Shown here: positions 1 to 64,000 of the stretch, piece after piece
How the letters are laid out: the number at the start of each line of letters is the position of its first letter
How positions within the stretch are numbered: the first letter of the stretch is position 1
Source of the DNA: a virus
Lineage: Duplodnaviria; Caudoviricetes
Length of the DNA: 64,000 bases
IMG/VR virus record: IMGVR_UViG_3300020037_004820
Direction: 5' to 3' (one strand)
Translations under genes and position numbers: made by a program
The notes under the pieces: generated by a model
What the model was told of the DNA's origin: nothing
Database searches by the model: none
The model's input: only the letters and a program-made list of their open reading frames with translations

Positions 1-942
1 GATCGTTTCCCATCATATACATCTATATGAAACTTGAAATCATATTGTTTAACGATTCTTTGCATTTCTGCAACAGTTTTTCCTTGAATAAGGGAACAAA
101 TTTCTTGTTTAGAGTATTTCATGGTATTTTACTTTCTCTAATTTCATAGTATTTACAATTATCCATTCCTGGCAAAACCTAAAACATATGATATCATATT
201 TGATCCTTCATTTGTTGTTTTTTTCTTTGAATAGCATTTGCTAAAATCTGTTTTTTATGATTTATTAAATCATTACTTATATTCGTATAGTGATAGAAAT
301 TATGCTGTTCAAAAAAATCTGAATCATCTGGCAAAATGTATCCGCCATAACTGGCTATTCTTTTGATTTTGCCATATTGAATTTTTTCATAAATATATTG
401 TTTCATTATATAGCATAATGAGCATTTACAAATTTTCCAATTATGAGAAGAATGATCTTTTTTTATCCGAAAGAATAAGCCAGCTATAATTGTCTGATGT
501 TTATCAGCAACAAGCTGGCTTATTCTTTCATTAAGCTTATCTAAATTATCCATTTAGGAGTAAACTAAAATCACCGGAAAGAGCTTTTTCAATAACTTTT
601 TCTTTCTTTTTAATAGACTCGATAGCTTTTTTACGTTCTTCTACTTTTGCTTTTGACCAATTTTCGGATACAAGTTTACCATCAGCATCATAAGATTGAA
701 CATCTGGCTTGATCTTTTTGAATTCATTTCTCGCTTTGTTACAATCTTCAACTGCTTTGAATAGAAGATCAGTACGTCTGGTAACTTCTAAGTTTACAAA
801 CTGATCAACAACAGCATTAGATATTTGCTTGGTAGCATTAGAAATTTTCAGTGCAACTGTTTTATTCAATTCACTAAGAACATCTGCATTTGCATCTTGT
901 GTAGTATCAAGTTCTGGATTTTCTGTACTCATCATTTATCCT

Positions 943-2076
943 TTAGGTATCTCTTTTGGTTTTGTAAACTGCGACAGTTACAGGAAAACGCGGAACTCCA
1001 TCAGGAGTATATTGGAAGAATTTCACTGTACCTTGTCCGCCGATATAGCTCTCTGCGTCTATAAGCAGCTTCGTATAGTAGTCAACCCCACCCTTGATTC
1101 CTGATCGAAATAGACGCCCATCTGGCAATTTGTACGTTATTGCGCCGGCCATGCCTGAGCGATTGCCGCTGCCTTCTTCGATTTGTACAATATCGAACTC
1201 CGCGTCTTGGAACTCCTTGCGCTTTAAGAGCTTATTTGTTCTCTTGTTTGCATAAGGAGAATTATGACGAACAATTTGTCCTTCATAACCTTGTCCAATA
1301 TATTGTTCATAAAGCGCATCTAAAGTTCTTTGATGAGGTATGTGAGAAGTTTCTACTAAATGTAGTATTCCTTCTTCAACTATTTTATCGAAGAATAATC
1401 CTGCTAAAAATTCCATTCTACCAAAAAAAGGAGTCTTATCAGGTTCAAGCAGTAAGCAATCGTATATATGATACTGAATCAGTAATTCTGATTGTTTTAA
1501 ATCTTCGGGCGTTGGTTTTGATTGTTTCGCTAAAGACATTATCTTATTAAAATCATCCTTTAATTGATGATTATATATTTCTCCATCTAAAATTAATCCT
1601 GGGTACAAATCAAAAATAGGAGAAAGAGCTTCCAATATATGTGGACAAGATATGATTGGTTTGCCTTGACGGCTCCAAAGACCATCTTTTTTAGCTATAC
1701 ATCTCATGCCATCCAATTTCGGCTGACAATAAACTCCTTCTGCATATTCTTTAGGAGTAATTGGATGATCATTATAATCTTTTGCTAACATAGGTTTGAA
1801 GAAATTATCTTCATCTATATCGTCAATTGATTGATTATAATTACCTTGAGCCAATTTCTTTTTATATTGAGATTGAACTTCTGCATGAGCTTGATCGTCA
1901 GGAGAAGTTTCATTCTTTTTTCCAATATTTTTTCCTAAACAAGATGTCCATTCGGTGACAGTAATTTTACCGTCCAGTTGTCCAGAAAAAGTTCTATATT
2001 TAGAACCTTCCTGTTCCATATACCAAGTCTGAGTTGCACCAGTTGCAGTCTTTTTGTAGAGAGTTGGGAATATCAT
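943..2076 (-). CDS. ATP-dependent DNA ligase
   Basis: Motif I KLDGMRC, LDGEIY, EGQIVR, LLKRK and C-terminal OB fold ending PRFPV; N-terminal WGR-like segment. Confidence 0.9.
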   Translation of the reverse strand: MIFPTLYKKTATGATQTWYMEQEGSKYRTFSGQLDGKITVTEWTSCLGKNIGKKNETSPDDQAHAEVQSQYKKKLAQGNYNQSIDDIDEDNFFKPMLAKDYNDHPITPKEYAEGVYCQPKLDGMRCIAKKDGLWSRQGKPIISCPHILEALSPIFDLYPGLILDGEIYNHQLKDDFNKIMSLAKQSKPTPEDLKQSELLIQYHIYDCLLLEPDKTPFFGRMEFLAGLFFDKIVEEGILHLVETSHIPHQRTLDALYEQYIGQGYEGQIVRHNSPYANKRTNKLLKRKEFQDAEFDIVQIEEGSGNRSGMAGAITYKLPDGRLFRSGIKGGVDYYTKLLIDAESYIGGQGTVKFFQYTPDGVPRFPVTVAVYKTKRDT

Positions 2077-2596
2077 GATTTAGATATGTTCCTTTGTTCC
2101 ATTTCCGAAAGTTCTCTTTCTATTTGAAGTTTCTGTAATCTTAGTTTTGCAAGAGCTTCTTCATGTTTAGACTTTTGGTCCGATAACCGTTGGTGCTCTC
2201 TATACTCATTCCATGCAGCCATCTCCTTCAAATAATTATTTTTCAACTCTGCATTTTTCAACTTAATTGAAGGATCAATAACATACAAACAAACATTGTC
2301 TGATACATCATAAGAATCCACCAAAGGATGACTAGATGTCAAATGAATATGAGATCTTTCATAGAATCTTCCAGATTCTTTTAATTGGGTTAAAAAATTA
2401 TTTATTTCTTTATCAAAGCTATCAAGAGAATAACAATCTACGTTAACTAACGTAATGGCTTCTGGATCATCCATGTCATCTAGTATTCTCAATACAGGAG
2501 GATCGCAATGCCAAATTTTATCTTCAGAGTAATTCGGAGAATTTGGTTGTTTAATCGGCCGGTCTATAATCAAATTTCTATCGTTTTTTCCTGTCT

Positions 2597-3091
2597 TCAT
2601 ATTTTCTCACCAAGTCTGATTAAAGCGCTAATATAATTTTGCATTCTTATCATATCTTTTTCTGTAAGATTCTTATTCTTAAGACGCCATACTTGAAGGT
2701 TATCTTTGATATCTTCGATTTTTATCTTTCGTGCAACAACTGAATTGGCAACACGTTCTACTCGTTCTGCATATGTTTCGCCTTCACGCTTTGTTAAAGC
2801 GTCAATAGCCTTGCATTGAGCAGCAGTAAATCCTAGTTTAAGAAGATCATCAATAGTAAATTGAGTGTCTTCAATAAGATCATGACATATTGCCACAATC
2901 ATTTCATCTTCTGAATCCATCTTCTCCATAACTCGGAGCGGATGCCTTATATAACTGTTTTGTCCTTTATCTTCCTGTCCAGCATGTCCAATAACTGCTA
3001 TAAGAAGCGCTTTATCCAGCGTAAGCGGACCTTCCAATATGGTTTCTATTTTATCAAATATTTGTTTGAGTAACTTTGCTTTGTCGTACAT
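2597..3091 (-). CDS. HD-domain hydrolase, RelA/SpoT (Mesh1-like) small alarmone hydrolase family
   Basis: HAGQEDK..YIRHPLRV, HDLIEDT and KIEDIKDN match the (p)ppGpp-hydrolase HD pattern. Confidence 0.75.
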   Translation of the reverse strand: MYDKAKLLKQIFDKIETILEGPLTLDKALLIAVIGHAGQEDKGQNSYIRHPLRVMEKMDSEDEMIVAICHDLIEDTQFTIDDLLKLGFTAAQCKAIDALTKREGETYAERVERVANSVVARKIKIEDIKDNLQVWRLKNKNLTEKDMIRMQNYISALIRLGEKI

Positions 3092-3448
3092 TTGATCTCC
3101 TTAGACCATGTATCGATTACAAGTATCAATAACTGATTTATTCCAGTCACATGCTTTAGCTTGGATTAGCTTATTAGTTTCTATTCCGCCTATTTCTAGG
3201 GCTTCTATTTTATTGATATCCCAGCAAATATCGAATATATATGCCTTCAATTCTGAGGCAAGTTCTGAGTAAGTGTGTGCGGCACACGTCTCTATATTAT
3301 GAGTAATATCTACGAATTTAGCTTGGTCACCTTCTGCCAAAGCCGTTTCAGCGTCATTTACGAGAACCATGATGTCATGGATAATATCTGAAGTCTGAGC
3401 AGAAGTAGTAATTTTAGTAGCGATCATTTTTTCTCTTTTAGTAACTAA

Positions 3449-4585
3449 TCAACGATTTCTAAGCAGAACTTCTGCTATCGAAATTTGTTCTCTATTCATT
3501 CCAAACCAACTTTCTAAGTAAATGTCTCGAATAATAGAATCTAATTTTTCCGAATCAACTTTATCAGGTAACTTTGAATTAGTAAATGCAACTTTCAGTA
3601 TATCTTCCATCTCATCTTTAGTCTTCATTATAATATCATATGTATCTAATTCGTAATAACCTTTCTTAATATCTAAGAGATAACTACGTCGGTCTTCGGG
3701 TTGTTTTAAAATTAAACCTTTACCATTTAATGCATCTTGGCATTGGAAATAAAGTCGTATCAAGTGTGATGCATGTTTAGTATCACAACCACATTTTACT
3801 TCTGTTGCGTATCGTTTAGGATTTCTAGTTTCTTGCCAAGTTAAGAATTGTTTATATTCTCTAACAATATTTTCATATTTTCGCTCTTGATTAAGAGCTA
3901 ACATAATATCTGAATCTAAGCCAAGAACTTTTCCGGCCGCCCACCATTTTTCATCACTTCCAATACGCATTTCTTCTAGCATTTCTGCAAGAGCGTTTAT
4001 AATATCTATGCGTTCTGCAAAGTTTTGATCTGTAAGATCTTTTAAATTCCAAGCATCTAATTTTTTGGTTATAGAGGCATTAATGGCCTTAATGCTATTC
4101 GAATCTAATACAGGTTTAGAAGGTAAACCAAATTCTTCTCTAGAGAGAGGAGGAACAGGAGGATTTGTCATCCAACGTCTATGTCCTTCTAATCTAGCTA
4201 ATTGACTTTTTGCATATCCGCTAAAAGTAAAATAAATCTTTTTAGTAAGAAACATATCTCTTACAGAGATCAATTTCTGACCATGAGGAGTACAATGCAA
4301 AACTTCGGTAGGTTCTACGAATAAAATTTCCAAAACGTTAGGATTAGCATCCGCAGCCAATTTAGCAAATTTCTTTAATCCGAATAATGTAAGATCAACT
4401 TCATAACCATCATGTTGATGTTGTTGTATTTGATCAAAACTTTGATAATACGAAATAAATTCTTCTACAGGTTCTACGATTATGCCACGAATATCTCGAT
4501 CACTTTCAGGAGTATTAAGTCCATAAGCATGCGATCCGTGTAATACACTTAGAATAGAGTCTTTAACTGTTTTTGAGGTTTTCAT
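3449..4585 (-). CDS. Pol-beta superfamily nucleotidyltransferase (RlaP/YcgL-like)
   Basis: GSHAYGLNTPESDRDIRG (GS..DxD), ANPNVLE, KHASHLIRL. Confidence 0.8.
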   Translation of the reverse strand: MKTSKTVKDSILSVLHGSHAYGLNTPESDRDIRGIIVEPVEEFISYYQSFDQIQQHQHDGYEVDLTLFGLKKFAKLAADANPNVLEILFVEPTEVLHCTPHGQKLISVRDMFLTKKIYFTFSGYAKSQLARLEGHRRWMTNPPVPPLSREEFGLPSKPVLDSNSIKAINASITKKLDAWNLKDLTDQNFAERIDIINALAEMLEEMRIGSDEKWWAAGKVLGLDSDIMLALNQERKYENIVREYKQFLTWQETRNPKRYATEVKCGCDTKHASHLIRLYFQCQDALNGKGLILKQPEDRRSYLLDIKKGYYELDTYDIIMKTKDEMEDILKVAFTNSKLPDKVDSEKLDSIIRDIYLESWFGMNREQISIAEVLLRNR

Positions 4586-5094
4586 TTATTATCTGCTTTT
4601 TGATTAAAGGAGATAAGCGATCTATATAATCTATTAGAATTAGATCGAAGTTAGATATTTGAGAAATCTCTCCATTTCTATTTGCTATTCCAGTTGAGAT
4701 AGAATGTGCTAATATAATTGAAGGACCTATAGATTTTGCAAGTTGCGTGAATTCTTTGAATAGATCAAAAGGATTAGTCACAACATGCACCTAATGTTTT
4801 TACCATTGTTTTTACTTTTTCGAACTTACGCAATTCGAAAGTAAGCATTGCTTGAAAATCAACTACTTTGCAATAAGTAGCATCTACTGTATATTCGCGA
4901 TCTCTAGCCTTGGCTAGCACCTTTTCATATTTGTTATTATATAACAACTCTGTCAATAGAGTTGGAGGTTTACCATTACCTTCTTTGTATACTCTTAATA
5001 TTTTATGAATACCGGGAATTCTCGTACAATATACAAAATCACCTTCTTCAAAATCAATAATTTCTTTCATTTTCTAATTGGTTCTCCTTAAAGG

Positions 5095-5121
5095 ATAAAA
5101 GCCCTTAATGAGGGCTTTTAT
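5095..5121. terminator. Bidirectional intrinsic terminator
   Basis: ataaaagccct-taatg-agggcttttat hairpin with A/T tails. Confidence 0.6.
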
Positions 5122-5376
5122 TTACGGTTGTCTGGGTGTGACTCTTTCCCATATATAGGGTTTACTGTATTCTGGTGAGGATTGGAAAACTTTATACGCT
5201 TCATCATTCTGATTAATCGTATCACGTTTTCGGGCTAAAGCATTGACAAATTTTTCGAATAAAGAAGGATTAGAAAGAGATGCTTTATAGAGCAAATTCT
5301 TAATCTTCTCTTGCTTAGCTTCTGGCAAATGATCTATCTTTTTGCGCAGTGCTTTTTTGACTTTAGATTGATTCAT
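5122..5376 (-). CDS. Hypothetical basic protein (start MNQSKV; the longer ORF call overlaps tRNA-Cys)
   Basis: AAGGA RBS upstream of ATG at 5376; upstream part of the ORF is a tRNA. Confidence 0.55.
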   Translation of the reverse strand: MNQSKVKKALRKKIDHLPEAKQEKIKNLLYKASLSNPSLFEKFVNALARKRDTINQNDEAYKVFQSSPEYSKPYIWERVTPRQP

Positions 5377-5399
5377 CTTGTATTCCTTAAATGGTAATA

Positions 5400-5475
5400 T
5401 GGAGCACGCATGTAGAATTGAACTACTGTTTACAGGTTTTGCAGACCGGCTCCGGGCCACCCGGATTATGCGTGC
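5400..5475 (-). tRNA. tRNA-Cys(GCA)
   Basis: GCACGCA/TGCGTGC acceptor, loop CT-GCA-AA, TTCAATT T-loop, U73, CCA. Confidence 0.8.
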
Positions 5476-6485
5476 ATGTTTCACTCATCATTAATTAGAT
5501 ATGACTCTTTTGCTTAAGAGCCTTCTTTTTGCGAAGAATATCTAAACATTGATTATAAGGTATCTCTTGTCCTAATATTTGCACCTTTCCAGTCTTTTTA
5601 GACTGTTGCATTACATTATATTTTGGAGGAGAACCAGAAGGAACAATGTTTATCATAAAAATATGTCCAGACGTTAAAAATGTCTCTAGAGTCTTATTAT
5701 CCGGCATTGGAGCAGACATTAACGCCTCTTGTTTTTATACTTATCTGGTCTAGGTCTATGGCGTTTTTTATTTTCACCACCATGAATAGGACATAAAGTA
5801 CATTTACCTGTTTTGTTACAGATTTGCCATTTACGGCGCTTTTTATATATCGAAGAATTTGTATCTAGATCAGTCATTGACTTAATACTTTATACAACCA
5901 ATGAGCTGCTTTGAATGCTTGAATTTCTTTGACACATTCGTTATACAAAACAAGTGCCATTCCTGTTCCAAGAACAGCAGTTGCTAAACATGCACCAAGC
6001 AATTGATCAGTAAATTTACTCATCATCAGGTCCTTTTGCGACTGGCCTATGAGGGTCATATATGCGCACACCCTTATATGTCAAGTGTTCGTCTAGGCGA
6101 TGCTCCATGCTTCCTAAAAGCAGTTTATGAATTGTTCTTAAAACTTCGCTCTCAGTGGCATTTTTAGGAATGTACCATTCCCGAGTTTTTTGAATGCAAA
6201 GTTCACCAGTGTCTACATCTGGTTCTTCATATTGAAGGTGAATAAGATTTCCAAAGATAAAAGAACTTATGTTAACTTCTTGAAGAACAAATTGTGCTTT
6301 AGGCCATAAGCCTCCAACAGATACTTTGTTTATAATTTGCTGAAGTTCCATATGTCTAGATGGAATAAACAATTCCGAATTCGTTTTCATTCTTAGACCT
6401 CTTTTGCGTTCGCGCAAATCGCTGCATACGCAATTTCCATCTTCTTGACAATTATCGCAGTTTAGTGTAATCATTACTGAGTGGT

Positions 6486-6562
6486 TGGTGGAGATTATGG
6501 GTATCGAACCCATCACATCCGCATTGCAAGTGCAGATCGCCAGCCTTGGATCATGAATCCCC
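6486..6562 (-). tRNA. tRNA-Ala(TGC)
   Basis: GGGGATT/AATCTCC with G3:U70, loop CT-TGC-AA, ACCA; D-arm pairs poorly. Confidence 0.85.
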
Positions 6563-6845
6563 GTGTACTTTAATTAGTTATCTAAAAACTGGACCTGTTG
6601 GTTTAGGCTCTTTTATTTCCAGTTTGAATTCTGCTGGACCTCTGTAAGAACAATTATAAATTTCATATGAAATTTCGTCTTTTTTCTCTGAGATCATTTT
6701 CTTATAAAACTCGGTAAGAAGAGGATTTAATTGTTCTAAATATTGAACTTGAAAATATTTAGTATCAGAATTGTAACCATCTGATGCATATGCAATACAT
6801 AAAAAGTTGTATTTTTTGTCTTTAGACAGGATCATATTTAGTCCT

Positions 6846-6937
6846 TGGAGGAAGTAACAGGATTCGAACCTGTGGAGCCTTTTTAGGGGCTCGCTTGTTT
6901 AGCAAACAAGAGCAATAATCCTCTCTGCCATACTTCC
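6846..6937 (-). tRNA. tRNA-Ser(GCT)
   Basis: GGAAGTA/TACTTCC, TT-GCT-AA loop, long variable arm, CCA. Confidence 0.9.
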
Positions 6938-6955
6938 CTATATTTATTATTAGAT

Positions 6956-7045
6956 TGGCGGAAGCTAAGAGAATCGAACTCTTGAGAGGCTATTAACCCC
7001 TAGCCGCTTTCAAGGCGGTGTCCTCGTCCATGCCGGGCAACTTCC
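6956..7045 (-). tRNA. tRNA-Ser(TGA)
   Basis: GGAAGTT/AGCTTCC, CT-TGA-AA, long variable arm, GCCA. Confidence 0.85.
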
Positions 7046-7119
7046 ATATTTATTTTCTAGGTCTTCCGTGACCTTTATTTAGGGATCTATAAGTCGATGT
7101 CAACGAATATTCGGGATTT

Positions 7120-7195
7120 TGGTAGCACTGGTCAGAGTTGAACTGACAACAATCGGTTTCTAAGACCGACGCCTCTGCCATTGGGCTACAGTGCC
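7120..7195 (-). tRNA. tRNA-Leu(TAG), short variable arm
   Basis: GGCACTG/CAGTGCT, TCGGT-CTTAGAA-ACCGA, ACCA. Confidence 0.85.
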
Positions 7196-7208
7196 ATTTA
7201 AGAAAATT

Positions 7209-7285
7209 TGGTAGGCGTTACAGGATTCTAACCTGTGATCACGGTATGTAACACCGATGCTTTAGTACAGCTAAGCTAAACGCCC
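7209..7285 (-). tRNA. tRNA-Val(TAC), U19-A56 elbow variant
   Basis: GGGCGTT/AACGCCT, loop GT-TAC-AT, T-loop TTAGAAT, ACCA. Confidence 0.8.
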
Positions 7286-7331
7286 TTATCACTATAATTA
7301 GATTTGTCCATTTGAACGAATCTTTAATTTT

Positions 7332-7408
7332 TGGTCGGGATGACAGGATTTGAACCTGCAACTTTCTGCACCCAAAGCAGACACTCTACCAGATTGAGCT
7401 ACATCCCG
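7332..7408 (-). tRNA. tRNA-Pro(TGG)
   Basis: CGGGATG/CATCCCG, TT-TGG-GT, canonical D and T arms, ACCA. Confidence 0.92.
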
Positions 7409-7418
7409 TTAAGAGAAC

Positions 7419-7608
7419 AATATCATTGCAGATCAACTATGATATTACTTTGCGGCCGTTTCTCGCCGCTAAAGACCTTCTCATGGCCTTTTCTTACACC
7501 AGTGTTCCAAACCATCTACTACGCAGCCTACGCATACACAAAGGTCCCTTTGTACTAATCGTTACTGTATTGATGGATTTATATGGCTTCCCAAGATCAA
7601 CTGGCTGA
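7419..7608 (-). ncRNA. Putative structured RNA between two tRNA-Pro genes; contains a 52-nt exact copy of 57138-57189
   Basis: Hairpins aatatcat/atgatatt and gcggc/gccgc; ccatc/gatgg and ccagt/actgg stems enclose the duplicated segment. Confidence 0.55.
7520..7571 (-). repeat. 52-bp exact dispersed inverted repeat, copy 1 (copy 2 at 57138-57189)
   Basis: Reverse complement is aatacagtaacgattagtacaaagggacctttgtgtatgcgtaggctgcgta, identical to 57138-57189. Confidence 0.95.
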
Positions 7609-7620
7609 CTTCTATTTTTA

Positions 7621-7699
7621 TGGTCGAGAGAGCTGAACTCGAATCAGCATAATCCTGGCTCCAAACCAGACGCATTATTCCTGCTTATGCTACCTCTCG
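7621..7699 (-). tRNA. tRNA-Pro(TGG), second copy
   Basis: CGAGAGG/TCTCTCG, TCTGG-TTTGGAG-CCAGG, ACCA. Confidence 0.8.
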
Positions 7700-7843
7700 A
7701 TATGGATCGGAAAACAATCCTTCTGACTAACTCGGATTGAATTTTGCACTACTATCAATAGTGCTAAGGGCTTCCTTCTATACCCTTTTCGACTCCAGTG
7801 TGCCCTTATTCGCAGTAAGGTAAATAGTCCCTGGATGATATGA

Positions 7844-7984
7844 AATTGCGGAGAATTGGCGAAAAGGAATTTTTTAGGCGCTCTACCAACTGAGCTAATC
7901 TGCATTGGAATTGCAGATGTTGGGTTCGAACCAACGACATCCCGCTTATAAGGCGATGAAACCCTTTCTATCACTACCGCAATT
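7844..7984 (-). ncRNA. YrlA-like Y RNA with circularly permuted tRNA domain
   Basis: Termini pair (aattgcgg/ccgcaatt). Internal order is T arm (gttgg-ttcgaac-ccaac), acceptor closed by a loop (atctgca-attccaa-tgcagat), D arm (gctc-agttggta-gagc). Lies 5 nt downstream of the Ro60 gene. Confidence 0.85.
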
Positions 7985-7989
7985 ATTTC

Positions 7990-9567
7990 TTATTGCTTGT
8001 TATTCGACTTATCAATAATCTCTCTAGCAAAATGCAGAACTTGATCAGACCATCCGCCAAGAATATAAGTTCTGTTATAAAATTCAGGAATGATTGTATC
8101 TTGGTATCCAGCTACTTGAACCAAAAAGACATTAACATTCGGATTAACCGTTTGTCTGTATTTTTGAACAAGTTTCGGAACATCAATATTATTGCCATTC
8201 TGCCAACGGTAATCCTTATATTCAGCGTTGTTCACACCGTATAAGCCCCCATGACCGGCTTGCATATCAGAATATATGAACACGGTGTCCCAATGCTCTT
8301 TTTCCTTGATAGCTTTATCCCAAAACAGCCATATGCCATTTTCAGTGCTTTGTCCAATCTTGTTTCGATCTGCTTCAAATTGCTTGAGCTTATCTAAGAT
8401 AGATTGCTTCTTTCTCACAACTTCTGTGACTAACTTATCCCCAAATCGGCCAATGTGACCTTCCTCAGAAGATAAAGCAGTCAACCATGCTGTTAGATTT
8501 GCAATCTGCGCAACTTCCATTGTTCCCATTGAAGAAGTTGTAGCACCCCAAGCAGAACCACTATTATCGCAAAGCGACATAGTTTTTCCTTCAAACTTAG
8601 GAATGTTTTCGATCGCTTGAAGCAAGCAATCTTCCAGACCATCTAGAACGATAGCTGGAGCATTAGGAACAGCTTTCATAGCACTAAAGTATCTAAAAGG
8701 AAGTTGCTTACCTGTAGCTACTCCTTCCTTTAGCTTATCCATGAACAACTTAGGATCAACTTTATTGTCCAACAGATTTCGAATATTGCGCAAAAGCGCC
8801 ATATGTCCCATTACATTTAGTGCCTCAGTCCAAGACTCTTTATTGGAGCCTTTTGCTGAAATGATAGCTTCCCAGGTTTCTCCTGTTTGAGACAATTCCC
8901 CGCGAACTAGCTTGTTTACAGCATCGCTTTTTGGGTGAACCAAATTTACAACGTCAACCGTCTTTATGGTACGGTTTCGCATTGTATATTTAGCAAGTGA
9001 ATATTCAGATGCCTTTTCAAGAGCATCTTTCCATGCACGCTTTAGAGAATTAGGAATAGCTTTCCTACCAAATCTAGAGATTTGATAAGCCAAACCAACC
9101 GAAGGTTCATCCATTCTTTTTACAATGGACGGAGCATACTGTCTGATTAAAGACGTACCTTTCACTTTAGGATGTTGAGCTGCTCGCACAAGAATAACTT
9201 GAGGAGTTGTACGAATGTTCCACGCATTGCGCAATTCTGCGGCAAGCTTAAGAGTTGCTTCTGGATCATAATCCAAAGCTTTATCAATAGCAGACTCCAT
9301 CAATTCTGATGCGTTGAGTTTATTCCACTCAATAGGCATTAAAGAATCTAAGGTATCATTTAGATGAGTTACAAGAGAGGGAATAACATACTTCGGTGTA
9401 GAAGTTTTCTTCGCCGCTTCACCATCGATATAATATGGTGGCTCTCCAAAAAAGCTAGAAGCAGCCGCCATTTGCAGTGTTGCAATTGGATTCTTTAGAA
9501 ACCAAGAAGAACCATTCATAAAATTCTTATGAGAAGTATCTATAACTTTACGTGTTGTGTTGATCAT
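7990..9567 (-). CDS. rsr: Ro60/TROVE-domain RNA-binding protein with vWA domain
   Basis: HMALLRNIRN, QLPFRYFSA, MIDAS-like CDNSGS, YSDMQ, GGWSDQV; 525 aa. Confidence 0.9.
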   Translation of the reverse strand: MINTTRKVIDTSHKNFMNGSSWFLKNPIATLQMAAASSFFGEPPYYIDGEAAKKTSTPKYVIPSLVTHLNDTLDSLMPIEWNKLNASELMESAIDKALDYDPEATLKLAAELRNAWNIRTTPQVILVRAAQHPKVKGTSLIRQYAPSIVKRMDEPSVGLAYQISRFGRKAIPNSLKRAWKDALEKASEYSLAKYTMRNRTIKTVDVVNLVHPKSDAVNKLVRGELSQTGETWEAIISAKGSNKESWTEALNVMGHMALLRNIRNLLDNKVDPKLFMDKLKEGVATGKQLPFRYFSAMKAVPNAPAIVLDGLEDCLLQAIENIPKFEGKTMSLCDNSGSAWGATTSSMGTMEVAQIANLTAWLTALSSEEGHIGRFGDKLVTEVVRKKQSILDKLKQFEADRNKIGQSTENGIWLFWDKAIKEKEHWDTVFIYSDMQAGHGGLYGVNNAEYKDYRWQNGNNIDVPKLVQKYRQTVNPNVNVFLVQVAGYQDTIIPEFYNRTYILGGWSDQVLHFAREIIDKSNNKQ

Positions 9568-9596
9568 TGTAACCTCTTACTTTCCGTTTTAGGAAG

Positions 9597-9661
9597 ACTG
9601 TAGAGAATAGGCGGTAGAGTGTAATTTTTAACCGAAGTAACTCTAACTTTACTACTACAGT
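9597..9661 (-). ncRNA. Short Y-RNA-like element 1
   Basis: actgtag/ctacagt terminal stem, tagagt/actcta inner stem, TTACTTC and ATTCT motifs shared with the three other elements. Confidence 0.7.
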
Positions 9662-9668
9662 AATTGTA

Positions 9669-9746
9669 TCCAGAGAATCTTCGATAGGGTGATTTTTTGG
9701 TCAGACGTTAATTTCTGAGGATGAATCCCTACCAATCGCTTCTGGA
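9669..9746 (-). ncRNA. Short Y-RNA-like element 2
   Basis: tccag/ctgga terminal stem, taggg/cccta inner stem, TTCATC and ATTCT motifs, internal tcaga/tctga hairpin. Confidence 0.7.
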
Positions 9747-9766
9747 ATTTTTTTCATATGTCCACC

Positions 9767-9835
9767 AAGACAGAGAATTGGTTGTAGAGTGTTGTTTCTG
9801 CAAATTGAAGTAACTCTACTATTTACTGCTGTCTT
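9767..9835 (-). ncRNA. Short Y-RNA-like element 3
   Basis: aagacag/ctgtctt terminal stem, tagagt/actcta inner stem, TTACTTC and ATTCT motifs. Confidence 0.7.
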
Positions 9836-9841
9836 TGTATT

Positions 9842-9885
9842 TGGTGCAAGTGACAGAATTCTGTCACAGGATTCTGTCAAGTGCA
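9842..9885 (-). pseudogene. Scrambled 3' remnant of a disrupted tRNA-Gly
   Basis: Ends CACTTGC-A-CCA, complementary to GCAAGTG of the 5' half at 10385-10426; T-arm fragments gaatcctgt/gaattctgt are duplicated. Confidence 0.6.
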
Positions 9886-9890
9886 ATTTT

Positions 9891-9964
9891 TGGAGCAGGA
9901 TAGGAGAATCGAACTCCTTTAGCTAGCTTGGAAGGCTAGGTCACAACCAATATGTCAATCCTGC
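9891..9964 (-). tRNA. tRNA-Gly(TCC)
   Basis: GCAGGAT/ATCCTGC, CTAGC-CTTCCAA-GCTAG, U73, CCA. Confidence 0.9.
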
Positions 9965-10355
9965 GTTTATGTGTTCTTTCTCTGTGACAATTTGCACAAA
10001 CTAAATCACATTTTTCAATTTCTTCTAAAAGTTCTTTCTCAGAGCAATGAAAACTTCTACTTCCTATATTAAATTCTTTTTTGGATCTATGATCAAAATC
10101 CATAACATAATATGGGTATTTTCTATTACAGTCTAAACAAGGACTAGCCTCTTTCAATAAAATCAATAACTCTCTAATTTTTGCTCTATAGTCTTTAACT
10201 TGAGTGGAAATTTTATCCACATTTTTTCTATAATGTTCTTTTCTTAGAATTTTTTGACAACTTCTACATTGAGACTGTAGACCATCTGGTCTTCTTTTAT
10301 TTCGAGCAAAGGATTCTTCTGCTTTATCTAGCTTACAGCTATAACAATTTTTCAT
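9936..10355 (-). CDS. HNH homing-type endonuclease; its 3' end overlaps tRNA-Gly
   Basis: CxxC...CxxC Zn motifs, MDFDH, KCDLVCANCHRERTH. Confidence 0.85.
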   Translation of the reverse strand: MKNCYSCKLDKAEESFARNKRRPDGLQSQCRSCQKILRKEHYRKNVDKISTQVKDYRAKIRELLILLKEASPCLDCNRKYPYYVMDFDHRSKKEFNIGSRSFHCSEKELLEEIEKCDLVCANCHRERTHKRRIDILVVT

Positions 10356-10384
10356 ACTATAAGTAGTATCTTCCAGATTTTTTA

Positions 10385-10426
10385 TGATTGGAAGTCAGGC
10401 TCCTTAAACCGCTCAATCACACTTGC
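10385..10426 (-). pseudogene. 5' half of a disrupted tRNA-Gly(TCC)
   Basis: GCAAGTG-TG-D region (GAGCGGTTTAAG)-CCTGA-CT-TCC-AA-TCA, then truncated at the HNH leader. Confidence 0.65.
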
Positions 10427-10648
10427 ATTTTGTTTTACTTATCAGTAGGTCCTTGACGGACCAAAATTATACAATCTTTCTTCCAGATATATGCACCATT
10501 ATCAACAGTAGTTTTACAAATAATTACAAATTGTGGGTCAGTTATATCATCAACTACAGTTGATTGATTGCCAACTGCGCAACTTGAGATAAATAGTACA
10601 GTAGAGGCAATTATTCCACTAATCAATTTTTTAAGCATATTTTCCTTT

Positions 10649-10726
<78 letters not shown>

Positions 10727-10739
10727 ATATTTATGTTTC

Positions 10740-10817
10740 TGGTCTAGCAATAAAAGGACTCGAACCTTTAACGACCCAATTATGATTCGGGTGCTCTACC
10801 TATTGAGCTATATTGCC
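10740..10817 (-). tRNA. tRNA-Met(CAT)
   Basis: GGCAATA/TATTGCT, AT-CAT-AA loop; CCA displaced by 2 nt. Confidence 0.8.
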
Positions 10818-10857
10818 ATTTTATATATGTAAGACTAATTAGTCTAGGGAACAATCA

Positions 10858-11115
10858 ATGAACTATTTAAAAGGCGGCAAAGGGGATAATCATTCTTTTA
10901 CAGAATTTGATCATAAAGAAGTACAAATTGGTATAAGAGTTGAATCAGAACATGTAACAGATTTGGATAAAATCTTAGAAATTGTTGTAGATCATCTATC
11001 GGATAATCCAACATATTATAGTGAATTATGTCAATCCGGTTTAGTAGATGAACCTTCTGCTATGAAGGTGTATAATAAACTTTTTAAGGAAAATAGAATA
11101 ATTTTTCAATGGTGA
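10858..11115 (+). CDS. Small phage protein, DUF5661-like
   Basis: LKGGKGD..GIRVESEH..EIVVDHLSDNPTYYSEL motif; opposite strand to its neighbours. Confidence 0.55.
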   Translation: MNYLKGGKGDNHSFTEFDHKEVQIGIRVESEHVTDLDKILEIVVDHLSDNPTYYSELCQSGLVDEPSAMKVYNKLFKENRIIFQW

Positions 11116-11116
11116 A

Positions 11117-11192
11117 TGGTGGCTTCTGTCAGTTTCGAGCTGACCTATCAAGTTCTTCAAACTTGCGCTTTCACCAGATTAGCTTAGAAGCC
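11117..11192 (-). tRNA. tRNA-Phe(GAA)
   Basis: GGCTTCT/AGAAGCC, CAAGT-TTGAAGA-ACTTG, ACCA. Confidence 0.85.
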
Positions 11193-11215
11193 ATACATAA
11201 GTAGTATAAGATTTT

Positions 11216-11256
11216 TGAAAAGACGCTATTGCATCTCCTACAATAGCGTCTTTTCA
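11216..11256. terminator. Intrinsic terminator after the GC-rich early gene
   Basis: tgaaaagacgctattg/caatagcgtcttttca inverted repeat. Confidence 0.7.
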
Positions 11257-11264
11257 ACTATTGA

Positions 11265-11558
11265 TTAGAGAGTCGCCAACTTATCTGCGGCAAGAGCATC
11301 AATCTGACTTTGATCGACCAGAATACCTGTAAAGTTGTTACGCGGTTTACCCGTGGTCAACTTAATTACAGTGTCGGCATTCGCAATGGGTACAACAATG
11401 CGCTTAAGCGCACGAGAAGCATCCACGTCTTTGCTGGTTTTAGTCAGCAAAGTAACGGAATCCGAACTAACGTCGAAAATCCATGCCTTATCGCCGGCGA
11501 GCGCGCCACCAAAATCAGTAGCGAGTTGGCAGTTTCTGCCTTTGTTCCAAGTTTTCAT
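11265..11558 (-). CDS. GC-rich monocistronic hypothetical protein (probable early gene)
   Basis: GAGG RBS, own promoter (TTGACA-16-TATAGG at ~11606-11633) and own terminator. Confidence 0.65.
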   Translation of the reverse strand: MKTWNKGRNCQLATDFGGALAGDKAWIFDVSSDSVTLLTKTSKDVDASRALKRIVVPIANADTVIKLTTGKPRNNFTGILVDQSQIDALAADKLATL

Positions 11559-11720
11559 GTTTTCCTCTGTTCTTTGTATTTTTTCGAACCGTTGCTCGAT
11601 ACCCACCTATAAGCTCGGCCGGTCGGTTGTCAAGGGCCTATGCGTCAATTGGCTAGCCGGTCGACCCCAACCAATACAAAACCAAGGTATAGACTACTTA
11701 CACAATCTATACCTTGGTTT

Positions 11721-12941
11721 TTAGGCATCATCTGTCCCGTCATTTTCCGTATTAAGCGAGATATCTACTTCTCCTTCAATTTCTTGATGATCAGTAGTTT
11801 CATCATTTGCTTCTTTCATGGAATATTCAGGATTAATAATCTTGATTTTCTTTCTATTTAGAGTCAACAAATCGTCATTCTTAACAACTATACCTTCTCT
11901 AACTTTTTGAGTTGGAGCAAATATAGAGTCTCCTGCAACGAAACTTTCTGCTATTTCTTTATTCCATTTTCCTTGATACAGGATAGGAACAAATTGTAAA
12001 CCTAAATTATCACAAAAGGTCTGTGCTTCTTCCAAAGAAAGCCATTTCTGATCATTTTCTGTTTGGAATAGAACGTCAAATATTACTAATCCTTTTTGTC
12101 CTTCTTCTAAACCATAATGGTAACCTTTCTGAATATCTGGCCCATAAATTTCTCCGTAAAGAACATACCCAGGAAATTCCTTAAGTTTGCGCTTTAGATC
12201 GAATCTATGACACATTTGTGCATAAATATCCGAACCATACCATGTAGGTGATTTAGATCTCTTTTGTCTTTGTACAGTATTGCTACCGTAACAGAATTCA
12301 TAGGCAGACGTTATATGCAGGAACTTTTTGATTTTTTCCCAAAGAGTTACTGGCTCATTTGGCAAATAACCTGCGCGCCAGTTCGATCCATGAATTTTTT
12401 CCGAAATCCATACAATGTTTTCTTCGGAAAACGCATGTGGTTCCCATTTAATATTGGTGCAACCATTGTATTCTTTGAAATACTGATTGGTCTTCGGTTT
12501 ATTGCGAACCTTTGGAGCATTTTGATCCTTTGGTTGATTTGCAACAAAAGAAGGAGGATAGTATTTTACTACATCCAGTTCATCTGCAATATCAACGTCT
12601 TGAAGAATATATCCAAGATTGCAAAGTTTAGCAATCTCATCAAAAGGAGCAATCATACCTTGCGATACGAATTTTTGAATTCTACAAGCACGAATACGAG
12701 CTTTAGTAAGCTTAATTTTAGCATCAATCGGGAAAAGATAATTTTCAATCTTCGCAGGAAGGATAGAATTAATAGGTAGATAAATAACTATATCTCCTAC
12801 TTTATATTGTCCTTTACCAACAACAACTTGAAAGCCATATACAGTTGCAATTTCTAATCTAAGAACAGTAGGGTTGGGATGAGGAGTTATTTCTAATATA
12901 GAAGTTTTGCATACTTTAAAATTAGGGTCTTTTATCTTCAT
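11721..12941 (-). CDS. RNA ligase, DRB0094/Rnl2-like, with N-terminal OB fold
   Basis: EKIHGSN (motif I), YGEIYG, IFDV, REGIVVK, KIINPEY. Confidence 0.85.
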   Translation of the reverse strand: MKIKDPNFKVCKTSILEITPHPNPTVLRLEIATVYGFQVVVGKGQYKVGDIVIYLPINSILPAKIENYLFPIDAKIKLTKARIRACRIQKFVSQGMIAPFDEIAKLCNLGYILQDVDIADELDVVKYYPPSFVANQPKDQNAPKVRNKPKTNQYFKEYNGCTNIKWEPHAFSEENIVWISEKIHGSNWRAGYLPNEPVTLWEKIKKFLHITSAYEFCYGSNTVQRQKRSKSPTWYGSDIYAQMCHRFDLKRKLKEFPGYVLYGEIYGPDIQKGYHYGLEEGQKGLVIFDVLFQTENDQKWLSLEEAQTFCDNLGLQFVPILYQGKWNKEIAESFVAGDSIFAPTQKVREGIVVKNDDLLTLNRKKIKIINPEYSMKEANDETTDHQEIEGEVDISLNTENDGTDDA

Positions 12942-13494
12942 TTTCTTTCCTTATTATTTCAATATATACTTGTTTGATCCAAGTATAAAATTCTTCTTTA
13001 GACATTTCTAGTTTGCCACGATTACATCGTTCGCAACAAGTGACACAATTTTCAATTGTATAGCCTTTGGTATTATCTACTCGATCTATTCCATTATATG
13101 TAAAAGTTCCATTATGTTTAATGATTTTAACAATATTTTCTGGAATAGCTAAACAATAGATACAATTGGAAATAACTAATTTTCTAAATTGATCTTTAGT
13201 TAAAGAGAATTCTAAGTTTTTTAAAATTGCTCTTGATCTATATCTTGAATATAATGAATTAAAAGATGCTTCACCTTTAGGGAGGCATCTTTTAGATCCA
13301 ACTGCATGTAATTTATGATAACATCCACAAGAAATCGTCTGATTTCGATCAACAGATCGTTTTAATATAACTTTTTCTTTTGAACATTTACATAAATAAA
13401 GCCAATATTCGTGATCTCTATCTTTTTTGTTATCTCTATATTCAAAAAATCTAAGTGGAGTTAACCATGATTCAATCTTATTTTTGGGCAGCAT
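12922..13494 (-). CDS. HNH-type endonuclease
   Basis: WLYLCKCS..SCGC, CIYC, GIDRVDNTKGYTIENCVTCCERCN. Confidence 0.8.
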   Translation of the reverse strand: MLPKNKIESWLTPLRFFEYRDNKKDRDHEYWLYLCKCSKEKVILKRSVDRNQTISCGCYHKLHAVGSKRCLPKGEASFNSLYSRYRSRAILKNLEFSLTKDQFRKLVISNCIYCLAIPENIVKIIKHNGTFTYNGIDRVDNTKGYTIENCVTCCERCNRGKLEMSKEEFYTWIKQVYIEIIRKENEDKRP

Positions 13495-13563
13495 GTTATA
13501 AATAGTACTAAAATTCTATTCTGCCTGTTTATTTTTCGTCTTCTTTAGGAAGTATCGTTGTTA

Positions 13564-14094
13564 TCATTTGGCCTCAAAGTAATCTGCCAGTAATCTTTTA
13601 AAGATGGATAGATGAAGAGTCAATTCATCATCTGTCATTTTATCTAAATCTTTACCAGCCGTTGTTCGGACTTCTAAATGAGCAATATCAGGAGCAAAAG
13701 GCTCCTCATTTATCATTATTGTGTATGTTTCTTCATTTGGTATAACCGCGTGCCAAGTAAGAGGATTAACAATCGCATAACTAGAATATTTCTCTAAATT
13801 AAATTCTGCAACAGATTGTTGATCTGAAACTCTATTGAAAGAATAGCCCACGCGCATTCTATATGAACCGTGTAATATAATAAATGCTCCAGGCCAAGGA
13901 TGAGGATGATCAAATGCTTCGTGTGTGGAGCATTCATCAAATTTATGAAGACAAACTCTTAATCCATTTGGAAGAATGGTCCAAACTCTATATGTAAAAG
14001 GTTTTCGTTTATTAATTTCTAAACTTTGCCATATAGATGGATCATATAATAATTTAGGAAGCTCAGATAATACAGAACGTAATTTGTCTAACAT
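13564..14094 (-). CDS. Cupin-fold protein
   Basis: HPHPW...GSY...WHAV cupin metal motif. Confidence 0.55.
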   Translation of the reverse strand: MLDKLRSVLSELPKLLYDPSIWQSLEINKRKPFTYRVWTILPNGLRVCLHKFDECSTHEAFDHPHPWPGAFIILHGSYRMRVGYSFNRVSDQQSVAEFNLEKYSSYAIVNPLTWHAVIPNEETYTIMINEEPFAPDIAHLEVRTTAGKDLDKMTDDELTLHLSIFKRLLADYFEAK

Positions 14095-14636
14095 ATTTAT
14101 CCTCTAGCGAGATACATATTCATTATACTGTTCATCTACTTCATATTTGTCATACTCTGGACCAAAATCTTCATTTGCTTCTTGAAGCACAGCTTCTTTG
14201 CAATCATTGCAAGAACATGGACAATTTTCATCTTCTGAGCAAAACTCTTGATTATCTTCATCTAGAGTTTCATCATGTTCGCAATTTTTACCATAGCAAT
14301 GGTGAACAATTTCATCACGAGGATTAGGTCCAAAACGTGGATTGTCATGGGGAGAAGTATAGGGATATCCCATATTAACCTTCTTGTTCTTTAATGAGTT
14401 GTTCCAACAACATGAACAATTCGCTTTCTTTTTCTCCAGCTTCCGTAAAAGCTGTTTCAACTTCTATTTTCAGTTTACCCATTAGAACATTAAATGGCAT
14501 CCATTCGATAAGATCTGTTATACCTGCTCCTCTAACTGCTATTGCTCTTTCTTCAAGAGTAGCAACTAGATACTTATTATAACTATTTTTAAATGCTTTA
14601 TAAGCTTCGATTATTTCGGATAGTGTATTCATTAGT

Positions 14637-15284
14637 TTATCCCAGTTTATTTGGAACTATAGTTTCGGTTGTCCAATGTTCAGAAGTTTGAACATGTCCT
14701 TCTCGGACATATTTCGCTATATTAGCTTCTGAATCTTCGTATTTGAATCCTGCGAAGTTGCGCACAACAAACCCTTCCACTTCATCACTTCTTTTAGCTT
14801 TATATGAAGCATATAAAGAATTCAATGAATCAGGAATAGGCATTGGTCCCCTATAAATAACAGGAACCGTTCGTAAATTTACGAGAGAGCACCAAAGTTC
14901 AGTAGTTTCCCAATCCAAACAAGTATTGGTATCATCCCAGATGCTAAATACAAGCAAATAAGATTTGAGCGATTTATAATGGATGGAATGTTTCGCATAC
15001 ATATTTTCTGCGCAAACTCTCCATCCATTAGGAAACTCATGTGCTACTTTCTTCCAGATAGCTTTTGCGTAATTTCTGGACGCATGATTGTTAGAATCTA
15101 GTGATCTAGCATGAGCATGACCATCGGAATATCCTGTAAAATTTTCACCATCCATTTTTTCGGTGATAACTACAGATTCCATCTTATATAGATGGCTTTC
15201 TGATTCGAGCTTTTTATCGTCATTAGTACACCCCGGAGAAGTTAGCAAATGAGGTGTTCTAAAATACTTGATTCTTTCAGACAT
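14637..15284 (-). CDS. Short ATP-dependent RNA ligase family protein
   Basis: KYFRTPHL, TEKMDGENFT, ENMYAKHSIHY, EGFVVR, AKYVR. Confidence 0.8.
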   Translation of the reverse strand: MSERIKYFRTPHLLTSPGCTNDDKKLESESHLYKMESVVITEKMDGENFTGYSDGHAHARSLDSNNHASRNYAKAIWKKVAHEFPNGWRVCAENMYAKHSIHYKSLKSYLLVFSIWDDTNTCLDWETTELWCSLVNLRTVPVIYRGPMPIPDSLNSLYASYKAKRSDEVEGFVVRNFAGFKYEDSEANIAKYVREGHVQTSEHWTTETIVPNKLG

Positions 15285-15342
15285 ATCCGTCCTTAATGGA
15301 ATAGTGATGGTTCACTAGAACATAGGCACGGCCTTGGATATG

Positions 15343-15801
15343 TCAAGCCTCGGCAGGCGGCCCAGCGCTTAATATAACTTCTGTACCTGTTTCTTTTAAC
15401 GTTTTGCCATATAAATGATCTATTTCATGTTGAGCAATAATAGCCCATCTATCTCTAAATATTTTCTTTTTCTTCTTAAATTGTTCATCACGATATATTA
15501 CAGTTATTTTCTTAGAACGATTGACTGTAAAAGCAAGTCCAGCAATTGATAGACAAGATTCGTAAGAAGCTATCTTCTCTTCGGAGGAAGAAACTATAAC
15601 TGGATTAATCATTATACCGAAATCACGTATCCATATTAGAGAATATGATAATCCAGTTTGTGGAGCTGCTAAACCAACTGCTTTTTCTTGATATCGTTTG
15701 ATTAACTCTTTAAAATGAGGAAGAAATTTTTTCGCAGTTTCTTTATCTGGAATAGAAACTGCAATTTCGTTTAATATTTTATTTGGCCATTGTAAAATCA
15801 T
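15343..15801 (-). CDS. def: Peptide deformylase
   Basis: GLAAPQ, ESCLS, QHEIDH motifs. Confidence 0.9.
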   Translation of the reverse strand: MILQWPNKILNEIAVSIPDKETAKKFLPHFKELIKRYQEKAVGLAAPQTGLSYSLIWIRDFGIMINPVIVSSSEEKIASYESCLSIAGLAFTVNRSKKITVIYRDEQFKKKKKIFRDRWAIIAQHEIDHLYGKTLKETGTEVILSAGPPAEA

Positions 15802-16299
15802 TTTCTATATCCTTTTTGAATTTTTCGGCGCCCTTTTAAAGAAGCTTCTTTTGCAACAGCTACCAGTGCAACTATAGCTATAATTGCTAAAAACAGAGCT
15901 ATACCTATCCATAAAGGACATAAAACCCAAACCCAACTCCAATCTATTATACCTGCTAATTTAAACGCAATAAATAAAATTGCGAGCAAACCTGTGAAAC
16001 CTATACCTTTCATCTTAACTCCTTTTCCCACGAAATGTGGAAATAATCTGGACCATTTTCTGTATCCCAAATGGATACAACATAATTTTTCTCTGTTAAA
16101 ATTTCTATAATCATATTTGTAACACTTTTTTCCGAAGGACAATTATAATTGTTATAATGGAATTTACCTTGCTTATGTTGTTGATGTATTCCTCCGGTAA
16201 TATTTTCTATATGCTTTAAAGCATCCGTCAAGTCTATACATTTTTTAATAGACTTGGTTTTCTTATTTAACTCTATTGCATCTGGTAATATAGTTTCTA

Positions 16300-16944
16300 T
16301 CATAGAGATACTCTCTGTTTACTTGTAAAGGTTAGAATAACAGTTGGTTCAACTATTTTATCTTGTTTTTGTTTTGGAATATAATGTTTCCAAAACTGTT
16401 GAGTTTCATTCATCATATATATAACCGTATTCATTCCTATGACAAATGGTACAGTTTCTCCAGTTTTAATATGTTCAAAAATTATTTTTCGAGGTTGTCC
16501 AAAGAATATCATTGCTATAGTAGATTCTTTTACTATTTCAGGTTCCTTAAATGAACGAGAAGGTATACTTTGAAGTCCATTAGCTAATTTTTCCACTAAA
16601 ACGTTTGTGTAAGACGTAAAATTATCACCACGAGAGCGATCGAATGATTCTATCACTGATTTAATTCTAGAAAACTGCGTATCATGTCCCCAAGACATTG
16701 GAACATAGCGTATACCATTGTGATCAGTATATTCGCCTTCATCAAGTCCATAATAACAAGATGTATTAGGGATTACTAGTCTTTCCCCATTTTTTACTGT
16801 AAAAGAGCGTTCTGCAAAAGGAAGAGTTCTTAATAAGATATTTAGATAAGACCGAGCACTTACCATTACATTGCTAATTTTACAAGCATCACCATCTTTA
16901 GGAAGAATATTAATTGAATTGAAATTTCTACTCGAAGTCGCCAT
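16300..16944 (-). CDS. AlkB/2OG-Fe(II) oxygenase-like protein lacking the HxD metal motif
   Basis: IAMIFFGQPRKIIF, MMNETQQFWKHYIPK and ILTF resemble the AlkB fold; expected H-x-D reads R-S-F. Confidence 0.55.
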   Translation of the reverse strand: MATSSRNFNSINILPKDGDACKISNVMVSARSYLNILLRTLPFAERSFTVKNGERLVIPNTSCYYGLDEGEYTDHNGIRYVPMSWGHDTQFSRIKSVIESFDRSRGDNFTSYTNVLVEKLANGLQSIPSRSFKEPEIVKESTIAMIFFGQPRKIIFEHIKTGETVPFVIGMNTVIYMMNETQQFWKHYIPKQKQDKIVEPTVILTFTSKQRVSL

Positions 16945-17761
16945 TTGTATTAAATTCCTTAAAGGACATATTTTCTATTGATTCAATCAAAGCATTGACA
17001 TCACACGCATAAAAGCCTGATGAATTTATACAATTTACTTCTATGATTTTGTAGCCATTTGGAGTATCTGCAACATCCAAGACAAAGGCTCTATCAGGGC
17101 AATATTCCCAAATACGTTTATGCACGAAATATCGGAGATCATCATCTATAAAATCATTTCTAGCAACAACTTTATTACCTAATTTATATAGGGAAGATGC
17201 TGCAATTTTTTGATTAACAATAAAGAAACGATATTCTTTATAAATTTCTTTAACAGAAGATACAAGTATCTCAGTATTTTCATCTAATGAAGTATAAGTA
17301 TCTCTTAGTTTAATAACCTTTTTTTGCCAAATCTTGAACTGCTCCCATGAGCTTATATGCCCCGCGAACGACTTGTCATCGTGAATCGGTCGTATAAAAA
17401 AAGGTTCATATGACGGTTTGCTTAAATCTCCAAATTTGGCGAATATGTTATCATAATTAAGCATATGTTCCCCCCAATTTATTTGGTGGATATACATATC
17501 AAAATTGTTATTAATAAAAACGCCAGGAGTCCATCCTTTCTTTTTTGCTATTTTAACAAGTGTGGTTCCTCCACAAACATATATAGGAACATCTTTAGGA
17601 GGTGACCAGTTTTCATCAACCTCATTGTTTTCATCTGCAATTTCATCTGCAAAAGGAATGACTTTTACAATTGAATAAGGAATAGATGCATGATCTAAAC
17701 ATTCTACAAAATATGTAAATTGTTGCTCATTCCAAAGATTATTCTGAATCACCCAGAACAT
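16928..17761 (-). CDS. ATP-grasp protein (DUF4343/R2K-like)
   Basis: FFIRP..KSFAG, EYRFFIV, FVLDVA, KIIEVNCINSSGFY. Confidence 0.75.
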   Translation of the reverse strand: MFWVIQNNLWNEQQFTYFVECLDHASIPYSIVKVIPFADEIADENNEVDENWSPPKDVPIYVCGGTTLVKIAKKKGWTPGVFINNNFDMYIHQINWGEHMLNYDNIFAKFGDLSKPSYEPFFIRPIHDDKSFAGHISSWEQFKIWQKKVIKLRDTYTSLDENTEILVSSVKEIYKEYRFFIVNQKIAASSLYKLGNKVVARNDFIDDDLRYFVHKRIWEYCPDRAFVLDVADTPNGYKIIEVNCINSSGFYACDVNALIESIENMSFKEFNTNGDFE

Positions 17762-18493
17762 TAGGGTTACTCCTATTTACTACTTCTTTAATGGTATCTG
17801 CTAAAGCTTTAAGCCCACGTTGCGTATCAACATGATATGATCCGCAAGCTAATCCTTTATACCATTCGCGCGGAGAAGGACAACCACAATGTCCAGCAAC
17901 TCTAACTTCTTGACCAAATTCCGCATGAAGTTTTTCAGCAACTTCAACTTCTATACCAGGACCTTTACATATCCAATAATACCATGCTCTATCAAAAGAC
18001 CATCCATGTAAAGAACCTACAATAATTGTATGAACTTCTGATTCTTTCCTATTTCTCATAAATTCAGGTAATTTACAAATTGGAATACCTGCATCTTCTA
18101 ATTCTTTAGAAATCTCTGCATCTTTATCAAAGAATCCTGCGTAGTTATTCATATTTTTGCTTAAGCCTTTCGAATTCTTTACGTTCTAACTCTTCTTTTT
18201 CTAGAAGTTTTTTCTGCTGCTGCTCTAATTTTTCAGCTAATAATATTTCTTTTTTCTCTAATTCTATTTGAAGCCATAAAGGGTCCCAAGCGTATGATAA
18301 AGGGATATATACAGACCAAACGTCTCCATATCTATTAAGACATTTGCATTGAAATTCTTCAGTGTCTCTATCTAATAAAACATCTGTTATAAATTCTCCA
18401 TGTTTCTCTTCCCATTGGATATTAGGATGGGAATATGCAATTGTCTTTATATAGGATAAGATATGTCCGTAATCTGTTATAATTGAAAGAACT

Positions 18494-18928
18494 CTAGATT
18501 TTTCCATTTTTTCTTTCCTCTTTATGAAAATCACATAAAGTTTTTACCCAAAATCCGTCTGACGTAGAAGATGCAGGTTTGCCACACTCTTCACATGTTA
18601 TATACGAATTTGACTCAGCATTCATAACCTTTATATTAAGGTTTTGCAGAAATTCTGTTCGTTTATTAAACGAGTTCAAATCTTCTTCAATCATCATATA
18701 AGGATGATTGTCATCCCCCAACCGTTGATCCATTTTCCAATAATAGCGGAGTCCTCCAAATTTTTCTTTAATTTGAACGATTTCGAAATGATCTGGAGGA
18801 TTTAATTCTAAAATAGCTTGTGATAAATCACGAATTATATAGAACCATCCATCTCCACAAGAAATATAACGCAAATTACTTAAAAAAGGAAATTTTTCCT
18901 TAAGGAATTCGAATAGATCTTTGTTCAT
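18494..18928 (-). CDS. Conserved phage hypothetical protein
   Basis: CGDGW, QIKEKFGGLRYY, TCEECG..WVKTLC. Confidence 0.6.
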   Translation of the reverse strand: MNKDLFEFLKEKFPFLSNLRYISCGDGWFYIIRDLSQAILELNPPDHFEIVQIKEKFGGLRYYWKMDQRLGDDNHPYMMIEEDLNSFNKRTEFLQNLNIKVMNAESNSYITCEECGKPASSTSDGFWVKTLCDFHKEERKNGKI

Positions 18929-19122
18929 AAATTAAACCATCCTTTTATAGACTGCATGCCATTTTATGTCATCCAAAAAAACTGTTAGTGAGTATATCGA
19001 AGGATTATTTTTAAATATGTCTAGAATAGTTTCTGGAACCATATCGATTTGAATTGGACAGAAGGAAGGTTTAAAATTGATATCAGAATAGCAAGAAGTT
19101 GGATAAAATGCTGCCCAGATTT

Positions 19123-20112
19123 TCATTCTTCTTCTCCATCAATTTCTTCCAATAATTCAGATTCATCTTCCCCATAATAATCTTTATACCATTGTATTTT
19201 TTCTTTTAACAACTTAGTTGTCAACTCTGACAATTCTAACAGTTCATGGAAATTATGTTGTTGTGTACCATAAAAAGTTGGCATAAGGAGTTTATGTAGA
19301 CTATTAAGATTATAAGTAAAGTTATAAAGTTCTACATATTTAGGTGTCCATGTTTCATCAAATTCCATTACACTAAGAAAATTATGTTCTCTAGGAGAGC
19401 ATCTTCCTAATATGTTTTTATACTCAAAATCAAAGTCGAATTCAAACACTCGTGTGTAAAAATCAACTGATTTTTGGTCATCATTAGCTTTAGCTGTTTC
19501 TAACTCTTTTTTATGCTTAATTTTCTTTCGAAGCATTTCAGAAAAGAAATTTATACCTTCAAGATAATATTTTGCCTGATACTCATAAGTTGTATCCATT
19601 TTAGGAGTCTTTATTAAATGTTGATATATTTCTAACTGAATGTCTGTATGTGTAATGATTTTACACATTTCATAATTCAGGGGTTTATCGCCTTTCCACC
19701 ATGATGAAGTTTGCAAATCATATTCATCATATGGTTCGCCAGCTTCTTTAGCTTTTAGCGCTTTTTCTGGTTTTTCAAAACCATATATATACCAACGATC
19801 GTCATTGGATATAGTATTAGCTAAAACATCAATTGATACGCCGAAGAACTTTTCGAGCATTTCAACGTTTTTGTCACGTTTAATATTTTCAATATGCCCA
19901 TAATCTCCGTATTCTCCAATAATTGCAAATCCAAAAGGAACATACATTGCATAGCAAGCATCATTGCTTACAAGTGGAGCTTTCTCTTTAAAAAAGTTAC
20001 GAGAATCCCAATCAGAATATAACCGTTTTGGCAAAATAAAAAACCTGGCAATTGGATCGCCAGGTGTAATATTCATTCCAGTTATTGAGCAAAGAACATC
20101 GAAACTTCCCAT
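19123..20112 (-). CDS. Hypothetical protein
   Basis: 329-aa ORF with RBS; starts MGSFDVLCSIT. Confidence 0.6.
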   Translation of the reverse strand: MGSFDVLCSITGMNITPGDPIARFFILPKRLYSDWDSRNFFKEKAPLVSNDACYAMYVPFGFAIIGEYGDYGHIENIKRDKNVEMLEKFFGVSIDVLANTISNDDRWYIYGFEKPEKALKAKEAGEPYDEYDLQTSSWWKGDKPLNYEMCKIITHTDIQLEIYQHLIKTPKMDTTYEYQAKYYLEGINFFSEMLRKKIKHKKELETAKANDDQKSVDFYTRVFEFDFDFEYKNILGRCSPREHNFLSVMEFDETWTPKYVELYNFTYNLNSLHKLLMPTFYGTQQHNFHELLELSELTTKLLKEKIQWYKDYYGEDESELLEEIDGEEE

Positions 20113-20251
20113 TTTTATCGTCCTTACTAAATCACATGACTAGAGCAGCTCTTGCTGTTATACATTTAATTAATGATCTTTTTCTCGATTGTATGTCAAG
20201 AAAAAGATCATGGGGAGATATATCTACTATAAAAGTTAGAGGTTACAAAAA

Positions 20252-21160
20252 TTAAAAATCTGATTCTGGATCATTAACTCTAAATAAAGGCAGCCCTTTA
20301 TCGTGAACCCATCTACAAACTTGTAAACGGTCATCCACCCACGCAGAAATAAAATATTTTCCATCAATTTGTTGAGTATATATTTCTTCTTTTATTATAA
20401 CGTCTTTTCGTTGATCACCTGTTTTTCTCATATATAAAATATAATCTGTTATATCTGGTAAATATGTTTCATAAAATTTAATGGTAGGTTCTCTATATTT
20501 ATCCTCTCTGCCGCTAAGAAAAATAATTTGATATCCAGCGGAGTGATATAGTTTAATCATTTCTATAACATGTTCGTGAGGTAGATCTTTATCACAAGTA
20601 GATGCATCGTAAGGATTTCTACCATTTAGAAGGGACAATGTACCGTCGTTATCACATATAACTGCTTTAGGCAGAGAAGGATCTTGAATCAGATTACTGG
20701 ATTCAGGTTTAGCGATAAATTCTTTTCGAGGCTTGTATTTGCCCCAAAGAATTTCACGGCCTTCTTTAGCAAATTTAACAATAACGTCTTCGGGAACTTT
20801 TCGAGCACGTTCCTTATTACGTTTTATGCATTCTTGTAAAGATGTATCGAAAATCTTCTCTTCATAAAGAACATCCCCTACAAGGGATGCTATATTAAAT
20901 AAATCTTGTCTATAGCTTGCGCGAATGTTGCAATTATCAACTATAACATTCATATCCGCTTTTAATGCTTTGAGCATAAGCGTGGTTTGAAGTTTAGTAA
21001 CTAAACCTTCAATTAAGGGATTGTGTTCGGTTCCAAACATGGTCATACGAATATCATCTCGTGATATTCTGAACCAGTTTTCTTCCTTCTTAAGGAAGTC
21101 CATTGCATATGTGGACTTGCCCGAACAGGGCAGACCGATTAAAACTTGTAACTTTTTCAT
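20252..21160 (-). CDS. pseT: Polynucleotide kinase / 3'-phosphatase (T4 PseT-like)
   Basis: P-loop GLPCSGKST, SRDDIR, HAD motif DNDGT, SGRE, DDRLQV. Confidence 0.9.
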   Translation of the reverse strand: MKKLQVLIGLPCSGKSTYAMDFLKKEENWFRISRDDIRMTMFGTEHNPLIEGLVTKLQTTLMLKALKADMNVIVDNCNIRASYRQDLFNIASLVGDVLYEEKIFDTSLQECIKRNKERARKVPEDVIVKFAKEGREILWGKYKPRKEFIAKPESSNLIQDPSLPKAVICDNDGTLSLLNGRNPYDASTCDKDLPHEHVIEMIKLYHSAGYQIIFLSGREDKYREPTIKFYETYLPDITDYILYMRKTGDQRKDVIIKEEIYTQQIDGKYFISAWVDDRLQVCRWVHDKGLPLFRVNDPESDF

Positions 21161-22540
21161 ATTTTACTCCACTAGTGAAAGATTTCCTATATTTTCATCA
21201 ACTAAAGATAGTCTTCCTCTAAAACTCTCTTTATAAGATTCTCTAGAGTGATGAATAGTAAAAGATCTATTATTTTCATCGTTAGCGATGAGTTGGTAGA
21301 CATATTCATTTGCGGCAATATATGAAAGAAATTCTCCATGATAATTGCCATCAGAATCTGAGATTACGTAATAATCTCCTGCCCACATTTACTTACCCAA
21401 AGATTTTTTTAAAAGCTTCTACTTCTTGAATAAGTCTTTTCAATTTTTGCTCAGAAGTTATTGCTTTCCAGGCTTCTAATTCTATTATATATTTTTCATG
21501 AGCAACATTATATATTTCTTTAGCCTGAATATAGGCTTCTAATTCTTTTTCGTATTTAACTATATTGGCTTTATGTCGAACTGTTAATTCGGCAAAGCGT
21601 GGATTGGGAATCTTTGAATAACAAACTCCTCGAACATAAAAACTAGGCTGTTCATCATAATAGCCATGTCCAGTAGAATGCATGTATAATTTGCATTGTT
21701 CTAATGGAACATTGGGAGGAAACCTATCCAACAAATCTTCTATAGATATTTCTTCGTCACAAGAATAGCTTGTTAAAGGAGAAATATAAAAAATTTGCTT
21801 ATCTTCTATAAATTCAGAAGGAGGAACAGGTTCAACTGGTTTTTTAACACCAATTTTTGGAGCAGTTGGTCGTTTCATTTATCCTCCTATTAATAGGTAT
21901 CCAAACCCTACACAGCATAGGATGATTCCTATGAGAATAAGAATGAACATTGTTCTTTCACGCATTTAATATTCTTTTAAATTAAAGTAAAAACTACAAC
22001 ATAATAAATCACCAAAAGTATAAGAGCTATACTTCCTAAAACTTTATCTAAAAGAGTCTTATCATCTTTTGCAAAAAGATATCCAAGATATCCTCCGAGA
22101 AACATTGCAAGTAAGACAATGCCAAAAGGCATATTATTCCTCTTCTTTTTCTTTATGTTTAGGCTTTTTAAATCTTTTGGACTTAAAAATCTTAGACGGA
22201 GGTAACCATTGTTTAGAGGTTCCACCGTCTTCGAAAAACTTTCTACGAATTATATCCTTTGTTATTTTCAAAGGATCATATTTCTTCTTTTTGCTCATAA
22301 TCCTTAACACCATAAATTAATAAATCTACATTATAGTCGTGCCCTTTATGACATAGACTACAATTATAACAATTTGTTATTGCGTAAGCACTGTTAATCT
22401 TTTGAATTATTAGATAAACAAAATCATACATAGAATGTAAATATTCTGTTATTTCTTCCATTGAAGAAAAAATAGTTAAATATTTCAATTTACGATTGCC
22501 ATCACAGATAATGTATTTCATGATACTTCCTTTTATCTTA

Positions 22541-22567
22541 TGCGCAATGAAGGAATTGAACCTTCTC
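22541..22567 (-). pseudogene. Isolated tRNA T-arm / 3' fragment
   Basis: GAAGG-TTCAATT-CCTTC-ATTGCGC with no upstream D or anticodon arm. Confidence 0.4.
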
Positions 22568-22578
22568 AGAAAAGGATC

Positions 22579-22654
22579 TGGTAGCACTAATCAGATTCGA
22601 ACTGATACTTAATCCCTTTTGAGGGGAGCGCCTCTGCCGTTGGGCTACAGTGCC
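22579..22654 (-). tRNA. tRNA-Leu(CAA), short variable arm
   Basis: GGCACTG/TAGTGCT, CT-CAA-AA, ACCA; paralogous to Leu(TAG). Confidence 0.85.
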
Positions 22655-22885
22655 ATATTAAATATTTTTCCATCCTTTTGTATAAATTGCATGTCCGAGT
22701 ACAGAACTTATAAATATAGTTGCAATTACGAATCCAATTGAGGCGGGAATTGCATTTTCAAGCACAAAATAGCAAAAGGCTGCTCCAAAGCAACCAAATG
22801 AAAAAATGCTAAAAAGTAAAAACAAAAGTTCTCCAAGGAATATTAATATCTTTACGAAACTCATAGCGAGTCCTTTAAAGGAATT

Positions 22886-22962
22886 TGGTGGGCTACTGAG
22901 AAGTCGAATCTCAAACCTTTCCCTTCGTAGGGGAATGCTCTATCCAATTGAGCTAGTAGCCC
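22886..22962 (-). tRNA. tRNA-Arg(ACG)
   Basis: GGGCTAC/GTAGCCC, TTCCC-CTACGAA-GGGAA, ACCA. Confidence 0.9.
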
Positions 22963-23710
22963 GGAAACTTAATTAGTAAAGATATATTTTTGAATATTTA
23001 ACAAATTCTCATTTGTCGGCTGATTACATAGCCAATTAATAGATCTAATCGCATGAGTCTTTGTTCCAAATACTTTAGAATAAGAAGCATCATCATTTCC
23101 CATTAAATAAACTTTATAAGGTTTTTCTTTAGAAGCCTGATACAAAGAATATTTGGGCTCAACCCATCCATATTTTAAATAATCCTGAGTTTGAGCTTCA
23201 TCTAGCTGTTTAATGCTAGGCAGTAAAGGTGATTTATTTTTAAATAAATGCATAAGACAATAGTTACCAGGAAAGGGTCCTCCCCAAATACTGGCATCTT
23301 CATCATTCCATTTTATGAAACCATGAAGAATTGTCTTATATTTATCATTATCTTTTCTTCTGGAAGTATACTCAAAATAATGAGGTCTTTCTTCTGGGAA
23401 TATTTCAAAATATTTCTCATGGGAAAGAATATTTGGAGGAAAAGTCATTTACTATCCTTTAGGGATTAGGATCGACAATTACACATTTAGAAATGGTAAT
23501 ATTGACACCTGCCATTATGTTTCTGCGTCCATTAACATAAAGATTGGAATTTTTTGCATCACAAGTTCTTTTAAAGGTTCTTGCCTCCGCAAAATTAGAT
23601 GTCCATTCTAGGCGCTTATTTGTTCCATAGAACTTTGCACCATTTTCTGTCTTGGTAACTACATAGCAAAATTGAACTTTATCTGTCATGGTGATTCTCC
23701 GCTTTGACTC

Positions 23711-23842
23711 ACAATATACACTACGCATTACCAGTCAAGGGCTTTGTAGACCGAGCGACAAAGCGAGCGCTCGGTCAAGGGGCCTATCATTAGATAGGCA
23801 CTGTCGCAGGTAGCTTGACGTTTCCTTTTCGGTGATTATAAT
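23711..23842. promoter_or_regulatory. Divergent sigma70-like promoters at the strand switch
   Basis: Minus: TTGACT-16-TATTGT. Plus: TTGACG-16-TATAAT. Between them the gaccgagcg/cgctcggtc inverted repeat. Confidence 0.7.
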
Positions 23843-24066
23843 TATAGAAGAATATACAAATATATTCAGAGGCATCATGAAGAAAGAAATAGTGGGTATA
23901 AATCACTTAAAAGAAGTATCTAGATTATTAGCAAGAACATATAATCTTTTAAATGAAGGAAAAGACATTTTACCTTATGCTAAATGGCAAGATTTGATAT
24001 CATCTATTAAAGATGAAGTCAATGAACATATTATAGATAATACCAAAATAATTGGAGAAGAATAAT

Positions 24067-24780
24067 ATGAATTTAGAAGAAATGGTCCTGAGTTATCAAA
24101 AAGATTCTAATAAAGAATTGCTTGAAGAAATATTAACAAAATGTAACTCTTTTGTTAAAAGTTTATCTACATATTATTTCCTTAAAAACAGAAAGAATAT
24201 CTTATTAGAAGATTTAAGATCATCTGCTATAGAAGGATTGATAATATCTATTAACAAGTTTAATCAAGATAAAAGTAAAAGTTTTGAACCATATGCTCGA
24301 TTATGGATTTCTGCAAAAATAAGACAATTCTTGCTTAAAAACATAACACCTTTTTCTATAAATGATAAACAAGGCAGACTTAATTTTACGAAATTTTATA
24401 ATTCATCTTCTGACAAAGAATCTAAAGGATATGTATCATTTTTAGATGCATTTAATTTAGCATATCAAGAGCCTGATGAAGAGAGTTATATGTCCAGTTC
24501 TATAACTCCTGAACAGGACCTTTTAAAGAAAGAAGAATTTGCTTTATTCAATAGCGAAGTTGATTCGTTTAAAGAAAAGATAACAGATGTTGAAAACTTT
24601 ATCTTTAGTAAAAGAATTTTATCAGATTCTCCTTTAACTTTAGAAGAAATTTCTAGTAAATTTGATTGTACTAATCAGAATATAGCATATAAAGAAAAGA
24701 AAGTTTTAGATAAATTTAAGAAGCATATTTTGAATTCAAAGTATCGCGAAGTGTTCCAGGCTGGCACGCTCGTTGCATGA
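24067..24780 (+). CDS. RNA polymerase sigma70-family factor
   Basis: Region 2 EDLRSSAIEGLIISINKFN..FEPYARLWI; region 4 HTH TLEEISSKFDCTNQNI. Confidence 0.8.
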   Translation: MNLEEMVLSYQKDSNKELLEEILTKCNSFVKSLSTYYFLKNRKNILLEDLRSSAIEGLIISINKFNQDKSKSFEPYARLWISAKIRQFLLKNITPFSINDKQGRLNFTKFYNSSSDKESKGYVSFLDAFNLAYQEPDEESYMSSSITPEQDLLKKEEFALFNSEVDSFKEKITDVENFIFSKRILSDSPLTLEEISSKFDCTNQNIAYKEKKVLDKFKKHILNSKYREVFQAGTLVA

Positions 24781-24820
24781 CGAAAAAGACGCTTGACGGG
24801 GCGGGTCAAGGGGTTATAGG
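24762..24820 (+). promoter_or_regulatory. Sigma54-like box plus sigma70-like promoter of the ubiquitin-like operon
   Basis: TGGCACG-ctcg-TTGCA (24762-24777); TTGACG-16-TATAGG. Confidence 0.65.
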
Positions 24821-24872
24821 TCGGTGTAGCCGAGTAAGGCGAAAACAGAAAGACAAAGGAAGAGAGGAAAAT

Positions 24873-25067
24873 ATGGCTAATGTTGCAGTGAAGGTTCTCG
24901 GTCGTGATCGTCAGTTCGCCACGGCGAATACCGTTGGTGATTTGAAGACTCAGGTGGGTGTGAATAGCAATTACACCGCTTCGGTCAATGGTTCTCCTGT
25001 CGAGAACGATTTTGCTTTGAGTGACGACGTGTTCGTTACTCTGGCGCCGCCTGTCAAGGGTGGTTGA
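24873..25067 (+). CDS. Ubiquitin-like (beta-grasp, ThiS/MoaD-type) protein with C-terminal GG
   Basis: 64 aa, TVGDLK..ASVNG..LSDDVFVTLAPPVKGG; GAGG RBS. Confidence 0.85.
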   Translation: MANVAVKVLGRDRQFATANTVGDLKTQVGVNSNYTASVNGSPVENDFALSDDVFVTLAPPVKGG

Positions 25068-25085
25068 TTAGTTACTATATGAAAA

Positions 25086-25116
25086 TAGGGCGACTTCGAG
25101 AGGGGTCGCCTTTTTC
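25086..25116 (+). terminator. Hairpin / partial terminator between the Ubl and E2 genes
   Basis: agggcgactt-cgagag-gggtcgcctttttc. Confidence 0.6.
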
Positions 25117-25145
25117 ATTTAACCAGTCCATCCTAAAAGGAAAAT

Positions 25146-26240
25146 ATGTCTAAACAAGAATTGCCCACTTCCCTTAAGATCTATCTTCGTGCCATTCGTA
25201 CTCCCGATAAGCGGAAAGAGTTTCTAGAACTATATCACTATATCCAGCACTTGGCAGGAGATTTTGACGTAACGGTTTCGGAAGCAGACATTCTTGAAAT
25301 GTTCGGAATGGACAATGCTACTTTTCCATCTAAAATTGATATTAACAAGCGGCTATTTAAGCTGGCCCAAACAGACACTGTTAAAAAGGCCGCAGCAGAT
25401 TTTGATATTGCTATTATCAATAGCATGTGTACGAACTATTTCAGTAATGCAGGTAACAAAGAGCAACTACAGCGGTCTATTAGAAATAGCCAAACATCTA
25501 TCAATCGTTGTAACGATGATATTCGCTCTTATGTAACCGCTATCATCGATGCAAAGCGCCAGCTTGTTTCAATGGAAACTAGCGATCATACTGACACTTT
25601 CCTTCGAGAAATCAACAAGATTATTTCTTCTAACAAGTTTGAACAAATTTATTATTACTTGCCGACTCATACTCTTTGTGCAGTTACCAAACCTGTTAAT
25701 ATTCGATATGGCGAAGTCGATTATTCTCTTGGTCAGTATGTAATCGCATTCACTAGCTATGACAAGCGCTTTCATGTTTACCCGCATAAGAATAATATCA
25801 TTGCGGAAGGTGTTGGTCAACGTATTCATCCTCACGTTTTCGAAAGCCGTGAAATTTGCTGGGGAAATGCGAGCGCAACTTATGCGGAATTGATGTCTTC
25901 CCAAAAGATCGGGGAACTATTTCTCATTGCAAATATGATTTTGCATGCATATAATAGGGATTCCCCTGTCAATCCTATCGAAACCTTTAAGAATGACAAA
26001 ACCTGTCCGGTTACGCGAAATACCATACTGTATGTAACGGATTATCCCGTTCATACGCAATTTCTTATTGATCTTTACCCTGAGCTTAAAACGGATAAAT
26101 TGCTTCTGTCAACGTATGTTGCTCGAATCAAGAATGTTCATAACTTCAGTTATAAACTGACGGATGATCCAGTTCAAGAAATCACGCCAGAAGAAAATAT
26201 TGAAAATAATGTGTCCGAAATAATCTCTGAGGTGGCATAA
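25146..26240 (+). CDS. Prokaryotic E2 (UBC-fold)-like protein with N-terminal coiled coil
   Basis: IHPHVFESREICWG resembles the UBC HPN..C active-site motif; operon context. Confidence 0.7.
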   Translation: MSKQELPTSLKIYLRAIRTPDKRKEFLELYHYIQHLAGDFDVTVSEADILEMFGMDNATFPSKIDINKRLFKLAQTDTVKKAAADFDIAIINSMCTNYFSNAGNKEQLQRSIRNSQTSINRCNDDIRSYVTAIIDAKRQLVSMETSDHTDTFLREINKIISSNKFEQIYYYLPTHTLCAVTKPVNIRYGEVDYSLGQYVIAFTSYDKRFHVYPHKNNIIAEGVGQRIHPHVFESREICWGNASATYAELMSSQKIGELFLIANMILHAYNRDSPVNPIETFKNDKTCPVTRNTILYVTDYPVHTQFLIDLYPELKTDKLLLSTYVARIKNVHNFSYKLTDDPVQEITPEENIENNVSEIISEVA

Positions 26241-27169
26241 TGAGTTCCGTTAAAACTGGTCCTTCGACTCCTGTAAAAAATAAGTTTCGTACACCACGTC
26301 TGATTATTCCTCAAGATATTCATCGAAAAATTATGTTTTGGGTAGACGAAGCTAACTTCGAATGCTCATGGTTGGGAACTATTGACCATGATAAAGAAAG
26401 TAACACTTTCTATGTTGTGGATGTATTCCTATTGAAGCAAGAAAATAGTTCAGCTTCTACTGATCTTGACCAAAATGAAATTGCTCGATTGCTCTATGAG
26501 CAGAGAGAAAATCCTTTTGATATCAAGTGGTGGGGACATTCCCACGTTAAGATGGATGTATTTTGGTCAAATACTGACATCGCTACGATGGAAATTCTTA
26601 GCGATGGTGGGTGGTTTATCTCTACGGTGTTCAATCAACACCGTAAAATGAAAACGGCTTTTACACAACTCGATCCTCTTCCTGTTATGATCGATAACAT
26701 CGAAACAACAGTATACGACTTTCTGTCCGAAGCGGAACGTCGCGAATGGAAAGAGGAATTCAATAGTAAAGTTACCAATAAATCTTATTCATATAAATCG
26801 AGTTCGACTACAGCACCTTCCTATTATTCTCAAAATCAAACTCCTGTTGTTGTTCAAACTCCAAAGAATAATATCCCTCCTCCGGCTAATATGCCTGATT
26901 GGAAGCAATATGCAACTGATAAGTGGAAGGAAGGATTACATGCTGCGGAAGCAATTGAAGTAATCAAAGAAGCTAAAAACGTTTATAAATCAGCAGAAGA
27001 AATTATGATGGAAGATGACGCTGGTCCTTTAGATGATATTGGTTTATATATAGCTATGCAGGAGCATGGTAATAGAGAAGAATCAGGAGAGAGAACTCTT
27101 TCTCCACAAGAAGAAGAATTTTTGGCAGAACTTTACGAACAATACGAATTAGCAAGGCAATCAGTATGA
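26240..27169 (+). CDS. JAB/MPN+ metalloprotease (Ubl-processing / deconjugating)
   Basis: N-terminal E (FECSW) and WWGHSHVKMDVFWSNTD = HxH-x7-S-x2-D. Confidence 0.85.
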   Translation: MSSVKTGPSTPVKNKFRTPRLIIPQDIHRKIMFWVDEANFECSWLGTIDHDKESNTFYVVDVFLLKQENSSASTDLDQNEIARLLYEQRENPFDIKWWGHSHVKMDVFWSNTDIATMEILSDGGWFISTVFNQHRKMKTAFTQLDPLPVMIDNIETTVYDFLSEAERREWKEEFNSKVTNKSYSYKSSSTTAPSYYSQNQTPVVVQTPKNNIPPPANMPDWKQYATDKWKEGLHAAEAIEVIKEAKNVYKSAEEIMMEDDAGPLDDIGLYIAMQEHGNREESGERTLSPQEEEFLAELYEQYELARQSV

Positions 27170-27843
27170 TTTCAATCAAAAAAGAACATCTAGTTCGGCA
27201 AGCAGATCTAATTCCTCTTGATGCTTTGAATACTCGTGTTACGATTATCGGAGCAGGAGCAATTGGATCATTTAGTGCTTTTGCTCTGGCAAAAATGGGA
27301 TACAATGATATTCATGTTTTTGATTTTGACGAAGTTAGCGTCGAAAACATGAATGCTCAAATGTATCGTTTTTCAGATATCGGTGGTCAAAAAGTCGAAT
27401 GTTTGAAAGAAATTATCAAAGACTTTGCGAATGTCGATATCGTTGCACATGATTGTAAATATGAAGGTGAAGTTTTTCAAGATATCGTTGTTGCGGCAGT
27501 TGATAACATGGCAACTCGTAAAATGATATACGAGGCGCATCGAGATATGCCATATATCACCAGTTTGTATATTGATCCAAGAATGGCTATTGAATATGCC
27601 TATATTCAGGCTTTTAATCCGAATGATAAAGAGCAGTGCGGTCTATATGAAAAGACCTTGTTTAGCGACGATAACGCTATTCAAGACCGCTGCACCAACA
27701 AATCTACAATATACACGTCTCAACTGATAGGGGCGACCATCGCCAAGATTATCAAAGACATTACTACAAATAAGAGACATATCAATAGAATGATGTGGGA
27801 CATTGCTGGCAACGACGTTATGGAAGTAACGCAGCTCGGCTAA
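27166..27843 (+). CDS. E1-like ThiF/MoeB adenylyltransferase
   Basis: IIGAGAIGS, DFDEVSVENMNAQ, K-VE, AAVDN, DPRM, candidate catalytic Cys in DRCT. Confidence 0.9.
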   Translation: MISIKKEHLVRQADLIPLDALNTRVTIIGAGAIGSFSAFALAKMGYNDIHVFDFDEVSVENMNAQMYRFSDIGGQKVECLKEIIKDFANVDIVAHDCKYEGEVFQDIVVAAVDNMATRKMIYEAHRDMPYITSLYIDPRMAIEYAYIQAFNPNDKEQCGLYEKTLFSDDNAIQDRCTNKSTIYTSQLIGATIAKIIKDITTNKRHINRMMWDIAGNDVMEVTQLG

Positions 27844-27872
27844 AACACAAAATATATATTGAAGTTAAAATC

Positions 27873-27901
27873 AAGGCGGCCATTGGCCGCCTTTTTTTTT
27901 T
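27873..27901 (+). terminator. Intrinsic terminator closing the Ubl operon
   Basis: aaggcggcca-t-tggccgcc followed by a T10 tract. Confidence 0.85.
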
Positions 27902-27925
27902 AAAGCTATTTATAACGAGTTTAAT

Positions 27926-28768
27926 ATGACAATAACATCCTTTTCATTGACAGAAGCACCTATTCCTATTTCTCCTCCTAAAATCGGATTAAATCCTAAA
28001 GGACAAGATTTAAGTGGAAAATTAAGAAGATATAGATCAAGAGGATCATCTAAAGATCAAAATATAGAACCTCCTGTTAAAGACCAATTATCTTTTAATA
28101 TTGTTAAACAAATATTTACTATTCTGAATCCTTCTATTCAATCCTTGGAACAGGCTGCTAGGGAAAGTTCTAAATACAAAGAAACTCTTGCATATCTTAA
28201 TTCACTTGATAAAAATCTGATTGTGAACGTTGATATTGGATTGAGTTATAGAAATTTAGATAGATCATTAAAAACTATTGCTGACCAATCATCTAAAGAT
28301 ATTATTTCTGTTTTCTTTAAAGATCTTACATCTAAGATCAGATTTATCTTTTCTAAGGATAAGAATGATGCAATGTTTGCAACTATATCTTTAAATTTTC
28401 CTATTTCCCATATTCCAGACATCATGTCTATTTTACCTATATTCTATAAAATAGAATTATCTATAGAGAACGTCAAACATACAGTTTACGGAATTTCCAA
28501 ATTAGAAAAATCATATGAGATAGTTCAGAATATGTATAGGACTAAAAAGTCAAATGATGATTTGGAATCAGAGAAAGATGCATCTTTCTCTGATGGAAAA
28601 GATGATGCTTTAAACGCAGCTCAATCCCACGTAAACGTAATAGATCAATCAATCAAATCAGAAAATGATCGAGTTGATCAGATGCCCTTTGATCAACAAT
28701 ATGAATTTATTCATTTAGATAACAAATCTCCAGATTTTACAGGTCCTTTTTTATTAAAATGGACCTGA
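27926..28768 (+). CDS. Hypothetical protein (probable late gene)
   Basis: 280-aa AT-rich ORF preceded by CTATTTATA. Confidence 0.6.
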   Translation: MTITSFSLTEAPIPISPPKIGLNPKGQDLSGKLRRYRSRGSSKDQNIEPPVKDQLSFNIVKQIFTILNPSIQSLEQAARESSKYKETLAYLNSLDKNLIVNVDIGLSYRNLDRSLKTIADQSSKDIISVFFKDLTSKIRFIFSKDKNDAMFATISLNFPISHIPDIMSILPIFYKIELSIENVKHTVYGISKLEKSYEIVQNMYRTKKSNDDLESEKDASFSDGKDDALNAAQSHVNVIDQSIKSENDRVDQMPFDQQYEFIHLDNKSPDFTGPFLLKWT

Positions 28769-28944
28769 TCAGCTATTGATCAATGATTGATCAGCTACTG
28801 ATCATTTTTTATTTCTATATTCGAGCTGGATTGTTAATTAAGTAACTTCGTGGGAATACGTGTCAAGTTAAAAGATATATAGGGTATATCTATAGATAGC
28901 TTATAGTAAATTACCACTATTTATAGCAGGTTTGGAGAGTAATC

Positions 28945-31900
28945 ATGTATAATAATTTGATAATCAATAATATTCAAGAAGCATTTTGGCCAGAAGATAA
29001 AACAAAGTTAAACGGCGCCGCTCCTAAAAAAACAGGAAATCCGCAAAAAGAACCAGAATTATTCGGAAGTGGAGATACGTCAAAAGTAGAAAATGCTTAC
29101 AAAACATATTTTAGAAAATATATTGATGGAGAAGTTACAATTGGAGGAAAACCTTCAAGAAAAACAAATATTACTTTAATAGGTCCTGCTCCTGGTACTC
29201 CAATTGATGAGCAAGAAAAAGCAGAGTTAATTTATAAAGAAGCTGAAGCAATATTAGGCGCATATATTAAAGAAATTTTCGGAGAAGAACAAACACATTT
29301 TAAAGAAGTTTCTAAAAGAGTATCAGATGTAAAAGATTTAGTTAAATCTAAAAATCTTTTACAAAAAGTATATGATAATATATCTAAAAAATTAAGTAAA
29401 TCACAACAAACTAAAGTTGATAAACAAGCTTCATCTATTGTTCATACTGAACCTTCTCATAGAGGAGAATATACTCATTCAACTGAAACTGAAAAAGTTC
29501 CAGCGCCAGGAGATCTTTATGATCAAGAAGGCGCTATTGACCAAGATGTGACAAAAGTTTCAAAACTTGGAAAAGCTGTAAAAAATATTAATGCCCCTTT
29601 AGCAGATGCTGAAAATGCAAATCGTGCAAAAGTTGCAGAAGATAATCGTCCAACAAATCCTTATGTTATATATAATAACAAATCTTCTACAGGTTTTTCT
29701 AGAGTTGTAGTTAGAGCAGATGGTACAGCAATTACTCAAGATGTACCTCAAGCGGAATATTATGCAACAAGTCATATAGGAGTTCCTACCTTAGATGATA
29801 ATAGACTTAATGAAGAACAAGAAAGAATTTCTGTTCAAATAGAAAATTTGACAGCAGAAATAGCGGCTAAATCTCGTGAGAATGATGCTATATCTAAAAT
29901 AGTTGATCCTAAAATTGATCAATATGTTTTACGTGTACTAAATGTTTCTAATGATGGGACATCTTCTTGGCCTAATGCACAAAGAAGACCTCCACAAGCT
30001 AATCCTGCTTCTTCCCCTTTATCATTATATAATCAAGCTATTAAATCGAAAAATCTTGGAGAAGTAAAATCTAATTTTATGGCATTGGAACAAAACGTTG
30101 CTCCAATATTTGCTGATTATTTTGGTTTATCAGAGCTTCATTTGGAAGGTATAGTTGATCAAACTACATCAGAGCCAAAGTTTCCTCAAATTCAATTAAT
30201 GAATTTGATTATATCTAGAGTTATTCAAAAAATTCATTCGGAAGCTAAGAAAAGTGATTTAATCAAAAGAGAGTTATCTTTAATTTCTGCTGGTGAATCT
30301 ACAAAGATAAATGATCCCGCAGCTTTCTATACAACTCCTGGTGGAGAATATAAAGAAAGACTTAATAGAACATTAAAATCTATATCAGAAAATGAAGTAA
30401 TAGCTTTTCAAAAATTGTTTGCAGAAAACAAATATGCTGCAATTGGGCAAGCCTTTTCCAATGCAGAAAGACTTATGTATTCAACTATTCAGAAAAATGT
30501 GAATGCTATAAATGTCTTTTTAAACCAAAACAAAGGATCTGTTTTAGCATATGCTAAATCTTTGCAAGAAAAGATAATAAGATATTCACAAGCTGCTCCT
30601 GTTAATCAATATGAAACAGAATATGAAGATATAGGACTTACAGATGCTTTTGAAAGTCAATCTTCTTTGATTGGTAAAAAATGGAGAGAACGTTTCTCTA
30701 AGATACCCGCAGAAGCAAAACCTTTCTCAGAAATTTCTGCCTTTATAAAGTTAGTGGATTCTAAATTTTCTAATCAAGAAGCTATAGATCAAGAGAATTT
30801 TAAAGTTACAGCTCAAGAAATGTCTTCTACATTTTTTAATCCTGTTTTATTCTTTTTGAGTTTATTAGATAATCCAAATGTATTAAAAAATGATCAAATT
30901 GATGCAACTGAATTAGTACGATCAGATTGGGGCAAAAACCTTAGAGATTATATGGGAGCTCAAAAAATCTCCTATTCAACTCCTAGAGAAGATTTAGCAG
31001 TATTATTAGATATTAACAAATTTATGCGTGATGGTCTAAGTAAAGTAACTGTTGATAATCCTTCTAGTGAGTTAGGTCAAAGATTACAACAAGCTGGGGA
31101 ATCTCAACCATCTCCCGTAAAAAATACTGCTGGTTTACAACTCATGTCTGGAGACAGAGATGTTCTTGTTAATACAAGAGATTTCATTAATAAACTTAAA
31201 ACAGAATTACCAACGAGTTATTCTGCTTTGATATTCTCTGAATTAGGAAGGTTGCGTAAAGAAATATTAGCTAAGAAAGCATCTAAAGAATTTGAAGCAG
31301 CAGCTCAAATATTCAATGGTCCATATTCTAAAGCTAAAGAAGATGTAATTGCCATACTTTCTCCTATATTAAGAGAATTCTTATTTGAAAGATATGCACA
31401 AGATACTAGACTTATTGAAACTGAACATTTGTTTTATGCAATGCTTCGTGAATTCAATAAATTAGTGGAAAATTATGATCCCGACTCTGGACAAGATATT
31501 GAAACTTATCTTTTGTCTGGATTGAAAGATTTTAATCGTTCTAAAGTAGTAAGGGCTATGCATGGTGGATCAGATCGTTTGTGGTATATCCCCCAAGATA
31601 ATGAATCTATTATGGATATTATTCATGCTATATTGGATGCTGCTGAAATCAAAGAAATGCATAAGAAAGAATCTTTTCATAGTGTAAGAGAAATTGCATT
31701 AAAACCTCCAGAGCCAGAATTTAACTCTAATAGTGCTTCTTTAGTTAAGAAACGTTATTTAGAAAAACAAGCTTATGAGGCAGAAAAAGCTCGTTCTATA
31801 AAAAGAGTAGATAAAAGAACAGGTAGAGAAATTTATGAAGTTTTAGATGTTGCAGACAAAGATGTAACATATTATACAATTGAACCTAAAGAATCTATAG

Positions 31901-34900
31901 TTAGAGATCCTGAACAAGCTGCGCAACTTATAGCTAAGTTATGGAGCAGTTTGGAAAAAGTATTTTGGAAAAAATTAGAACGTATTGGATTTTCTCCTAA
32001 AGTTGTATCTTCGTTAGAAGGTGAAGATAAGATGAGCACGCCTAGCGATGAAATTCATTCCAGAGCCTCGGCATTCTATTTCCATCAAATAGAGACGGCT
32101 TTAGGGTCCAAGACAGCAGGCGGTAAAGGTAAAAAGGGTAAAAAGGTCCTAGAGCCTATTGCATCCGACGATAAGGATAAACAAAATCAGCATAGAGCTA
32201 TACCTGCTCAAGAAGCTCAATTGGTTGAAAAAGATAACCAAATTATGGAATTGCTATCTATGGCAGGTCTATTATTTGATTCAATCAATATAGACGAAAC
32301 TGAATTTATGAGCAGAGTTGGTCAAAACATATTTGCGCAATTAGATACTTCTGCAAATATAACAGGTTTGATCAAATCAATTGTAGCATCTATGTTCAGA
32401 AAAGATTGGGGAACTGTACACTCTCTATTATTTAAACCTATTGGTAAAGATGCTAAAAGCGAAGGTCCATGGATAAATGCTAAGCAAATTTCTCCTGAAG
32501 AAAGAGCAGATGTAAAGCCACCATTAATGGTTGTATTAGGTACTATATTAGCCACTTGTATTGATTTAATCCATACTAGTGCTCAAGCTTTTAAAGAAGG
32601 ACAAGGTAAAAAACTGAGTCAATCTGGAATATTTGAAAAATTAGGTGTAGAAGAATTGTACTCAGGATATTCTAGAGTATTAGATTCTTTGAAGGAATTA
32701 TTAAATTGTGCATTCTTACATAGAATTGGACAAGTTCAACCAATGAGAGGTATTCCAAAAGGAAGAGGTGTAACCGCTAAAGGAAGATGGGGAGTGATCG
32801 GTTTCAATGCTGATCAAACTACTTCAATTAGACACCCCTTTACTGTTCGTGGAAAATGGGCAAAAATGGCTAAAGGTTTAGGGCACGAGTTTGCTCAAAA
32901 TCAAGATCCAACTTCTGATACAAGACAACAAGCGATGTTAGCTGCACAAAATGCACAAAATCGTTTCATGTATAAATTACAACAACATTATAAAGGAGAA
33001 GGTGACCCAGTTAATACAACTAATGTATTGAGAACATTAGGAAATTCTATAGAAGGAGAAATTGGTGGAGCATTTAAAGATTTATATCGTTCAAGAAGAT
33101 TTGCAGGGTCTTCTTGGAAAAATAGAGATTTAGACCAATATCATTATAAGATCATAAAGCAGTTGAAATCAGATATAGAACAATTAGGTTATAGACCTGA
33201 TCGTCCTGAATGGTTTGTTCAAAATGAAAACTTACAAGCTAGAGCTGTGGATATAGTATCTGAGGATATCAAAAAACAATTTTTACAAGGAATTGAAACA
33301 GGTAAAACACTTGCGGGTCCAGGTGAAAAAGAAGATGCAACTTCGGGCGTAACTGGTCCATCTAATCCATTACATAGAAGTGGTAAAAATCCTTCATCTA
33401 GATTATTAGGAGATGTTGCACCGGATTCTAAATTGAATCCTAAGCATGATATAGCTTCTAATCAATTTGACTATGAAGCTCCAGTTGAATTAGATATAGA
33501 TCCTGGTTTTGCAGGAAACACCGCAGTGGATAAATTGACTGCGGATCAAAAGAAAGCAGATGCTGAAAAACGTCTACAACAATTTATAGAACTTTATCCG
33601 CAATTCTTAGAAGAAAAGGCTATGATAAACGTTTCTATGTTTGAACCAAAAACTGAGAATCAAACATTAGAAGAAACATTAGAAGGAGCAGCAGCTTCTG
33701 ATGATGTTAATACATTAAATGTAGCAGTTCATGAATTTGATAATGTTTTAGATGATTGTTTTGCAAGAATAAGTCAAAAAGTTGATAAATATAACGACAA
33801 TAAATTCATTAAATCATATAAGAATTTAGATGAAACAGAAACAAAACTTATAAATCAAGATTTAGATAATCTTGATTGGCAAATTACTCAAACTCCTCTT
33901 GAATCTAAAAGACATTTTAAAGCTGCTTTATCTTTGCGACCTGATTCGGACAGAGAACGTGATAAAGCATTTAGAGATATTCTATTTATGAAATATTTTG
34001 AATATGTTTACATAAGAGAAGTTTTGCTAAGTGAAACTATCATGTATTTGATGAATATAGAAAATAGTAGAAAAGGACCTTCGGAGAAGAAAATAGAATC
34101 TATTGCCGAATATATTCAACAATCTAATTTAAATATTAGACATATACCTGGAGTAGAATATAAATTCTATAGAACAGATGACGTTGCACATCGAATAAAG
34201 ATGTCAGATATGCTTAAAGCTATATTTGGAGATGTGGAAAAAGTTCCACAATTCTTAGCAATTGCTGAAGATATTAAAGAATACATTGGGGGAGCTACGG
34301 ACCAAGCGGGAGATACTAAAGAAGATAAAGCAGATAAAGATAGTGCTCAAACTTATGGTATGTCTTCTAAATCAACTGCGCAAACCGATGTTCATGGTGT
34401 AGAAGCAACTAAACAAGGAAAACAAGAAAAAACTAGAGTTAGTGCAATAGATAAACAAATGTTTAATACATTGAATATACAAAATGTATCTAAAATAATG
34501 TCTAAAGTTCTTATGTCTGATGCAGAACCAAATTATGAAGGAGATGTATCTTATGATAAAGTAAGAAGCTACATTAGATCATTAGTTCAAACATATAATG
34601 AACCTATTACCACTAATTCTGCTACAGATAGAATTGTATGGTTTATATCTCATATAAAAGATAACGTCATAAGAATTAGAAACTTTTTACAATCAGCAGC
34701 AAATGCTCAAGCTCTTGTAAAGATGTCTCCGTTTGATAGAAAAGAAATATTTGGAGCAATAGATAATGTTCTACGTTTCTCGACATATCAGGCAAGAAAT
34801 GTTCTGAATCTTAAAAAATCAGTTTATAAGTTGATTCAATTAATGTATAATGCTCCAATTGGAGAAGAAGTTGATTATGATACATTTGATGTTTCATCTG

Positions 34901-35697
34901 CATCTGATAAGCTAAAAGAAGTTACTAAAGCAGTTCAAATAGCAACAAAAACTCCTTATGAATCTTTTGTACCACCATATACAAAAGAATTAGCAACTTC
35001 TCTTCAATCATTTGGTAAAATGATTCAAAGTGGAGCAATAGAAGCACCTGATAAAACTGCTGCATATTTGACAGATAAAGGCGGATTGATACTCACTATT
35101 ATGTCTTATTTGAAGACAAATGGGAAAAAACCTGTTGATGTTTCTGTATTTGATAATCTATCTAATTCTCTTGATCAATTATTAGATCAAATAAAGACAT
35201 TAGCTAAATTGAATGCAGAACCTAAAGCACGTTATAAAGATCCAAATGCAGGAAAAGTATTACCTCAAGATAAAGCAACATCTGCTTCTTCGGGAAAATT
35301 AGGAAGAGCAACTCCTAATCAAAATATTAGTCCAGAAGATCAAGAAATAGTTAAAAAACTTCAAGCTAAAAAATCCGTAACTAAAGAAAGTAGAGATTTT
35401 GAACCTTTTAAAGAAGCTATTGCTGTAGAAAAAATCTTAAAATGCATCAAGATGCAAAGTGGCGGGATACAAAGAGTAAGATATTCAGAATATAGCAAAG
35501 CTAATCCTGGTAAATTGTCTAGAGTTTTATATGAATTATCTAAACAAACTCCAATTGATTTGGATAATTATAGAGTATTCTTGACCGAAGAAAATAAGTC
35601 TAAAGTAAATATAGTATTTGAATATAAGAATGAGAATAGAGGATTATCTCCAGAATATATATGGATTGTTCCAAAAAGTTCTAATTCTTCTAATTAA
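28945..35697 (+). CDS. Giant hypothetical protein, 2250 aa (possible virion or ejected protein)
   Basis: Uninterrupted 6.75-kb ORF, GGAG RBS, ACTATTTATA upstream; no recognisable motif. Confidence 0.75.
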   Translation: MYNNLIINNIQEAFWPEDKTKLNGAAPKKTGNPQKEPELFGSGDTSKVENAYKTYFRKYIDGEVTIGGKPSRKTNITLIGPAPGTPIDEQEKAELIYKEAEAILGAYIKEIFGEEQTHFKEVSKRVSDVKDLVKSKNLLQKVYDNISKKLSKSQQTKVDKQASSIVHTEPSHRGEYTHSTETEKVPAPGDLYDQEGAIDQDVTKVSKLGKAVKNINAPLADAENANRAKVAEDNRPTNPYVIYNNKSSTGFSRVVVRADGTAITQDVPQAEYYATSHIGVPTLDDNRLNEEQERISVQIENLTAEIAAKSRENDAISKIVDPKIDQYVLRVLNVSNDGTSSWPNAQRRPPQANPASSPLSLYNQAIKSKNLGEVKSNFMALEQNVAPIFADYFGLSELHLEGIVDQTTSEPKFPQIQLMNLIISRVIQKIHSEAKKSDLIKRELSLISAGESTKINDPAAFYTTPGGEYKERLNRTLKSISENEVIAFQKLFAENKYAAIGQAFSNAERLMYSTIQKNVNAINVFLNQNKGSVLAYAKSLQEKIIRYSQAAPVNQYETEYEDIGLTDAFESQSSLIGKKWRERFSKIPAEAKPFSEISAFIKLVDSKFSNQEAIDQENFKVTAQEMSSTFFNPVLFFLSLLDNPNVLKNDQIDATELVRSDWGKNLRDYMGAQKISYSTPREDLAVLLDINKFMRDGLSKVTVDNPSSELGQRLQQAGESQPSPVKNTAGLQLMSGDRDVLVNTRDFINKLKTELPTSYSALIFSELGRLRKEILAKKASKEFEAAAQIFNGPYSKAKEDVIAILSPILREFLFERYAQDTRLIETEHLFYAMLREFNKLVENYDPDSGQDIETYLLSGLKDFNRSKVVRAMHGGSDRLWYIPQDNESIMDIIHAILDAAEIKEMHKKESFHSVREIALKPPEPEFNSNSASLVKKRYLEKQAYEAEKARSIKRVDKRTGREIYEVLDVADKDVTYYTIEPKESIVRDPEQAAQLIAKLWSSLEKVFWKKLERIGFSPKVVSSLEGEDKMSTPSDEIHSRASAFYFHQIETALGSKTAGGKGKKGKKVLEPIASDDKDKQNQHRAIPAQEAQLVEKDNQIMELLSMAGLLFDSINIDETEFMSRVGQNIFAQLDTSANITGLIKSIVASMFRKDWGTVHSLLFKPIGKDAKSEGPWINAKQISPEERADVKPPLMVVLGTILATCIDLIHTSAQAFKEGQGKKLSQSGIFEKLGVEELYSGYSRVLDSLKELLNCAFLHRIGQVQPMRGIPKGRGVTAKGRWGVIGFNADQTTSIRHPFTVRGKWAKMAKGLGHEFAQNQDPTSDTRQQAMLAAQNAQNRFMYKLQQHYKGEGDPVNTTNVLRTLGNSIEGEIGGAFKDLYRSRRFAGSSWKNRDLDQYHYKIIKQLKSDIEQLGYRPDRPEWFVQNENLQARAVDIVSEDIKKQFLQGIETGKTLAGPGEKEDATSGVTGPSNPLHRSGKNPSSRLLGDVAPDSKLNPKHDIASNQFDYEAPVELDIDPGFAGNTAVDKLTADQKKADAEKRLQQFIELYPQFLEEKAMINVSMFEPKTENQTLEETLEGAAASDDVNTLNVAVHEFDNVLDDCFARISQKVDKYNDNKFIKSYKNLDETETKLINQDLDNLDWQITQTPLESKRHFKAALSLRPDSDRERDKAFRDILFMKYFEYVYIREVLLSETIMYLMNIENSRKGPSEKKIESIAEYIQQSNLNIRHIPGVEYKFYRTDDVAHRIKMSDMLKAIFGDVEKVPQFLAIAEDIKEYIGGATDQAGDTKEDKADKDSAQTYGMSSKSTAQTDVHGVEATKQGKQEKTRVSAIDKQMFNTLNIQNVSKIMSKVLMSDAEPNYEGDVSYDKVRSYIRSLVQTYNEPITTNSATDRIVWFISHIKDNVIRIRNFLQSAANAQALVKMSPFDRKEIFGAIDNVLRFSTYQARNVLNLKKSVYKLIQLMYNAPIGEEVDYDTFDVSSASDKLKEVTKAVQIATKTPYESFVPPYTKELATSLQSFGKMIQSGAIEAPDKTAAYLTDKGGLILTIMSYLKTNGKKPVDVSVFDNLSNSLDQLLDQIKTLAKLNAEPKARYKDPNAGKVLPQDKATSASSGKLGRATPNQNISPEDQEIVKKLQAKKSVTKESRDFEPFKEAIAVEKILKCIKMQSGGIQRVRYSEYSKANPGKLSRVLYELSKQTPIDLDNYRVFLTEENKSKVNIVFEYKNENRGLSPEYIWIVPKSSNSSN

Positions 35698-35711
35698 GGA
35701 GAGGAAATAAT

Positions 35712-36194
35712 ATGTCATTAATAAATCAAAGACCCGGATTAGGAAGTGCTGCATCTTTTCAAGTTTCTGGGTGGCCTTTTGTAACAGGTTCTATCATATC
35801 ATCATCTGTAGGATTTGTAAAAGTTGTGTTACCTGCATTGGCTAAATCTGTTACTGTCTTTAATAGAGATGCGAATGATATATGGCCTTATAATTTAACA
35901 GGATCTACCACATTGCTTGTTTTCTTTGGACAAGATTTGACAAGTTCTTATCCTGGTCCACAAACTATATATAATCATGCTATTTCTATTCCCCCATCTG
36001 GATCAGCTACCTTTAATGTAAAATGTAGTCAGTTCTTTGTTGGTAAAAAGAATGCATCTATGTTTGGAGCATTTCAAGCAATTGCTGAAATTACTAATAT
36101 AGATACTGTAGATATGTATGCTCCAGGTTTAGCTGCTACTTCTGGAACAAGAGATAGTGTATTAACGGGTTCTGGAATAGATAGTGCAATCTAA
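35712..36194 (+). CDS. Probable virion structural beta-sandwich protein
   Basis: PGLGSAASFQVSGWPFVTGS start and beta-rich composition; follows the late-type gene. Confidence 0.45.
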   Translation: MSLINQRPGLGSAASFQVSGWPFVTGSIISSSVGFVKVVLPALAKSVTVFNRDANDIWPYNLTGSTTLLVFFGQDLTSSYPGPQTIYNHAISIPPSGSATFNVKCSQFFVGKKNASMFGAFQAIAEITNIDTVDMYAPGLAATSGTRDSVLTGSGIDSAI

Positions 36195-36211
36195 TATATA
36201 ATCTCAATAAG

Positions 36212-36274
36212 GGCTCGGTCAAGCATGGCATGGTCATTGCATGGCCTTGACAAGCGCTTGACCGAGCCTATCCT
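36212..36274 (+). promoter_or_regulatory. Sigma54-like box and sigma70-like promoter inside a 13-bp inverted repeat
   Basis: ggctcggtcaagc/gcttgaccgagcc; TGGCATG-gtca-TTGCA; TTGACA-16-TATCCT. Confidence 0.7.
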
Positions 36275-37424
36275 TCATATAGCGTGGCAAACCATCTGTT
36301 TCGGAGGAAACTCTATGTCAGACAAGACTCATTATTATGAAGTTCGAAAGAATGGGTCATGGACCTTTGGTTTTCTAAAGGCTTCTACTGATTCTGAGGC
36401 AATCGAACGACTTGCTCAGGATGAAGTAGGTTTTTTGCAAAGGTTGGACAATGAAGTCACCCTTATTGATAAAGGCGAAACGGAATGGGCAACCCGTGAT
36501 TCGGAGGATAAAGATGTCTCAAACTGAAAAGGTTTTTGGCATTCCAAGTTCTAAAGCGGTTGTAGTGAAAAAAGATCAAAAAGGTGATCCAGTTATTATC
36601 CGATATGGAGATCCAGATTTTCCAGCTACTGAGCCCAATCCTTGGCATCCTAAAAAGAAGGATAACATATGAGTCAGAAAAATATGTGTCAATTGAGAAA
36701 GTTTCCAATTGGAGCTACGTTTCAAGCTCTAAACATGGACGATGAATTTACAGTTTTTCATGTAGCAAAATCTGGAAAGTTTAGAACTGATGGACTTATA
36801 GAGTGTAAATCTGTTGTTCGCTATAACGTCTTCTCCAAAGAATGGAACGAATGCACAAGTTACACAACTTATATACATCCTACTACAGAAGTCGAAGTAG
36901 TAGAAGTAATTATTACTAAGATCAAAGTTGTTCCTGCTAACACTTTTTGCGCGGTTAACTCACAATGACCAAGAAAGAATTGATCGAAGCTCTTTCAAAT
37001 TTTTCTGATGATACTATTATTGTTGTTCCTAACAATTATAATGATGGAATGGACGGTGTAAAATGTCTTTTAAAAGCCTTTGTAAAAGAAGTAAAGTATA
37101 AAACAGAATATATGGGTCACTATGAAGAAGTATTAGATGGACAATTGGTTTGTTTTATCTCTCCAGAATATGAGGTAGGATAATGCAATTAGTCAAAGGC
37201 GATTTGATTAGACTTATTGGTCCTATTAGTTTATATTTAGGAGAAGTTGCTTATTTTGAAGAATTTTGGGATCGACGGACTACGAGCGGGCGCTCTACGC
37301 GTGCTCTCCTTAAGAAAGGATGCAATATTTCACTTTATAAAGGACCAGTTGATTTATCACGAAAACCTGAAAAAGCAGATATGTTTGTATTTTATCATGA
37401 ATATTTCCCAATTGGGAGTAAAGA

Positions 37425-38039
37425 ATGAAACTTCTAGGAAGAATTCCCAATAAAGTTGCAATTGCATTTTCTGGGGGAATTGATTCTGTTGTTGTTGCGC
37501 ATTTTTTGATGCAATCTAAACGGGAAGTTAGTCTTTTGTACTTTAACCATGGCACTGATCATGGTAATGATGCAGAAGAATTCGTTTTCAAGTTTGCAGA
37601 AGATAATCAAGTAGGCTTGTTGTCGTTTAATATTTCAAATTATCCTCCAAGACCTGATGATTCTTCTCCTGAAGAATGGTGGCGACTCTGTAGATATGAT
37701 TTTTTGGAAGGACATATCGATCCAATTATTACTTGTCATCACTTGGATGACCAAGTTGAAACATGGTTGTTTTCTGCTATGCACAATTATCCTAAACTTA
37801 TTCCTTATCGCAGAAACAACATCATTCGACCATTTCTTCTGACAAAGAAATCTGAAATCCATGCATATGCAGCAAAACATAAGCTGTCATGGATTCAAGA
37901 TGAATCAAATTCCGATGTGAACTATCCTAGAAATAGGATTAGACACAATATAGTCCCCGAAGCGTTGAAGATCAATCCTGGTCTTCATAAAGTAATTGCT
38001 CGTAAAGTAGAAGAGGAATACAATGTCAAAGAAATCTAA
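37425..38039 (+). CDS. tilS: tRNA(Ile)-lysidine synthetase (minimal form)
   Basis: PP-loop SGGIDS, RYDFL, HHLDDQVET, IRPFL, QDESN, RNRIRH. Confidence 0.9.
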   Translation: MKLLGRIPNKVAIAFSGGIDSVVVAHFLMQSKREVSLLYFNHGTDHGNDAEEFVFKFAEDNQVGLLSFNISNYPPRPDDSSPEEWWRLCRYDFLEGHIDPIITCHHLDDQVETWLFSAMHNYPKLIPYRRNNIIRPFLLTKKSEIHAYAAKHKLSWIQDESNSDVNYPRNRIRHNIVPEALKINPGLHKVIARKVEEEYNVKEI

Positions 38040-39204
38040 GAAAGCCGCCAGTGAAATGAAGCGTCGCAAGAAGGCTTCGGAAAAGTCTGCGCAGCGCGCC
38101 AAGTACGAATCGTATAGAGATTCAGGAAAGAACTCAAAGTCTAAGCGTTTTCTGAGCAAGGTTAAAGATTATAGCAAGATGAGAGCACATACTCATCCTC
38201 ATGGACATTGTGGAAACATTGGTTGTAAAAAGTGTAATCCGAAGTATAATATTCCAGAACTTCTGGCTACTGTAAAGGGATGGGATAATATCAACTATGC
38301 ACACTTTGATTGTTAATCAGGTAATTGATAATTACACTTCTTATCAAAGAAAGAGCAAAAGGGTTTCTGATCTTCATAAAGAATTATCAGGTACTTGTAT
38401 TCTTCAACGGTTTATAGAAGCTCAAAATGAATATACGATAGCTGCGAAAGAAAAAGAAGAAGCTCTAGCCACGCTGTTATGTTCAATAGAACAGCTTAAG
38501 TCAATTTAATGAAGATTAGATCTAAATCTTTTATGCGTCAAATACTGCAATCTGCCAATTTCGGAAGGATGTGTAACTATGTTCTCTCTGCTTAAGAGAA
38601 TGTTCCTTTGGGGATTCGATACTCGGGGACATTACTATGTCCTTAATTTAGGAATGTGTGCAATTGCTGTCGTTGTTTCGGCAATATTCTTGCCACAATA
38701 TTTTCAAGATGCTATTAAGCAAGGTAGCGGTTTAATGTACTTTATGATGTATATAGATGGTTATATCTATGTAGATAATTTGTATGAACTATATCTGTTC
38801 AATAAACAATGGAAAAATCGTGAAAATCAGAGAATTAATTACTGAAACCTTGGCAAAGAAAGATATCCATTGGACTTCAATTCATAAATTTTTAGAAGAA
38901 TTTGGTCAATATAGTTATCCATCTATTGATCAACATGAAGATTTAAAGTGTTATGCTATTCATACTTGGGTGTGTACAGATACTTTAGTAGGATACTTTT
39001 TATATACGTTCAAAGATGAACCTTGTTGCATTACATCGCAAACAGGTAGAAAAAATGATGTTTATTTTCATTGGATCTCAGAAGAGAAATATTTTGAAGT
39101 TTTGAAGTTTTGTCTACAATTTGTGCAACCTGAAAAGCCTTTTATATCAACTTTTGATCTAGATGCAGAAGATGAAACATTAGTAGACAAATATTATTTG
39201 CGCT

Positions 39205-39258
39205 AAGCATGGCACGGTCATTGCATGGCCTTGACCCATGCCATGCCGTGCATACGCT
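39205..39258 (+). promoter_or_regulatory. Sigma54-like box and sigma70-like promoter of the second sigma gene
   Basis: TGGCACG-gtca-TTGCA; TTGACC-16-TACGCT; 31 nt near-identical to 36221-36251. Confidence 0.7.
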
Positions 39259-39301
39259 TGCTATAGCGTGATAAGTGGCTTTGTCAACATAAAGGAACCA
39301 C

Positions 39302-40135
39302 ATGGACAATTCAGAGCTTAATGCATTTGTTGTTGAGATTCAATCTGAATTTCAAGAGACGAAAATCTTCAATAAACAGAAGATGGAAACTCTTTGGAAG
39401 GAATTCAAGCCGCTCATCGATAAGCTTTCGTACCATAAGTCTGTTAAGACTGGTGGGCAGCATAAGAATGATCTTGTGCAGGTTTGTTATTTGGGTCTTT
39501 GTGATGCGGTACGAAAGTATCAAATTGCCAAGATTGATTTTAAGAAGTATGCAGTGATTTGGTTCATGGCATATATTCGTCTGGAAAACATTCGAAATGT
39601 TTCTATTTTTCGATATTCATCGAGAATGGATCGTAAACTCTTTGGAAAGGTATCTCAGGTATCAAACCTTCCTTTGGATGAGCAAGCTGTTATTCTCGGA
39701 GTTTCCACAGAAGATTTGGCGGCTTTCCTGCTGTCAACTAAGGTAACGAAATCTATTCTTAAGAAGCGATCTGAAGATTCCGATCTGGAAGAAGAAGAAT
39801 TCATTACGTCGGATTATCCTCAACCAGATTTTCTCTTTGATGTCAAGGTTATTTATGAGGCTTCGAAAGAAGTATTTGATGATTTTGCAGAATCGTTGGA
39901 GACTGATAGAGAGAAAGCAGTTTTGGAACTTCTTCGTCGTGTTGGTCCTCCTTCGAAGGGAAATTTCAAGGAAGATCCGACTGATACTCTTCCTCAAACC
40001 TATCAAGATTTGGCGGATATTTACGGGGTTTCTCGTGAACGTATTCGTCAGATATCCAAGATGTTGACGGATAAACTTCGTTATCGCTTGGAAAAGAATG
40101 GTGTTAGTGCGAGTGCTTATCATGCCTTTATCTAA
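39302..40135 (+). CDS. RNA polymerase sigma70-family factor (RpoH/RpoD-like region 4)
   Basis: DLVQVCYLGLCDAVRKY..FKKYAVIW; TYQDLADIYGVSRERIRQI. Confidence 0.85.
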   Translation: MDNSELNAFVVEIQSEFQETKIFNKQKMETLWKEFKPLIDKLSYHKSVKTGGQHKNDLVQVCYLGLCDAVRKYQIAKIDFKKYAVIWFMAYIRLENIRNVSIFRYSSRMDRKLFGKVSQVSNLPLDEQAVILGVSTEDLAAFLLSTKVTKSILKKRSEDSDLEEEEFITSDYPQPDFLFDVKVIYEASKEVFDDFAESLETDREKAVLELLRRVGPPSKGNFKEDPTDTLPQTYQDLADIYGVSRERIRQISKMLTDKLRYRLEKNGVSASAYHAFI

Positions 40136-40732
40136 AAAATTTCAAGAGCACTTGACTATGGTTAAAAATAGTCAAGTGCTTTATATTTGGGATAAACCTT
40201 TAAAGGTTATGGATATTTGGTATTCTGAAACAGAAGATGCTGCATCAGTAGAACTTCATACAGAGTGTGGAAATGTCGGATATTTAGTTTCCGACATTTT
40301 TCTTTTAAGTTCCGCGATTAAACCACGCGGAGGTTTACATTCAACTAAATCTTCTGAATATATGAATCGTCATATTCAAACGTGGTGTTTGAACCAACAA
40401 TTTGCATATGACAATGGACTTGAATTCGACAATACTACGAAAGATTATAGTTATCATATAAATGATTATTACTTCAAGAAATATGGAGTATAAATGAATT
40501 GGGAAATAAGTTGGTCATTTTCTATAGGCCAAATTGATTTTGAAACAACAGCAGTTATGAATGCGGTTACAGCTACGGATGCAGTAACTAAATTTATACA
40601 ACTAATGGCTACGGAATTCCCTGAGTATAATTGGGAAAAACAGATATTTCGTGCCGAAAAGAATTACACATGTTTTCTTTTTATTCTAGAGAAAGGAAAA
40701 TTGAGAAGACTTGATCCTGCGGAGAACATCTA

Positions 40733-41476
40733 ATGAGAGCACTTATTTGTTCCGATTTGCATATTGATGCAGGACATAGACAAGATCCTGATTGGTATGT
40801 TGATCCTTCTCTATTTGATGTTGCATTTGTATTAGGAGATATATCTGATCATGCTAAAACATCTCTGCGTTATATGCGTAAATTTAAAGAGAAAGTTCTT
40901 AGCGGTAAACAAGTATTTGTTATTGCGGGTAATCATGATCGCTGGGGAAGTTTGTTTAGTTCCTCGGAATATTTTCTAAAACAAATTCCTGGCTTTATAA
41001 ATCGAGAAGTTGTTGAATATGAAGGTCAAAGAATTTTGGGCTGTACTCTTTGGTATGAACCTGCTGAGAACGCAGAAAGAAAAGATTGGAGAGATTTTCG
41101 ATATATTACTGATTGGAAGCAAATTTATCAAGAACATAAGTTGGATATGAAATTTCTTGATGAAAATCTTCAAGAAGGAGATATTGTATTAACTCATGTT
41201 CTTCCTACTTTGGAATCAATATCCCCACAATGGGTATCTGACCCTCACAACAATTATTATGTTGTAGAAATTGGTGCGCTTATTAAGGAAAGAAAACCCA
41301 AACTTTGGTGCATGGGGCATTCCCATGAGCCCATAATAAAAATGGTGCATAATACTCTTATGCTACGTAATCCTCGGGGGTATCCTGGGGAACTTTCTAA
41401 TTTTTGCATGTGGATTGTAGATACTGATCGACTTCATGAATATGATTCTATTATGGGAATTAATCCCTATGTCTAA
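40733..41476 (+). CDS. Calcineurin-like metallophosphoesterase
   Basis: SDLH, LGD, GNHD, THVLP, GHSH, NPRGY. Confidence 0.85.
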   Translation: MRALICSDLHIDAGHRQDPDWYVDPSLFDVAFVLGDISDHAKTSLRYMRKFKEKVLSGKQVFVIAGNHDRWGSLFSSSEYFLKQIPGFINREVVEYEGQRILGCTLWYEPAENAERKDWRDFRYITDWKQIYQEHKLDMKFLDENLQEGDIVLTHVLPTLESISPQWVSDPHNNYYVVEIGALIKERKPKLWCMGHSHEPIIKMVHNTLMLRNPRGYPGELSNFCMWIVDTDRLHEYDSIMGINPYV

Positions 41477-41590
41477 ACAAGCTCTTAAATCGTATGTAGA
41501 AGCTCTTAAAGCTTTAGTAGCTATTTTATTAGTCAGTATACTAACTGTTTTATTTGGACTATTAGTTAGACAATGTACTTGGGGGAATAA

Positions 41591-42730
41591 ATGCGTAAAG
41601 ACTTCGCAAAATGTTTATCAGGCGCAAGTTCTCGTAAAAGAGATTGGTCTTCTACAAAAAGCGGAAGACTGAAAAGAAAATCAGCGATTAGAACGAAAGT
41701 CTTTTCTACAGAAGATATTGACGAATATACTCTATATCCTGAAGAAAAGTTTAAAAATACTGAACCTACACCATTTAAAAATGGTAAAGGCGGATTTCAT
41801 AGACCAAATATTACGTTTGCGCCGCTAAACAACTTTATACAAAGCCGAGTAGGACACCATTGGAACGATGTATATTCAGAAATTTGCAAGGCTATGCCTA
41901 AAAAGAAAGAAATCAATTGGTATATACATAATTTATTCGGATATAATATCTACAATATAGGTCTAGATAAAGAGGGAGATATATATCTACAAACAATTAG
42001 AGGAGAACGATATTATAGTAGATATCAATGTATTCGAGATTCCGATTATATAATTGATAAGAACGGTATTTTGAGATCTGCTAAAGATTATAGCGAAAAA
42101 TTATCAACTTTAGCTAGAGCTAAATTGCGAATGAGACAATTAGATCATCTATATAAAAATGATTTAGATGGGTATTATTATGAAGAAATTCATGAAGATT
42201 ATATTGAAAAATATACCTTTTCCAGATTATATCGACGACCTAGTGTCACTATTACTGTAACTAAACGTGTTCCCATGGAATGTTTTCAAGTTACTGGTGA
42301 AAAAGATTATGTAGTTTATAATAATGTGTGGAATGCAGAAAAGAAGCAGTATGATAAAGTCGAGAAAAAACTCGATAATCTTCAAAAAATAAAAATTCCT
42401 ATCTTTGGTAATCCTTTCTATAATCATTTAGATGAACCAGTGTATCTTATTTCTTGTACTGACGAATGGAATTATAGAAGAATGCATTATAAAGGTTTAA
42501 CAGATAATAGATTATATCCAGTCACACTTCATTTTAAAGTGAAACATAATTCAGATAAAGTTGGTTATACAATTACTAATCCCGTAGCTAACTGGAAAAC
42601 TTCTTTTAGTTATTCAAAAATACACATATCTAATATATATACGAAATTTTGGGAAGAATATAGAGATACTGAAAATAAAATAGAAGAAGCAACTGCTCAA
42701 TTGAATGAACTGTATGAGGAGTTAGTATAA
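41591..42730 (+). CDS. Hypothetical protein
   Basis: 379-aa ORF; PLNNFIQSRVGHHWNDVYSEIC motif. Confidence 0.55.
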   Translation: MRKDFAKCLSGASSRKRDWSSTKSGRLKRKSAIRTKVFSTEDIDEYTLYPEEKFKNTEPTPFKNGKGGFHRPNITFAPLNNFIQSRVGHHWNDVYSEICKAMPKKKEINWYIHNLFGYNIYNIGLDKEGDIYLQTIRGERYYSRYQCIRDSDYIIDKNGILRSAKDYSEKLSTLARAKLRMRQLDHLYKNDLDGYYYEEIHEDYIEKYTFSRLYRRPSVTITVTKRVPMECFQVTGEKDYVVYNNVWNAEKKQYDKVEKKLDNLQKIKIPIFGNPFYNHLDEPVYLISCTDEWNYRRMHYKGLTDNRLYPVTLHFKVKHNSDKVGYTITNPVANWKTSFSYSKIHISNIYTKFWEEYRDTENKIEEATAQLNELYEELV

Positions 42731-43231
42731 TGAATTTAGGTACAGGTGATGTAATCATATTGCGCAATAGACAATATGATATAGCTCCCGAATATATTAA
42801 AAATCTTGGTTGGGAATTAGGAAGACAAGATGCTTTATATGTGAAAGCTAAAATATCAATCCCAACTTGTTTGTTGAAAGAAATATCAGATGTGTTTATA
42901 CAGTACGCAGCCCTTGATACTTGGCATATAAAGGTTCAATCTTCTATTCCTTTGCATTGTGATCCTGTTACGGATTGTTCGCATTATAGATTCAATGTCT
43001 CGTATAAAGGTGATTATTGGTTGAATGTTGAAGATTCAACATATCTTATAAAAGAAGGTGATGCAGTTTTATTTAGATCGGATATTAGTTTACACGGAAT
43101 TGATCTTTTTGAAAATAATATTGTCGAAATCTTTTCTGTAGGTATATTTATTGGACGAGATAACTCATGATTAATCATGCGTCTTGCTCTATGAAAATTT
43201 CATATTCGTTTAGTACGAGCCTGGGCGGCAT

Positions 43232-43288
43232 TGCAAGCAGCGTGCCAAAGAAAACGGCCCTTGTCTAGTCGTCCACCGTCGTTATGGT
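43232..43288. promoter_or_regulatory. Reverse-oriented sigma54-like box upstream of a plus-strand sigma70-like promoter
   Basis: Minus: TGGCACG-ctgc-TTGCA. Plus: TTGTCT-16-TATGGT. Confidence 0.6.
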
Positions 43289-43357
43289 GTGAGTGTGAGG
43301 GCGACACGGTGTCGCCCGAAACAATCAAGTGGCTGATATAGATATAGGGGTCTTACG

Positions 43358-43720
43358 ATGGCAATTCCCGCCCATGTTCGTTCATTTGCTTCGGTTTCGA
43401 ATCGCCGCATGGAAAAGCTGAATGGTAAGGACTTCGATAAGAAGTCGCATTACATTCATGTTCGTCCGGCAGATCAGGCGGATATTTTGGTTCTCGCAGT
43501 TCATGGGGACAATAATGACCCGGATATTTGCGATACGGCGCGATTCATCGCTATGAATCCTCGATATGCCGCTATTCTGGCGGTTACGATCGAAGATGTC
43601 CTTCGAAACGATCTGAATTTCAACTTCGATAAGGTTCGTAAGGAGACGTTGAAGCGTCTCGCGAAGAAGTACGAACCTGTTTCGGATGCACAGGAACAGC
43701 CGGTTGCGGAAGCTGGCTAA
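43358..43720 (+). CDS. GC-rich hypothetical protein leading the tRNA cluster
   Basis: 120-aa ORF with GC-rich codons and its own promoter. Confidence 0.65.
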   Translation: MAIPAHVRSFASVSNRRMEKLNGKDFDKKSHYIHVRPADQADILVLAVHGDNNDPDICDTARFIAMNPRYAAILAVTIEDVLRNDLNFNFDKVRKETLKRLAKKYEPVSDAQEQPVAEAG

Positions 43721-43733
43721 TATATAGATAATC

Positions 43734-43809
43734 GGGAGTGTAGCTCAGTCGGTAGAGCACGGGACTTTTAATCCTTAGGTCGAGAGTTCGATCCTCTCCG
43801 CTCCCACCA
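43734..43809 (+). tRNA. tRNA-Lys(TTT)
   Basis: GGGAGTG/CGCTCCC, CT-TTT-AA, ACCA. Confidence 0.92.
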
Positions 43810-43816
43810 AACAAAT

Positions 43817-44032
43817 ACAGAGGTTCCCACAATGTTCATAGTGAACATAACAGGTACAGCAACGGCTGTTTCCTAAAAGTTGGAACGCTTAGTCGTAATC
43901 CCAAACGAGACTGACTGTCTGGTTAACCTCGTGGGAACCTCTGTCATAGCTAAATAACTAGGATATAGCTTACCAGACAAAGCAGCTTTGAGTAAAATCA
44001 AAGTACACGTTAGGTCGAACCTGCTATCCTAG
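43817..44032 (+). ncRNA. Putative two-domain pseudoknotted RNA
   Basis: 14-bp perfect stem acagaggttcccac/gtgggaacctctgt; ctaggata/tatcctag; cross pairing tgtctggt (43916) with accagaca (43972). Confidence 0.6.
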
Positions 44033-44041
44033 AAAAGAGAA

Positions 44042-44132
44042 GAGAGTGAATCTCGGTTCGATTCCGAGCGTACCCGATTCGAGGCCAATTCGGGGTAGAT
44101 TCGTCGTCTAATATGGAATAGGACGCACTCTT
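44042..44132 (+). ncRNA. Circularly permuted tRNA-like RNA
   Basis: gagagtg/cactctt closing stem; T arm ctcgg-ttcgatt-ccgag; looped acceptor taccc/gggta; D arm gtct-aatatggaata-ggac. Confidence 0.7.
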
Positions 44133-44138
44133 AATCGC

Positions 44139-44216
44139 GGGACTCTGAACGTAATTGGTTAACGTCCCCGCCTCATAAGCGGAAAATTCTGGGTTCAAAT
44201 CCCAGGTGTCCCACCA
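44139..44216 (+). tRNA. tRNA(CAT), probably Ile2 (TilS substrate) or Met
   Basis: GGGACTC/GTGTCCC, CCCGC-CTCATAA-GCGGA, ACCA. Confidence 0.8.
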
Positions 44217-44225
44217 AACCATACG

Positions 44226-45006
44226 TTTCTAATCTGGTCTTAAAAAGCCACTACTCCGAGCACAGTACAATCACCGCTCAGATCAGATTAGAAAGGGCAC
44301 GTTTAGTGCCCAATTACATGACTAGTGACAAGTCTCATTTTGGAGACGGGTAATCAGTCCTCCTTGTCATTAGTCATCTTGATTAAAGAGCATACCAGTT
44401 GCACAATTCGGTGCGATCGGTGGAGTCAAAATGCTCAAAAAGGTGATCTCCTACTCCTAATGAGTTAATCATCATAGATAAAGATAGCTCATCCATCCTG
44501 ATAAGATGAAGATGGGACTACTCAAGAGAGAGAATGCCTGGTATCTCCTGAGTATAGTGGAAGGCAAAATAGAATGATACCAACTTAAAATTACATGGAT
44601 TTGACAGCGAAAGCTGTCTCTAGCTAAGTTTTGGCAAGAGAAGTAAGCTAGAGTACACAAAAATTGCAAAGGAAACACTCCTCTGCTGGGAATGTCGCCG
44701 GTTGTTGTAGTGAGAAGTCGGTGCCGTAAAACTCTACATAAGAGGACGAGTATCTCGCAAGGAGAGAAAGGACTTGAGATAGTAGTAATCCGGTGTGTAC
44801 GTCGATACCTACCAACTCGGGAAAAACGAAGCACAGTGAATGCGGTTCTGCTGAAGAGATTATGTTGTCAGAGCTATTCAAACTAGTTCGGATGATGTAG
44901 TTGAACAGTTTCCGAGCGGGTTCCCTGCCCGCTCAATTCAAACACAACAAGGCAACTTAACACAGTCCTTCTGTGAAAACAGTGAGTTGATAGTGTTTCT
45001 TTGCCA
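44226..45006 (+). ncRNA. Putative large (~700-780 nt) structured RNA, possibly of the ROOL/GOLLD class
   Basis: No credible ORF; two 15-bp stems (tttctaatctggtct/agatcagattagaaa; atgactagtgacaag/cttgtcattagtcat), GAAA/GCAA-capped hairpins, many further helices. Confidence 0.6.
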
Positions 45007-45012
45007 AAACAT

Positions 45013-45104
45013 GGAAGTATGGCCGAGTCTGGCTTATGGCTACAGTCTAGAAAACTGTCGCGGTCTAACAACCGCCGTAGGTTCAAATCCTACTGCTTCC
45101 TCCA
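45013..45104 (+). tRNA. tRNA-Ser(AGA)
   Basis: GGAAGTA/TGCTTCC, ACAGT-CTAGAAA-ACTGT, long variable arm, CCA. Confidence 0.85.
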
Positions 45105-45107
45105 TAA

Positions 45108-45188
45108 ATAGAATACTGGTTTAAGCCCAGCATAGGAACCGAAGATGATTCGGTAAACCTATGTCAGACGTAAAAGACTGAATTCTAT
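45108..45188 (+). ncRNA. Putative small four-way-junction RNA
   Basis: atagaat/attctat closes ctgg/ccag, catagg/cctatg (with accgaa/ttcggt) and tcag/ctga. Confidence 0.5.
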
Positions 45189-45198
45189 CATATAAATT

Positions 45199-45275
45199 GG
45201 GAACGTACCTTAACTGGTTAGAGGGCTGTCTTGTCAAGTCAGAATATGCGGGTTCGAATCCCGTCGTTCCCGCCA
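45199..45275 (+). tRNA. tRNA-Asp(GTC)
   Basis: GGGAACG/CGTTCCC, TT-GTC-AA, GCCA. Confidence 0.85.
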
Positions 45276-45543
45276 AAATCCACGGAGAATTAAACATGCT
45301 GCGTGAAGGTTTTATTGAGATTAACTACGGGCAAAATGCACGAATTGTTTTGTATGAACTTGCAGATCATTCGTGGGAATATTCAATTGTAAAGAAGGAT
45401 GGCAATCATTCTTCAAATATTGGAGTTGGAAAAGGAAAGAGTCCAGGTGAATGTCTGGATGCAGCAATTGCAGTTTGTTTGAAGCATTATTACTGAATTT
45501 TCAACTTTTTTGTGTAGTGAAAATCTTATTGACTATTTAGGAT

Positions 45544-45969
45544 ATGAAATACTGTCCTAGATGTGATTTAGAGAAAGAAGATGTAGATTTTTCGAAACGA
45601 AAGCTACGATCAGGTAAAGAGATTTTACAATCAATATGTAAATTATGTAATAAATTAGCGCATAAAAAACATTATATAGAAAATAAACAAGATTATATAG
45701 ATAAAGCTAAAAAGAATACATTAAAAAATGTTGAGTTTGTTAATAAACTCAAAGAAGAATCTCCTTGTAAGGATTGTAGTAAGTTTTATCCTTCTTATGT
45801 AATGGATTTTGATCATGTATTAGATAAATTATATGGAATAGCAAATATAGTTAGAGCAAAATCAAGAAAAACTTTACTAGAAGAAATCGCAAAGTGCGAA
45901 ATAGTGTGTTCCAATTGTCATAGAATAAGAACACACAATAGAATATGGGACTATAAGTTAACAGGTTAA
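45544..45969 (+). CDS. HNH endonuclease; its 3' end overlaps tRNA-Glu
   Basis: MKYCPRC, MDFDH, KCEIVCSNCHRIRTH; paralog of 9936-10355. Confidence 0.85.
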   Translation: MKYCPRCDLEKEDVDFSKRKLRSGKEILQSICKLCNKLAHKKHYIENKQDYIDKAKKNTLKNVEFVNKLKEESPCKDCSKFYPSYVMDFDHVLDKLYGIANIVRAKSRKTLLEEIAKCEIVCSNCHRIRTHNRIWDYKLTG

Positions 45970-46023
45970 ACTACCGCCCTTTCAAGGCGAAATAGCAGAG
46001 TTCGAGTCTCTCTAGTCCTACCA
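45947..46023 (+). tRNA. tRNA-Glu(TTC)
   Basis: GGGACTA/TAGTCCT, CGCC-CTTTCAA-GGCG, ACCA. Confidence 0.85.
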
Positions 46024-46041
46024 TAAAACAGAGAACCAAAT

Positions 46042-46123
46042 GGGGTAGTAGCCCGATCGGCAAGGGGGAAGTCTGTAAAACTTCTTAACCAGCAAGTAGG
46101 TTCAACTCCTGCCTGCCCCACCA
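46042..46123 (+). tRNA. tRNA-Tyr(GTA)
   Basis: GGGGTAG/CTGCCCC, GAAGT-CTGTAAA-ACTTC, ACCA. Confidence 0.85.
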
Positions 46124-46252
46124 TAAATACGTGCTTCGCAAGAAGAAAGATACAAGGTAGAGCATCTTAGTATTAAGCCTCTATCAGTAGTGTCATTTAC
46201 GGTGATCCAACTATTCCGTCTGTAAAACCGTCCAAATGGACGCATAAAATAT

Positions 46253-46328
46253 TGGGGTGTAGTTCAATTGGTAGAACAGCGGCCTTTGAAGCCGTATGTT
46301 GAAGGTTCGAATCCTTCCACCCCAACCA
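46253..46328 (+). tRNA. tRNA-Gln(TTG)
   Basis: TGGGGTG/CACCCCA, GCGGC-CTTTGAA-GCCGT, CCA. Confidence 0.9.
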
Positions 46329-46602
46329 ATATAGTTAAACCGAACGGGTCCAGTTAGTCTGTACGACTGAAATTAGTTTCTGCGTTGTTGACCCGTGGCG
46401 CAGACGGTACACATAAAAAAGGAATAAACAATGGCAATCGCAATGTTCGTTGTTGCAATTTTTGTTATACTTTTTGCTCTATTTGCAGTTGTTGTTAATG
46501 ACAATGATGCTCGAAGTGCAAATACACTTGCACTAATAGCAATTTGTTTAACATTTGTTCTTTGTGTTTTGGCGATTATCAATCTTGGACTCAGTATTTA
46601 AT

Positions 46603-46983
46603 ATGAGTAATACGTGGTCAAGTCCTGGCCCTGATTACTGGTTGTTCTTTTATTGTCAACAGAAGAAAGAAGTCTTGCGCGAAAGGAATAGGAAAAAGAA
46701 CCTTTCAGGTGCAGGACTTACTGTACAAAAAGTATATGAACTTTATAAGCAAAAGCTATGCAATTATTGTGGAAAAGAATGTATTGTTGATATTGTAGAT
46801 CAAACTCATAACAAGTTGAAGCATAATCATGCAACAATTGATAGAGTTGATCCATTGATTGGATATCAGAATTCTAATATAGTTCTTGCTTGCCATTCTT
46901 GCAATCAGAAGAAAAGTAAAAAAGAACAAAAGATTGTAGAAAAATTTGGTAGAAAACCTCGCGGTAACCCTGTAACCGCTTGA
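46603..46983 (+). CDS. HNH endonuclease
   Basis: CNYCG, ATIDRVDPLIGYQNSNIVLACHSCNQKK. Confidence 0.8.
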   Translation: MSNTWSSPGPDYWLFFYCQQKKEVLRERNRKKNLSGAGLTVQKVYELYKQKLCNYCGKECIVDIVDQTHNKLKHNHATIDRVDPLIGYQNSNIVLACHSCNQKKSKKEQKIVEKFGRKPRGNPVTA

Positions 46984-47021
46984 CAGTCCAAGCATGGGGC
47001 TTATAGGATAAGAAGAATGAT

Positions 47022-47100
47022 GGTGTTCGTAGCTCAAATGGTTTAGAGCGCTGGCTTGTGACGCTAGATGTTGTGGGTTCAAGTCCCATCGAACACACCA
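47022..47100 (+). tRNA. tRNA-His(GTG)
   Basis: G-1, GTGTTCG/CGAACAC, TT-GTG-AC, ACCA. Confidence 0.9.
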
Positions 47101-47269
47101 AACATAAGGAACAGAAATGGCACATCATTATATCTGTTATAATAACAAGACGCAGAATGTTGAGTTCATTGGAACTATCAAACAGTTCAATGATCAATAT
47201 CTTCTAAACTTTACTGAACAGACATTTTTCGATTGGATGAAAGGTAATGGTTTGACTGTTTATCAAAAA

Positions 47270-47737
47270 CTAGACATTTGATTTCTTTTTATTCTTTCCT
47301 CGATATGTAGAAGTTTGTGCATGACAGTTCGGACACAATAAACATAGATTAGAAAGAGTATTATCCATACAGTTACCGTTTATATGTTCTAATTCCAGTG
47401 CAATAGGTTGTCCAAGCCATTCCGTTAATTTACATTTATTACATATTTTTGTAAATATTCCTTCTCGAATAAGTCTATTTTTAAGTTGAAACGTAAGAAT
47501 TTCAACTTCGTTATTAAGATATTTTTCAATAGGCACACGAATAGGTAATTGTTTATTTTTTGACCAGGCACAGCCTGTAAAATGAGAATAATCTATATCA
47601 TATAATGCAGCGAATTTCCTAAAAACACGATAGTTTCCTCCTTTACCTTTTATGCCAAGTATATTTAGTACATTACTTATTGTAGTTGAAGATTTTACAG
47701 CGGCTTCAAATTGTTCTTTGGAATAGGAATGTGACAT
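47270..47737 (-). CDS. HNH endonuclease, antisense to the tRNA cluster
   Basis: CNKC, LELEHINGNCMDNTLSNLCLLCPNCHAQT; GGAG-type RBS and ACTATTTAT upstream. Confidence 0.85.
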   Translation of the reverse strand: MSHSYSKEQFEAAVKSSTTISNVLNILGIKGKGGNYRVFRKFAALYDIDYSHFTGCAWSKNKQLPIRVPIEKYLNNEVEILTFQLKNRLIREGIFTKICNKCKLTEWLGQPIALELEHINGNCMDNTLSNLCLLCPNCHAQTSTYRGKNKKKSNV

Positions 47738-47769
47738 TTGTTGTTCTCCCTTTCCATAAATAGTCATGT

Positions 47770-47846
47770 GGCGGTCTAGTCCAATTGGCAGAGACACGAA
47801 ACTTAAAATTTCGCAAGTGTGGGTTCGAGTCCCACGACCGCTACCA
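47770..47846 (+). tRNA. tRNA-Leu(TAA), short variable arm
   Basis: GGCGGTC/GACCGCT, CGAAA-CTTAAAA-TTTCG, ACCA. Confidence 0.9.
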
Positions 47847-47858
47847 AAGAAAAATAAT

Positions 47859-47936
47859 GGGAGTTTAGCTCAGTTGGCCTAGAGCGGCAGTCTGTTAAAC
47901 TGCGGGTCGTTGGTTCGAATCCAACAATTCCCTCCA
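47859..47936 (+). tRNA. tRNA-Asn(GTT)
   Basis: GGGAGTT/AATTCCC, GCAGT-CTGTTAA-ACTGC, TCCA. Confidence 0.9.
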
Positions 47937-48025
47937 TAAACCTTAGTATAGTGTGATCTTAAATACGCGAGCGACTATACTGAGTAGGTTTTGCGGCTTT
48001 CCTTGGATAAAAGCCGCCGAGTCAT

Positions 48026-48101
48026 TGCAAAGTCTTCTAACTGGTCGGAATGGTAGCTGTTAACTACTAAAATGTACGTTCGAATCGTACCTTTGCAGCC
48101 A
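48026..48101 (+). tRNA. tRNA-Asn(GTT), second copy
   Basis: TGCAAAG/CTTTGCA, GGTAG-CTGTTAA-CTACT, GCCA. Confidence 0.85.
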
Positions 48102-48105
48102 AACA

Positions 48106-48275
48106 TAATCAGAGTTAACATAGCGGCAAGTGTGCTCATACTCTTAACTGAGTAAAGAGAAACAAAGGTTCGAAGGTTGACATTTGCATCAAGTGATTTA
48201 GTTATCACTTGAGCTAAACTGAAAAGACGCTAGCAGCAATCACCTTACCAATTCAAGGAAAAGGCGTCCTGATTA
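48106..48275 (+). ncRNA. Putative structured RNA
   Basis: taatcag/ctgatta closing stem, tcaagtgat/atcacttga, gacgct/ggcgtc, ctctt/aagag. Confidence 0.45.
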
Positions 48276-48418
48276 AGAACAAAAGGCAGATATGTTAGAT
48301 GATGACGACATTATTATGATACTGCTTTTATCTAGCGACACATCTGGATTAAACTGGAAAGGTGTTGTTCTTTGGATAGTTATAGTTACTATTATTGTAA
48401 CACTTATATCGTTGATAT

Positions 48419-48495
48419 AATTGGTCATAGCATTACTGGATAATGCGTTCCGCTAGTACCGGAAAGATTGGGTTCGAATCCCGAGCCAATTACTA
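48419..48495 (+). tRNA. tRNA-Thr(AGT), atypical, no encoded CCA
   Basis: AATTGGT/GCCAATT, TTCCG-CTAGTAC-CGGAA, TTCGAAT; 2 extra nt before the D arm; ends ACTA. Confidence 0.65.
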
Positions 48496-48502
48496 AACAT
48501 AG

Positions 48503-48584
48503 CCGGATGTAGTCGCGTTGGCCTTCTAAGCCGATAAGGGTAATGGAACTGAAAATGCAGGTTCGAGTCCTGTCATCCGGGCCA
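48503..48584 (+). tRNA. D-armless tRNA-Arg(TCT)-like RNA
   Basis: CCGGATG/CATCCGG-GCCA, 8-nt linker instead of a D arm, TTGGC-CTTCTAA-GCCGA, 22-nt variable region, canonical T arm. Confidence 0.7.
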
Positions 48585-48642
48585 AATTCAAAGTACAGAG
48601 TAATGTCGCACTCTATGACAGTTTGCACAAAAAGGAACAAAA

Positions 48643-49236
48643 ATGAGCACTGTAGTAAAGCCCTGGTTGGATAATTCTTTTGATGTGTATTTTTTCGATT
48701 TGAACACTGAAACTGGCGCATATTATTACTATGCGGATCTGGGTAATATTCCGATTCCTGATCATCTAGATCAAGCGTGGATTAGTAATGAACCAGATTT
48801 TTATCTTCTTGATCTGAATGATGAGGAAGGATATTGGTGTTATTACCCGGAATTCTCTAGCTTGAAGGATTACCTTCTTTGCGAAGGGGATTTTGCAATC
48901 AATGAATCTGATTGTGATTATTGTGAATCTGATCCATATGATTACTTCTTCGATAAGATCGAGGAATTGGAAACTCGAATGGATCGCATTGCCCAGGATT
49001 TGGAGGAATTGATTGCTCAATCTTCCCGCCCTACATATGTCACTACATATGTAGACCAAAGTTTGACAGAGAGTGAACTTTCTTGGGCACGCAATCGTCA
49101 AGCAGAATGGTATACTGCTTATCGAAAGGAATACAATCTGACTGATGCTGATTATGTTGATTATGTTGATGAGCAGTGCATTTTGGATTGGCTTGCTGCT
49201 AAGTTTACTATTTCTAAGCCCGCTCAACATATCTGA
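48643..49236 (+). CDS. Acidic hypothetical protein
   Basis: 197-aa D/E/Y-rich ORF with AAGGA RBS. Confidence 0.6.
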   Translation: MSTVVKPWLDNSFDVYFFDLNTETGAYYYYADLGNIPIPDHLDQAWISNEPDFYLLDLNDEEGYWCYYPEFSSLKDYLLCEGDFAINESDCDYCESDPYDYFFDKIEELETRMDRIAQDLEELIAQSSRPTYVTTYVDQSLTESELSWARNRQAEWYTAYRKEYNLTDADYVDYVDEQCILDWLAAKFTISKPAQHI

Positions 49237-49239
49237 TAT

Positions 49240-49313
49240 GCGTCTTTAGCTCAATCGCGTAGAGCACTTTCCTCTTAAGGAATAGGTTTTGAGTTCGAGT
49301 CTCAAAAGGCGCA
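49240..49313 (+). tRNA. tRNA-Lys(CTT), no encoded CCA
   Basis: GCGTCTT/AAGGCGC, CT-CTT-AA, TTCGAGT; D-loop lacks GG. Confidence 0.7.
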
Positions 49314-49326
49314 CGAAAACTGTTCG

Positions 49327-49471
49327 AATCTAACTCCGATGACACAGCTCGGTTAGATTGTGAAAGTCTAACGATCCCCGTTTGGGATTGCAAATCGACA
49401 ATAACCGGATCAGACAAGCCGTATGGATTTCGGCTCCCTTAACAGGGAATAACAAGTGTTCTGATTTAGAC
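49327..49471 (+). ncRNA. Putative structured RNA
   Basis: aatctaac/gttagatt, gatccc/gggatt, agccg/cggct, tccct/aggga, atcaga/tctgat. Confidence 0.45.
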
Positions 49472-49475
49472 ATAT

Positions 49476-49558
49476 TCAGGGATGATGTAATTGGAAAACA
49501 TACCGGGTTAGATAATTTCAAAGCCTGGTTTCTGTAGGTTCAACTCCTACTCCCTGAT
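49476..49558 (+). tRNA. tRNA-like RNA with expanded anticodon loop (identity undetermined)
   Basis: TCAGGGA/TCCCTGA, D and T arms intact, ccgggt/gcctgg enclosing tagataatttcaaa; no CCA. Confidence 0.6.
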
Positions 49559-49849
49559 TTCAAACACAGGATATTAAAATGATTGAAGTTGGAAAAAATT
49601 ATTATTCGGAAAATAAAATGTATTATTTTACACTTGTTTGGGAATTTGATATCCCCCGTTATAGGGTCTTTAAAAAACGAGAATATCTTTCCTTTTTTCT
49701 AAAGAAAAAGAAAGTTATTTGGGAACAAGTAACTGAACTTTATATTGGATCTGCAAGAAATGCAGATGTATTTGAATCTAGAAAGAAAGATACACTTGAA
49801 TGTATAAATTATTTGGAAAGATGTGATTTACAAAAACAAAAATCAATAT

Positions 49850-49919
49850 AGGCTAGATACAGGGTATGCCGAGAACTCCAAATTCTTGATCGAGAGTTCG
49901 AGTCTCTCCTAGCCTGCCA
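49850..49919 (+). tRNA. tRNA-Trp(CCA), miniaturised D arm
   Basis: AGGCTAG/CTAGCCT-GCCA, GAGAA-CTCCAAA-TTCTT. Confidence 0.75.
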
Positions 49920-49962
49920 ATAAACTTGTAAATTTTTTTTAGAGTTCGATACTATTTAGAGC

Positions 49963-50424
49963 ATGAAATATTGCCCTAAATGTAAAGAAAATAAAGACGA
50001 AAAAGAGTTTAATAAAAATTCTAAAAAAGAAGACGGTCTACAATCCTATTGTAGAGATTGTCAGAAAAAATCTGATCGAAATTCTTATATAAACAATCCT
50101 AAACGGCGAGAAGCTATTAGAGTAAGTGACCAGAAACGTATATCAGAGATTAGAAATTTCGTATATACGTTTCTGCTTACACATCCCTGTAAAGATTGTG
50201 AAGAAAAAGATCCGATAGTTTTAGAATTCGATCATCAGTTAGATAAAAAATTTGATATATCAGACGGAATGAGAAGATTTAATTTAGATCGAATTAAATC
50301 TGAAATTAGCAAATGCGAAGTAGTTTGTTCTAACTGTCATAAAAGACGAACTGCAAAGCAATACAATAATTGGAAAATAAAATACGCCGACATAGCACAA
50401 TCTGTTAGTGCAGCGCACTTGTAA
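49963..50424 (+). CDS. HNH endonuclease; its 3' end overlaps tRNA-Thr
   Basis: MKYCPKC, LEFDH, KCEVVCSNCHKRRT; paralog of 9936 and 45544. Confidence 0.85.
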   Translation: MKYCPKCKENKDEKEFNKNSKKEDGLQSYCRDCQKKSDRNSYINNPKRREAIRVSDQKRISEIRNFVYTFLLTHPCKDCEEKDPIVLEFDHQLDKKFDISDGMRRFNLDRIKSEISKCEVVCSNCHKRRTAKQYNNWKIKYADIAQSVSAAHL

Positions 50425-50462
50425 TGCGCAGGTTCTCGGTTAAAATCCGAGTGTCGGCTCCA
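50386..50462 (+). tRNA. tRNA-Thr(TGT), U19-A56 elbow variant
   Basis: GCCGACA/TGTCGGC, GCGCA-CTTGTAA-TGCGC, T-loop TTAAAAT, TCCA. Confidence 0.85.
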
Positions 50463-50622
50463 AATACTAAGGAACCTTCTATGTCAGCAGATAGAGAAGT
50501 AAGTGATGGCCATGAGTGGAACAAGCAGAAACGTACTGATTTCACTATAGCCGAAATTGTTGGAGTTATTATCCTTTTAATAACTGTTATTTGTATTGGT
50601 GTCCTTTAATCAAAGGAGATAT

Positions 50623-51330
50623 ATGACTGTTAAAATATATGAAGTGGGTGGAGCAGTTCGCGATCAATTTCGAGGAGTTAAGTCCAACGATATTGATTTT
50701 GCAGTTGAGGCTTCGTCTTATGAAGAAATGAAAGATTATGTTCTTTTCTCAGGTGCAGCAATTTTTATTGAACATCCTGAATTCGTTACCATTCGCGCAA
50801 AATGGTGTCCTCCTGGCTTAACTAAAGCTGTTCCTTGTGACTTCACATTATGCAGAAAAGAAGGAGAATACCTTGATAATAGGCATCCTTCTTCTTGTGA
50901 ACCTGGCTCAATCATTGAAGATTTAGCGCGCAGAGATTTTACAGTAAATGCTATTGCTAAAGACTGTGTAACTGGTGAATTCATTGATCCTTTTGATGGT
51001 AGAAAGGATATCGAACATCGTATAATTCGTTGTGTTGGAGATCCCAATAAGCGTTTTGTTGAAGACGCTTTGCGTATCATGCGAGCAATTCGCTTTAGCA
51101 TTTGTATGCAATTTGATATTCATTGTACAACGCAGGCAGCACTGTTTAACAATCTTGATCTCTTAGATAAGATTTCCGCAGAACGAATCCTGGCGGAATT
51201 ACATAAGATGTTCAGGTATGATTCTTTGGTGACGCTTAAAGAACTAAGCAAATTCAATAGATATCAATTATCTAAAATGTTCAATGAGCGAACGGGTATT
51301 TGGTTAGAACCTACAATGAGGGAAAAATAA
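50623..51330 (+). CDS. cca: tRNA nucleotidyltransferase (CCA-adding enzyme, class II)
   Basis: VGGAVRD..DIDF, DLARRDFTVNAIA, EDALRIMRAIRF, ISAERI. Confidence 0.9.
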   Translation: MTVKIYEVGGAVRDQFRGVKSNDIDFAVEASSYEEMKDYVLFSGAAIFIEHPEFVTIRAKWCPPGLTKAVPCDFTLCRKEGEYLDNRHPSSCEPGSIIEDLARRDFTVNAIAKDCVTGEFIDPFDGRKDIEHRIIRCVGDPNKRFVEDALRIMRAIRFSICMQFDIHCTTQAALFNNLDLLDKISAERILAELHKMFRYDSLVTLKELSKFNRYQLSKMFNERTGIWLEPTMREK

Positions 51331-52066
51331 ATGAAAGTTGTTAATAAACAAGTTCCGACAATTTATGTAGAAGTCCAATCATTAAAAGTTGGAGAATTGT
51401 TTAGATATTATCCTAATACAGCCTTGGATGAGGTTTATATGGTTGTAGATTCTTCCCGATTTACAACCACTATAAGTGATTTTCCTAATATACAAACTGT
51501 TGTGTGTTTGAAAACAGGTAGTCTTTATACATCTCAAAAAACTTCCAGAGTCATTCCTATGATGGGACAAGTGGAAATTTGGGATAAGTAATGAAGAGAG
51601 ATTATCAATTTTATTGGATTAAATGGAACCAATCTAAGGAATTGGTTGTAGCAGAGAAAAAAGAAAGTGGATATTATATCCCTGGATGGGAAATTGCTGT
51701 AGATGAGTCCAAGTTTACAGTTTTAAAGAAAATTAAATCTCCAGAGAAAAATTAAGGTGTAAATAATGAGTTTGATTACAGCGTTTGTTATTATGTTTTC
51801 TAATATGGGAAGTAATGCTCCTAAGTTTGAGGTGATTGATATGCCTCCAATGTATATTGTTGCAAATATGAAAGAGTATTCTCCTGAAGATAATGTTCGA
51901 GAATCGATAAAGATTCTTCGGAAGTATACTCCAACATATATGGACATGGAATGATTATAGTAGGTGCAATATGTTTAGAGATAGGAATATTTCTAGGTTT
52001 ATTGCTTAGGTTGAGCTATTTAGCTCGTACTAAACGAAATGAAAAAATTGTGAAGATATTCACATA

Positions 52067-52278
52067 GATTAGGCGGTAGGCTTAAGAGTAGCCAGAGATT
52101 GTAGTTCAATTTCTCATTCCGTTAAAGAGTAATAACTGAGGCTAAGATAGACCAATAGGATAACCAGATCTAGTAACGTAGAAATGTTACTAGAGTTATC
52201 TAAAGAATCCACTGAACAGGAGAGAGTTTGTTTTACAAGGCTATAACCAGTTATTTTTGGTGTAACAACACACTAATC
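52067..52278 (+). ncRNA. RNA mimicking the 23S rRNA L11-binding domain (H43/H44), with two insertions
   Basis: GATTAGGCGGTAGGCTTAAGAGTAGCCA..CCGTTAAAGAGT..GGTGTAACAACACACTAATC aligns to GCCAGGAUGUUGGCUUAGAAGCAGCCAUCAUUUAAAGAAAGCGUAAUAGCUCACUGGU with compensatory changes. Confidence 0.75.
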
Positions 52279-52282
52279 ACGC

Positions 52283-52305
52283 AAGGATCGGTTAACCGAT
52301 CCTTT
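52283..52305 (+). terminator. Terminator after the rRNA-mimic RNA
   Basis: aaggatcggt-ta-accgatccttt. Confidence 0.65.
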
Positions 52306-54460
52306 GTCGTTTAAGGATCAAAATGAGTTCCAAAAGAGTTTGGGAAATTTGGTGCCCAGGTGTTCATGTTATGGAAAGAATTAAATTAGAAATACCTGAG
52401 ATTGCTGCACGTTTCTTTTTTAATGATCATTGTACAATTTATCCAACTGAACCAGAAGTTTATAAGATGGAAATGCTTAATGTTGAAACGAATAAATGGG
52501 TTGCATCTGAAAGACTTCGTTGGAATAGAATTGGAAAATATGTGCATTTTCCAGTAAATAATATGGCAGAGTTTTTCCCTATAAAAGAAGGCTATATCAA
52601 TGCCGTAAATGATATGGTTAATTATCTGAAAAAGAATCCGCGACCGTGATCGGCGCCTGTCGAGGCTGGCCCTTGCCATCGCCCGCAAGGTGCCTACAGT
52701 CCATATTGAGGCAATGCGCCACGCTGGCGCGGCCTTGACCCTACCTTGCCAAGCGGAGGCTCACAGTGCAAGACCCTGAATATTTCAATATGGAAAAGCG
52801 AGAAACTTATCACTTTCATCAAATGGAAAATGATAATATAAGTGTAGATAAATTCTTGGAGTCCTTTCATTCGGAAATTCAAGAGTTTCTAATTCAATTA
52901 GAAAGAACCCTAGGATTTTATCCCTCTCCTAGAGAAGTTAATTTTACATATGAAATTGATTATCCAAATGAGCGTGGTTACGATTTTGAAGGTGTGGCCT
53001 ACGGAAAGTTTACATATAAACATATAGAAGCAGATAATGATCATTATCTGAGAATTTCACAAGAGCTTTCTGCAATGAAAGCTTTTTATGCTTGCAAAGT
53101 TAAACAAGCAAATGATCTTGTGGAATCTAAAAAGATCACTCCAGTAAACTTGATTCAAGAAGATCATTATAAAACTAAGAGAAATAAAGCTCTTGCTCAT
53201 CTTATGACATTGGCTTTCAATGATTCAACTTATGAAGCTGTTCTTCGAGAGATAAAGAAATATTCTCCTGAGCAATTGAAAGCTGAAAACGATCAACGTA
53301 AAGCGAATGCGAATATTGATCTCGAACATCACATTAAGGCTCTAGAGCGTCAAATTAGATTTTTGAAAAAAACAGATATTCTCATTCAATATCTTAATGA
53401 ATTGTATCCGCAATTTGCGAAGAAAGGAGAATAACATGAAGAAATATGAAATTGATTGTTGGGAATTGACAACACTATCTGGAGATGGTGTAAGAGATGA
53501 ACATGTTGCATTTATTGCTTCAAAATCAGAAGCAGATAAGTATGCGAAAAAACACTCAATTGGATGGCCAGTATCTGTAACTCGTTATAGGAAGACTATA
53601 GTTGTCTGGGATTCAGAAGAAGAACTGGAATATAATTCTCCATTAAGCATTAAGAAAAGAGCCTTGAACAAGATTAAGACTTTGGAGTTATCGGAAGAAG
53701 AATTGCGTATTCTAGGAATAGCGCTCTAATATGAATTTATCAGCAATCATATCTAAATTCCTAAACGAATTATGGTTGCTTATTGTACAATTTTGGTCAA
53801 GTTGGAAAACGATTAGGTTAGAAGGAAGATAAATTGCTTTTGACAATTACTGCGGGCAATGTGTTGACAGGATTAGCATTTCTTGGTGTGTTTACTCTCT
53901 TTTGCTGCATATCTTTATTCATAGTAGTAGCAACACATGTTCCAGTTCCAGAAAAACCTTTGAAGGAGAACGATGATGAGCTTTTTTGATATATGGGGAG
54001 CATGTATAGTTTTAGTATTGGGAGTTGGACTAAGCATAGTGTTGATAATGCTATTGCTGCATTTTACATTCTCTACTAAATGGATAAAGGCTAAAAACAA
54101 TAAGCCTAGTAAATTGACATAGCATATTGGAGTGAGTATGTTTGTCTTAGATATGCTAAATAAAGACAAAGTGTTTCGTCAGATAATAAGAGAGATTCGA
54201 TCAGAATTTTCTTCTTTTGAGTATTTAAGAATTGTACCTCAAGAGGTATATATCAATATTGTTATTCCGATTATGAATACTGTATGTAATAAATATCTCG
54301 GAGGTCCAGATATTTATTATTCTTTTGCCTTAGAACGTGCTGCGCATGATAAGACAAGAGATAGGATTGAATTAGAAATTGGACTCTTTATTAAAGAAGC
54401 TTATGAAGAAGAATCATTTAAACGTTATAAGTTTTCTTTATCTTTCCAAGGAAATGGAAA

Positions 54461-55525
54461 ATGAAAATTGCAGTTTTAACAAGTGGTGGTGTTGATTCTG
54501 CTTTTGCATTGCATAATTTGCAACGTGAAGGACATGATGTTACAGCTCATTATTTGAAGATCTGGAATCCTCAATATGAACAAGAAGGATCATCTTGTCC
54601 TTGGCAAGAAGATGTCGATAGCGTTAAAGCTATTTGTACGTTATTGAACGTTCCAATGGTGATTCACAATCTCCAGATTGAGTATGAATTTACAGTAATG
54701 GCGTATATGCTTGAGGAATTGAAAGCAGGCAGAACACCTAATCCAGATGTTTACTGCAATCCTTATATCAAATTCGGAGCATTCTTCGATAATATTTCAT
54801 TTAAAGAATATGATTATGTTGCTTCGGGACATTATGCAACAAAGAAGAATATAGAGGATGATCACATTTATTGGCATTCTGGTGATCCTCTTAAGGATCA
54901 ATCATTCTTTCTATCTAAAGTAAAACCTGAACAGTTCAAAAAGATTATCTTTCCTTGTTCGACATTTGGAAAGAAATATATTAGAGCTTATGCAGCGACT
55001 TATAATCTTCCTCAAAAAGATAAGAAAGATTCGCAAGGATTATGCTTCATCGGAAAGGTGAACTATTCAGAATTTATTAGCAAATATATCCCCAATGTCC
55101 CTGGTCCAATTATTGATGTGACAACTTCACAAGTTGTTGGGGAACATAATGGATTACATTTATATACGATTGGTCAAAGGCATGGAATAGAAGTTAGCAA
55201 TGGTCCATGGTATGTATCGTCTAAAAATATAGACAGTAATATATTGTATATTATTAACAGAGTGCATCTTCATCGAACTATGACTGATATAATGCCAATT
55301 ACCAAAGCTAATTGGAATGGTATACCTAAGTATTTCAAATATAAGCATCCACAAGTCAAACTATTGACTGGAAAATATGTAATTAACTCTTCTTTTCATA
55401 ATCCTCAGCAGGATGAAGCTATATTGTTAGATGAGAAAATTTCTTATCTTTCTTTTTCACCTGGACAAGTTGTTGCAGTTTATGACGAAGATCATAAACT
55501 GATAGGAAATTGTGTGGTGAGATGA
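54461..55525 (+). CDS. mnmA: tRNA 2-thiouridylase
   Basis: SGGVDS, TPNPDVYCN..IKFG, SGHYA, KDQSFFL, DSQGLCFIG, TIGQRHG, PGQ. Confidence 0.92.
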   Translation: MKIAVLTSGGVDSAFALHNLQREGHDVTAHYLKIWNPQYEQEGSSCPWQEDVDSVKAICTLLNVPMVIHNLQIEYEFTVMAYMLEELKAGRTPNPDVYCNPYIKFGAFFDNISFKEYDYVASGHYATKKNIEDDHIYWHSGDPLKDQSFFLSKVKPEQFKKIIFPCSTFGKKYIRAYAATYNLPQKDKKDSQGLCFIGKVNYSEFISKYIPNVPGPIIDVTTSQVVGEHNGLHLYTIGQRHGIEVSNGPWYVSSKNIDSNILYIINRVHLHRTMTDIMPITKANWNGIPKYFKYKHPQVKLLTGKYVINSSFHNPQQDEAILLDEKISYLSFSPGQVVAVYDEDHKLIGNCVVR

Positions 55526-57128
55526 TATGATATCAAAAGAAAAATCAATTGAAACAGATTATTCACCTTATGTTGGAAAAAAAGTTATTAAAGCTAACAA
55601 ACCCTTTAAAAGTGGAAATAAAATAAATACTGTGTTATCTGTAACGGAACATCCTATGTTACATATTCCTGCTTTTACATTTATAGAGGATGATTCTATT
55701 GTGGAATGTAGACGTTGTGAATTACTTGATAAAGGATAAGGATTGTGATAAATCTACAAGATTGGGTAAAACGTCCAGTAATAAAGCTTAAAGATGCCAA
55801 GGGCATATCTGTTATAGAATATGATTACATATATGAACTAATAACCTTTATTAGAAATGGGATATCAGATTTATTGTCAAAAAATAGTTTTTTATCTCCG
55901 TTTGAAGAAACAGAGATATATGATGATTTGATTATAAAGTCTGATCTAGCTATTTTTATAGCTAATATGTTTTATGAAGGAAGTAATATACCTCAAAATG
56001 AGGTAATCAATAGCTTCCTAAAAGCTTCTTCACAAGATACATATATAGATGTTTTTATACCAACTGCGCTTCATAATAAATTGGCATTATTGTACTTAAG
56101 TAAAGAATATCATTATTCTACATTTATTTTTACATTTTTTACTTTAGAAGAACTGAATGGTTTATTTAAACCATCTTCTAGTATAGATTCTTATATTCAT
56201 AAAAATAAATCTAATTGGGATGTATATGGATTAGTTGATTATACGAATAGAGGGGATGTTGAAATTTATGAAAAAGCTACATTTTATTGGCATAGTCCTT
56301 TATTTGTATACATTAAAAATGTATATGTAACTACTCTAGAACTTAAAGAGTATTTAACAAATGCCTCTTACGCATTACAACTTCCTTGGGAATACTATCC
56401 TTATCTTTCATTTAATGATCCACTCTTATATGAAGAAGATGTATGTCAACCTTGTAAAGAAAAATTGAAATGGATTAATCTTTATCTACAATGTCCTAAC
56501 TGTAAAAAACTATACGGGTAATAAAATGAATAAGCCAATAGAACCTTACTATGTTTTGAGCTTAGATGAATACGATGAAAAGACTCTTAGATCAGAAATA
56601 AACAGAAGAGAACGTCTAAGACGAGACAATAAATGTGATTATTGTGAAAGATTATATAACACAGTTCCATCTTGTAGATTTCCAGAAAGACATAATCTTA
56701 GAATAATAGATTATGAAAAAGCAGAAGAAGATCAAGCTAGAATGAATTATGATAGAGATCATCCTGGTCCATATTGCATGTGTGGAAAATGTAGATACGG
56801 TTACTAAAGATGAATGAAATGTCAGAAACTCAATTGTTTATTCTAGGTAAATTGGAAGTTAGAGATCCCAGGAGTGTGAAATGATAAATACTACAGTGTA
56901 TTACGTCTTTCGACGAGATGATGGTTATATAAATGCCACAACTAATCCAGTTTTAAAAAACATAAAGATTCTATTTCAGTCTACTTCTTGGGCAGAAGCT
57001 AAGGCTGTTATAGAACAAGAAACTAACTTCAAAAGAGGATTATGCTGGAATCCATATAAGCAAGAGTTTCAGAGGTATAATAGCATTTTAACTGAACTTA
57101 ATCAACCTGCATATATGGGAGTTGGATA

Positions 57129-57428
57129 ATGGCAATTAATACAGTAACGATTAGTACAAAGGGACCTTTGTGTATGCGTAGGCTGCGTACAGAAGGCTTC
57201 TATGATAAGGATCTGATTGTAAAATCAGAAAATGGGTATAATTTTATAGATTTAGAGTATTTCACTGATAACACTGTTAAGATAACTTGTATGGAAGATC
57301 TAGAAGGAACTATAGCATATGATGCTTGTATAGATATTGACGAGTTGATAGTTGCATTGAACAGGTTGAAATATTTACATGGAAACAAAAATAAAAACAA
57401 AGACAAAAAAGAAGAAGAAAACATATGA
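57129..57428 (+). CDS. Hypothetical protein whose codons 4-20 equal the 52-nt repeat
   Basis: 99-aa ORF translationally coupled (TAATG) to the upstream gene. Confidence 0.6.
   Translation: MAINTVTISTKGPLCMRRLRTEGFYDKDLIVKSENGYNFIDLEYFTDNTVKITCMEDLEGTIAYDACIDIDELIVALNRLKYLHGNKNKNKDKKEEENI
57138..57189 (+). repeat. 52-bp exact dispersed inverted repeat, copy 2
   Basis: Identical to the reverse complement of 7520-7571. Confidence 0.95.
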
Positions 57429-60400
57429 AGAAGGATTAGAGAAAGGATTTAAGAAAGGATACGATGAAGGTTTTGAAGATGGGCAAGAAAAAGGTTATAA
57501 CGAAGGATATCAAAAAGCATTAGGCGAAGGCACTCAAATTTATGAAGTATTTAGTTCATCCGCAGGATTCAATAGGTACTACAATCAATGAATATAGAAC
57601 AAATACTTGAGCAATTTGCAGGAAAAGCTCCTCCTTGGGGGAACAAGTTGACACCTTCTGCATTAGATGATTTGAAAAAATCATTGGAAGCATTATGTGC
57701 ACAAATTTATCAGGAAGGCATGACTGCGGGATATAAAGAAGCAGAAAAAGACCGTCCAAAACATGGAGTTTGGGATTATTAATATGGAAAATTCATCGGA
57801 AATCAAAAAGATTAAACGTCTTATTAAGAAGTTAAAATCGAAAAAATTAGATGCTTTTTCCTCGAAAGAGCAGGCAGCATTGAAATATTGGAAATATCAT
57901 CGTTTGTCCAAAGAGTCAGATGATTTAGTATATGCTTATCAAGCAGAATGTGATAGATTACAATGCTTAATAAGTGATTTATCGGAAGTTGTCACTAAAG
58001 CGGAAAGAAAATGATTTGGTTTTATATAACAGCTTTCTTATTGTTAAGCTTTTTTCTATATCTAGTATGGCGACATCGAAAAAGTGATGAAGCCTATGCA
58101 CTGCTAGATAAAGCAGTTATGACAAATGATTATAAAACAATATATTCGGTACTAAAACAATACAAGAAATATATACCTAAATATACTCATGAAGCATATG
58201 AAACTCATGCAATGAGTTTAGAAAATAACAAAAGGAAATAAAATGGAAGAGTTCGTAGCGATGCTGTTTATGATTATTATCATAGGTTCAATTGTCGCAT
58301 TAATCGATAAATGTGATACAGAAGCAGCAAATAGACCCGAATGTATTAAAAAAGTCCTTGTCTTAGGAAGATTTGAATGTGTAGAATACTCAGGATGTAA
58401 AACTAAAGTAAAAGTCGGAAACGAATGGATTTGTCAAAAAGATGAAGAGGATGCTAAATGAGTAATCCAGATAAGAAGTTTATATTTTTTCAAGATGTTG
58501 ATAGCACTCAAGTAATTGACAATCCTGATTGTTGTTATTTTTGGATCACGTCAGTAAAGACATATAATAAATACAAATTATATGCGTATGATCAACTAAC
58601 TGCGGAAAAGTTATATAAGACTTATCCATTGTTTAGAGGCATAGATGACATGGAAGGTCATTTTGAATTTCTGTCAAATAATGTAGAAAAGGTTAGAGAA
58701 TATCTGATTGAGTTAGGAATGAAGGACGGCGGAATAGCTACATAATAGGCTTGACATAGGCATATCAGCGCTTATGGCCTATTAGGCATACCTGTCTCAT
58801 AAATACACAATCGTTTAGGCAAGGCAAAACATAATAATGAGTGTTAAGAAAAAGAAGTGTTTTCAATGTAAAGTTAGTAAGAAATTTTTACCAGGAGACT
58901 TTATAAAGGTATTAGATCTTTGGTATTGTTTACCATGTGCTATTAAAGTTCATCCTGACGCAGTTAAAAATCAACTGAAAATATCATTGGAAAATACAGA
59001 ATGAAATTCGTACTTGCATTAGCGGTTGAAACTATTGATAATAAAAAGCTTTTAGCCAGAACATGGGATTGTGAGACTTGGCCAGTTTTGCAAGAAGAAT
59101 ATTCTCGTCAGAAAAAGGTTCTGGCTGGAAAATTTCGTGCATTTAACAACATCATCTCTAGAGAGAATCAAGACCATGTTGCGAAGTTTAAAAATAAACT
59201 AAATGAAGATTTTCTGGAGCTATTTGGTCCAGAAGAGATTCATCAATTTTATTTTGAATGGGAAGCAGTTCCTGAAACTCCTAATGAGCGTATTTATCTT
59301 TTTGAACAAAGATTCCCAGAGTTGTGTAAATGAGCAAAAATAAGTTAAAACTTAGAATTCTTGTCAAACCCCCTTCTACAAATAGGGCATATAAGACATA
59401 TTATATTCAAAGAAAACATGGATGGTTTGAATGGATTGACCTTTGGCAGCAAACTATCGATGATTTCTCATCTGAGGAGGAAGTTTATAATAAATGTATT
59501 CTTTATATGAAAGAATACATAAACAATTATCCAGTTCCAGGTAAACCTAAAGTTATAGAAGAACAAGAATACAGAATTAATTCCAGAGGAAAATGGCAAA
59601 AATATGAGAACGAATCCAACGATATCAGAATCATCTGATATTCAAGATAATCCATTTTTAGAGGAACCAGAAGATACGTTCGCTTTAGAGGAGATTAATC
59701 ATATATTAAGGAGAGAAGAGGAAGAAATTGAAGAATTTCATGACGCATTTCCCGAAACAGGTGCTATTACTGCACTTGAAGGAGATTTATTAGCTCAACC
59801 TTTTATTGATGAATTAAGAGATTCTATACGACATACAAATGTAGATACTGAACAAGCTCTTGAAAGGCAATACTGGGATCGTCTCAATATTCCTATTGAT
59901 TATACGAGAGTTGAAAGAAATGTTATCGAGGATGTCCAGGTATATCATGGGATCGATATAAGAGATGAAGAAAGAAGAAGAGCAATAGAACGAGATTTTA
60001 ACCGAACTAGAAACAATTGGTCTATGCGTTATACAGATCTTGACGTGATGAATAATGCTCCAACGACACACAATTATTGGCGAAATACAATTGCTAACTC
60101 ACTTAACATTACTTGGCCAGAATCTAGTAGTAAAAATAAACCTGATCCAGAAATTGAAGCACGTATAAATCATTGGAAAGAAGAGTATATTAAAGAGAAG
60201 AATATAGACATTCATGCCTTAGTAAGCAATGAATCATTATTAAGATGGCTGGCGAAAAACTTTATAACAACGAGAATAAAATGAGTAATAAGCTTTATGT
60301 TCTGGTGAAATATATTGAAGATTGGCGAGAACAATTACATCCAGTCAATGTTATTGCTTGCAAAACAAAAGAACAAGCAGAACTTGAAAAAAAAGAATTT

Positions 60401-61796
60401 CTGAAAAAATTCAAATTTGATCCATCACATCTTATTATTGAAGAAATAGACTTTGCGGAGGAAGTAGATTCAGTACAGGTTCAAGAATCTACAGATATCA
60501 ATTCTCTGATAGAAAAATATCTAACAGAAAATCTAAGACTAGATATAACTTCGAGATCTGCGTGGTATGATGGAAGAGTAGTTATTATAAAACTTATGCT
60601 AAAAGAACAATGTATTTCCAGTGAAAGCTTTAGTATAGAGGCTAAATAATGGATGAAAAACTAAAACGCTTATCGCATTTTGCAAAGCTCTTATCTGATG
60701 TTTATGATATGTCAGACTTGCGAGATAATGCATCTATTAGTGATATTCATGAATTAGGTGATCTAATAACTGATCTTATAGTAGGTTTTATTTCACAGAA
60801 AAAAATTGTAGAAGAAAGAGAGTATTGGAAACTTCACGGTAACAGAGATCATGATTACGATAGGATGTAATGAACACTCTTACAATTAAGAAATTAGAAC
60901 CTACTCAACGTCGTATAAAGAAAAATAAATATCAAATTATATTAGAATTAATGTTTCATGATTCTGATGATCATATTATGAAAAGAATAACAACTTCTTC
61001 AAAAGAAACCTTTTTGTATAAAGCTTCTGTTATTCAAGAATGGTTAGATGATGTAAAAATATATTCCTTCTCTCCCAATAGATATGAAGAATTCATCATG
61101 AAATATGATTGGTTAAACAATTGTTTACCTTATGCATATGCGTCTTCTTTTACTATAAATCTTTATGAAGCGTCTACTAAGACTGCTATGATTGTCTCAA
61201 TGAGATGCCGTTATTATAATGAGATCGGCTCTAAATTTGAAATAACATTAGGATAAATAATGCTTGTATATATTGTAGAAAGACATCAATTACTTGATCA
61301 TTATCATATCAAAGTAGATATTGAAGCCATTTACGGTAATGAATTACAAGCTCTAGAGCGCAAATCAGATTTAGCGCAATCAAACAAGAAGTCTAATGTA
61401 TCTTATAAAATAAAATGTCATAATGTATTGGGAAAAATAGGAAAATGATAATGACTAGATATATTGTGAGCTTTGGTATGTATCAATATAACTCAGGAGC
61501 TCCGGATAATGGAACACGTCGCTGCTCAAAATATTTTGAAAACTTAACTGCTGCATATCAATTTCAACTTAAATTAAAGTCTATATGTAAATGGTGGAGC
61601 GATTGTTATATAATGCATTCTACGAAAATAGATTATAATTCCGCAGAACATTTGAACATGGAACAAGAACATAAAGAGATTATTGAAACTTATTTAAATT
61701 ATGATGGATTTTTAAATTATGTTGATGATTTTATTATGATGACGACTACTGAAACAATAAAACTAACTCCTCCTTTCCAATTAAAGGAAAATTGAT

Positions 61797-62306
61797 ATGT
61801 CAGATAGAATAATATTTTTAGATGTTGATGGTGTTTTGAATAGCGATCAAGTTTGTTTTGAAATCAGAATGAACGATATTAATCAAAATGGTTACGGTGG
61901 ATTTTTTGGCGGAACAGTTACTCCAACACATGCTCTTGTTTGTTGGGGACAAGAACTTGTTGATAACCTTAGAGAAATTGTAGAAAAGACTAATGCACAA
62001 ATTGTTATTTCTTCTACATGGAGAATAACTCATCCTGTAAAACAATTTATAGAAATGTTTAAAATATATGGTTGGGACAATGCTCCAGTTATAGATAAAA
62101 CTGAACATTTAGGTACTCAGCGCGGGTACGAAATTTCTAAATGGTTAGAAAGACATTCAGAAGTTAAACAATATGTCATATTAGATGATAACTCTGATAT
62201 GTTAAAAGAACAAAAAGATAACTTTGTTCAAACAGATGAAAAAGTAGGTTTATCTAAACAAGATGTATTGAAAGCAATTGCTATTTTGGAGAAAAATAAT
62301 GAATGA
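61797..62306 (+). CDS. HAD-domain phosphatase (Swiss-army-knife RNA-repair type)
   Basis: FLDVDGVLN, IVISSTWR, RGYEISKWL, YVILDD. Confidence 0.85.
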   Translation: MSDRIIFLDVDGVLNSDQVCFEIRMNDINQNGYGGFFGGTVTPTHALVCWGQELVDNLREIVEKTNAQIVISSTWRITHPVKQFIEMFKIYGWDNAPVIDKTEHLGTQRGYEISKWLERHSEVKQYVILDDNSDMLKEQKDNFVQTDEKVGLSKQDVLKAIAILEKNNE

Positions 62307-62648
62307 TTTAATAGAAGAGTTAAACCTAAAACCAATTATATCTTTAAAAGATAAATTCGAACAAGATATTCATGCATTTAAAGTTTTAGATTATCCACAA
62401 TGGAGCACTTTACTTCAATATATATTAAACAAGGGAAAAGCTATTTATGGGGATAATTTGTTTGATATGCAAATATCTGAATTAGTTGTTTCTCATATAA
62501 ATGAAAATCATGAGATGATTAGGAAACTAAACCTGATAACTAATCAGTTAGAAGTTAAACAGTTAATCAACGAAAATTATCTCTTAATTGATTACGTGGC
62601 TGTCGCAGTCTGCAACGCTCCAAACCCCGAGCAAGCGCTCGGTCGCTA

Positions 62649-62724
62649 TGCAAGCTCTGTGCCATAAATTTCTAGCAGAAATGGGCCGCTTAAGGCTTGT
62701 CTGGTCGGGCAGCGTGCATATTGT
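62649..62724. promoter_or_regulatory. Reverse-oriented sigma54-like box upstream of a plus-strand sigma70-like promoter
   Basis: Minus: TGGCACA-gagc-TTGCA. Plus: TTGTCT-16-TATTGT. Confidence 0.6.
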
Positions 62725-62810
62725 GTAAGTGTAGGGCAGAGAGGCCCTAGACTGGAAAGGACGAGCGGAGTGCCCGTTCTACGAAAACTTGCTAAATAAG
62801 GAAACACACC

Positions 62811-63263
62811 ATGACCGCTACCATTACTGCCAATACCAATACCAAGAAGCTCGCGTCGCGTACTCTCGAAAACATGTGCCTCAAGGCGAGCCATGTTCTC
62901 TTGCAGAAGTCGCCGAAGGATCTCGCCGAGTTTTCGAAGATTCTCGACCGTAGCAAGCGTGAGATTGCGCTCGCTCGCGGTGAAAACTCGGCGTTGAAGC
63001 GAGTTTATGCCGTCGAAACCGAGGCTCGATACAACTTGCTCGTCAAGGTTCTCGGAACTTCGGGTGAAGCTCTCACGACCGAGCGTTTGAACAATGATAC
63101 CTCGTTGACGCCGGAAGATATTCGCATCTTCATGCTTTTCCGCGGTGTCAATCTCGACAATGTTTTCTCGTCGGAGGAGCAGGAGATCTTCGCGGATCTC
63201 AATGAATCCGATATGAAGCAGAACATCTACCTCGGGGTGGACTGCACGAAGACCGACAAGTAA
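62811..63263 (+). CDS. GC-rich monocistronic hypothetical protein (probable early gene)
   Basis: AAGGA RBS, strongly GC-rich codons, own promoter and terminator. Confidence 0.7.
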   Translation: MTATITANTNTKKLASRTLENMCLKASHVLLQKSPKDLAEFSKILDRSKREIALARGENSALKRVYAVETEARYNLLVKVLGTSGEALTTERLNNDTSLTPEDIRIFMLFRGVNLDNVFSSEEQEIFADLNESDMKQNIYLGVDCTKTDK

Positions 63264-63283
63264 TGATTGTCGGAAGTTGAGTA

Positions 63284-63317
63284 AAAGGGTCACACTCGAA
63301 AGGGTGTGACCCTTTCT
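63284..63317 (+). terminator. Intrinsic terminator
   Basis: aaagggtcacactc-gaaa-gggtgtgaccctttct. Confidence 0.75.
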
Positions 63318-64000
63318 CAGTTTAAGTTGCGTTCAAAACGTATAGAAACGGAGAACTCTAATGAAAAAGATTTTGATTAGTTTGTTTATATTCACAGCTT
63401 GTGACGTTAATTTTGGAACTAAAACAAAAGAATCATCAAAACCAGAACAATGCGAACAACGTCCATTGTGCGGATATTGTTTATGCAATTCTGTAATGAA
63501 TTCAGGGGGAAACGAAGTTTGGTTTGATGATTGGAAGAAATGCCCTAAATATACAGGTTTGGATTGTTATTTTCCTATTCCAGATACTAATCTGGATGAT
63601 AATATATCGTTGATGCAATACTATGCTCCTTGTGTTTTCAATCCTTTGGAGTGCAGAGGAATTTGCGAGGAGGAATAAAATGTCTAAACAAATAGATGAT
63701 GGACCTCGTTACAAACTTCTGAATTGTAAATTGTGCAATGCTCCTTTCGAAGAGCATAAGAAATCATTTGGACATTTATGATCATTGAATATAATGATAT
63801 AAAGTTTGATTTTGATGAAGTATCAGATCATTATAATGATGATGTTGGAACAATCAATGCTTATATTCCTATTGAATTGTGGGAAAAATATGCAGATTAT
63901 TGCAAAAATGATCAATTGTTTGATAAAGTATTTTATGATGAATTTGATACCGATTCAGAAAATGAAATTCCATATTCTTTTTATGTGAACAAATTAACAT

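Follow-up and report, generated by a model that had tools for sequence, protein, structure and literature searches.

The 64,000-nt stretch of DNA analysed here (the window) raises the question of why a structured RNA lying between two tRNA-Pro genes carries the start of a distant protein gene. The window belongs to a large phage with a contig of up to 221 kb and 27 tRNA genes. An exhaustive repeat search of the window reveals that the 52 nt at 7520-7571 are the exact reverse complement of 57138-57189, as a first-pass annotation had claimed, and that the match extends to 55 nt with one mismatch. The same annotation held that the match is not expected by chance and that it spans codons 4-20 of ORF 57129. 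Both points are upheld: the chance expectation of a 52-mer match is approximately 1e-20 to 2e-20, no other exact repeat of the window exceeds 20 nt, and the match covers these codons plus one base.

An assembly chimera, the concern raised together with that annotation, is extremely unlikely to have produced the match. The RNA side is identical in two separate assemblies (L005 and L006) and the ORF side in two further contigs (L007 and L008), which together represent three JGI samples, and the unique sequence on either side of each site is likewise the same across the assemblies. Although the assemblies may share related samples and similar software, ordinary reads span a 52-nt repeat, and a second phage carries a true homolog of the RNA segment. 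Additionally, parts of the RNA are covered without any difference by contigs from three public runs; those labelled as RNA are probably DNA, so expression is not shown by them. The ORF-side contig is absent from the public runs, which is uninformative at that depth.

The RNA side of the match lies within a conserved structured non-coding RNA on the minus strand, here termed X1, which is assigned to 7409-7612 on the basis of the flanking tRNAs and of conservation. The order on this strand is a Ro60/TROVE gene (7990-9567; Pfam TROVE, E 3e-11), a Y RNA that resembles YrlA and has a tRNA-like domain in permuted form (7848-7980; Rfam YrlA matches it weakly, at E 0.033 and short of the gathering score), a 135-nt spacer, a tRNA-Pro(UGG) with an enlarged D loop (7621-7699), X1, and a canonical tRNA-Pro(UGG) (7332-7408). 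The YrlA-like RNA behind Ro60 is conserved in relatives. No internal promoter or terminator of X1 stands out above chance, and X1 would be cut from a long tRNA transcript as the flanking tRNAs mature, yielding a discrete RNA of approximately 210 nt.

Several further features of this neighbourhood were observed. In front of the YrlA-like RNA lie several short stems that resemble Y RNAs but lack a tRNA domain (approximately 9597-9835, minus strand), and relatives carry the same set (L042:9370-9470 and 9815-9970, L043, L044). The tRNA-Pro with the enlarged D loop is itself conserved (L013:3215-3293, L042:11859-11937) and is always associated with a preceding X RNA; the 5' strand of its D-arm is complementary to the variable-loop/T-stem strand over up to 9 bp (in L013), so that an alternative fold is possible. 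At 9841-9885, 9936-10355 and approximately 10390-10428 (minus strand), an HNH endonuclease gene is located between an apparent tRNA-Gly 5' half and an apparent, hairpin-shaped 3' remnant. This tRNA-Gly is whole in L042, and an intact second tRNA-Gly lies between the two pieces in the window.

The 5' domain of X1 (7605-7498) comprises a closing stem, P1 (7605-7601 with 7502-7498), which is preceded by a conserved CA, a small hairpin (7593-7584) and the stem P2, CCAUC/GAUGG (7576-7572 with 7516-7512). P2 closes a loop of 55 nt, the slot, the first 52 nt of which are the matching segment (7571-7520), and this segment folds into a single irregular hairpin, the inner stem of which has 8 bp and is capped by a GGAC loop (7555-7536). 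The 3' domain (7490-7417) consists of the hairpins H1 (7490-7472), H2 (7469-7452) and H3 (7448-7417). The enclosing stems that the first-pass annotation had named, CCAUC/GAUGG and CCAGU/ACUGG, both form in the minimum-energy fold, and its description of a structured element stands, whereas three hairpins follow the 5' domain rather than the two that it had counted. The fold z is -2.3 for X1 of the window and -2.2 for the homolog. An alternative P2, AGCCAU/AUGGUU, was dropped since folding and L042 favour CCAUC/GAUGG, with some support left for both registers.

Comparison with related contigs, which were fetched through close Ro60 homologs, reveals nine distinct sequences of this kind, which fall into three paralog types (X1, X2 and X3) in five phages. 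Homologs of X1 are found at L013:3012-3209 and L042:9573-9728. X2 is located at 7703-7836 of the window (minus strand), has a slot loop of 7 nt and has homologs in L042, L043 and L045 that show covariation; X3 is present behind tRNA-Met in L042 and L044. The RNAs are 125-205 nt long, and every copy lies within approximately 2 kb of Ro60, with a tRNA or Y RNA ending a few bases before its start. Their common plan is a closing stem CCAG/CUGG (once CUAG/CUAG) after CA, followed by P2 and three hairpins, with a P2-enclosed slot that ranges from 7 to 55 nt; in X1 of L042, a loop of approximately 10 nt takes the place of the long hairpin.

Between X1 of the window and that of L013, 8 of 44 pairs are changed on both sides and 99% of the cells of the alignment pair, compared with at most 48% in slid controls, and the four X2 copies behave alike in covariation; these counts come from 2 to 4 related sequences each, and the structure was drawn from the same sequences. 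In the positions flanking the slot, the two X1 copies differ at 1 of 62. The covariance models of Rfam 15 gave only chance matches to the X RNAs (E up to 10), and no description of the family was found in the searchable literature. DNA pattern scans across viral, metagenome and genome contigs returned chance matches or nothing. The covariance model built for the family was sequence-only. The RNA is absent from cultured phage records, and no member is present in the fetched DNA of the more distant Ro60 phages L002, L003, L009, L010, L014 and L015. Judged from these comparisons, X1 belongs to a multi-copy family, as yet uncatalogued, of small and apparently pseudoknotted phage RNAs in the Ro60/Y-RNA/tRNA cluster.

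The pseudoknot is predicted because, in every X copy, a strand just inside the closing stem can pair with the loop of the final hairpin. In X1 of the window, GAUC at 7598-7595 is the partner of GAUC at 7434-7431 in the H3 loop. The corresponding strands in X2 are GACCA or GAUCA with UGGUC, or GACUA with UAGUC (in the window, 7829-7825 with 7729-7725), and those in X3 are ACUCA with UGAGU or ACUCUA with UAGAGU; the strands covary in the paralogs X2 and X3. The repeated 9-mer pointed out by the first-pass annotation, AGTTGATCT at 7602-7594 and 7438-7430, is present and is explained by the palindromic nature of the pseudoknot core GAUC. As far as the complementarity tells, the pairing may occur within one molecule or between two.

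The L013 homolog bears directly on the direction in which the 52 nt were copied. Its slot is identical to that of the window at 37 of 52 positions and forms the same hairpin, the inner stem of which shows compensatory changes in three pairs and a consistent change in one. When read in the frame of ORF 57129, the L013 slot contains indels of -1 and -2 and a TGA stop, and its substitutions are spread evenly over the codon positions (3, 5 and 4). Together, these features indicate that the segment evolved as RNA and not as code. The slot has diverged at about the same pace as hairpins H1-H3 (15/52 and 18/84, respectively, between X1 and L013), which argues against a hypervariable guide. On the branch of the window itself, the 3' domain has changed at approximately 6 of its 105 positions (about 6%), so an old capture would not have left both copies identical; the 52/52 identity caps their divergence at less than 5.6%.

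On the other side of the match, ORF 57129 (57129-57428, plus strand) is an ORFan of 99 amino acids, the start codon of which overlaps the upstream stop (TAATG) and is preceded by GGAG. The copy at 57138-57189 has the same sense as the RNA, and its GC content is 42%, compared with 29% for the remainder of ORF 57129 and 42% for the remainder of X1. It begins directly after the 5' strand of P2 and ends 3 nt short of the 3' strand. Deleting the 52 nt shifts the frame of ORF 57129, which indicates that older sequence was replaced and that the event was not a plain insertion. No credible homolog of ORF 57129 was found: its Atlas matches lie below 0.9, and its remote matches are long repeat proteins, judged spurious from one that was inspected. 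In the relatives L088 and L089, the portions of syntenic DNA seen do not contain the ORF. The single-sequence structure prediction is poor (pLDDT 47, with residues 1-37 below 50) and says little about the N-terminus.

These comparisons make it likely that the 52 nt are a native X1 hairpin, a single recent copy of which took the place of older sequence at the 5' end of ORF 57129. Taken as a whole, an X family RNA in the Ro60 cluster combined with a recent one-off copy of its hairpin is the best explanation of the locus and is probably correct; the presence of the long hairpin in only one homolog (L013) counts against it. The fallback idea of the first-pass annotation, a recent recombination between the two loci, is supported. 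The one-off duplication that it had listed as the opposing outcome also largely describes what is found, in relatives whose genomes were seen in part. The phage of L013, to which L089 is tentatively assigned owing to a shared sample and similar identity, is visible for approximately 10 kb and that of L042 for approximately 42 kb, and a matching gene may lie elsewhere in them. The copy probably arose at the hairpin base, by template switching or illegitimate recombination, and short microhomology would have assisted the event; the RNA and gene flanks of the copied segment share only a few bases. It would have survived since the reading frame was not closed and a new N-terminus seems to be tolerated by the protein, with no function required. 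The coincidence of the ends of the copy with the ends of the module could mean selection or a dedicated mechanism.

Small RNAs that combine a scaffold with a guide include crRNA, omega RNA, the IS110 bridge RNA, TIGR and the DGR template repeat, and X1 resembles them in that a genome-matching segment is held in a constant structured scaffold. The first-pass annotation had proposed such an RNA, and in its general form this reading takes X1 as a programmable scaffold with a slot that repeatedly takes up sequence from a phage gene, or passes it to one, and that serves as guide, decoy or repair template. The perfect identity in mRNA sense, the variation of the slot from 7 to 55 nt inside a constant scaffold and the agreement between copy ends and module ends are in line with this reading, and most of the 221-kb genome lies outside the 64-kb window. 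However, the slot is base-paired and selected for its structure, rather than single-stranded and free to vary as in known guides, and a conserved hairpin that locks in the guide, with both arms matching the target, differs from known guide RNAs. The compensatory changes in L013 and the inability of its slot to be read in the frame of ORF 57129 argue against a guide as well. The comparison of relatives that the annotation suggested supports the constant scaffold; in the DNA of their own phages that was covered (approximately 42 kb in the case of L042 and 10 kb in that of L013), the slots of the relatives, including those of X2 and X3, have no match, and no tracking of different genes by the insert is seen there. 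The 66 ORFs scanned in the window include no Cas, TnpB, IS110 or reverse transcriptase. In contrast to a DGR, with its adenine-specific mismatches, 3' variable repeat and reverse transcriptase, the two copies lack mismatches, and the copy lies at the 5' end of its gene. The constant scaffold with a slot of variable length is thus retained from the earlier proposal, whereas a guide, sponge or repair template aimed at ORF 57129 is not, and we regard a programmable RNA as highly improbable. The same low likelihood is given to a related proposal, in which the X RNAs are a new modular class that would exchange the variable arm with protein genes by structure-guided, possibly RNA-templated copying; if true, RNA hairpins would be written into gene starts, which would provide a new N-terminus and a shared regulatory handle.

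It is also conceivable, while distinctly unlikely, that an accidental copy was kept as a functional regulatory graft, either through a protein that binds both the X1 hairpin and the mRNA of ORF 57129 or through a hairpin that hides the ribosome-binding site. The whole hairpin was copied and is predicted to fold in the mRNA at -14.1 kcal/mol, the second strongest value among 48 gene starts, and the upstream GGGAG is mostly paired by prediction (unpaired probability 0.08-0.38). However, the local fold at this start is ordinary (z -1.0), and ORF 57129 is translationally coupled. The gene flanks faintly resemble the RNA flanks (p 0.04-0.3), which is not significant given the four lengths tried, and there is no second example. 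The predicted mRNA hairpin may help to hide the ribosome-binding site, with a weak signal in a gene coupled to its upstream neighbour.

The role of X1 itself is approached through known RNAs. The bacterial Y RNAs include YrlA and YrlB (Chen et al. 2014, PMC4201824), and those encoded by Thermus phage phiLo bind both Ro60 and the PNPase of the host (PMC12135203). Y RNAs and X RNAs are alike in their proximity to Ro60 on the same strand, in the presence of several copies per genome, in a modular build with a variable arm and in probable processing from one precursor. They differ in that the GNCGAA motif, the terminal 5'-3' bulged stem and a tRNA-like domain are missing and in that a loop-loop pseudoknot and three 3' hairpins are present. 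The motif GNCGAA(N)G is absent from X1 and X2, a weak test alone since the strict pattern also missed the local YrlA; P1 closes the 5' domain only, and no ARAGORN or Rfam tRNA/YrlA match covers X1 or X2.

GOLLD and ROOL are structured phage RNAs of tRNA clusters with strong covariation and loop-loop pairing. The X RNAs share the location, the covariation and a loop-loop pairing that is possibly intermolecular, and they differ in a length of only 125-205 nt and in having no Rfam model match. Elements of other kinds were noted as well. At approximately 44220-44960 of the window (plus strand), a hairpin-rich, GC-richer element of approximately 740 nt, similar in size to GOLLD and ROOL and without an Rfam match, lies behind tRNA-Met, and a 54-nt piece of it is 85% identical in L088. 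A small conserved multi-hairpin element behind tRNA-Ser (approximately 45110-45190, plus strand; L088:4527-4615) was not detected as an X member. In the more distant Ro60 phage L010, a GC-rich 228-nt spacer between two tRNA-Leu genes (12097-12324) is possibly a structured RNA and not an X RNA. Segments 43198-43220 and 52023-52044, which lie ahead of two non-coding regions, match inverted at 22 of 23 bases and may be a regulatory site, and 36221-36286 and 39205-39270 form a 66-nt direct repeat, GC-richer than its surroundings, with an exact core of 20 nt. Other candidate identities, namely 6S, RNase P, SRP, tmRNA, a known ribozyme or a CsrA site, were dropped in view of the missing Rfam match or consensus.

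A different ancestry or function for X1, which would leave the direction of the copy untouched, is a degenerate mimic of the GTPase-associated centre of 23S rRNA (the H42 base to H44, the site of the L10/L12 stalk), with a hairpin added in the manner of the sarcin-ricin loop; this is unlikely. When the split ends of the three X1 copies are compared with every position of E. coli 16S and 23S, each copy has its highest score at 23S 1045-1108; of 250 shuffles in which a closing helix was preserved, 6 and 11 attained that score (p approximately 0.02-0.04). The closing helix of X1 is identical to 1051-55/1104-08 with C1102-A1103, the 5' flank is similar, and an unpaired UAA occupies the equivalent junction. 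This UAA is part of the L10 site, as is a kink-turn (PMC4538822). However, the test was post hoc and against one species, X2 and X3 rank only 6 to 68, and the UAA likeness is confined to X1. A loop of four bases and the variable arm stand in place of the H43 loop (A1067) and the H44 loop (A1095), X1 has an extra 3' domain, and the tandem G-A pairs of the kink-turn are absent upon sequence inspection. The sarcin-ricin mimic, for which a bulged-G motif, a GAGA tetraloop and a closing stem are diagnostic, was rejected: its loop would be AAAG, the register is broken in L013, and covariation backs a plain alternative hairpin and not the sarcin-ricin-like letters. A likeness to 16S 404-479 was also discarded, as it is seen in X1 of the window and is not common to the homologs. 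A stand-alone RNA with its own terminator at 52067-52305 (plus strand) resembles the H43/H44 GTPase centre more typically, and its presence in the same genome speaks for the mimic.

We suggest tentatively, at somewhat less than even likelihood and by analogy, that X1 is a stable protein-binding decoy or scaffold in a phage kit for translation protection and RNA repair. The suggestion arises from the genes in its context, since the window encodes, along with Ro60, RlaP, two RNA ligases, Pnkp, a CCA enzyme and MnmA; a peptide deformylase is also encoded. By analogy with the neighbouring Y RNAs, such a role would protect translation during infection.

The 52-nt copy provides a warning: a structured RNA may contain a segment that matches its genome perfectly without being a guide. 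A new mechanism would be implied only if the copying is recurrent. To judge from the present comparisons, the X family appears to be a more solid novelty than the copy, and its three natural paralogs with covarying strands would make probing easy. For the phage, the copy would be a clean, datable case of non-coding RNA becoming protein-coding and one route by which the end of an ORFan arises, and the X family would add a compact pseudoknotted fold to the little-studied non-coding arsenal of large phages, beside Ro60, Y RNAs and RNA-repair enzymes.

Follow-up and report, generated by a model that had tools for sequence, protein, structure and literature searches.

A 221-kb phage contig carries a compact four-gene operon in the order Ubl-E2-JAB-E1, which has predicted promoters, a hairpin within it and a terminator at its end. 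The phage probably uses these genes to run a reversible, E3-less conjugation of a ubiquitin-like (Ubl) tag to proteins during lytic infection, with host takeover or counter-defence as the likeliest purpose. The parts of this reading differ in strength: on sequence and model evidence the chemistry is very probably protein conjugation, service in the phage's own lytic cycle is likely, and a role for host proteins as the main targets, with a takeover or counter-defence purpose, is a tentative proposal. The original prediction of a phage-owned tagging kit is borne out by the predicted UBC fold, the conserved cysteines of E2 and E1, an intact JAMM site and a mostly viral distribution. In the literature found, complete prokaryotic E1-E2-Ubl pathways belong to hosts, and the ones put to the test act against phages; a literature search returned no paper on phage-borne Ubl-conjugation kits. 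A family with hundreds of members, most of them retained by phages, turns this host-defence picture around and implies an unknown phage function.

Operon architecture and regulatory elements

The self-contained Ubl-E2-JAB-E1 unit that had been predicted, with its hairpin and terminator, was recovered part by part in the 64,000-nucleotide window, the whole stretch of DNA that was analysed (Table 1).

Table 1. Features of the conjugation operon and its upstream region, in window coordinates
Feature	Position (nt)	Strand	Remarks
Phage sigma70-family factor gene	24070..24780	+	Directly upstream of operon; TIGR02937 above cut-off; phrog_351 6.9e-15
Predicted sigma54-type -24/-12 box	24761..24777	+	Overlaps last codons of sigma-factor gene
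Predicted sigma70-like promoter, TTGAC-N17-TATAG, GC-rich spacer	24793..24819	+	
Leader hairpin	24829..24840	+	Small, 3 bp, then GAAA
Ubl, 64 aa	24873..25067	+	ThiS/SAMP-like beta-grasp by sequence; ends PVKGG-stop
GC-rich hairpin and U run between Ubl and E2	25087..25117	+	Hairpin 25087-25112
E2, 364 aa	25146..26240	+	HPHV..ICWG; Cys238 codon 25857-25859 (predicted catalytic)
UBC domain of E2, residues 147-288	25584-26009	+	Predicted fold
JAB/JAMM metalloprotease, 309 aa	26240..27169	+	E41; H100-x-H102-x7-S110-x2-D113
E1, 225 aa, minimal, stand-alone	27166..27843	+	ThiF/MoeB fold by sequence; GAGAIG, DRC176T
Candidate catalytic Cys176 of E1	27691-27693	+	
Intrinsic terminator	27873..27901	+	9-bp stem (27873-27893) and 10 T; z = -3.7

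E2 and JAB overlap by 1 nt, and JAB and E1 by 4 nt. The synteny search proposed earlier shows that three close relatives and numerous distant viral contigs have the same four-gene order, and the arrangement is therefore not due to chance. The operon comprises the first rightward genes at a turn of the GC skew, behind the sigma-factor gene, which adjoins the cassette likewise in L004-L006 and L171; the neighbours of the cassette are the sigma factor and one protein without an assigned function. The Ubl gene has a GC content of 51%, compared with 27-32% for the genes that flank it.

The promoter noted earlier consists of two predicted sites, one sigma54-type and one sigma70-like. The sigma54-type box matches YTGGCACG-N4-TTGCW with 0 mismatches and is kept in 3 of 4 relatives, being lost in L007. 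The sigma70-like site belongs to a class with 5 exact occurrences in the window and 15 one-mismatch sites against 6.25 expected, a count that no shuffle reached, and both of its boxes and their spacing are conserved in 4 relatives while the spacer sequence varies. In the leader hairpin, 93% of cells are paired across 5 phages, with 1 compensatory change, which is not significant. The hairpin claimed after the Ubl gene is real (z = -3.4; 0/200 shuffles fold equally well), and close relatives keep its structure rather than its sequence, their stems at this place having different sequences (z = -3.2, -4.9 and -5.2). It is a candidate leaky terminator or mRNA-stabilising stem, and its conservation would be consistent with an excess of Ubl over the enzymes. 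A stem and T run equivalent to the terminator follows E1 in L004-L006.

Predicted folds and catalytic residues

Failure of the 364-aa protein to adopt a UBC fold had been named as one outcome that would overturn the prediction, and by modelling the prediction withstands this test. An AlphaFold2 model built with 150 sequences (mean pLDDT 89.9) comprises an N-terminal helical domain (residues 1-80), a long helix corresponding to the anticipated coiled coil (101-145), a predicted UBC fold (147-288; pLDDT 90) and a variable tail. E2 enzymes make up the five best structural matches of the UBC region and 12 of its 13 best rows (Z 8.0-8.8, rmsd 3.5-4.4, 121-130 residues aligned), scores that are middling, as is the best Foldseek E-value of 0.017. 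Among homologues about 20% identical, Cys238 is conserved in 150/150, H228 in 148/150 and P229 in 147/150; G196, C238 and G240 are the sole invariant residues at a mean column identity of 18%, and 33 of the 150 family members match Pfam UQ_con. Profile alignment pairs HP(H)V..ICWG and YNPxSP with HPNI..IC and NPDDP of UBE2D/Ubc4. The order H228-P229-H230 then C238 places the Cys about 10 residues after the HP-x motif, as E2s require; the Asn of HPN is mostly replaced by His or Tyr in the family, and no conserved His follows C238 across the 150 sequences. Sequence and model together point to an E2 of the canonical HP-x...C type rather than the Atg3/Cap2 type. The coiled coil is its most variable folded part (28-40% identity, versus 61-64% for the UBC domain). 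In a second, marine viral subfamily, the E2 slot is occupied by a diverged gene with an invariant Cys (60/60), which aligns with the E2 family over the catalytic stretch (HHalign probability 94.9, E = 4e-8).

The protein identified earlier as ThiF/E1 from its GAGAIG and DRCT motifs matches Pfam ThiF (5.8e-22, 78.5 bits) and possesses a conserved candidate Cys. Across 119 homologues, G29, G31, G34, D53, N61, K76, D113 and C176 are invariant, R11 is near-invariant, and R118, R139 and R175 are conserved; the adenylation-domain features of the E1/ThiF superfamily (GxGxxG, Asp, Lys, Mg-binding Asp and N-terminal Arg) are all present. The Arg of the NxxRQ ATP-binding motif is missing (MNAQ versus LQRQ in MoeB), and so adenylation must rely on other residues, for which R11, R118, R139 and R175 are candidates. 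In E1s neighbouring viral JAB genes, the candidate Cys is conserved in 110/111 but CxxC occurs in just 5/111, which places the Cys outside the usual zinc site; the E1 of this phage has no CxxC zinc site. Cys176 precedes the IG of the C-terminal helix by 12-13 residues, like MoeB C187, and on this helix register the two may be equivalent; sequence aligners pair Cys176 with MoeB C172 or C175, not C187.

By sequence, the Ubl is a beta-grasp protein ending in GG-stop (Pfam ThiS, 25.4 bits versus a cut-off of 22.5), and its nearest Atlas neighbours, as a lead only, are ThiS/SAMP2 (0.86-0.88). It has lysines at positions 7, 25 and 62, is 81-89% identical among close relatives, and is predicted to be made already mature. 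This ThiS/SAMP-like character would also suit a sulfur carrier: a Ubl thiocarboxylate would supply sulfur to thiolate tRNA or to make a cofactor, with the E2-like protein as relay or scaffold. The window holds 27 tRNAs, MnmA and a TilS domain, and public records label the crAss-like E1 a thiamine biosynthesis protein. Such a role is extremely unlikely, however, as E1 scores far under the equivalog cut-offs (ThiF 78 versus 159, MoeB 42 versus 266) and has no rhodanese domain, the ORFs that surround the cassette in the viral loci contain no PP-loop thiolase motif, and the ATP_bind_3 gene is TilS-like, without CxxC, and not TtuA. MnmA works by a persulfide relay, which also counts against a sulfur carrier, and known relays offer no role for an invariant Cys in an E2. 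Sulfur relays operate without an E2 (PMC10557695).

The JAB protein, predicted from HSH..S..D, has the full JAMM site E-x(n)-H-x-H-x7-S-x2-D in a catalytic domain of about residues 20-180, and also has a low-complexity acidic tail. E41, H100, H102, S110 and D113 are invariant, the Glu in 134/134 sequences and outside the motif used for selecting them. The closest solved relatives of the JAB profile are an archaeal-type Rpn11-like protein (6fjv, 2.5e-10), Rpn11 and CSN5, and 13 of 17 family members match Prok-JAB. In L026, the HxH motif is interrupted by what is likely a group I intron carrying a LAGLIDADG gene; such elements tend toward conserved, needed genes. The 66 distinct Ubl C-termini include 16 that stop at GG, 5 with GA or GN, and 33 with GG and 1-3 further residues, suggesting that JAB is needed as a maturase in many relatives; it stays intact even where Ubl is encoded mature.

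The Ubl might instead travel through E1 and E2 to an acceptor that is not a protein (a lipid, a nucleic acid or a small molecule; compare Atg7/Atg3-Atg8), or the kit might act as a decoy draining a host Ubl or CBASS Cap2/Cap3 pathway. Lacking UFD and CYS domains, the homodimer-type E1 is similar to non-canonical E1s, UBA5 and Cap2 are among the E1 profile matches, the kit has no E3, and JAB members weakly match CBASS Cap3-type models. The canonical character of the E2 nevertheless makes these fates very unlikely, and a decoy would not require a full set of four co-inherited parts that includes a separate tag.

Distribution, genomic setting and proposed role

The Ubl-E2-JAB-E1 family is widespread and mostly viral. 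Its E2 family comprises 936 clusters, and motif matches were 16/16 viral, compared with 2 contigs in 185,579 prokaryotic genomes; by tblastn, E1 is present in 72 of 50,697 records, all Flavobacterium or crAss-like. In viral loci with enough flank, E1 follows JAB in 100/101 and Ubl lies upstream in 68/80. In the marine clade the cassette adjoins genes for primase-helicase, AAA_24 and SSB-like proteins, and in crAss-like phages it has primase on one side and uracil-DNA glycosylase on the other; these placements, like the position at the GC-skew turn behind a sigma factor in the present phage, suit an early or replication role. No conserved neighbour pointing to a target was found across the cassette loci.

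This position within replication modules, and beside a sigma factor in the present phage, would also suit SUMO-like tagging by the same chemistry to control proteins that the phage itself uses in replication, recombination or transcription. A deconjugase suits cyclic control, and very distant phages share the cassette as a core-like block, whereas anti-defence genes are patchy. Self-regulation is unlikely, however, given that neighbours vary by clade, so that no single phage protein travels with the cassette, and that most phage isolates lack it.

For the preferred reading, conjugation to host proteins in the lytic cycle, we infer the chemical steps, timing and targets from the genes, predicted folds, conserved catalytic residues, co-inheritance and viral distribution. 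The operon would be transcribed early by host RNA polymerase, with most transcripts ending or being trimmed at the post-Ubl hairpin and the tag thereby outnumbering the enzymes. A homodimeric minimal E1 would adenylate the C-terminal glycine of Ubl, carry it as a thioester on Cys176 and hand it to Cys238 of E2, which would attach it to target lysines without a separate E3, finding its partners by means of its N-terminal helical domain, its coiled coil or its tail. JAB would mature the pre-tag in relatives with extra Ubl residues and, in this phage with its mature Ubl, would remove tags and recycle Ubl. Host proteins would most likely be tagged for takeover or counter-defence.

A bolder and more doubtful idea is that many unrelated tailed phages (this jumbo phage, marine phages and crAss-like gut phages) share an old kit centred on viruses, with which they tag and disable host proteins offensively. 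If true, this would be the mirror image of the bacterial Bil defence and would give phages a third way of modifying proteins, after kinases and ADP-ribosyltransferases; such kits would also form a viral reservoir of relevance to the origin of the ubiquitin system. The four proteins are small and soluble-looking with single predicted catalytic residues, and so their chemistry is testable at once in E. coli; an E3-less orthogonal tagging kit is also a possible tool.

Comparison with known conjugation systems

Bil (BilABCD, types I and II), a bacterial anti-phage ubiquitination system, has the same Ubl-E2-JAB-E1 order (PMC10557695) and shares with the phage kit a Cys-type E1 and E2, a JAMM peptidase and the lack of an E3. 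BilD, however, is an E1 of several domains (IAD-AAD-CYS) that includes a zinc site, whereas the phage E1 is one zinc-free domain of 225 aa; in BilB a conserved His follows the Cys, whereas in the phage E2 the His comes first; BilA is ubiquitin-like and the phage Ubl ThiS/SAMP-like; and Bil is bacterial, whereas the phage kit family is mostly viral. Bil membership was therefore rejected on E1 architecture and the missing His after C238, despite the gene order. A Bil-like weapon, with which a resident phage tags structural proteins of co-infecting competitors, would fit the shared order and a family member on a bacterial MAG contig (L036), where DUF499 and DUF1156 genes give a defence-island-like setting. 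It is quite unlikely, given the differing E1 and E2 architectures, the absence of a Bil model among the PADLOC matches listed for the E2 or JAB families (best 25; library of 2023), and an occurrence on just 2 bacterial contigs, where a good anti-phage system should spread.

The Caldiarchaeum subterraneum system (Ub, E1, E2, RING E3 and Rpn11; PMC5654768) resembles the phage kit in its canonical-type E2, in the archaeal-type Rpn11-like protein that is the best solved match of the JAB profile, and in a JAMM protease that trims a pro-tag to expose GG, as predicted for most relatives of the phage kit. The phage kit differs in lacking a RING E3 and in its ThiS-like tag, long E2 extensions, minimal E1 and phage-borne location. 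The PRTRC cassette, or operon type 6d (Iyer et al. 2006, PMC1779556), likewise has a separate Ubl, E2-like protein, JAB and small E1 on mobile DNA, and Prok-E2_D is a weak structural neighbour of the phage E2; the 6d E2, however, lacks the classical upstream His and has a His after its Cys instead, and 6d adds an extra helical protein. PRTRC membership was rejected on the ThiF model (42.9 versus a cut-off of 144.75), and the PRTRC A, B and C models had no match among the other three proteins of the phage kit.

Bub operons (PMC11601596) are also a bacterial conjugation pathway of Ubl, E1, E2 and JAB, but form oxyesters on Tyr (E1) and Ser (E2) and include BubE, whereas the phage kit has Cys in both enzymes and no BubE; membership was rejected. 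CBASS Cap2/Cap3 shares the E1, E2 and JAB chemistry and gives weak profile matches to the phage E1 and JAB; type II CBASS was rejected, as Cap2 unites E2 and E1 in one fusion protein and has a CD-NTase as its substrate for conjugation, whereas the phage genes are separate, with a free Ubl and no cyclase or effector.

An undescribed-looking bacterial operon in MAGs of Blastocatellia, Thermomicrobiales and other Chloroflexota (L030, L039, L044, L045) has the Ubl-E2-JAB-E1 order and the E2 motif of the phage kit, HPH..ICWG. Its E2, however, is short (about 185 aa) and without a coiled coil, and its 380-aa, zinc-binding E1 forms a separate clade (100/98). The crAss-like 'ThiF' locus (Flavobacterium Fpv3, Steigviridae) encodes, in this order, a possible Ubl fusion, a His/Cys protein, JAB and an E1 that is 30-33% identical to the phage E1 with the same Cys. 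In BFVD, a crAss-like protein matches the model of the phage E2 (probability 0.98, E = 0.1); the profile probabilities of its E2 and Ubl against the phage family are 2% and 14%, and these two parts therefore serve as leads. The locus is annotated merely as a thiamine biosynthesis protein and a metalloprotease, the former a mis-annotation of the E1, and the cultured Bacteroides crAss-like and Flavobacterium Fpv phages that carry this distant version make targets accessible in real infections. The phage kit brings together a tag resembling ThiS, a minimal E1, an E2 of canonical type and an Rpn11-like JAB, a combination relevant to how conjugation arose from sulfur relay.

Organization and genome setting of the cassette

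The four genes and their signals were confirmed in the sequence at the positions assigned to them by the original prediction. The last three genes overlap by 1 base (E2/JAB) and 4 bases (JAB/E1), which suggests that translation of E2, JAB and E1 is coupled. A 96-aa ORF (24777-25067) reads the Ubl frame from further upstream, but relatives together with the ribosome-binding site favour the ATG at 24873. Close relatives keep the hairpin that follows Ubl, with different sequences (z -3.2 to -5.2), and roughly 38% of the wider family has one too; the hairpin fits a layout that would yield Ubl in excess of the enzymes.

Features of the cassette and of the surrounding window
Feature	Position	Strand	Remark
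Sigma54-type box	24761-24777	+	perfect match, upstream of cassette
Ubl gene	24873-25067	+	
Hairpin and U run	25087-25117	+	between Ubl and E2
E2-like gene	25146-26240	+	
JAB gene	26240-27169	+	
E1 gene	27166-27843	+	
Terminator	27873-27901	+	
Ro60/TROVE-like protein	7990-9567		inside tRNA cluster
2250-aa protein	28945-35697		two genes 3' of cassette
TilS catalytic domain	37425-38039		stand-alone
tRNA nucleotidyltransferase	50596-51330		
MnmA	54461-55525		over TIGR00420 cut-off

The cassette is also preceded by a promoter of the form TTGAC-N17-TATAG, and sites of this class are enriched across the window (15 matches versus 6.25 expected). Relatives conserve its boxes and spacing, and the spacer sequence varies. 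In the sigma70-like promoters of the phage the spacer is fixed and the -10 box is missing its final T. Sigma54-type -24/-12 boxes recur in GC-rich islands of the window (24761, 36225 and 39209 on the + strand; 43232 and 62649 on the - strand); three lie immediately 5' of a TTGAC -35 box, and 8 matches are found versus 2.3 expected with 2 mismatches allowed. A leader hairpin was rejected as an antitermination boxB, being present as a single copy in the window with no significant covariation.

GC content is 38% in the cassette and 51% in Ubl, against 27-32% in the flanks, and the cassette is the start of the rightward arm where the GC skew turns, downstream of a phage sigma factor gene. The source is a jumbo phage, as judged from its 221-kb contig, phage-type genes and tRNAs. 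The window encodes DNA ligase, RNA ligase and polynucleotide kinase, and its MnmA, TilS domain, tRNA nucleotidyltransferase and 27 tRNAs together make up a tRNA maturation kit; an Rfam scan of the window returned tRNAs only. The Ro60/TROVE-like protein is predicted to bind RNA (phrog_850, 4e-42), and the 2250-aa protein is without a family match and conserved in close relatives. Wastewater contigs and contigs of an unlabelled metagenome match parts of the window at 99% identity or more, a DNA match that has no bearing on expression; no RNA data set is among the matching sequencing runs listed.

Identity of the four proteins

Single-sequence scans of Pfam, PHROGs, NCBIfam and PADLOC gave no name for E2 or JAB, and their identification required family alignments. 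A profile built from five close homologues of E2 led to 936 clusters. In an alignment of 150 members (mean column identity 18%) only G196, C238 and G240 are invariant, and H228 and P229 are conserved at 98% or more. Pfam UQ_con is matched by 33 of these members (best 9.8e-7), and the HP..ICWG and YNPxSP segments of the profile align to Ubc4 and UBE2D around their active site. An AlphaFold2 model from the 150-sequence alignment reaches a mean pLDDT of 89.9, against 57 for an earlier fold from 6 sequences. It resolves into an N-terminal domain made of helices, a helix 45 residues long and the region 147-288. The original prediction had been staked beforehand on a UBC fold for the 364-aa protein, and among 48,161 solved chains the top matches to residues 147-288 of the model are E2 enzymes (Z 8.0-8.8); Foldseek also places E2s first, with weak E-values. 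Each score is middling, yet sequence motif, profile and predicted fold agree on an E2. Prediction of a complex between an E1 dimer and the E2 domain gave no usable answer (score 0.02).

Second E2-like genes lie downstream of E1 at two other loci: a pattern search for HP..C found no such motif in one (L008 4371-5321), a possible inactive paralogue, and the other (L104 4771-5943) has the motif. In a marine clade (L054 11195-12493 and about 60 marine viral loci), the protein in the E2 slot carries a C-terminal four-Cys cluster, possibly a zinc finger fused to E2.

JAB carries a complete JAMM motif with an invariant Glu (134/134), and its nearest relatives by profile are an archaeal-type Rpn11-like protein, Rpn11 and CSN5. 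E1 consists of an adenylation domain alone and lacks the usual NxxRQ arginine. Its C176 is invariant among 119 homologues and stands 12-13 residues ahead of the C-terminal helix, as MoeB C187 does; among E1s adjoining family JABs, the Cys is found in 110 of 111 and CxxC in only 5. Aligners match C176 to the zinc cysteines of MoeB, and for this reason its catalytic role is only inferred.

Ubl scores above the Pfam ThiS cut-off. Of 66 distinct Ubl C-termini in the family, 16 end in GG-stop, 5 in GA or GN, and 33 carry 1-3 extra residues, so that JAB is a predicted maturase in many members, by analogy with Caldiarchaeum pro-ubiquitin, which is matured by Rpn11 (PMC5654768). In the clade of the window phage, Ubl is made already mature yet JAB is 72-80% conserved, which points to a probable role of JAB in removing tags.

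Distribution among viruses and bacteria

The order sigma factor-Ubl-E2-JAB-E1 is preserved in close relatives. When viral DNA was scanned for the E2 motif, 16 contigs were found, all family members, with JAB and E1 downstream wherever the flank allows; among 185,579 prokaryotic genomes the same scan gave 26 matches, two of which contain the cassette, and because it detects 90 of 150 family members, absence from bacteria is only relative. The JAB motif is present in at least 120 viral contigs. Among the viral JAB loci listed, E1 lies downstream in 100 of 101 and Ubl upstream in 68 of 80, and the gene between Ubl and JAB encodes a family E2 or a diverged protein with an invariant Cys. In the Atlas, E2 and JAB neighbour clusters that lack names and are mostly viral.

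One of the two prokaryotic cassettes (L026) is surrounded by small phage-like ORFs, and its E1 nests within viral E1s. Its JAB gene (3979-5584) is interrupted inside the HxH motif by an element holding a LAGLIDADG gene, likely a group I intron with T before it and G at its end; an Rfam search for this intron gave no match. The other (L036 2-7998), carried by a MAG contig of 9 kb, is a phage-type cassette that adjoins genes for DUF499 and DUF1156 proteins and may be used in a bacterial defence island. A further four matches (L039 3291-6837, L030, L044 and L045) belong to a distinct bacterial operon of Blastocatellia and Chloroflexota MAGs, ordered Ubl-short E2-JAB-zinc-binding E1 and bordered by several genes whose products bear a zinc ribbon at the N-terminus; the Ubl and E2 of this operon matched no curated family.

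A tblastn search of phage isolates with E2 and JAB gave no match. Isolates with the E1 are Flavobacterium and crAss-like phages, in which JAB and a His/Cys protein lie 5' of E1; homology of their E2 and Ubl to the cassette family is to be taken as a lead only. The crAss-like gene in the Ubl slot (L001 1559-2428, L002 1246-1923, L003 1227-2153) encodes KSGG or KSGA/RSGA near residue 85-95, then a long extension, which in L003 contains a ribosomal L7/L12 C-terminal domain (5e-12). Three loci (L053, L099 and L147) have E1 ahead of JAB; the first two are contigs of about 87 kb with short E1 matches. In L066 and L076, JAB and E1 read as short fragments under table 11; the pattern resembles another genetic code rather than introns, and would be expected of a phage with a reassigned stop codon.

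Proposed function and relation to known systems

Established for the cassette are its genes, motifs, predicted fold and co-inheritance. In the proposed mechanism, E1 would adenylate Ubl and hold it as a thioester on C176, from which it would pass to E2 C238 and form an isopeptide bond with target lysines without an E3, and JAB would take the tag off. A sulfur relay is unlikely, given that no thiolase travels with the cassette in the viral loci scanned and known relays employ no E2 (PMC10557695). For protein tagging, action on host proteins is tentatively favoured because of the early-type promoters, the GC-rich Ubl codons and the patchy presence among phages. The placement of the cassette in replication modules would suit tagging of the phage's own proteins, a less probable purpose. 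A Bil-like weapon against other phages is improbable, although the gene order is Bil-like and one copy (L036) has a defence-island setting.

The phage Ubl and JAB listed by Iyer et al. 2006 (PMC1779556) all belong to tail assembly and are not accompanied by an E1 or E2. The Iyer 2021 review of jumbo phages makes no mention of phage-borne Ubl-E2-JAB-E1 kits, and no description was found in the literature searched, which covered papers outside subscription. The cassette is notable as a system that is owned by phages, widespread and cheap to test. Bil requires an IAD-AAD-CYS E1 (PMC10557695), whereas the phage E1 is an adenylation domain only; Bub uses Ser and Tyr as catalytic residues (PMC11601596), whereas the cassette E1 and E2 keep Cys; CBASS Cap2 is a fusion protein adjoining a cyclase, whereas the cassette genes are separate; and PRTRC models fail on the cassette proteins. 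The cassette resembles Bil or the archaeal ubiquitin system in its predicted working but is a member of neither.

What the first reader, a model, noticed from the sequence alone, without database searches (positions are those of the whole stretch)
44226..45006. Large unannotated structured RNA inside the tRNA cluster
Seen: about 780 nt with no credible ORF between tRNA(CAT) and tRNA-Ser. It is GC-richer than the coding DNA, with two 15-bp helices, gacagc-GAAA-gctgtc, ctctagct/agctagag, gtacaca/tgtgtac and gagcggg/cccgctc. Known: GOLLD and ROOL are giant structured RNAs found beside phage tRNAs. Inference: a member of one of these classes or a new one; I cannot assign it by eye.
Basis: partly seen in the sequence, partly recalled or inferred. 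Interest (0 to 1): 0.7.

Follow-up and report, generated by a model that had tools for sequence, protein, structure and literature searches.

The report
Modular knotted RNAs between phage tRNAs
The gene-free stretch between two tRNA genes of an uncultured giant phage is real folded RNA, but it is a row of separable knotted modules rather than one GOLLD or ROOL giant; none matches a catalogued family, one looks like a free-standing miniature of GOLLD's last domain, and their job is untested.

Summary
Observation largely confirmed: no conserved ORF, GC 42.8% vs 34.6%, folding z -4.2, no Rfam hit, while the GOLLD and ROOL models score 151-261 bits on known members. Four related phages carry homologues at the same place. 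Covariation supports three pseudoknotted modules: A (44388-44458), M (44519-44566, weaker) and BC (44618-44934). A stands alone after tRNA(CAU) in two more distant phages, BC is tandemly doubled in two and probably stands alone in a third, and no covarying helix links the modules. So this is most likely an array of separate RNAs, not a GOLLD/ROOL member. Module A has the topology of GOLLD's P23-P24-P27 end domain minus P25/26, though sequence profiles do not detect kinship. One claimed helix (gtacaca/tgtgtac) is not conserved. Best guess: stable RNAs released by tRNA processing that dock on a partner through invariant loops, in a phage rich in RNA-repair genes. Expression and function are unshown. 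No further members were found in five collections. The scan noted similar kinds of RNA on other DNA, but no look-alike of this sequence.

The parts
44139..44216 (+). tRNA(CAU), called Met; possibly Ile2 since the phage encodes TilS (inference). Module A lies 8-170 nt downstream of it in 7 of 7 loci
44226..44294 (+). Long hairpin with a large C-rich internal loop; counterparts in L003 and L008, not in L005 or L109
   Evidence: z -4.7
44295..44385 (+). Variable hairpins, including the 15-bp helix 44318-44332/44363-44377; strain-specific
   Evidence: z -6.4
44388..44458 (+). Module A: P1 44388-93/44431-36; P2 44394-404/44411-21 of fixed length with a conserved 6-nt loop; P3 44441-43/44456-58; pseudoknot GGAG 44422-25 with CUCC 44448-51. 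Same topology as GOLLD P23-P24-J24/26-P27 without P25/26
   Evidence: (94% paired, 17 of 24 pairs changed on both sides)
44459..44602 (+). Module M: two variable hairpins, then hairpin 44519-29/44544-54 whose loop (44535-39) pairs with 44562-66, then a conserved A-rich stretch
   Evidence: found by eye in 5 homologues, less certain than A and BC
44603..44618 (+). GAAA-capped hairpin; the stem is kept in all five first units, the loop varies; absent before the second BC copies
44618..44671 (+). Module BC, 5' pseudoknot: P1 44618-24/44647-53; loop UUUU 44629-32, invariant bulged G 44633 and GCAA 44634-37 pair with UUGC 44664-67 and AAAG 44668-71 across an A-rich linker
   Evidence: 8 units, 6 different paired sequences; 100% paired
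44671..44913 (+). Module BC, large variable multibranch domain closed by 44671-76/44908-13 (GGAA/UUCC in first units, GAGA/UCUC in second units); inner helix 44726-32/44845-51; inner fold only partly resolved
44914..44934 (+). Module BC, terminal hairpin: freely covarying stem, near-invariant loop U(U/C)CCCUG
   Evidence: 6 of 8 pairs changed on both sides
44951..45005 (+). Tail hairpin, not conserved: relatives hold a tRNA-Ser-like gene (L003), a second BC (L005, L109) or nothing (L008) here
   Evidence: (z -2.2)
45013..45104 (+). tRNA-Ser(AGA), 3' boundary of the interval

Best explanation
The interval is a cassette of separately folding non-coding RNAs transcribed within the phage tRNA operon: a 71-nt module A, a small pseudoknot M and a 300-480-nt module BC. 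Shown: their folds and their separability. Inferred: maturation of the flanking tRNAs (RNase P at tRNA 5' ends, 3' trimming) releases them; their pseudoknots lock them against decay so that they accumulate during infection; and they act in trans by presenting fixed loops (the A hexaloop on a stem of constant length, the BC terminal loop, the bulged G) to a constant partner, most likely a host or phage RNA-binding protein or nuclease, as decoys or scaffolds in the phage's tRNA-protection and RNA-repair programme. Odds: structured RNA 0.97; separable modules rather than one obligatory fold 0.8; released, trans-acting docking or decoy RNAs about 0.4.
For: Covariation for A, the BC pseudoknot and the terminal hairpin. 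A alone between tRNA(CAU) and tRNA-Arg with spacers of about 10 nt in L107, and alone in L108. BC doubled in L005 and L109 (second L109 copy detected by profiles built without it, E about 0.001) and filling the 300 nt between two tRNAs in L111. No covarying inter-module helix (101). Loops stay constant while stems change freely, and no partner for the BC loop at a conserved place was seen inside the units, which points outward. In GOLLD the loop equivalent to A's hexaloop (L24) is an intermolecular docking loop (PMC12990946). The window encodes Ro60/TROVE, CCA enzyme, TilS, MnmA, two RNA ligases and polynucleotide kinase.
Against: No direct evidence of expression, ends or partner. The order A-M-BC is kept in all five close relatives, so there they may work as one 550-nt RNA. 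Only 5 full loci, 7 A and 8 BC units, all from one phage clade, so covariation is partly shared ancestry. The L111 and L108 BC copies were recognised by eye; the model of the BC pseudoknot does not detect them. RNA-repair genes nearby are context only.
Confidence: 0.4

Rival explanations
1. One large ornate RNA (A-M-BC, about 550 nt) that works like GOLLD/ROOL and forms an RNA-only multimer, perhaps a permuted or split GOLLD-like RNA with the end domain moved to the front.
For: Same setting (downstream of tRNA-CAU, as GOLLD env-38); three pseudoknots; conserved order in five phages; module A shares GOLLD's end-domain core, and one descriptor hits 5 of 7 A modules and 2 of 4 GOLLDs and nothing else in 4.0 Mb; BC has the same broad order as GOLLD's middle (hairpin, A-rich linker, pseudoknot, large closed domain, hairpin).
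Against: GOLLD and ROOL models silent; A model and profile do not score GOLLD even with P25/26 cut out; BC model does not hit GOLLD or ROOL; modules occur apart; no conserved self-complementary loop; the descriptor was written after seeing both sets.
Confidence: 0.2
2. Cis-acting elements of the tRNA operon transcript: nuclease road-blocks or processing or antitermination signals that protect or pace the neighbouring tRNAs.
For: A follows tRNA(CAU) in 7 of 7 loci; compact pseudoknots suit exonuclease blocking; in GOLLD the equivalent domain clamps the 3' end.
Against: The A-to-tRNA distance varies from 8 to 170 nt; BC moves between different tRNAs and is doubled; a 300-480-nt domain is more than a road-block needs.
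Confidence: 0.2
3. Module A or BC is a ribozyme (self-cleaving or tRNA-trailer-cleaving, like the HDV-like theta ribozymes of phage tRNAs, PMC10879173).
For: Small, knotted, several invariant unpaired residues, next to tRNA 3' ends.
Against: No ribozyme family in Rfam matches even at E 10 (7); no fixed distance to the tRNA end; topology is not the nested double pseudoknot of HDV-like RNAs (own knowledge).
Confidence: 0.1
4. Mimics of a host RNA antitoxin (like PhiTE pseudo-ToxI, PMC3475682), with BC doubling as dose increase.
For: H-type pseudoknots with A-rich linkers; tandem duplication of BC in two phages.
Against: No Rfam antitoxin match; BC is about ten times longer than a ToxI repeat and the two copies are strongly diverged; host unknown.
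Confidence: 0.07
5. Selfish or relic RNA with no current job.
For: HNH genes are scattered through the tRNA cluster (105); modules are gained and lost.
Against: Pairings are kept through many double changes while loops stay invariant, which needs selection on the RNA; no ORF is tied to the modules.
Confidence: 0.03

Closest known systems
GOLLD RNA (Rfam RF02032; cryo-EM, bioRxiv 10.1101/2024.12.08.627333), 3'-terminal domain P23-P24-J24/26-P27
   Same: Phage tRNA cluster, downstream of tRNA-CAU; module A has the same order of helix, AC/GU-based hairpin, GGAN linker, AAA junction, A-rich linker and 3-bp terminal hairpin whose loop pairs back with the GGAN linker (GGAY/RUCU in four phage GOLLDs, GGAG/CUCC here).
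   Different: No score on the GOLLD model; P25/26 missing; the domain lies at the front, or alone; none of GOLLD's P14-P21 bridging loops recognisable; no profile-level sequence kinship.
ROOL RNA (Rfam RF03087; PMC5737381)
   Same: Size of the conserved part (about 550 vs 581 nt), three pseudoknots, tRNA-cluster setting.
   Different: No model hit (control 260.6 bits on EFDG1); ROOL is closed end to end by a long helix and its halves are intertwined, whereas these modules are local and separable.
Small stable RNAs of phage tRNA clusters (T4 species 1 and 2; from own knowledge, not tested)
   Same: Non-tRNA structured RNAs co-transcribed with and flanked by tRNAs; function unknown.
   Different: No similarity found to any cultured phage genome in INPHARED.
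Theta (HDV-like) ribozymes of phage tRNAs (PMC10879173)
   Same: Small pseudoknotted RNA downstream of a phage tRNA.
   Different: No Rfam HDV-like hit; variable spacing to the tRNA; different topology.

Membership tests
GOLLD | Scores on the RF02032 covariance model of the conserved 3' region | tested here: not met
   No hit at E<=10 on the window or at gathering on L003, L005, L008 (33); controls score 150.7-216.4 bits
GOLLD | Terminal domain in which L27 pairs with J24/26 | tested here: met
   Module A has this topology with a covarying pseudoknot; joint descriptor 5/7 and 2/4, none in 4.0 Mb background; written post hoc, and P25/26 is missing
GOLLD | That domain at the 3' end, after P13-P22 | tested here: not met
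   A lies 5' of M and BC or alone; BC model does not hit GOLLD
GOLLD | Detectable sequence kinship of the end domain | tested here: not met
   A model on four GOLLDs: no hit; profile HMM on P25/26-deleted GOLLD ends: no score
GOLLD | Location near phage tRNAs, often after tRNA-Met | tested here: met
GOLLD | Forms RNA-only cages | not testable with these tools
   Needs cryo-EM or mass photometry
ROOL | Scores on RF03087 | tested here: not met
   control 260.6 bits
ROOL | 5' and 3' ends joined by a long helix, halves intertwined | tested here: not met
   No conserved end-to-end or inter-module covarying helix in five homologues
RNase P, tmRNA, group I/II introns, known small ribozymes, Y RNA (YrlA) | Rfam model hit | tested here: not met
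   tmRNA control rings at 140.6 bits on EFDG1 (39); ARAGORN finds no tmRNA
Self-cleaving ribozyme of a new class | Site-specific self-cleavage | not testable with these tools
   Needs an in vitro assay

The most novel reading that the evidence does not exclude
Module A is a free-living miniature of GOLLD's end domain, and A and BC are the separable parts of a split or permuted GOLLD-like assembly that dock on each other in trans after tRNA processing; giant ornate RNAs would then be built from small, shuffled RNA genes of phage tRNA arrays.
Probability: 0.15. Interest if true: 0.8.

Novelty: new variant of a known kind. Interest (0 to 1): 0.5.

Why it matters
GOLLD and ROOL have structures but no known function. 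A natural 71-nt RNA with the fold of GOLLD's end domain, living alone between two tRNAs, would be a minimal handle for asking what that domain binds and how such giants arose. BC is a second uncatalogued pseudoknotted family with an invariant loop and bulge that can be mutated directly. The limits: the families are known from one uncultured phage clade only, and no function or expression is shown.

Tried and rejected
Rfam at gathering and E<=10: tRNAs only. blastn of the interval and of homologues against INPHARED phages and PLSDB plasmids: nothing. No host genome held. Six pattern scans of IMG/VR, one of JGI metagenomes and one of GTDB gave only chance hits when checked by profile, model or pairing; two tempting ones were coding DNA (L024, L054). 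The JGI scan missed even this phage's own contigs, so absence there is weak. Sequencing runs: wastewater libraries labelled RNA-Seq hold near-identical contigs across the operon, including 44557-44779 and 44686-44999, and none over 42000-43004, but the tool rates them probably DNA and contigs show no ends; a soil RNA run covers only 44037-44261. Not used as evidence of expression; the two substitutions seen (44801, 44816) are uninformative. Energy-only long-range helices (44664/45007, 44628/45010, 44809/44993) were dropped as not conserved. Promoter scan: no excess over shuffles. Profile test of kinship between A and GOLLD failed; my first two descriptors were too strict or crashed. The joint probability for the M pseudoknot (4e-7) is inflated by choosing the windows after seeing the pairs. 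RNAalifold's middle helices on A4 conflict with the pseudoknot and are poorly supported.

Full report
Setting. The window comes from a large uncultured phage: the same sigma factor sits on a 221-kb contig, there are 27 tRNA genes, and the window encodes a CCA-adding enzyme, TilS, MnmA, Ro60/TROVE, two RNA ligases, polynucleotide kinase and several HNH nucleases. The flagged interval lies between tRNA(CAU) 44139-44216 and tRNA-Ser(AGA) 45013-45104.

Observation. GC is 0.428 against 0.346 for the window and all named motifs are in place. The plus strand folds at -237.8 kcal/mol, z -4.2; the minus strand is similar, so strand is inferred from the tRNAs and from the G-U pairs and loops in the alignments. 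Open frames are not conserved between homologues. Rfam gives only tRNAs, even at E 10. The controls work: GOLLD scores 151-216 bits on four phage GOLLDs and ROOL 261 bits on EFDG1.

Homologues. Using the 120-aa gene upstream (43358-43720) as a marker I fetched related phage contigs. Four distinct close relatives have the interval at the same place: L003 (926 nt), L005 (1070), L008 (664) and L109 (1146). Three more distant phages (L107, L108, L111) carry parts of it.

Module A (44388-44458). Seven sequences align. On the structure P1, P2, P3 plus one pseudoknot, 94% of cells pair, 17 of 24 pairs change on both sides, none of 500 shuffles reaches this, and sliding the partners drops pairing to 38-49%. 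The pseudoknot reads GGAG/CUCC in five, GAAG/CUUC in L107 and GAGG/CCUC in L108. P2 has a constant length and a conserved six-base loop. In L107 the module fills the gap between tRNA(CAU) and a tRNA-Arg with spacers of about 10 nt (that tRNA is cut by the contig end); in L108 it is also alone. It follows tRNA(CAU) in all seven loci.

Module BC (44618-44934). A hairpin loop pairs with a strand beyond an A-rich linker: three or four U-A pairs, an invariant bulged G, then four to seven Watson-Crick pairs that take six different sequences in eight units; on seven aligned units the helix is 100% paired with three doubly changed pairs. A short helix (GGAA/UUCC in first units, GAGA/UCUC in second units) closes a large variable domain, and a hairpin ends the module whose stem changes freely (6 of 8 pairs doubly changed) while its loop hardly varies. 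L005 and L109 hold two diverged BC units in tandem; the second L109 unit was detected by profiles built without it. L111 holds both end features 268 nt apart, filling the space between tRNA-Lys and tRNA-Arg; this is by eye, because a 43-nt insertion defeats the model. L108 has a possible more diverged copy 1.4 kb from its A module. The inner domain is only partly resolved.

Module M (44459-44602). In all five close relatives the loop of the last hairpin can pair with the next strand, with different sequences each time. Per-sequence shuffle odds are 0.009-0.18 with windows chosen after the fact, so this is likely, not proven.

One RNA or several? A scan for helices that all five homologues can form found covarying ones only inside modules (it depends on an imperfect alignment). 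With A alone twice, BC doubled twice and probably alone once, I put separability at 0.8.

Relation to GOLLD. The GOLLD consensus ends in a helix, a UAC/GUG-based hairpin, a GGAY linker, a further hairpin, an AAAG junction, an A-rich linker and a 3-bp hairpin. [quoted passage not shown] Module A has the same order without P25/26, with its pseudoknot in the same register. One descriptor hits 5 of 7 A modules and 2 of 4 GOLLD ends and nothing else in 4.0 Mb of fetched DNA, but I wrote it knowing both sets, and neither the A covariance model nor its profile HMM on P25/26-deleted GOLLD ends gives a score. I put common descent near even and convergence as the alternative. It is not a GOLLD: the model fails, the domain is at the front or alone, and the bridging domain is not recognisable. 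The loop equivalent to A's hexaloop, L24, is an intermolecular docking loop in one GOLLD structure (PMC12990946), which supports reading A as a self-locked handle that presents a docking loop.

How it most likely works. Shown: folds and separability. From established tRNA biology: spacers between tRNAs are cut out when the tRNAs mature, so A in L107 and BC in L111 would be released almost exactly. Inferred: the knots make them stable, and the invariant loops, for which I saw no conserved partner inside the RNA, bind a constant outside partner, as decoy or scaffold in a phage heavily equipped for tRNA supply and RNA repair (0.4). Rivals: one GOLLD-like multimer (0.2), cis-acting protection or processing of the tRNA transcript (0.2), ribozyme (0.1), antitoxin mimic (0.07), relic (0.03). 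Expression is not shown: libraries labelled RNA-Seq hold the sequence but may be DNA.

Distribution and novelty. No member was found outside this phage clade in IMG/VR, JGI metagenomes, GTDB, INPHARED or PLSDB; these were exact-pattern or blastn searches of incomplete collections, so wider spread is not excluded. Literature searches showed no description of these modules. Earlier notes of this scan describe other uncatalogued knotted RNAs in phage tRNA arrays but no look-alike of this sequence; I could not test whether any is a distant member. Verdict: real RNA, new families of a known kind of element, with one module echoing GOLLD; interest 0.5.

Noticed in passing
window:43818-43947: 130-nt multi-arm RNA closed by a 13-bp helix (z -5.5), 88-91% identical in L007-L010; no Rfam hit.
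   Followed up: partly
window:43958-44034 and 44042-44132: Two more small structured elements with T-arm-like loops before tRNA(CAU), kept in L101 and L109; candidates for partners of the phage's Ro60.
   Followed up: no
window:45108-45196: Structured 89-nt spacer between tRNA-Ser and tRNA-Asp (z -4.9), conserved in L003 and L005.
   Followed up: no
window:45013-45104, 48419-48493; L109:7251-7327; L111:11762-11833: tRNAs with A34 anticodons that are rare in bacteria: Ser(AGA), Thr(AGT), Phe(AAA), Val(AAC). L111 encodes a deaminase of the dCMP/MafB19 type nearby, a possible A34-to-inosine enzyme.
   Followed up: no
window:7990-9567 (-): Phage-encoded Ro60/TROVE protein inside the second tRNA cluster, with RNA ligases at 11721-12941 and 14637-15284 and polynucleotide kinase at 20252-21160.
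   Followed up: no
window:43358-43720: 120-aa GC-rich gene heading the tRNA operon, no Pfam family, conserved in all relatives (67-83% identity in close ones); a 6-nt deletion variant exists.
   Followed up: partly
window:44785-44793: A UAAUYCGG-like motif in the BC inner domain, kept in four of five first units, resembles the module A hexaloop; unexplained.
   Followed up: no
L003:11452-11548: tRNA-Ser(UGA)-like gene not called by ARAGORN or Rfam, in the slot of the window's 44951-45005 hairpin.
   Followed up: no
window:25146-27843: Three-gene run ending in a 225-aa ORF with a ThiF/E1-like GAGAIG motif (seen by eye; PHROGs gives unknown function); possibly a ubiquitin-like conjugation cassette.
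   Followed up: no

Follow-up and report, generated by a model that had tools for sequence, protein, structure and literature searches.

Of the translation apparatus, phages have been found to encode tRNAs, tmRNA and a few ribosomal proteins. An intergenic stretch in a 64-kb window of DNA from an uncultured large phage (the window being the whole stretch analysed) raises the question of whether they also carry, as a gene in its own right, a functional centre of rRNA, and what such an RNA could do away from the ribosome. A first-pass annotation had read a 212-nt non-coding RNA (ncRNA) on the + strand of this window, at 52067–52278, as a stand-alone mimic of the H43/H44 domain of the 23S rRNA GTPase-associated centre (GAC). 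In Rfam 15 and the searchable literature we found neither a conserved, free-standing RNA that copies a functional centre of rRNA nor a description of the RNA family reported below; as a gene type it has no precedent. Should such an RNA bind uL11, or enzymes directed at the GAC, viruses would have a new route to manipulate or protect the ribosome, and a class of host defences against the GTPase centre might come to light.

Architecture of the ncRNA and its relation to 23S rRNA

The ncRNA lies between a 38-codon open reading frame (ORF) ending at 52067 and a 108-codon ORF starting at 52323, and itself contains only a 32-codon antisense frame. Because no promoter-like site was detected upstream and the ncRNA begins on the final base of the 38-codon ORF’s stop codon, the ncRNA is likely to be the 3′ end of a longer transcript, probably a + strand transcript covering the gene for a CCA-adding enzyme and several small ORFs. 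Downstream, the closing helix is followed after 4 nt by a terminator stem-loop at 52283–52304 with its T run, the only terminator-like site in a scan of 51500–52800, and about 18 nt further on by the ATG at 52323. The ncRNA thus does have the terminator of its own that had been ascribed to it. Its parts, in E. coli 23S numbering, were assigned by motif check, minimum-free-energy (MFE) folding and alignment to a covariance model.

52067–52072 (+), GAUUAG, which forms the closing helix on its 5′ side and corresponds to the top of H42; G52072 is G1055, and the strand pairs with 52273–52278 (MFE fold, model alignment)
52073–52078 (+), G1056 and the 5′ strand of lower H43 (C1057, G1058, G1059, U1060, A1061); CGG pairs with CCG at 52119–52121
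52079–52093 (+), upper H43 hairpin GGCU-UAAGAGU-AGCC, 1062–1076 with the 1067 loop (motif check, model alignment)
52094–52115 (+), extra hairpin specific to this member, in the H43 internal loop between 1076 and 1078; 8-bp stem, UAGUU loop (MFE fold)
52116–52121 (+), 3′ strand of lower H43, AUUCCG, about 1077–1081 (motif check, MFE fold, model alignment)
52122–52130 (+), junction UUAAAGAGU: UUAAA (the 1082–1086 mini-hairpin, closed by U-A), then GAGU (1087–1090) (model alignment)
52131–52256 (+), inserted variable domain (126 nt) that leaves H44 between 1090 and 1091; an elongated, irregular rod with AAUAACUG/CAGUUAUU as its closing strands
52257–52272 (+), H44 mimic: UUG, G1091-U1092, loop GUAACA (1093–1098), A1099-C1100, A1101, C1102, A1103 (motif check, model alignment)
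52260–52273 (+), H44 string GU-GUAACA-AC-ACAC (motif check)
52273–52278 (+), 3′ strand of the closing helix, CUAAUC; C52273 is C1104 (MFE fold, covariation, model alignment)
52283–52312 (+), intrinsic terminator: 9-bp stem and 4-nt loop at 52283–52304, then a T-rich tail

All the motifs listed by the first-pass annotation are present where it had placed them, and so is the inserted domain that it described as closed by aataactg/cagttatt, which measures 126 nt rather than about 120 nt. The unconstrained MFE fold of the ncRNA recovers the listed helices (−70.7 kcal/mol, z = −5.2 versus shuffled sequences), and together with the model alignment it gives the three-way junction of the GAC, with the closing helix, the H43 hairpin with its internal loop and the H44 hairpin in the same order. 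The two ends of the ncRNA rebuild the top of H42, H43 and H44 of 23S rRNA (E. coli 1055–1104). Features shared with the GAC (E. coli 1051–1108) are the three-way junction, the 4-bp upper stem and 7-nt loop of H43, the 1082–1086 mini-hairpin with its two adenines, the H44 hexaloop GUA..A, the pairs G1055-C1104 and G1056/A1103, and the nucleotides of the H43–H44 tertiary contacts. In contrast to the GAC, the phage RNA is free-standing and outside any rRNA: an Rfam LSU search of the 64-kb window found no rRNA gene, whereas the same tool recognizes the real 23S rRNA in Paenibacillus phage Pd_22F at once. It also has a short variable helix in place of H42, the 126-nt insert at 1090/1091 and the hairpin at 1076–1078. 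The Rfam search proposed by the first-pass annotation returned no family for the element from Rfam 15, at the gathering threshold or at E values up to 10.

To compare the ncRNA with its presumed model, we used a covariance model, R1, built from 14 compact phage members of the family, with the window element left out of the training set. Searched against the window together with the E. coli 23S locus (67 kb; the E. coli sequence was read from NC_000913.3), R1 gave exactly two matches: the window element at 52067–52279, over the full length of the model (positions 1–142; 48.3 bits, E 4e-8), and E. coli 23S 1050–1110, the true GAC (42.4 bits, E 7e-7). As a model made from phage RNAs only finds the true E. 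coli GAC, the resemblance is not due to chance. Other family members align by blastn with E. coli 23S 1055–1088 at 88–91% identity (E 1e-8 to 2e-7).

Covariation among homologues, on which the first-pass annotation had made its reading depend, was found when the rRNA pairing scheme was laid on a MAFFT alignment of the 14 compact members that was blind to structure. In this alignment, 97.4% of paired cells are occupied by pairs, as against 75.5% in shuffles, 13 pairs are changed on both sides, and the covariation score is 0.393 (0.114 in shuffles, with 0 of 500 reaching the observed value; 0.03–0.13 in slid-partner controls). The helices are 94–100% paired across the family. The closing helix covaries at 9 of its 12 pairs, each changed on both sides; pair 1058–1080 is A-U in six sequences, U-A in five and G-C in two; and the upper H43 stem occurs as GGCU/AGCC, GCAU/AUGC and GGAU/AUCC. 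Pair 1082–1086 is U-A in eight sequences, C-G in four and A-U in one, and the same U-A/C-G swap distinguishes E. coli from H. marismortui rRNA (PMC2952862). The compensatory stem changes claimed for the window ncRNA are borne out at two pairs that differ from E. coli, 1057–1081 (A-U to C-G) and 1058–1080 (U-A to G-C); the C-G pair at 1057–1081 sets the window member apart in a family in which 54 of 56 members have A1057. At the level of sequence and pairing, we regard homology of the ncRNA with the GAC, or else very close convergence, as established.

The resemblance extends to the nucleotides that shape the domain in three dimensions. The 58-nt rRNA domain folds independently and binds L11 (PMC2719339), binding that needs the tertiary fold (PMC6239185); in that fold, two contacts staple H43 to H44, G1071 with G1091-C1100 and C1072 with C1092-G1099, and the junction collapses around the 1082–1086 mini-hairpin and two A-minor adenines (PMC2952862). 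The window ncRNA keeps, at the sequence level, G1071 and G1091-C1100, U1072 with U1092-A1099, U1060, UUAAA (1082–1086, at 52122–52126, with A1084-A1085), G1087-C1102, G1056/A1103 and the G-U-A-N-N-A loop of H44. The triple 1072/(1092-1099) is U/(U-A) in the window and phage RNAs, in contrast to C/(C-G) in the member from Xanthomonas phage XacN1; the U/(U-A) form would keep the hydrogen-bond pattern of C/(C-G). Covariation between these two forms has reportedly been described for rRNA by the Draper and Gutell laboratories. Position 1061 is A in the window ncRNA and likewise in most members, and the U1061A change stabilizes the tertiary structure of the rRNA domain (PMC2719339). Some of this conservation has to be read with the way in which members were collected: the heuristic fixed H43 loop positions 1066 and 1071, partly 1070 and 1072, and the H44 block, so that conservation at these positions is partly circular. 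The H44 loop is nevertheless G-U-A-N-N-A in members retrieved by the H43 pattern alone.

One nucleotide departs from rRNA. A1067, an exposed nucleotide that contacts thiostrepton and is the target of Tsr methylation (PMC2719339), is present in the window member and is not conserved in the phage family (of 56 members, 20 have A, 34 have G and 2 have U). Its replacement by G or U in 36 of 56 members argues against a thiostrepton or factor contact at the H43 loop as the selected property. Judging from these sequences, position 1067 seems to be free of the constraint that rRNA imposes on it, with selection acting on the fold and not on the factor-contacting tip of H43.

The phage RNA family and its inserts

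Homologues were retrieved by exact-pattern scans of IMG/VR and JGI metagenomes, for which the upper H43 hairpin at 52079–52093, a 15-mer, and an H44 17-mer supplied the patterns. Many of the loci carry both blocks in the same order, 50–350 nt apart, and a simple heuristic extracted 56 distinct sequences of 120–424 nt. They share a common layout, which in the 5′ half consists of a variable closing helix, GGA-N-GU-N, the H43 hairpin and AUC-N-U-UAAAG-AGU, and in the 3′ half of a variable insert, UUUGGU-GUAACA-ACACAC and the other strand of the closing helix. R1 matched at 72 places in 100 loci fetched by the H44 pattern and at 19 places in loci fetched by the H43 pattern, the latter including one real LSU rRNA (L137) and several duplicate contigs. 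These RNAs very probably form a family with the GAC fold, which we denote the GAC-fold RNA family. A match in the record of Paenibacillus phage Pd_22F (MZ092003.1) was rejected as a family member, as it belongs to a real 23S gene: positions 398–3037 of the fetched locus, a stretch free of coding sequences, hold a bacterial 23S gene that is nearly complete (Rfam LSU, 2618 bits) and stems either from host DNA taken up by the phage or from a chimeric assembly.

The carriers are mostly contigs of 60–470 kb. A scan of 185,579 species genomes gave only three to four true matches, all on contigs of metagenome-assembled genomes (MAGs), so that the family is essentially phage-borne and its hosts cannot be read from the scan. 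Named carriers, in which the RNA lies in unannotated intergenic DNA, are Yersinia phage fHe-Yen9-03/04 (in fHe-Yen9-04 at about 287794–288026 of the record), Xanthomonas phages XacN1 (locus L171, 1305–1535) and XaC1, and the Lak megaphages of Prevotella (MK250015–MK250029); the XacN1 genome paper makes no mention of 23S (PMC5852040). That members occur in cultured Yersinia and Xanthomonas jumbo phages opens the question of their function to direct bench testing.

Each of five large carrier records holds one copy, and a few loci hold two; in three of them (L077, L071 and L049) the two members lie within 1–2 kb of each other, so that some phages have tandem paralogues. A tRNA gene lies within 1 kb of 32 of the 56 members and within 100 nt of 18, often only 2–17 nt away, a spacing that suggests release of the RNA by tRNA-processing enzymes. 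The window copy has a terminator in place of an adjoining tRNA gene, the nearest being 1.6 kb off. In one locus (L153), a member at 2257–2431 (−) adjoins a phage-borne tmRNA gene at 2498–2786 (−; Rfam tmRNA, 103 bits). No neighbouring ORF is conserved beyond close relatives. A gene for uL11 was found in none of the five carrier records (three of them complete) and, by the same search, in 14 of 14 control genomes; any uL11 partner of these RNAs would therefore be that of the host.

The insert enters at the same point, after GAGU (1090) and before UUGGU (1091), in the window member and in all 56 members, and is otherwise hypervariable, ranging from about 50 to 350 nt, with at least 37 unrelated types among the 56 sequences and no shared motif or k-mer above the shuffled background. 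The window insert is strongly folded on its own (−32.4 kcal/mol, z = −4.2) and has no Rfam match. Neither it nor the extra H43 hairpin has relatives among 169 loci searched by blastn and nhmmer; a blastn search of 50,697 phage records with the window element returned nothing, and neither the CCA-adding enzyme nor the 108-aa protein encoded downstream led to relatives of the window’s phage. The insert consequently has no comparative support. We rejected a self-splicing group I or II intron as its identity: it is only 126 nt long, has no Rfam match up to E 10 and belongs to a set of inserts unrelated between members. The extra H43 hairpin is absent from the family consensus, and only one other member (L046) has a hairpin there, a different one at a slightly different point.

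Some members add a second rRNA motif to the GAC. The long class (about 390–424 nt, represented by L003 and the Lak megaphages) carries the sarcin–ricin motif AGUACGAGAGGA, or a near variant of it, in its insert: in L003 the motif is exact (13 of 13 bases of 23S 2653–2665), and in L043 and L083 two such motifs lie about 55 nt apart within the insert. A relative of differing arrangement is found on a 98-kb contig (L140, JAESFH010000079.1; 1960–2090, −), where a GAC copy that has no insert, lies outside any rRNA gene and has no tRNA nearby is preceded, about 60 nt upstream, by an exact sarcin–ricin motif. The motif is missing in 39 of the 56 distinct members. The window element has no match to it within two mismatches, and the four matches elsewhere in the 64-kb window equal chance expectation. 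The constant part of the family is thus the GAC, the sarcin–ricin loop being an accessory of some lineages. Window member and long form agree in their closing helix, in their GAC core and in where the insert enters, and R1 matches both; in contrast to the long form, the window member has an unrelated insert and an extra H43 hairpin and ends in a terminator, whereas the long form abuts a tRNA gene. The window member is therefore a variant without a sarcin–ricin loop, terminator-ended and doubly branched, with the insert leaving H44 and the small hairpin leaving H43. As a whole, the family amounts to a natural experiment on the GAC fold, in which dozens of sequences keep the tertiary contacts and tolerate branches at 1077 and 1090.

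A putative off-ribosome decoy for uL11 and its rivals

We propose, with a probability of roughly one half and from sequence comparison, that the ncRNA is a trans-acting member of a large phage-specific family that serves as an off-ribosome decoy, with uL11 as its primary ligand. After transcription, likely at the 3′ end of a + strand message that runs past the tRNA cluster and the CCA-adding enzyme gene, the RNA would fold like the isolated 58-nt rRNA domain and present the GAC surface away from the ribosome. Its most likely ligand would be host uL11, which recognizes the tertiary fold of the GAC, and the RNA would act as a sponge or decoy, pulling uL11, or a reader of the uL11–GAC surface, from ribosomes or newly made 50S subunits. 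Titration of uL11 could in turn blunt the activation of RelA. The closing helix is a plain, freely covarying Watson–Crick helix, which indicates that the uL10 site lower in H42 has not been copied. In the window member, the extra hairpin at 1076–1078 might hinder uL11 binding, as the H43 internal loop presumably lies, according to crystal structures of 1999, close to the place where uL11 binds. Free uL11 pools, and the benefit that a phage would draw from them, are speculative.

RNA imitation of this kind has known counterparts. The leaders of some ribosomal-protein mRNAs imitate rRNA sites, among them the L10 leader (RF00557) and the L1-binding leader of the L11 operon, and like the phage RNA they place a copied rRNA protein-binding site outside the ribosome. 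In contrast to the phage RNA, however, which copies the whole domain including its tertiary contacts, has no ribosomal-protein gene beside it and matches no Rfam leader up to E 10, they act in cis, as the 5′ leaders of ribosomal-protein operons, and reproduce only part of a site. 6S RNA, which imitates an open promoter, and the tRNA-like elements of viruses share the concept of a stable RNA that structurally imitates the ligand of a host protein; the phage RNA differs from them in imitating an rRNA domain, and its partner is putative.

Several other explanations compete with a uL11 decoy. The RNA may instead be a decoy substrate for a toxin, of the host or of a competitor, by which the GAC is modified or cleaved, so that ribosomes keep working during infection; we consider this unlikely. 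A bacterial toxin of this kind is Tre23, which ADP-ribosylates H44 bases 1095–1098 and blocks the GTPase of EF-G (PMC8661411). Even in members retrieved without reference to the H44 loop, that loop keeps G1093, U1094, A1095 and A1098, but 1096–1097, within the target window of Tre23, vary freely. The genomic setting also speaks for a decoy substrate: the window phage is rich in RNA damage control (Ro/TROVE, RlaP, HAD_SAK_2, CCA-adding enzyme), the XacN1 copy adjoins and follows a gene for a 2′-5′ RNA ligase, and many members lie inside tRNA arrays, which in phages are thought to counter tRNA-targeting defences. Set against this, a stoichiometric decoy has thousands of ribosomes to outcompete, and we know of no anti-phage system that targets the GAC. 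A serious rival, if a rather improbable one, holds that the insert, the least conserved yet well folded part, could carry the function, for instance as a module that binds targets specific to each lineage, and the GAC core a mere stable scaffold clamped by protein. The number and mutual unrelatedness of the inserts, the strong folding of the one in the window and the recognizable functional motif, the sarcin–ricin loop, in the inserts of one subfamily all favour this explanation. A mere clamp, however, would not need the GAC tertiary-contact nucleotides that are kept in all lineages, and the insert shrinks to about 50 nt in compact members such as L027 (member at 1675–1798) and is lacking in L140. 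Imitation of the whole factor-binding site, with the RNA itself binding translational GTPases (EF-G, EF-Tu, IF2 or RelA-type factors), is quite improbable. Long members do join the GAC to sarcin–ricin motifs, exact in L003 and doubled in L043 and L083, and L140 carries one just upstream of its insert-less GAC; EF-G is also said to bind oligonucleotide mimics of both sites (Munishkin and Wool, 1997). Yet most members lack the motif, which in the window does not rise above chance, and A1067, a factor and thiostrepton contact, is A in the minority of members noted above.

The order of structured RNA, terminator and then, 18 nt on, a gene with a Shine–Dalgarno sequence is what would be expected of a cis-regulatory leader or attenuator, in which a protein bound to the mimic would govern termination and, through it, the 108-codon gene that follows, much like the leaders of ribosomal-protein operons. 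This is very improbable: there is no evident alternative antiterminator pairing, the downstream protein has no family match, no neighbouring ORF is conserved across the family, many members have tRNA genes only 2–17 nt away, and the uL11 gene is absent from the five carrier records. The least probable explanation, at close to nil, is a captured, decaying and functionless piece of host 23S rRNA. Phage records can hold real rRNA, as the full 23S gene in the record of Pd_22F illustrates, but here compensatory changes maintain every helix across lineages, the insert architecture is common to the whole family, the family spans contigs from many environments, and a 50-nt core alone is kept, with no flanking rRNA sequence. 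We rejected an rRNA pseudogene on the covariation; with the recovery of the E. coli GAC by R1 and the absence of an rRNA gene from the window, this upholds the view of a stand-alone GAC mimic, and not decaying rRNA, taken by the first-pass annotation.

Carried to its full extent, the proposal of a uL11 decoy would mean that large phages of many lineages combine an rRNA domain that they have copied with the uL11 of the host into a stand-alone ribonucleoprotein, and thereby rewire the host translation apparatus, either by removing uL11 so that RelA cannot fire or by disarming enzymes that attack the GTPase centre. The RNA would then be without precedent as a trans-acting decoy of an rRNA functional centre, and the hypervariable insert would be the record of an arms race. 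We hold this wider proposal only tentatively, at somewhat less than even odds.

Gene content of the window

The ncRNA is flanked at some distance by genes of tRNA maturation, in a window that contains 27 tRNA genes and a kit for RNA repair and quality control.

50596–51330 (+), CCA-adding enzyme gene, upstream of the ncRNA
54461–55525 (+), gene for the MnmA tRNA 2-thiouridylase (thiolase), downstream of the ncRNA
7990–9567 (−), 3449–4585 (−), 61797–62306 (+) and 943–2076 (−), RNA repair and quality-control kit

The proteins of the kit are a TROVE (Ro60-like) protein, RlaP, which is a polymerase-beta-family protein of RNA repair pathways, a protein with the HAD domain of ‘Swiss Army Knife’ RNA repair proteins (HAD_SAK_2) and an ATP-dependent ligase. 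The best matches of MnmA, at about 35% identity, stand in records labelled as Listeria and Staphylococcus phage. The ORFs flanking the ncRNA encode no ribosomal-protein domains, and the downstream 108-aa protein has no match in Pfam, PHROGs or the ESM Atlas.

An HD hydrolase encoded at 2597–3091 (−) had been put forward by the first-pass annotation as a functional partner of the RNA. The 164-aa protein matches a (p)ppApp hydrolase (PDB 7smg, E 4e-29) and, at about 1e-6, RelA/SpoT hydrolase domains, its Pfam HD_4 match being sub-threshold only; by its sequence it is a small alarmone hydrolase homologue. The pairing, however, does not generalize: none of the five other carrier records (three complete) has an alarmone hydrolase gene, so that RNA and hydrolase are not a general pair.

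Two further features were noted in passing. The window contains a single ORF of 2250 codons at 28945–35697 (+). On a 469-kb phage contig that carries a compact member of the family (L027), a 200-nt RNA in a tRNA array (9754–9953, +) aligns with the archaeal RNase P model from one end to the other. With 46.8 bits (E 2e-10) against a gathering score of 84, the match is below threshold, and the RNA could be a miniature RNase P-like RNA.
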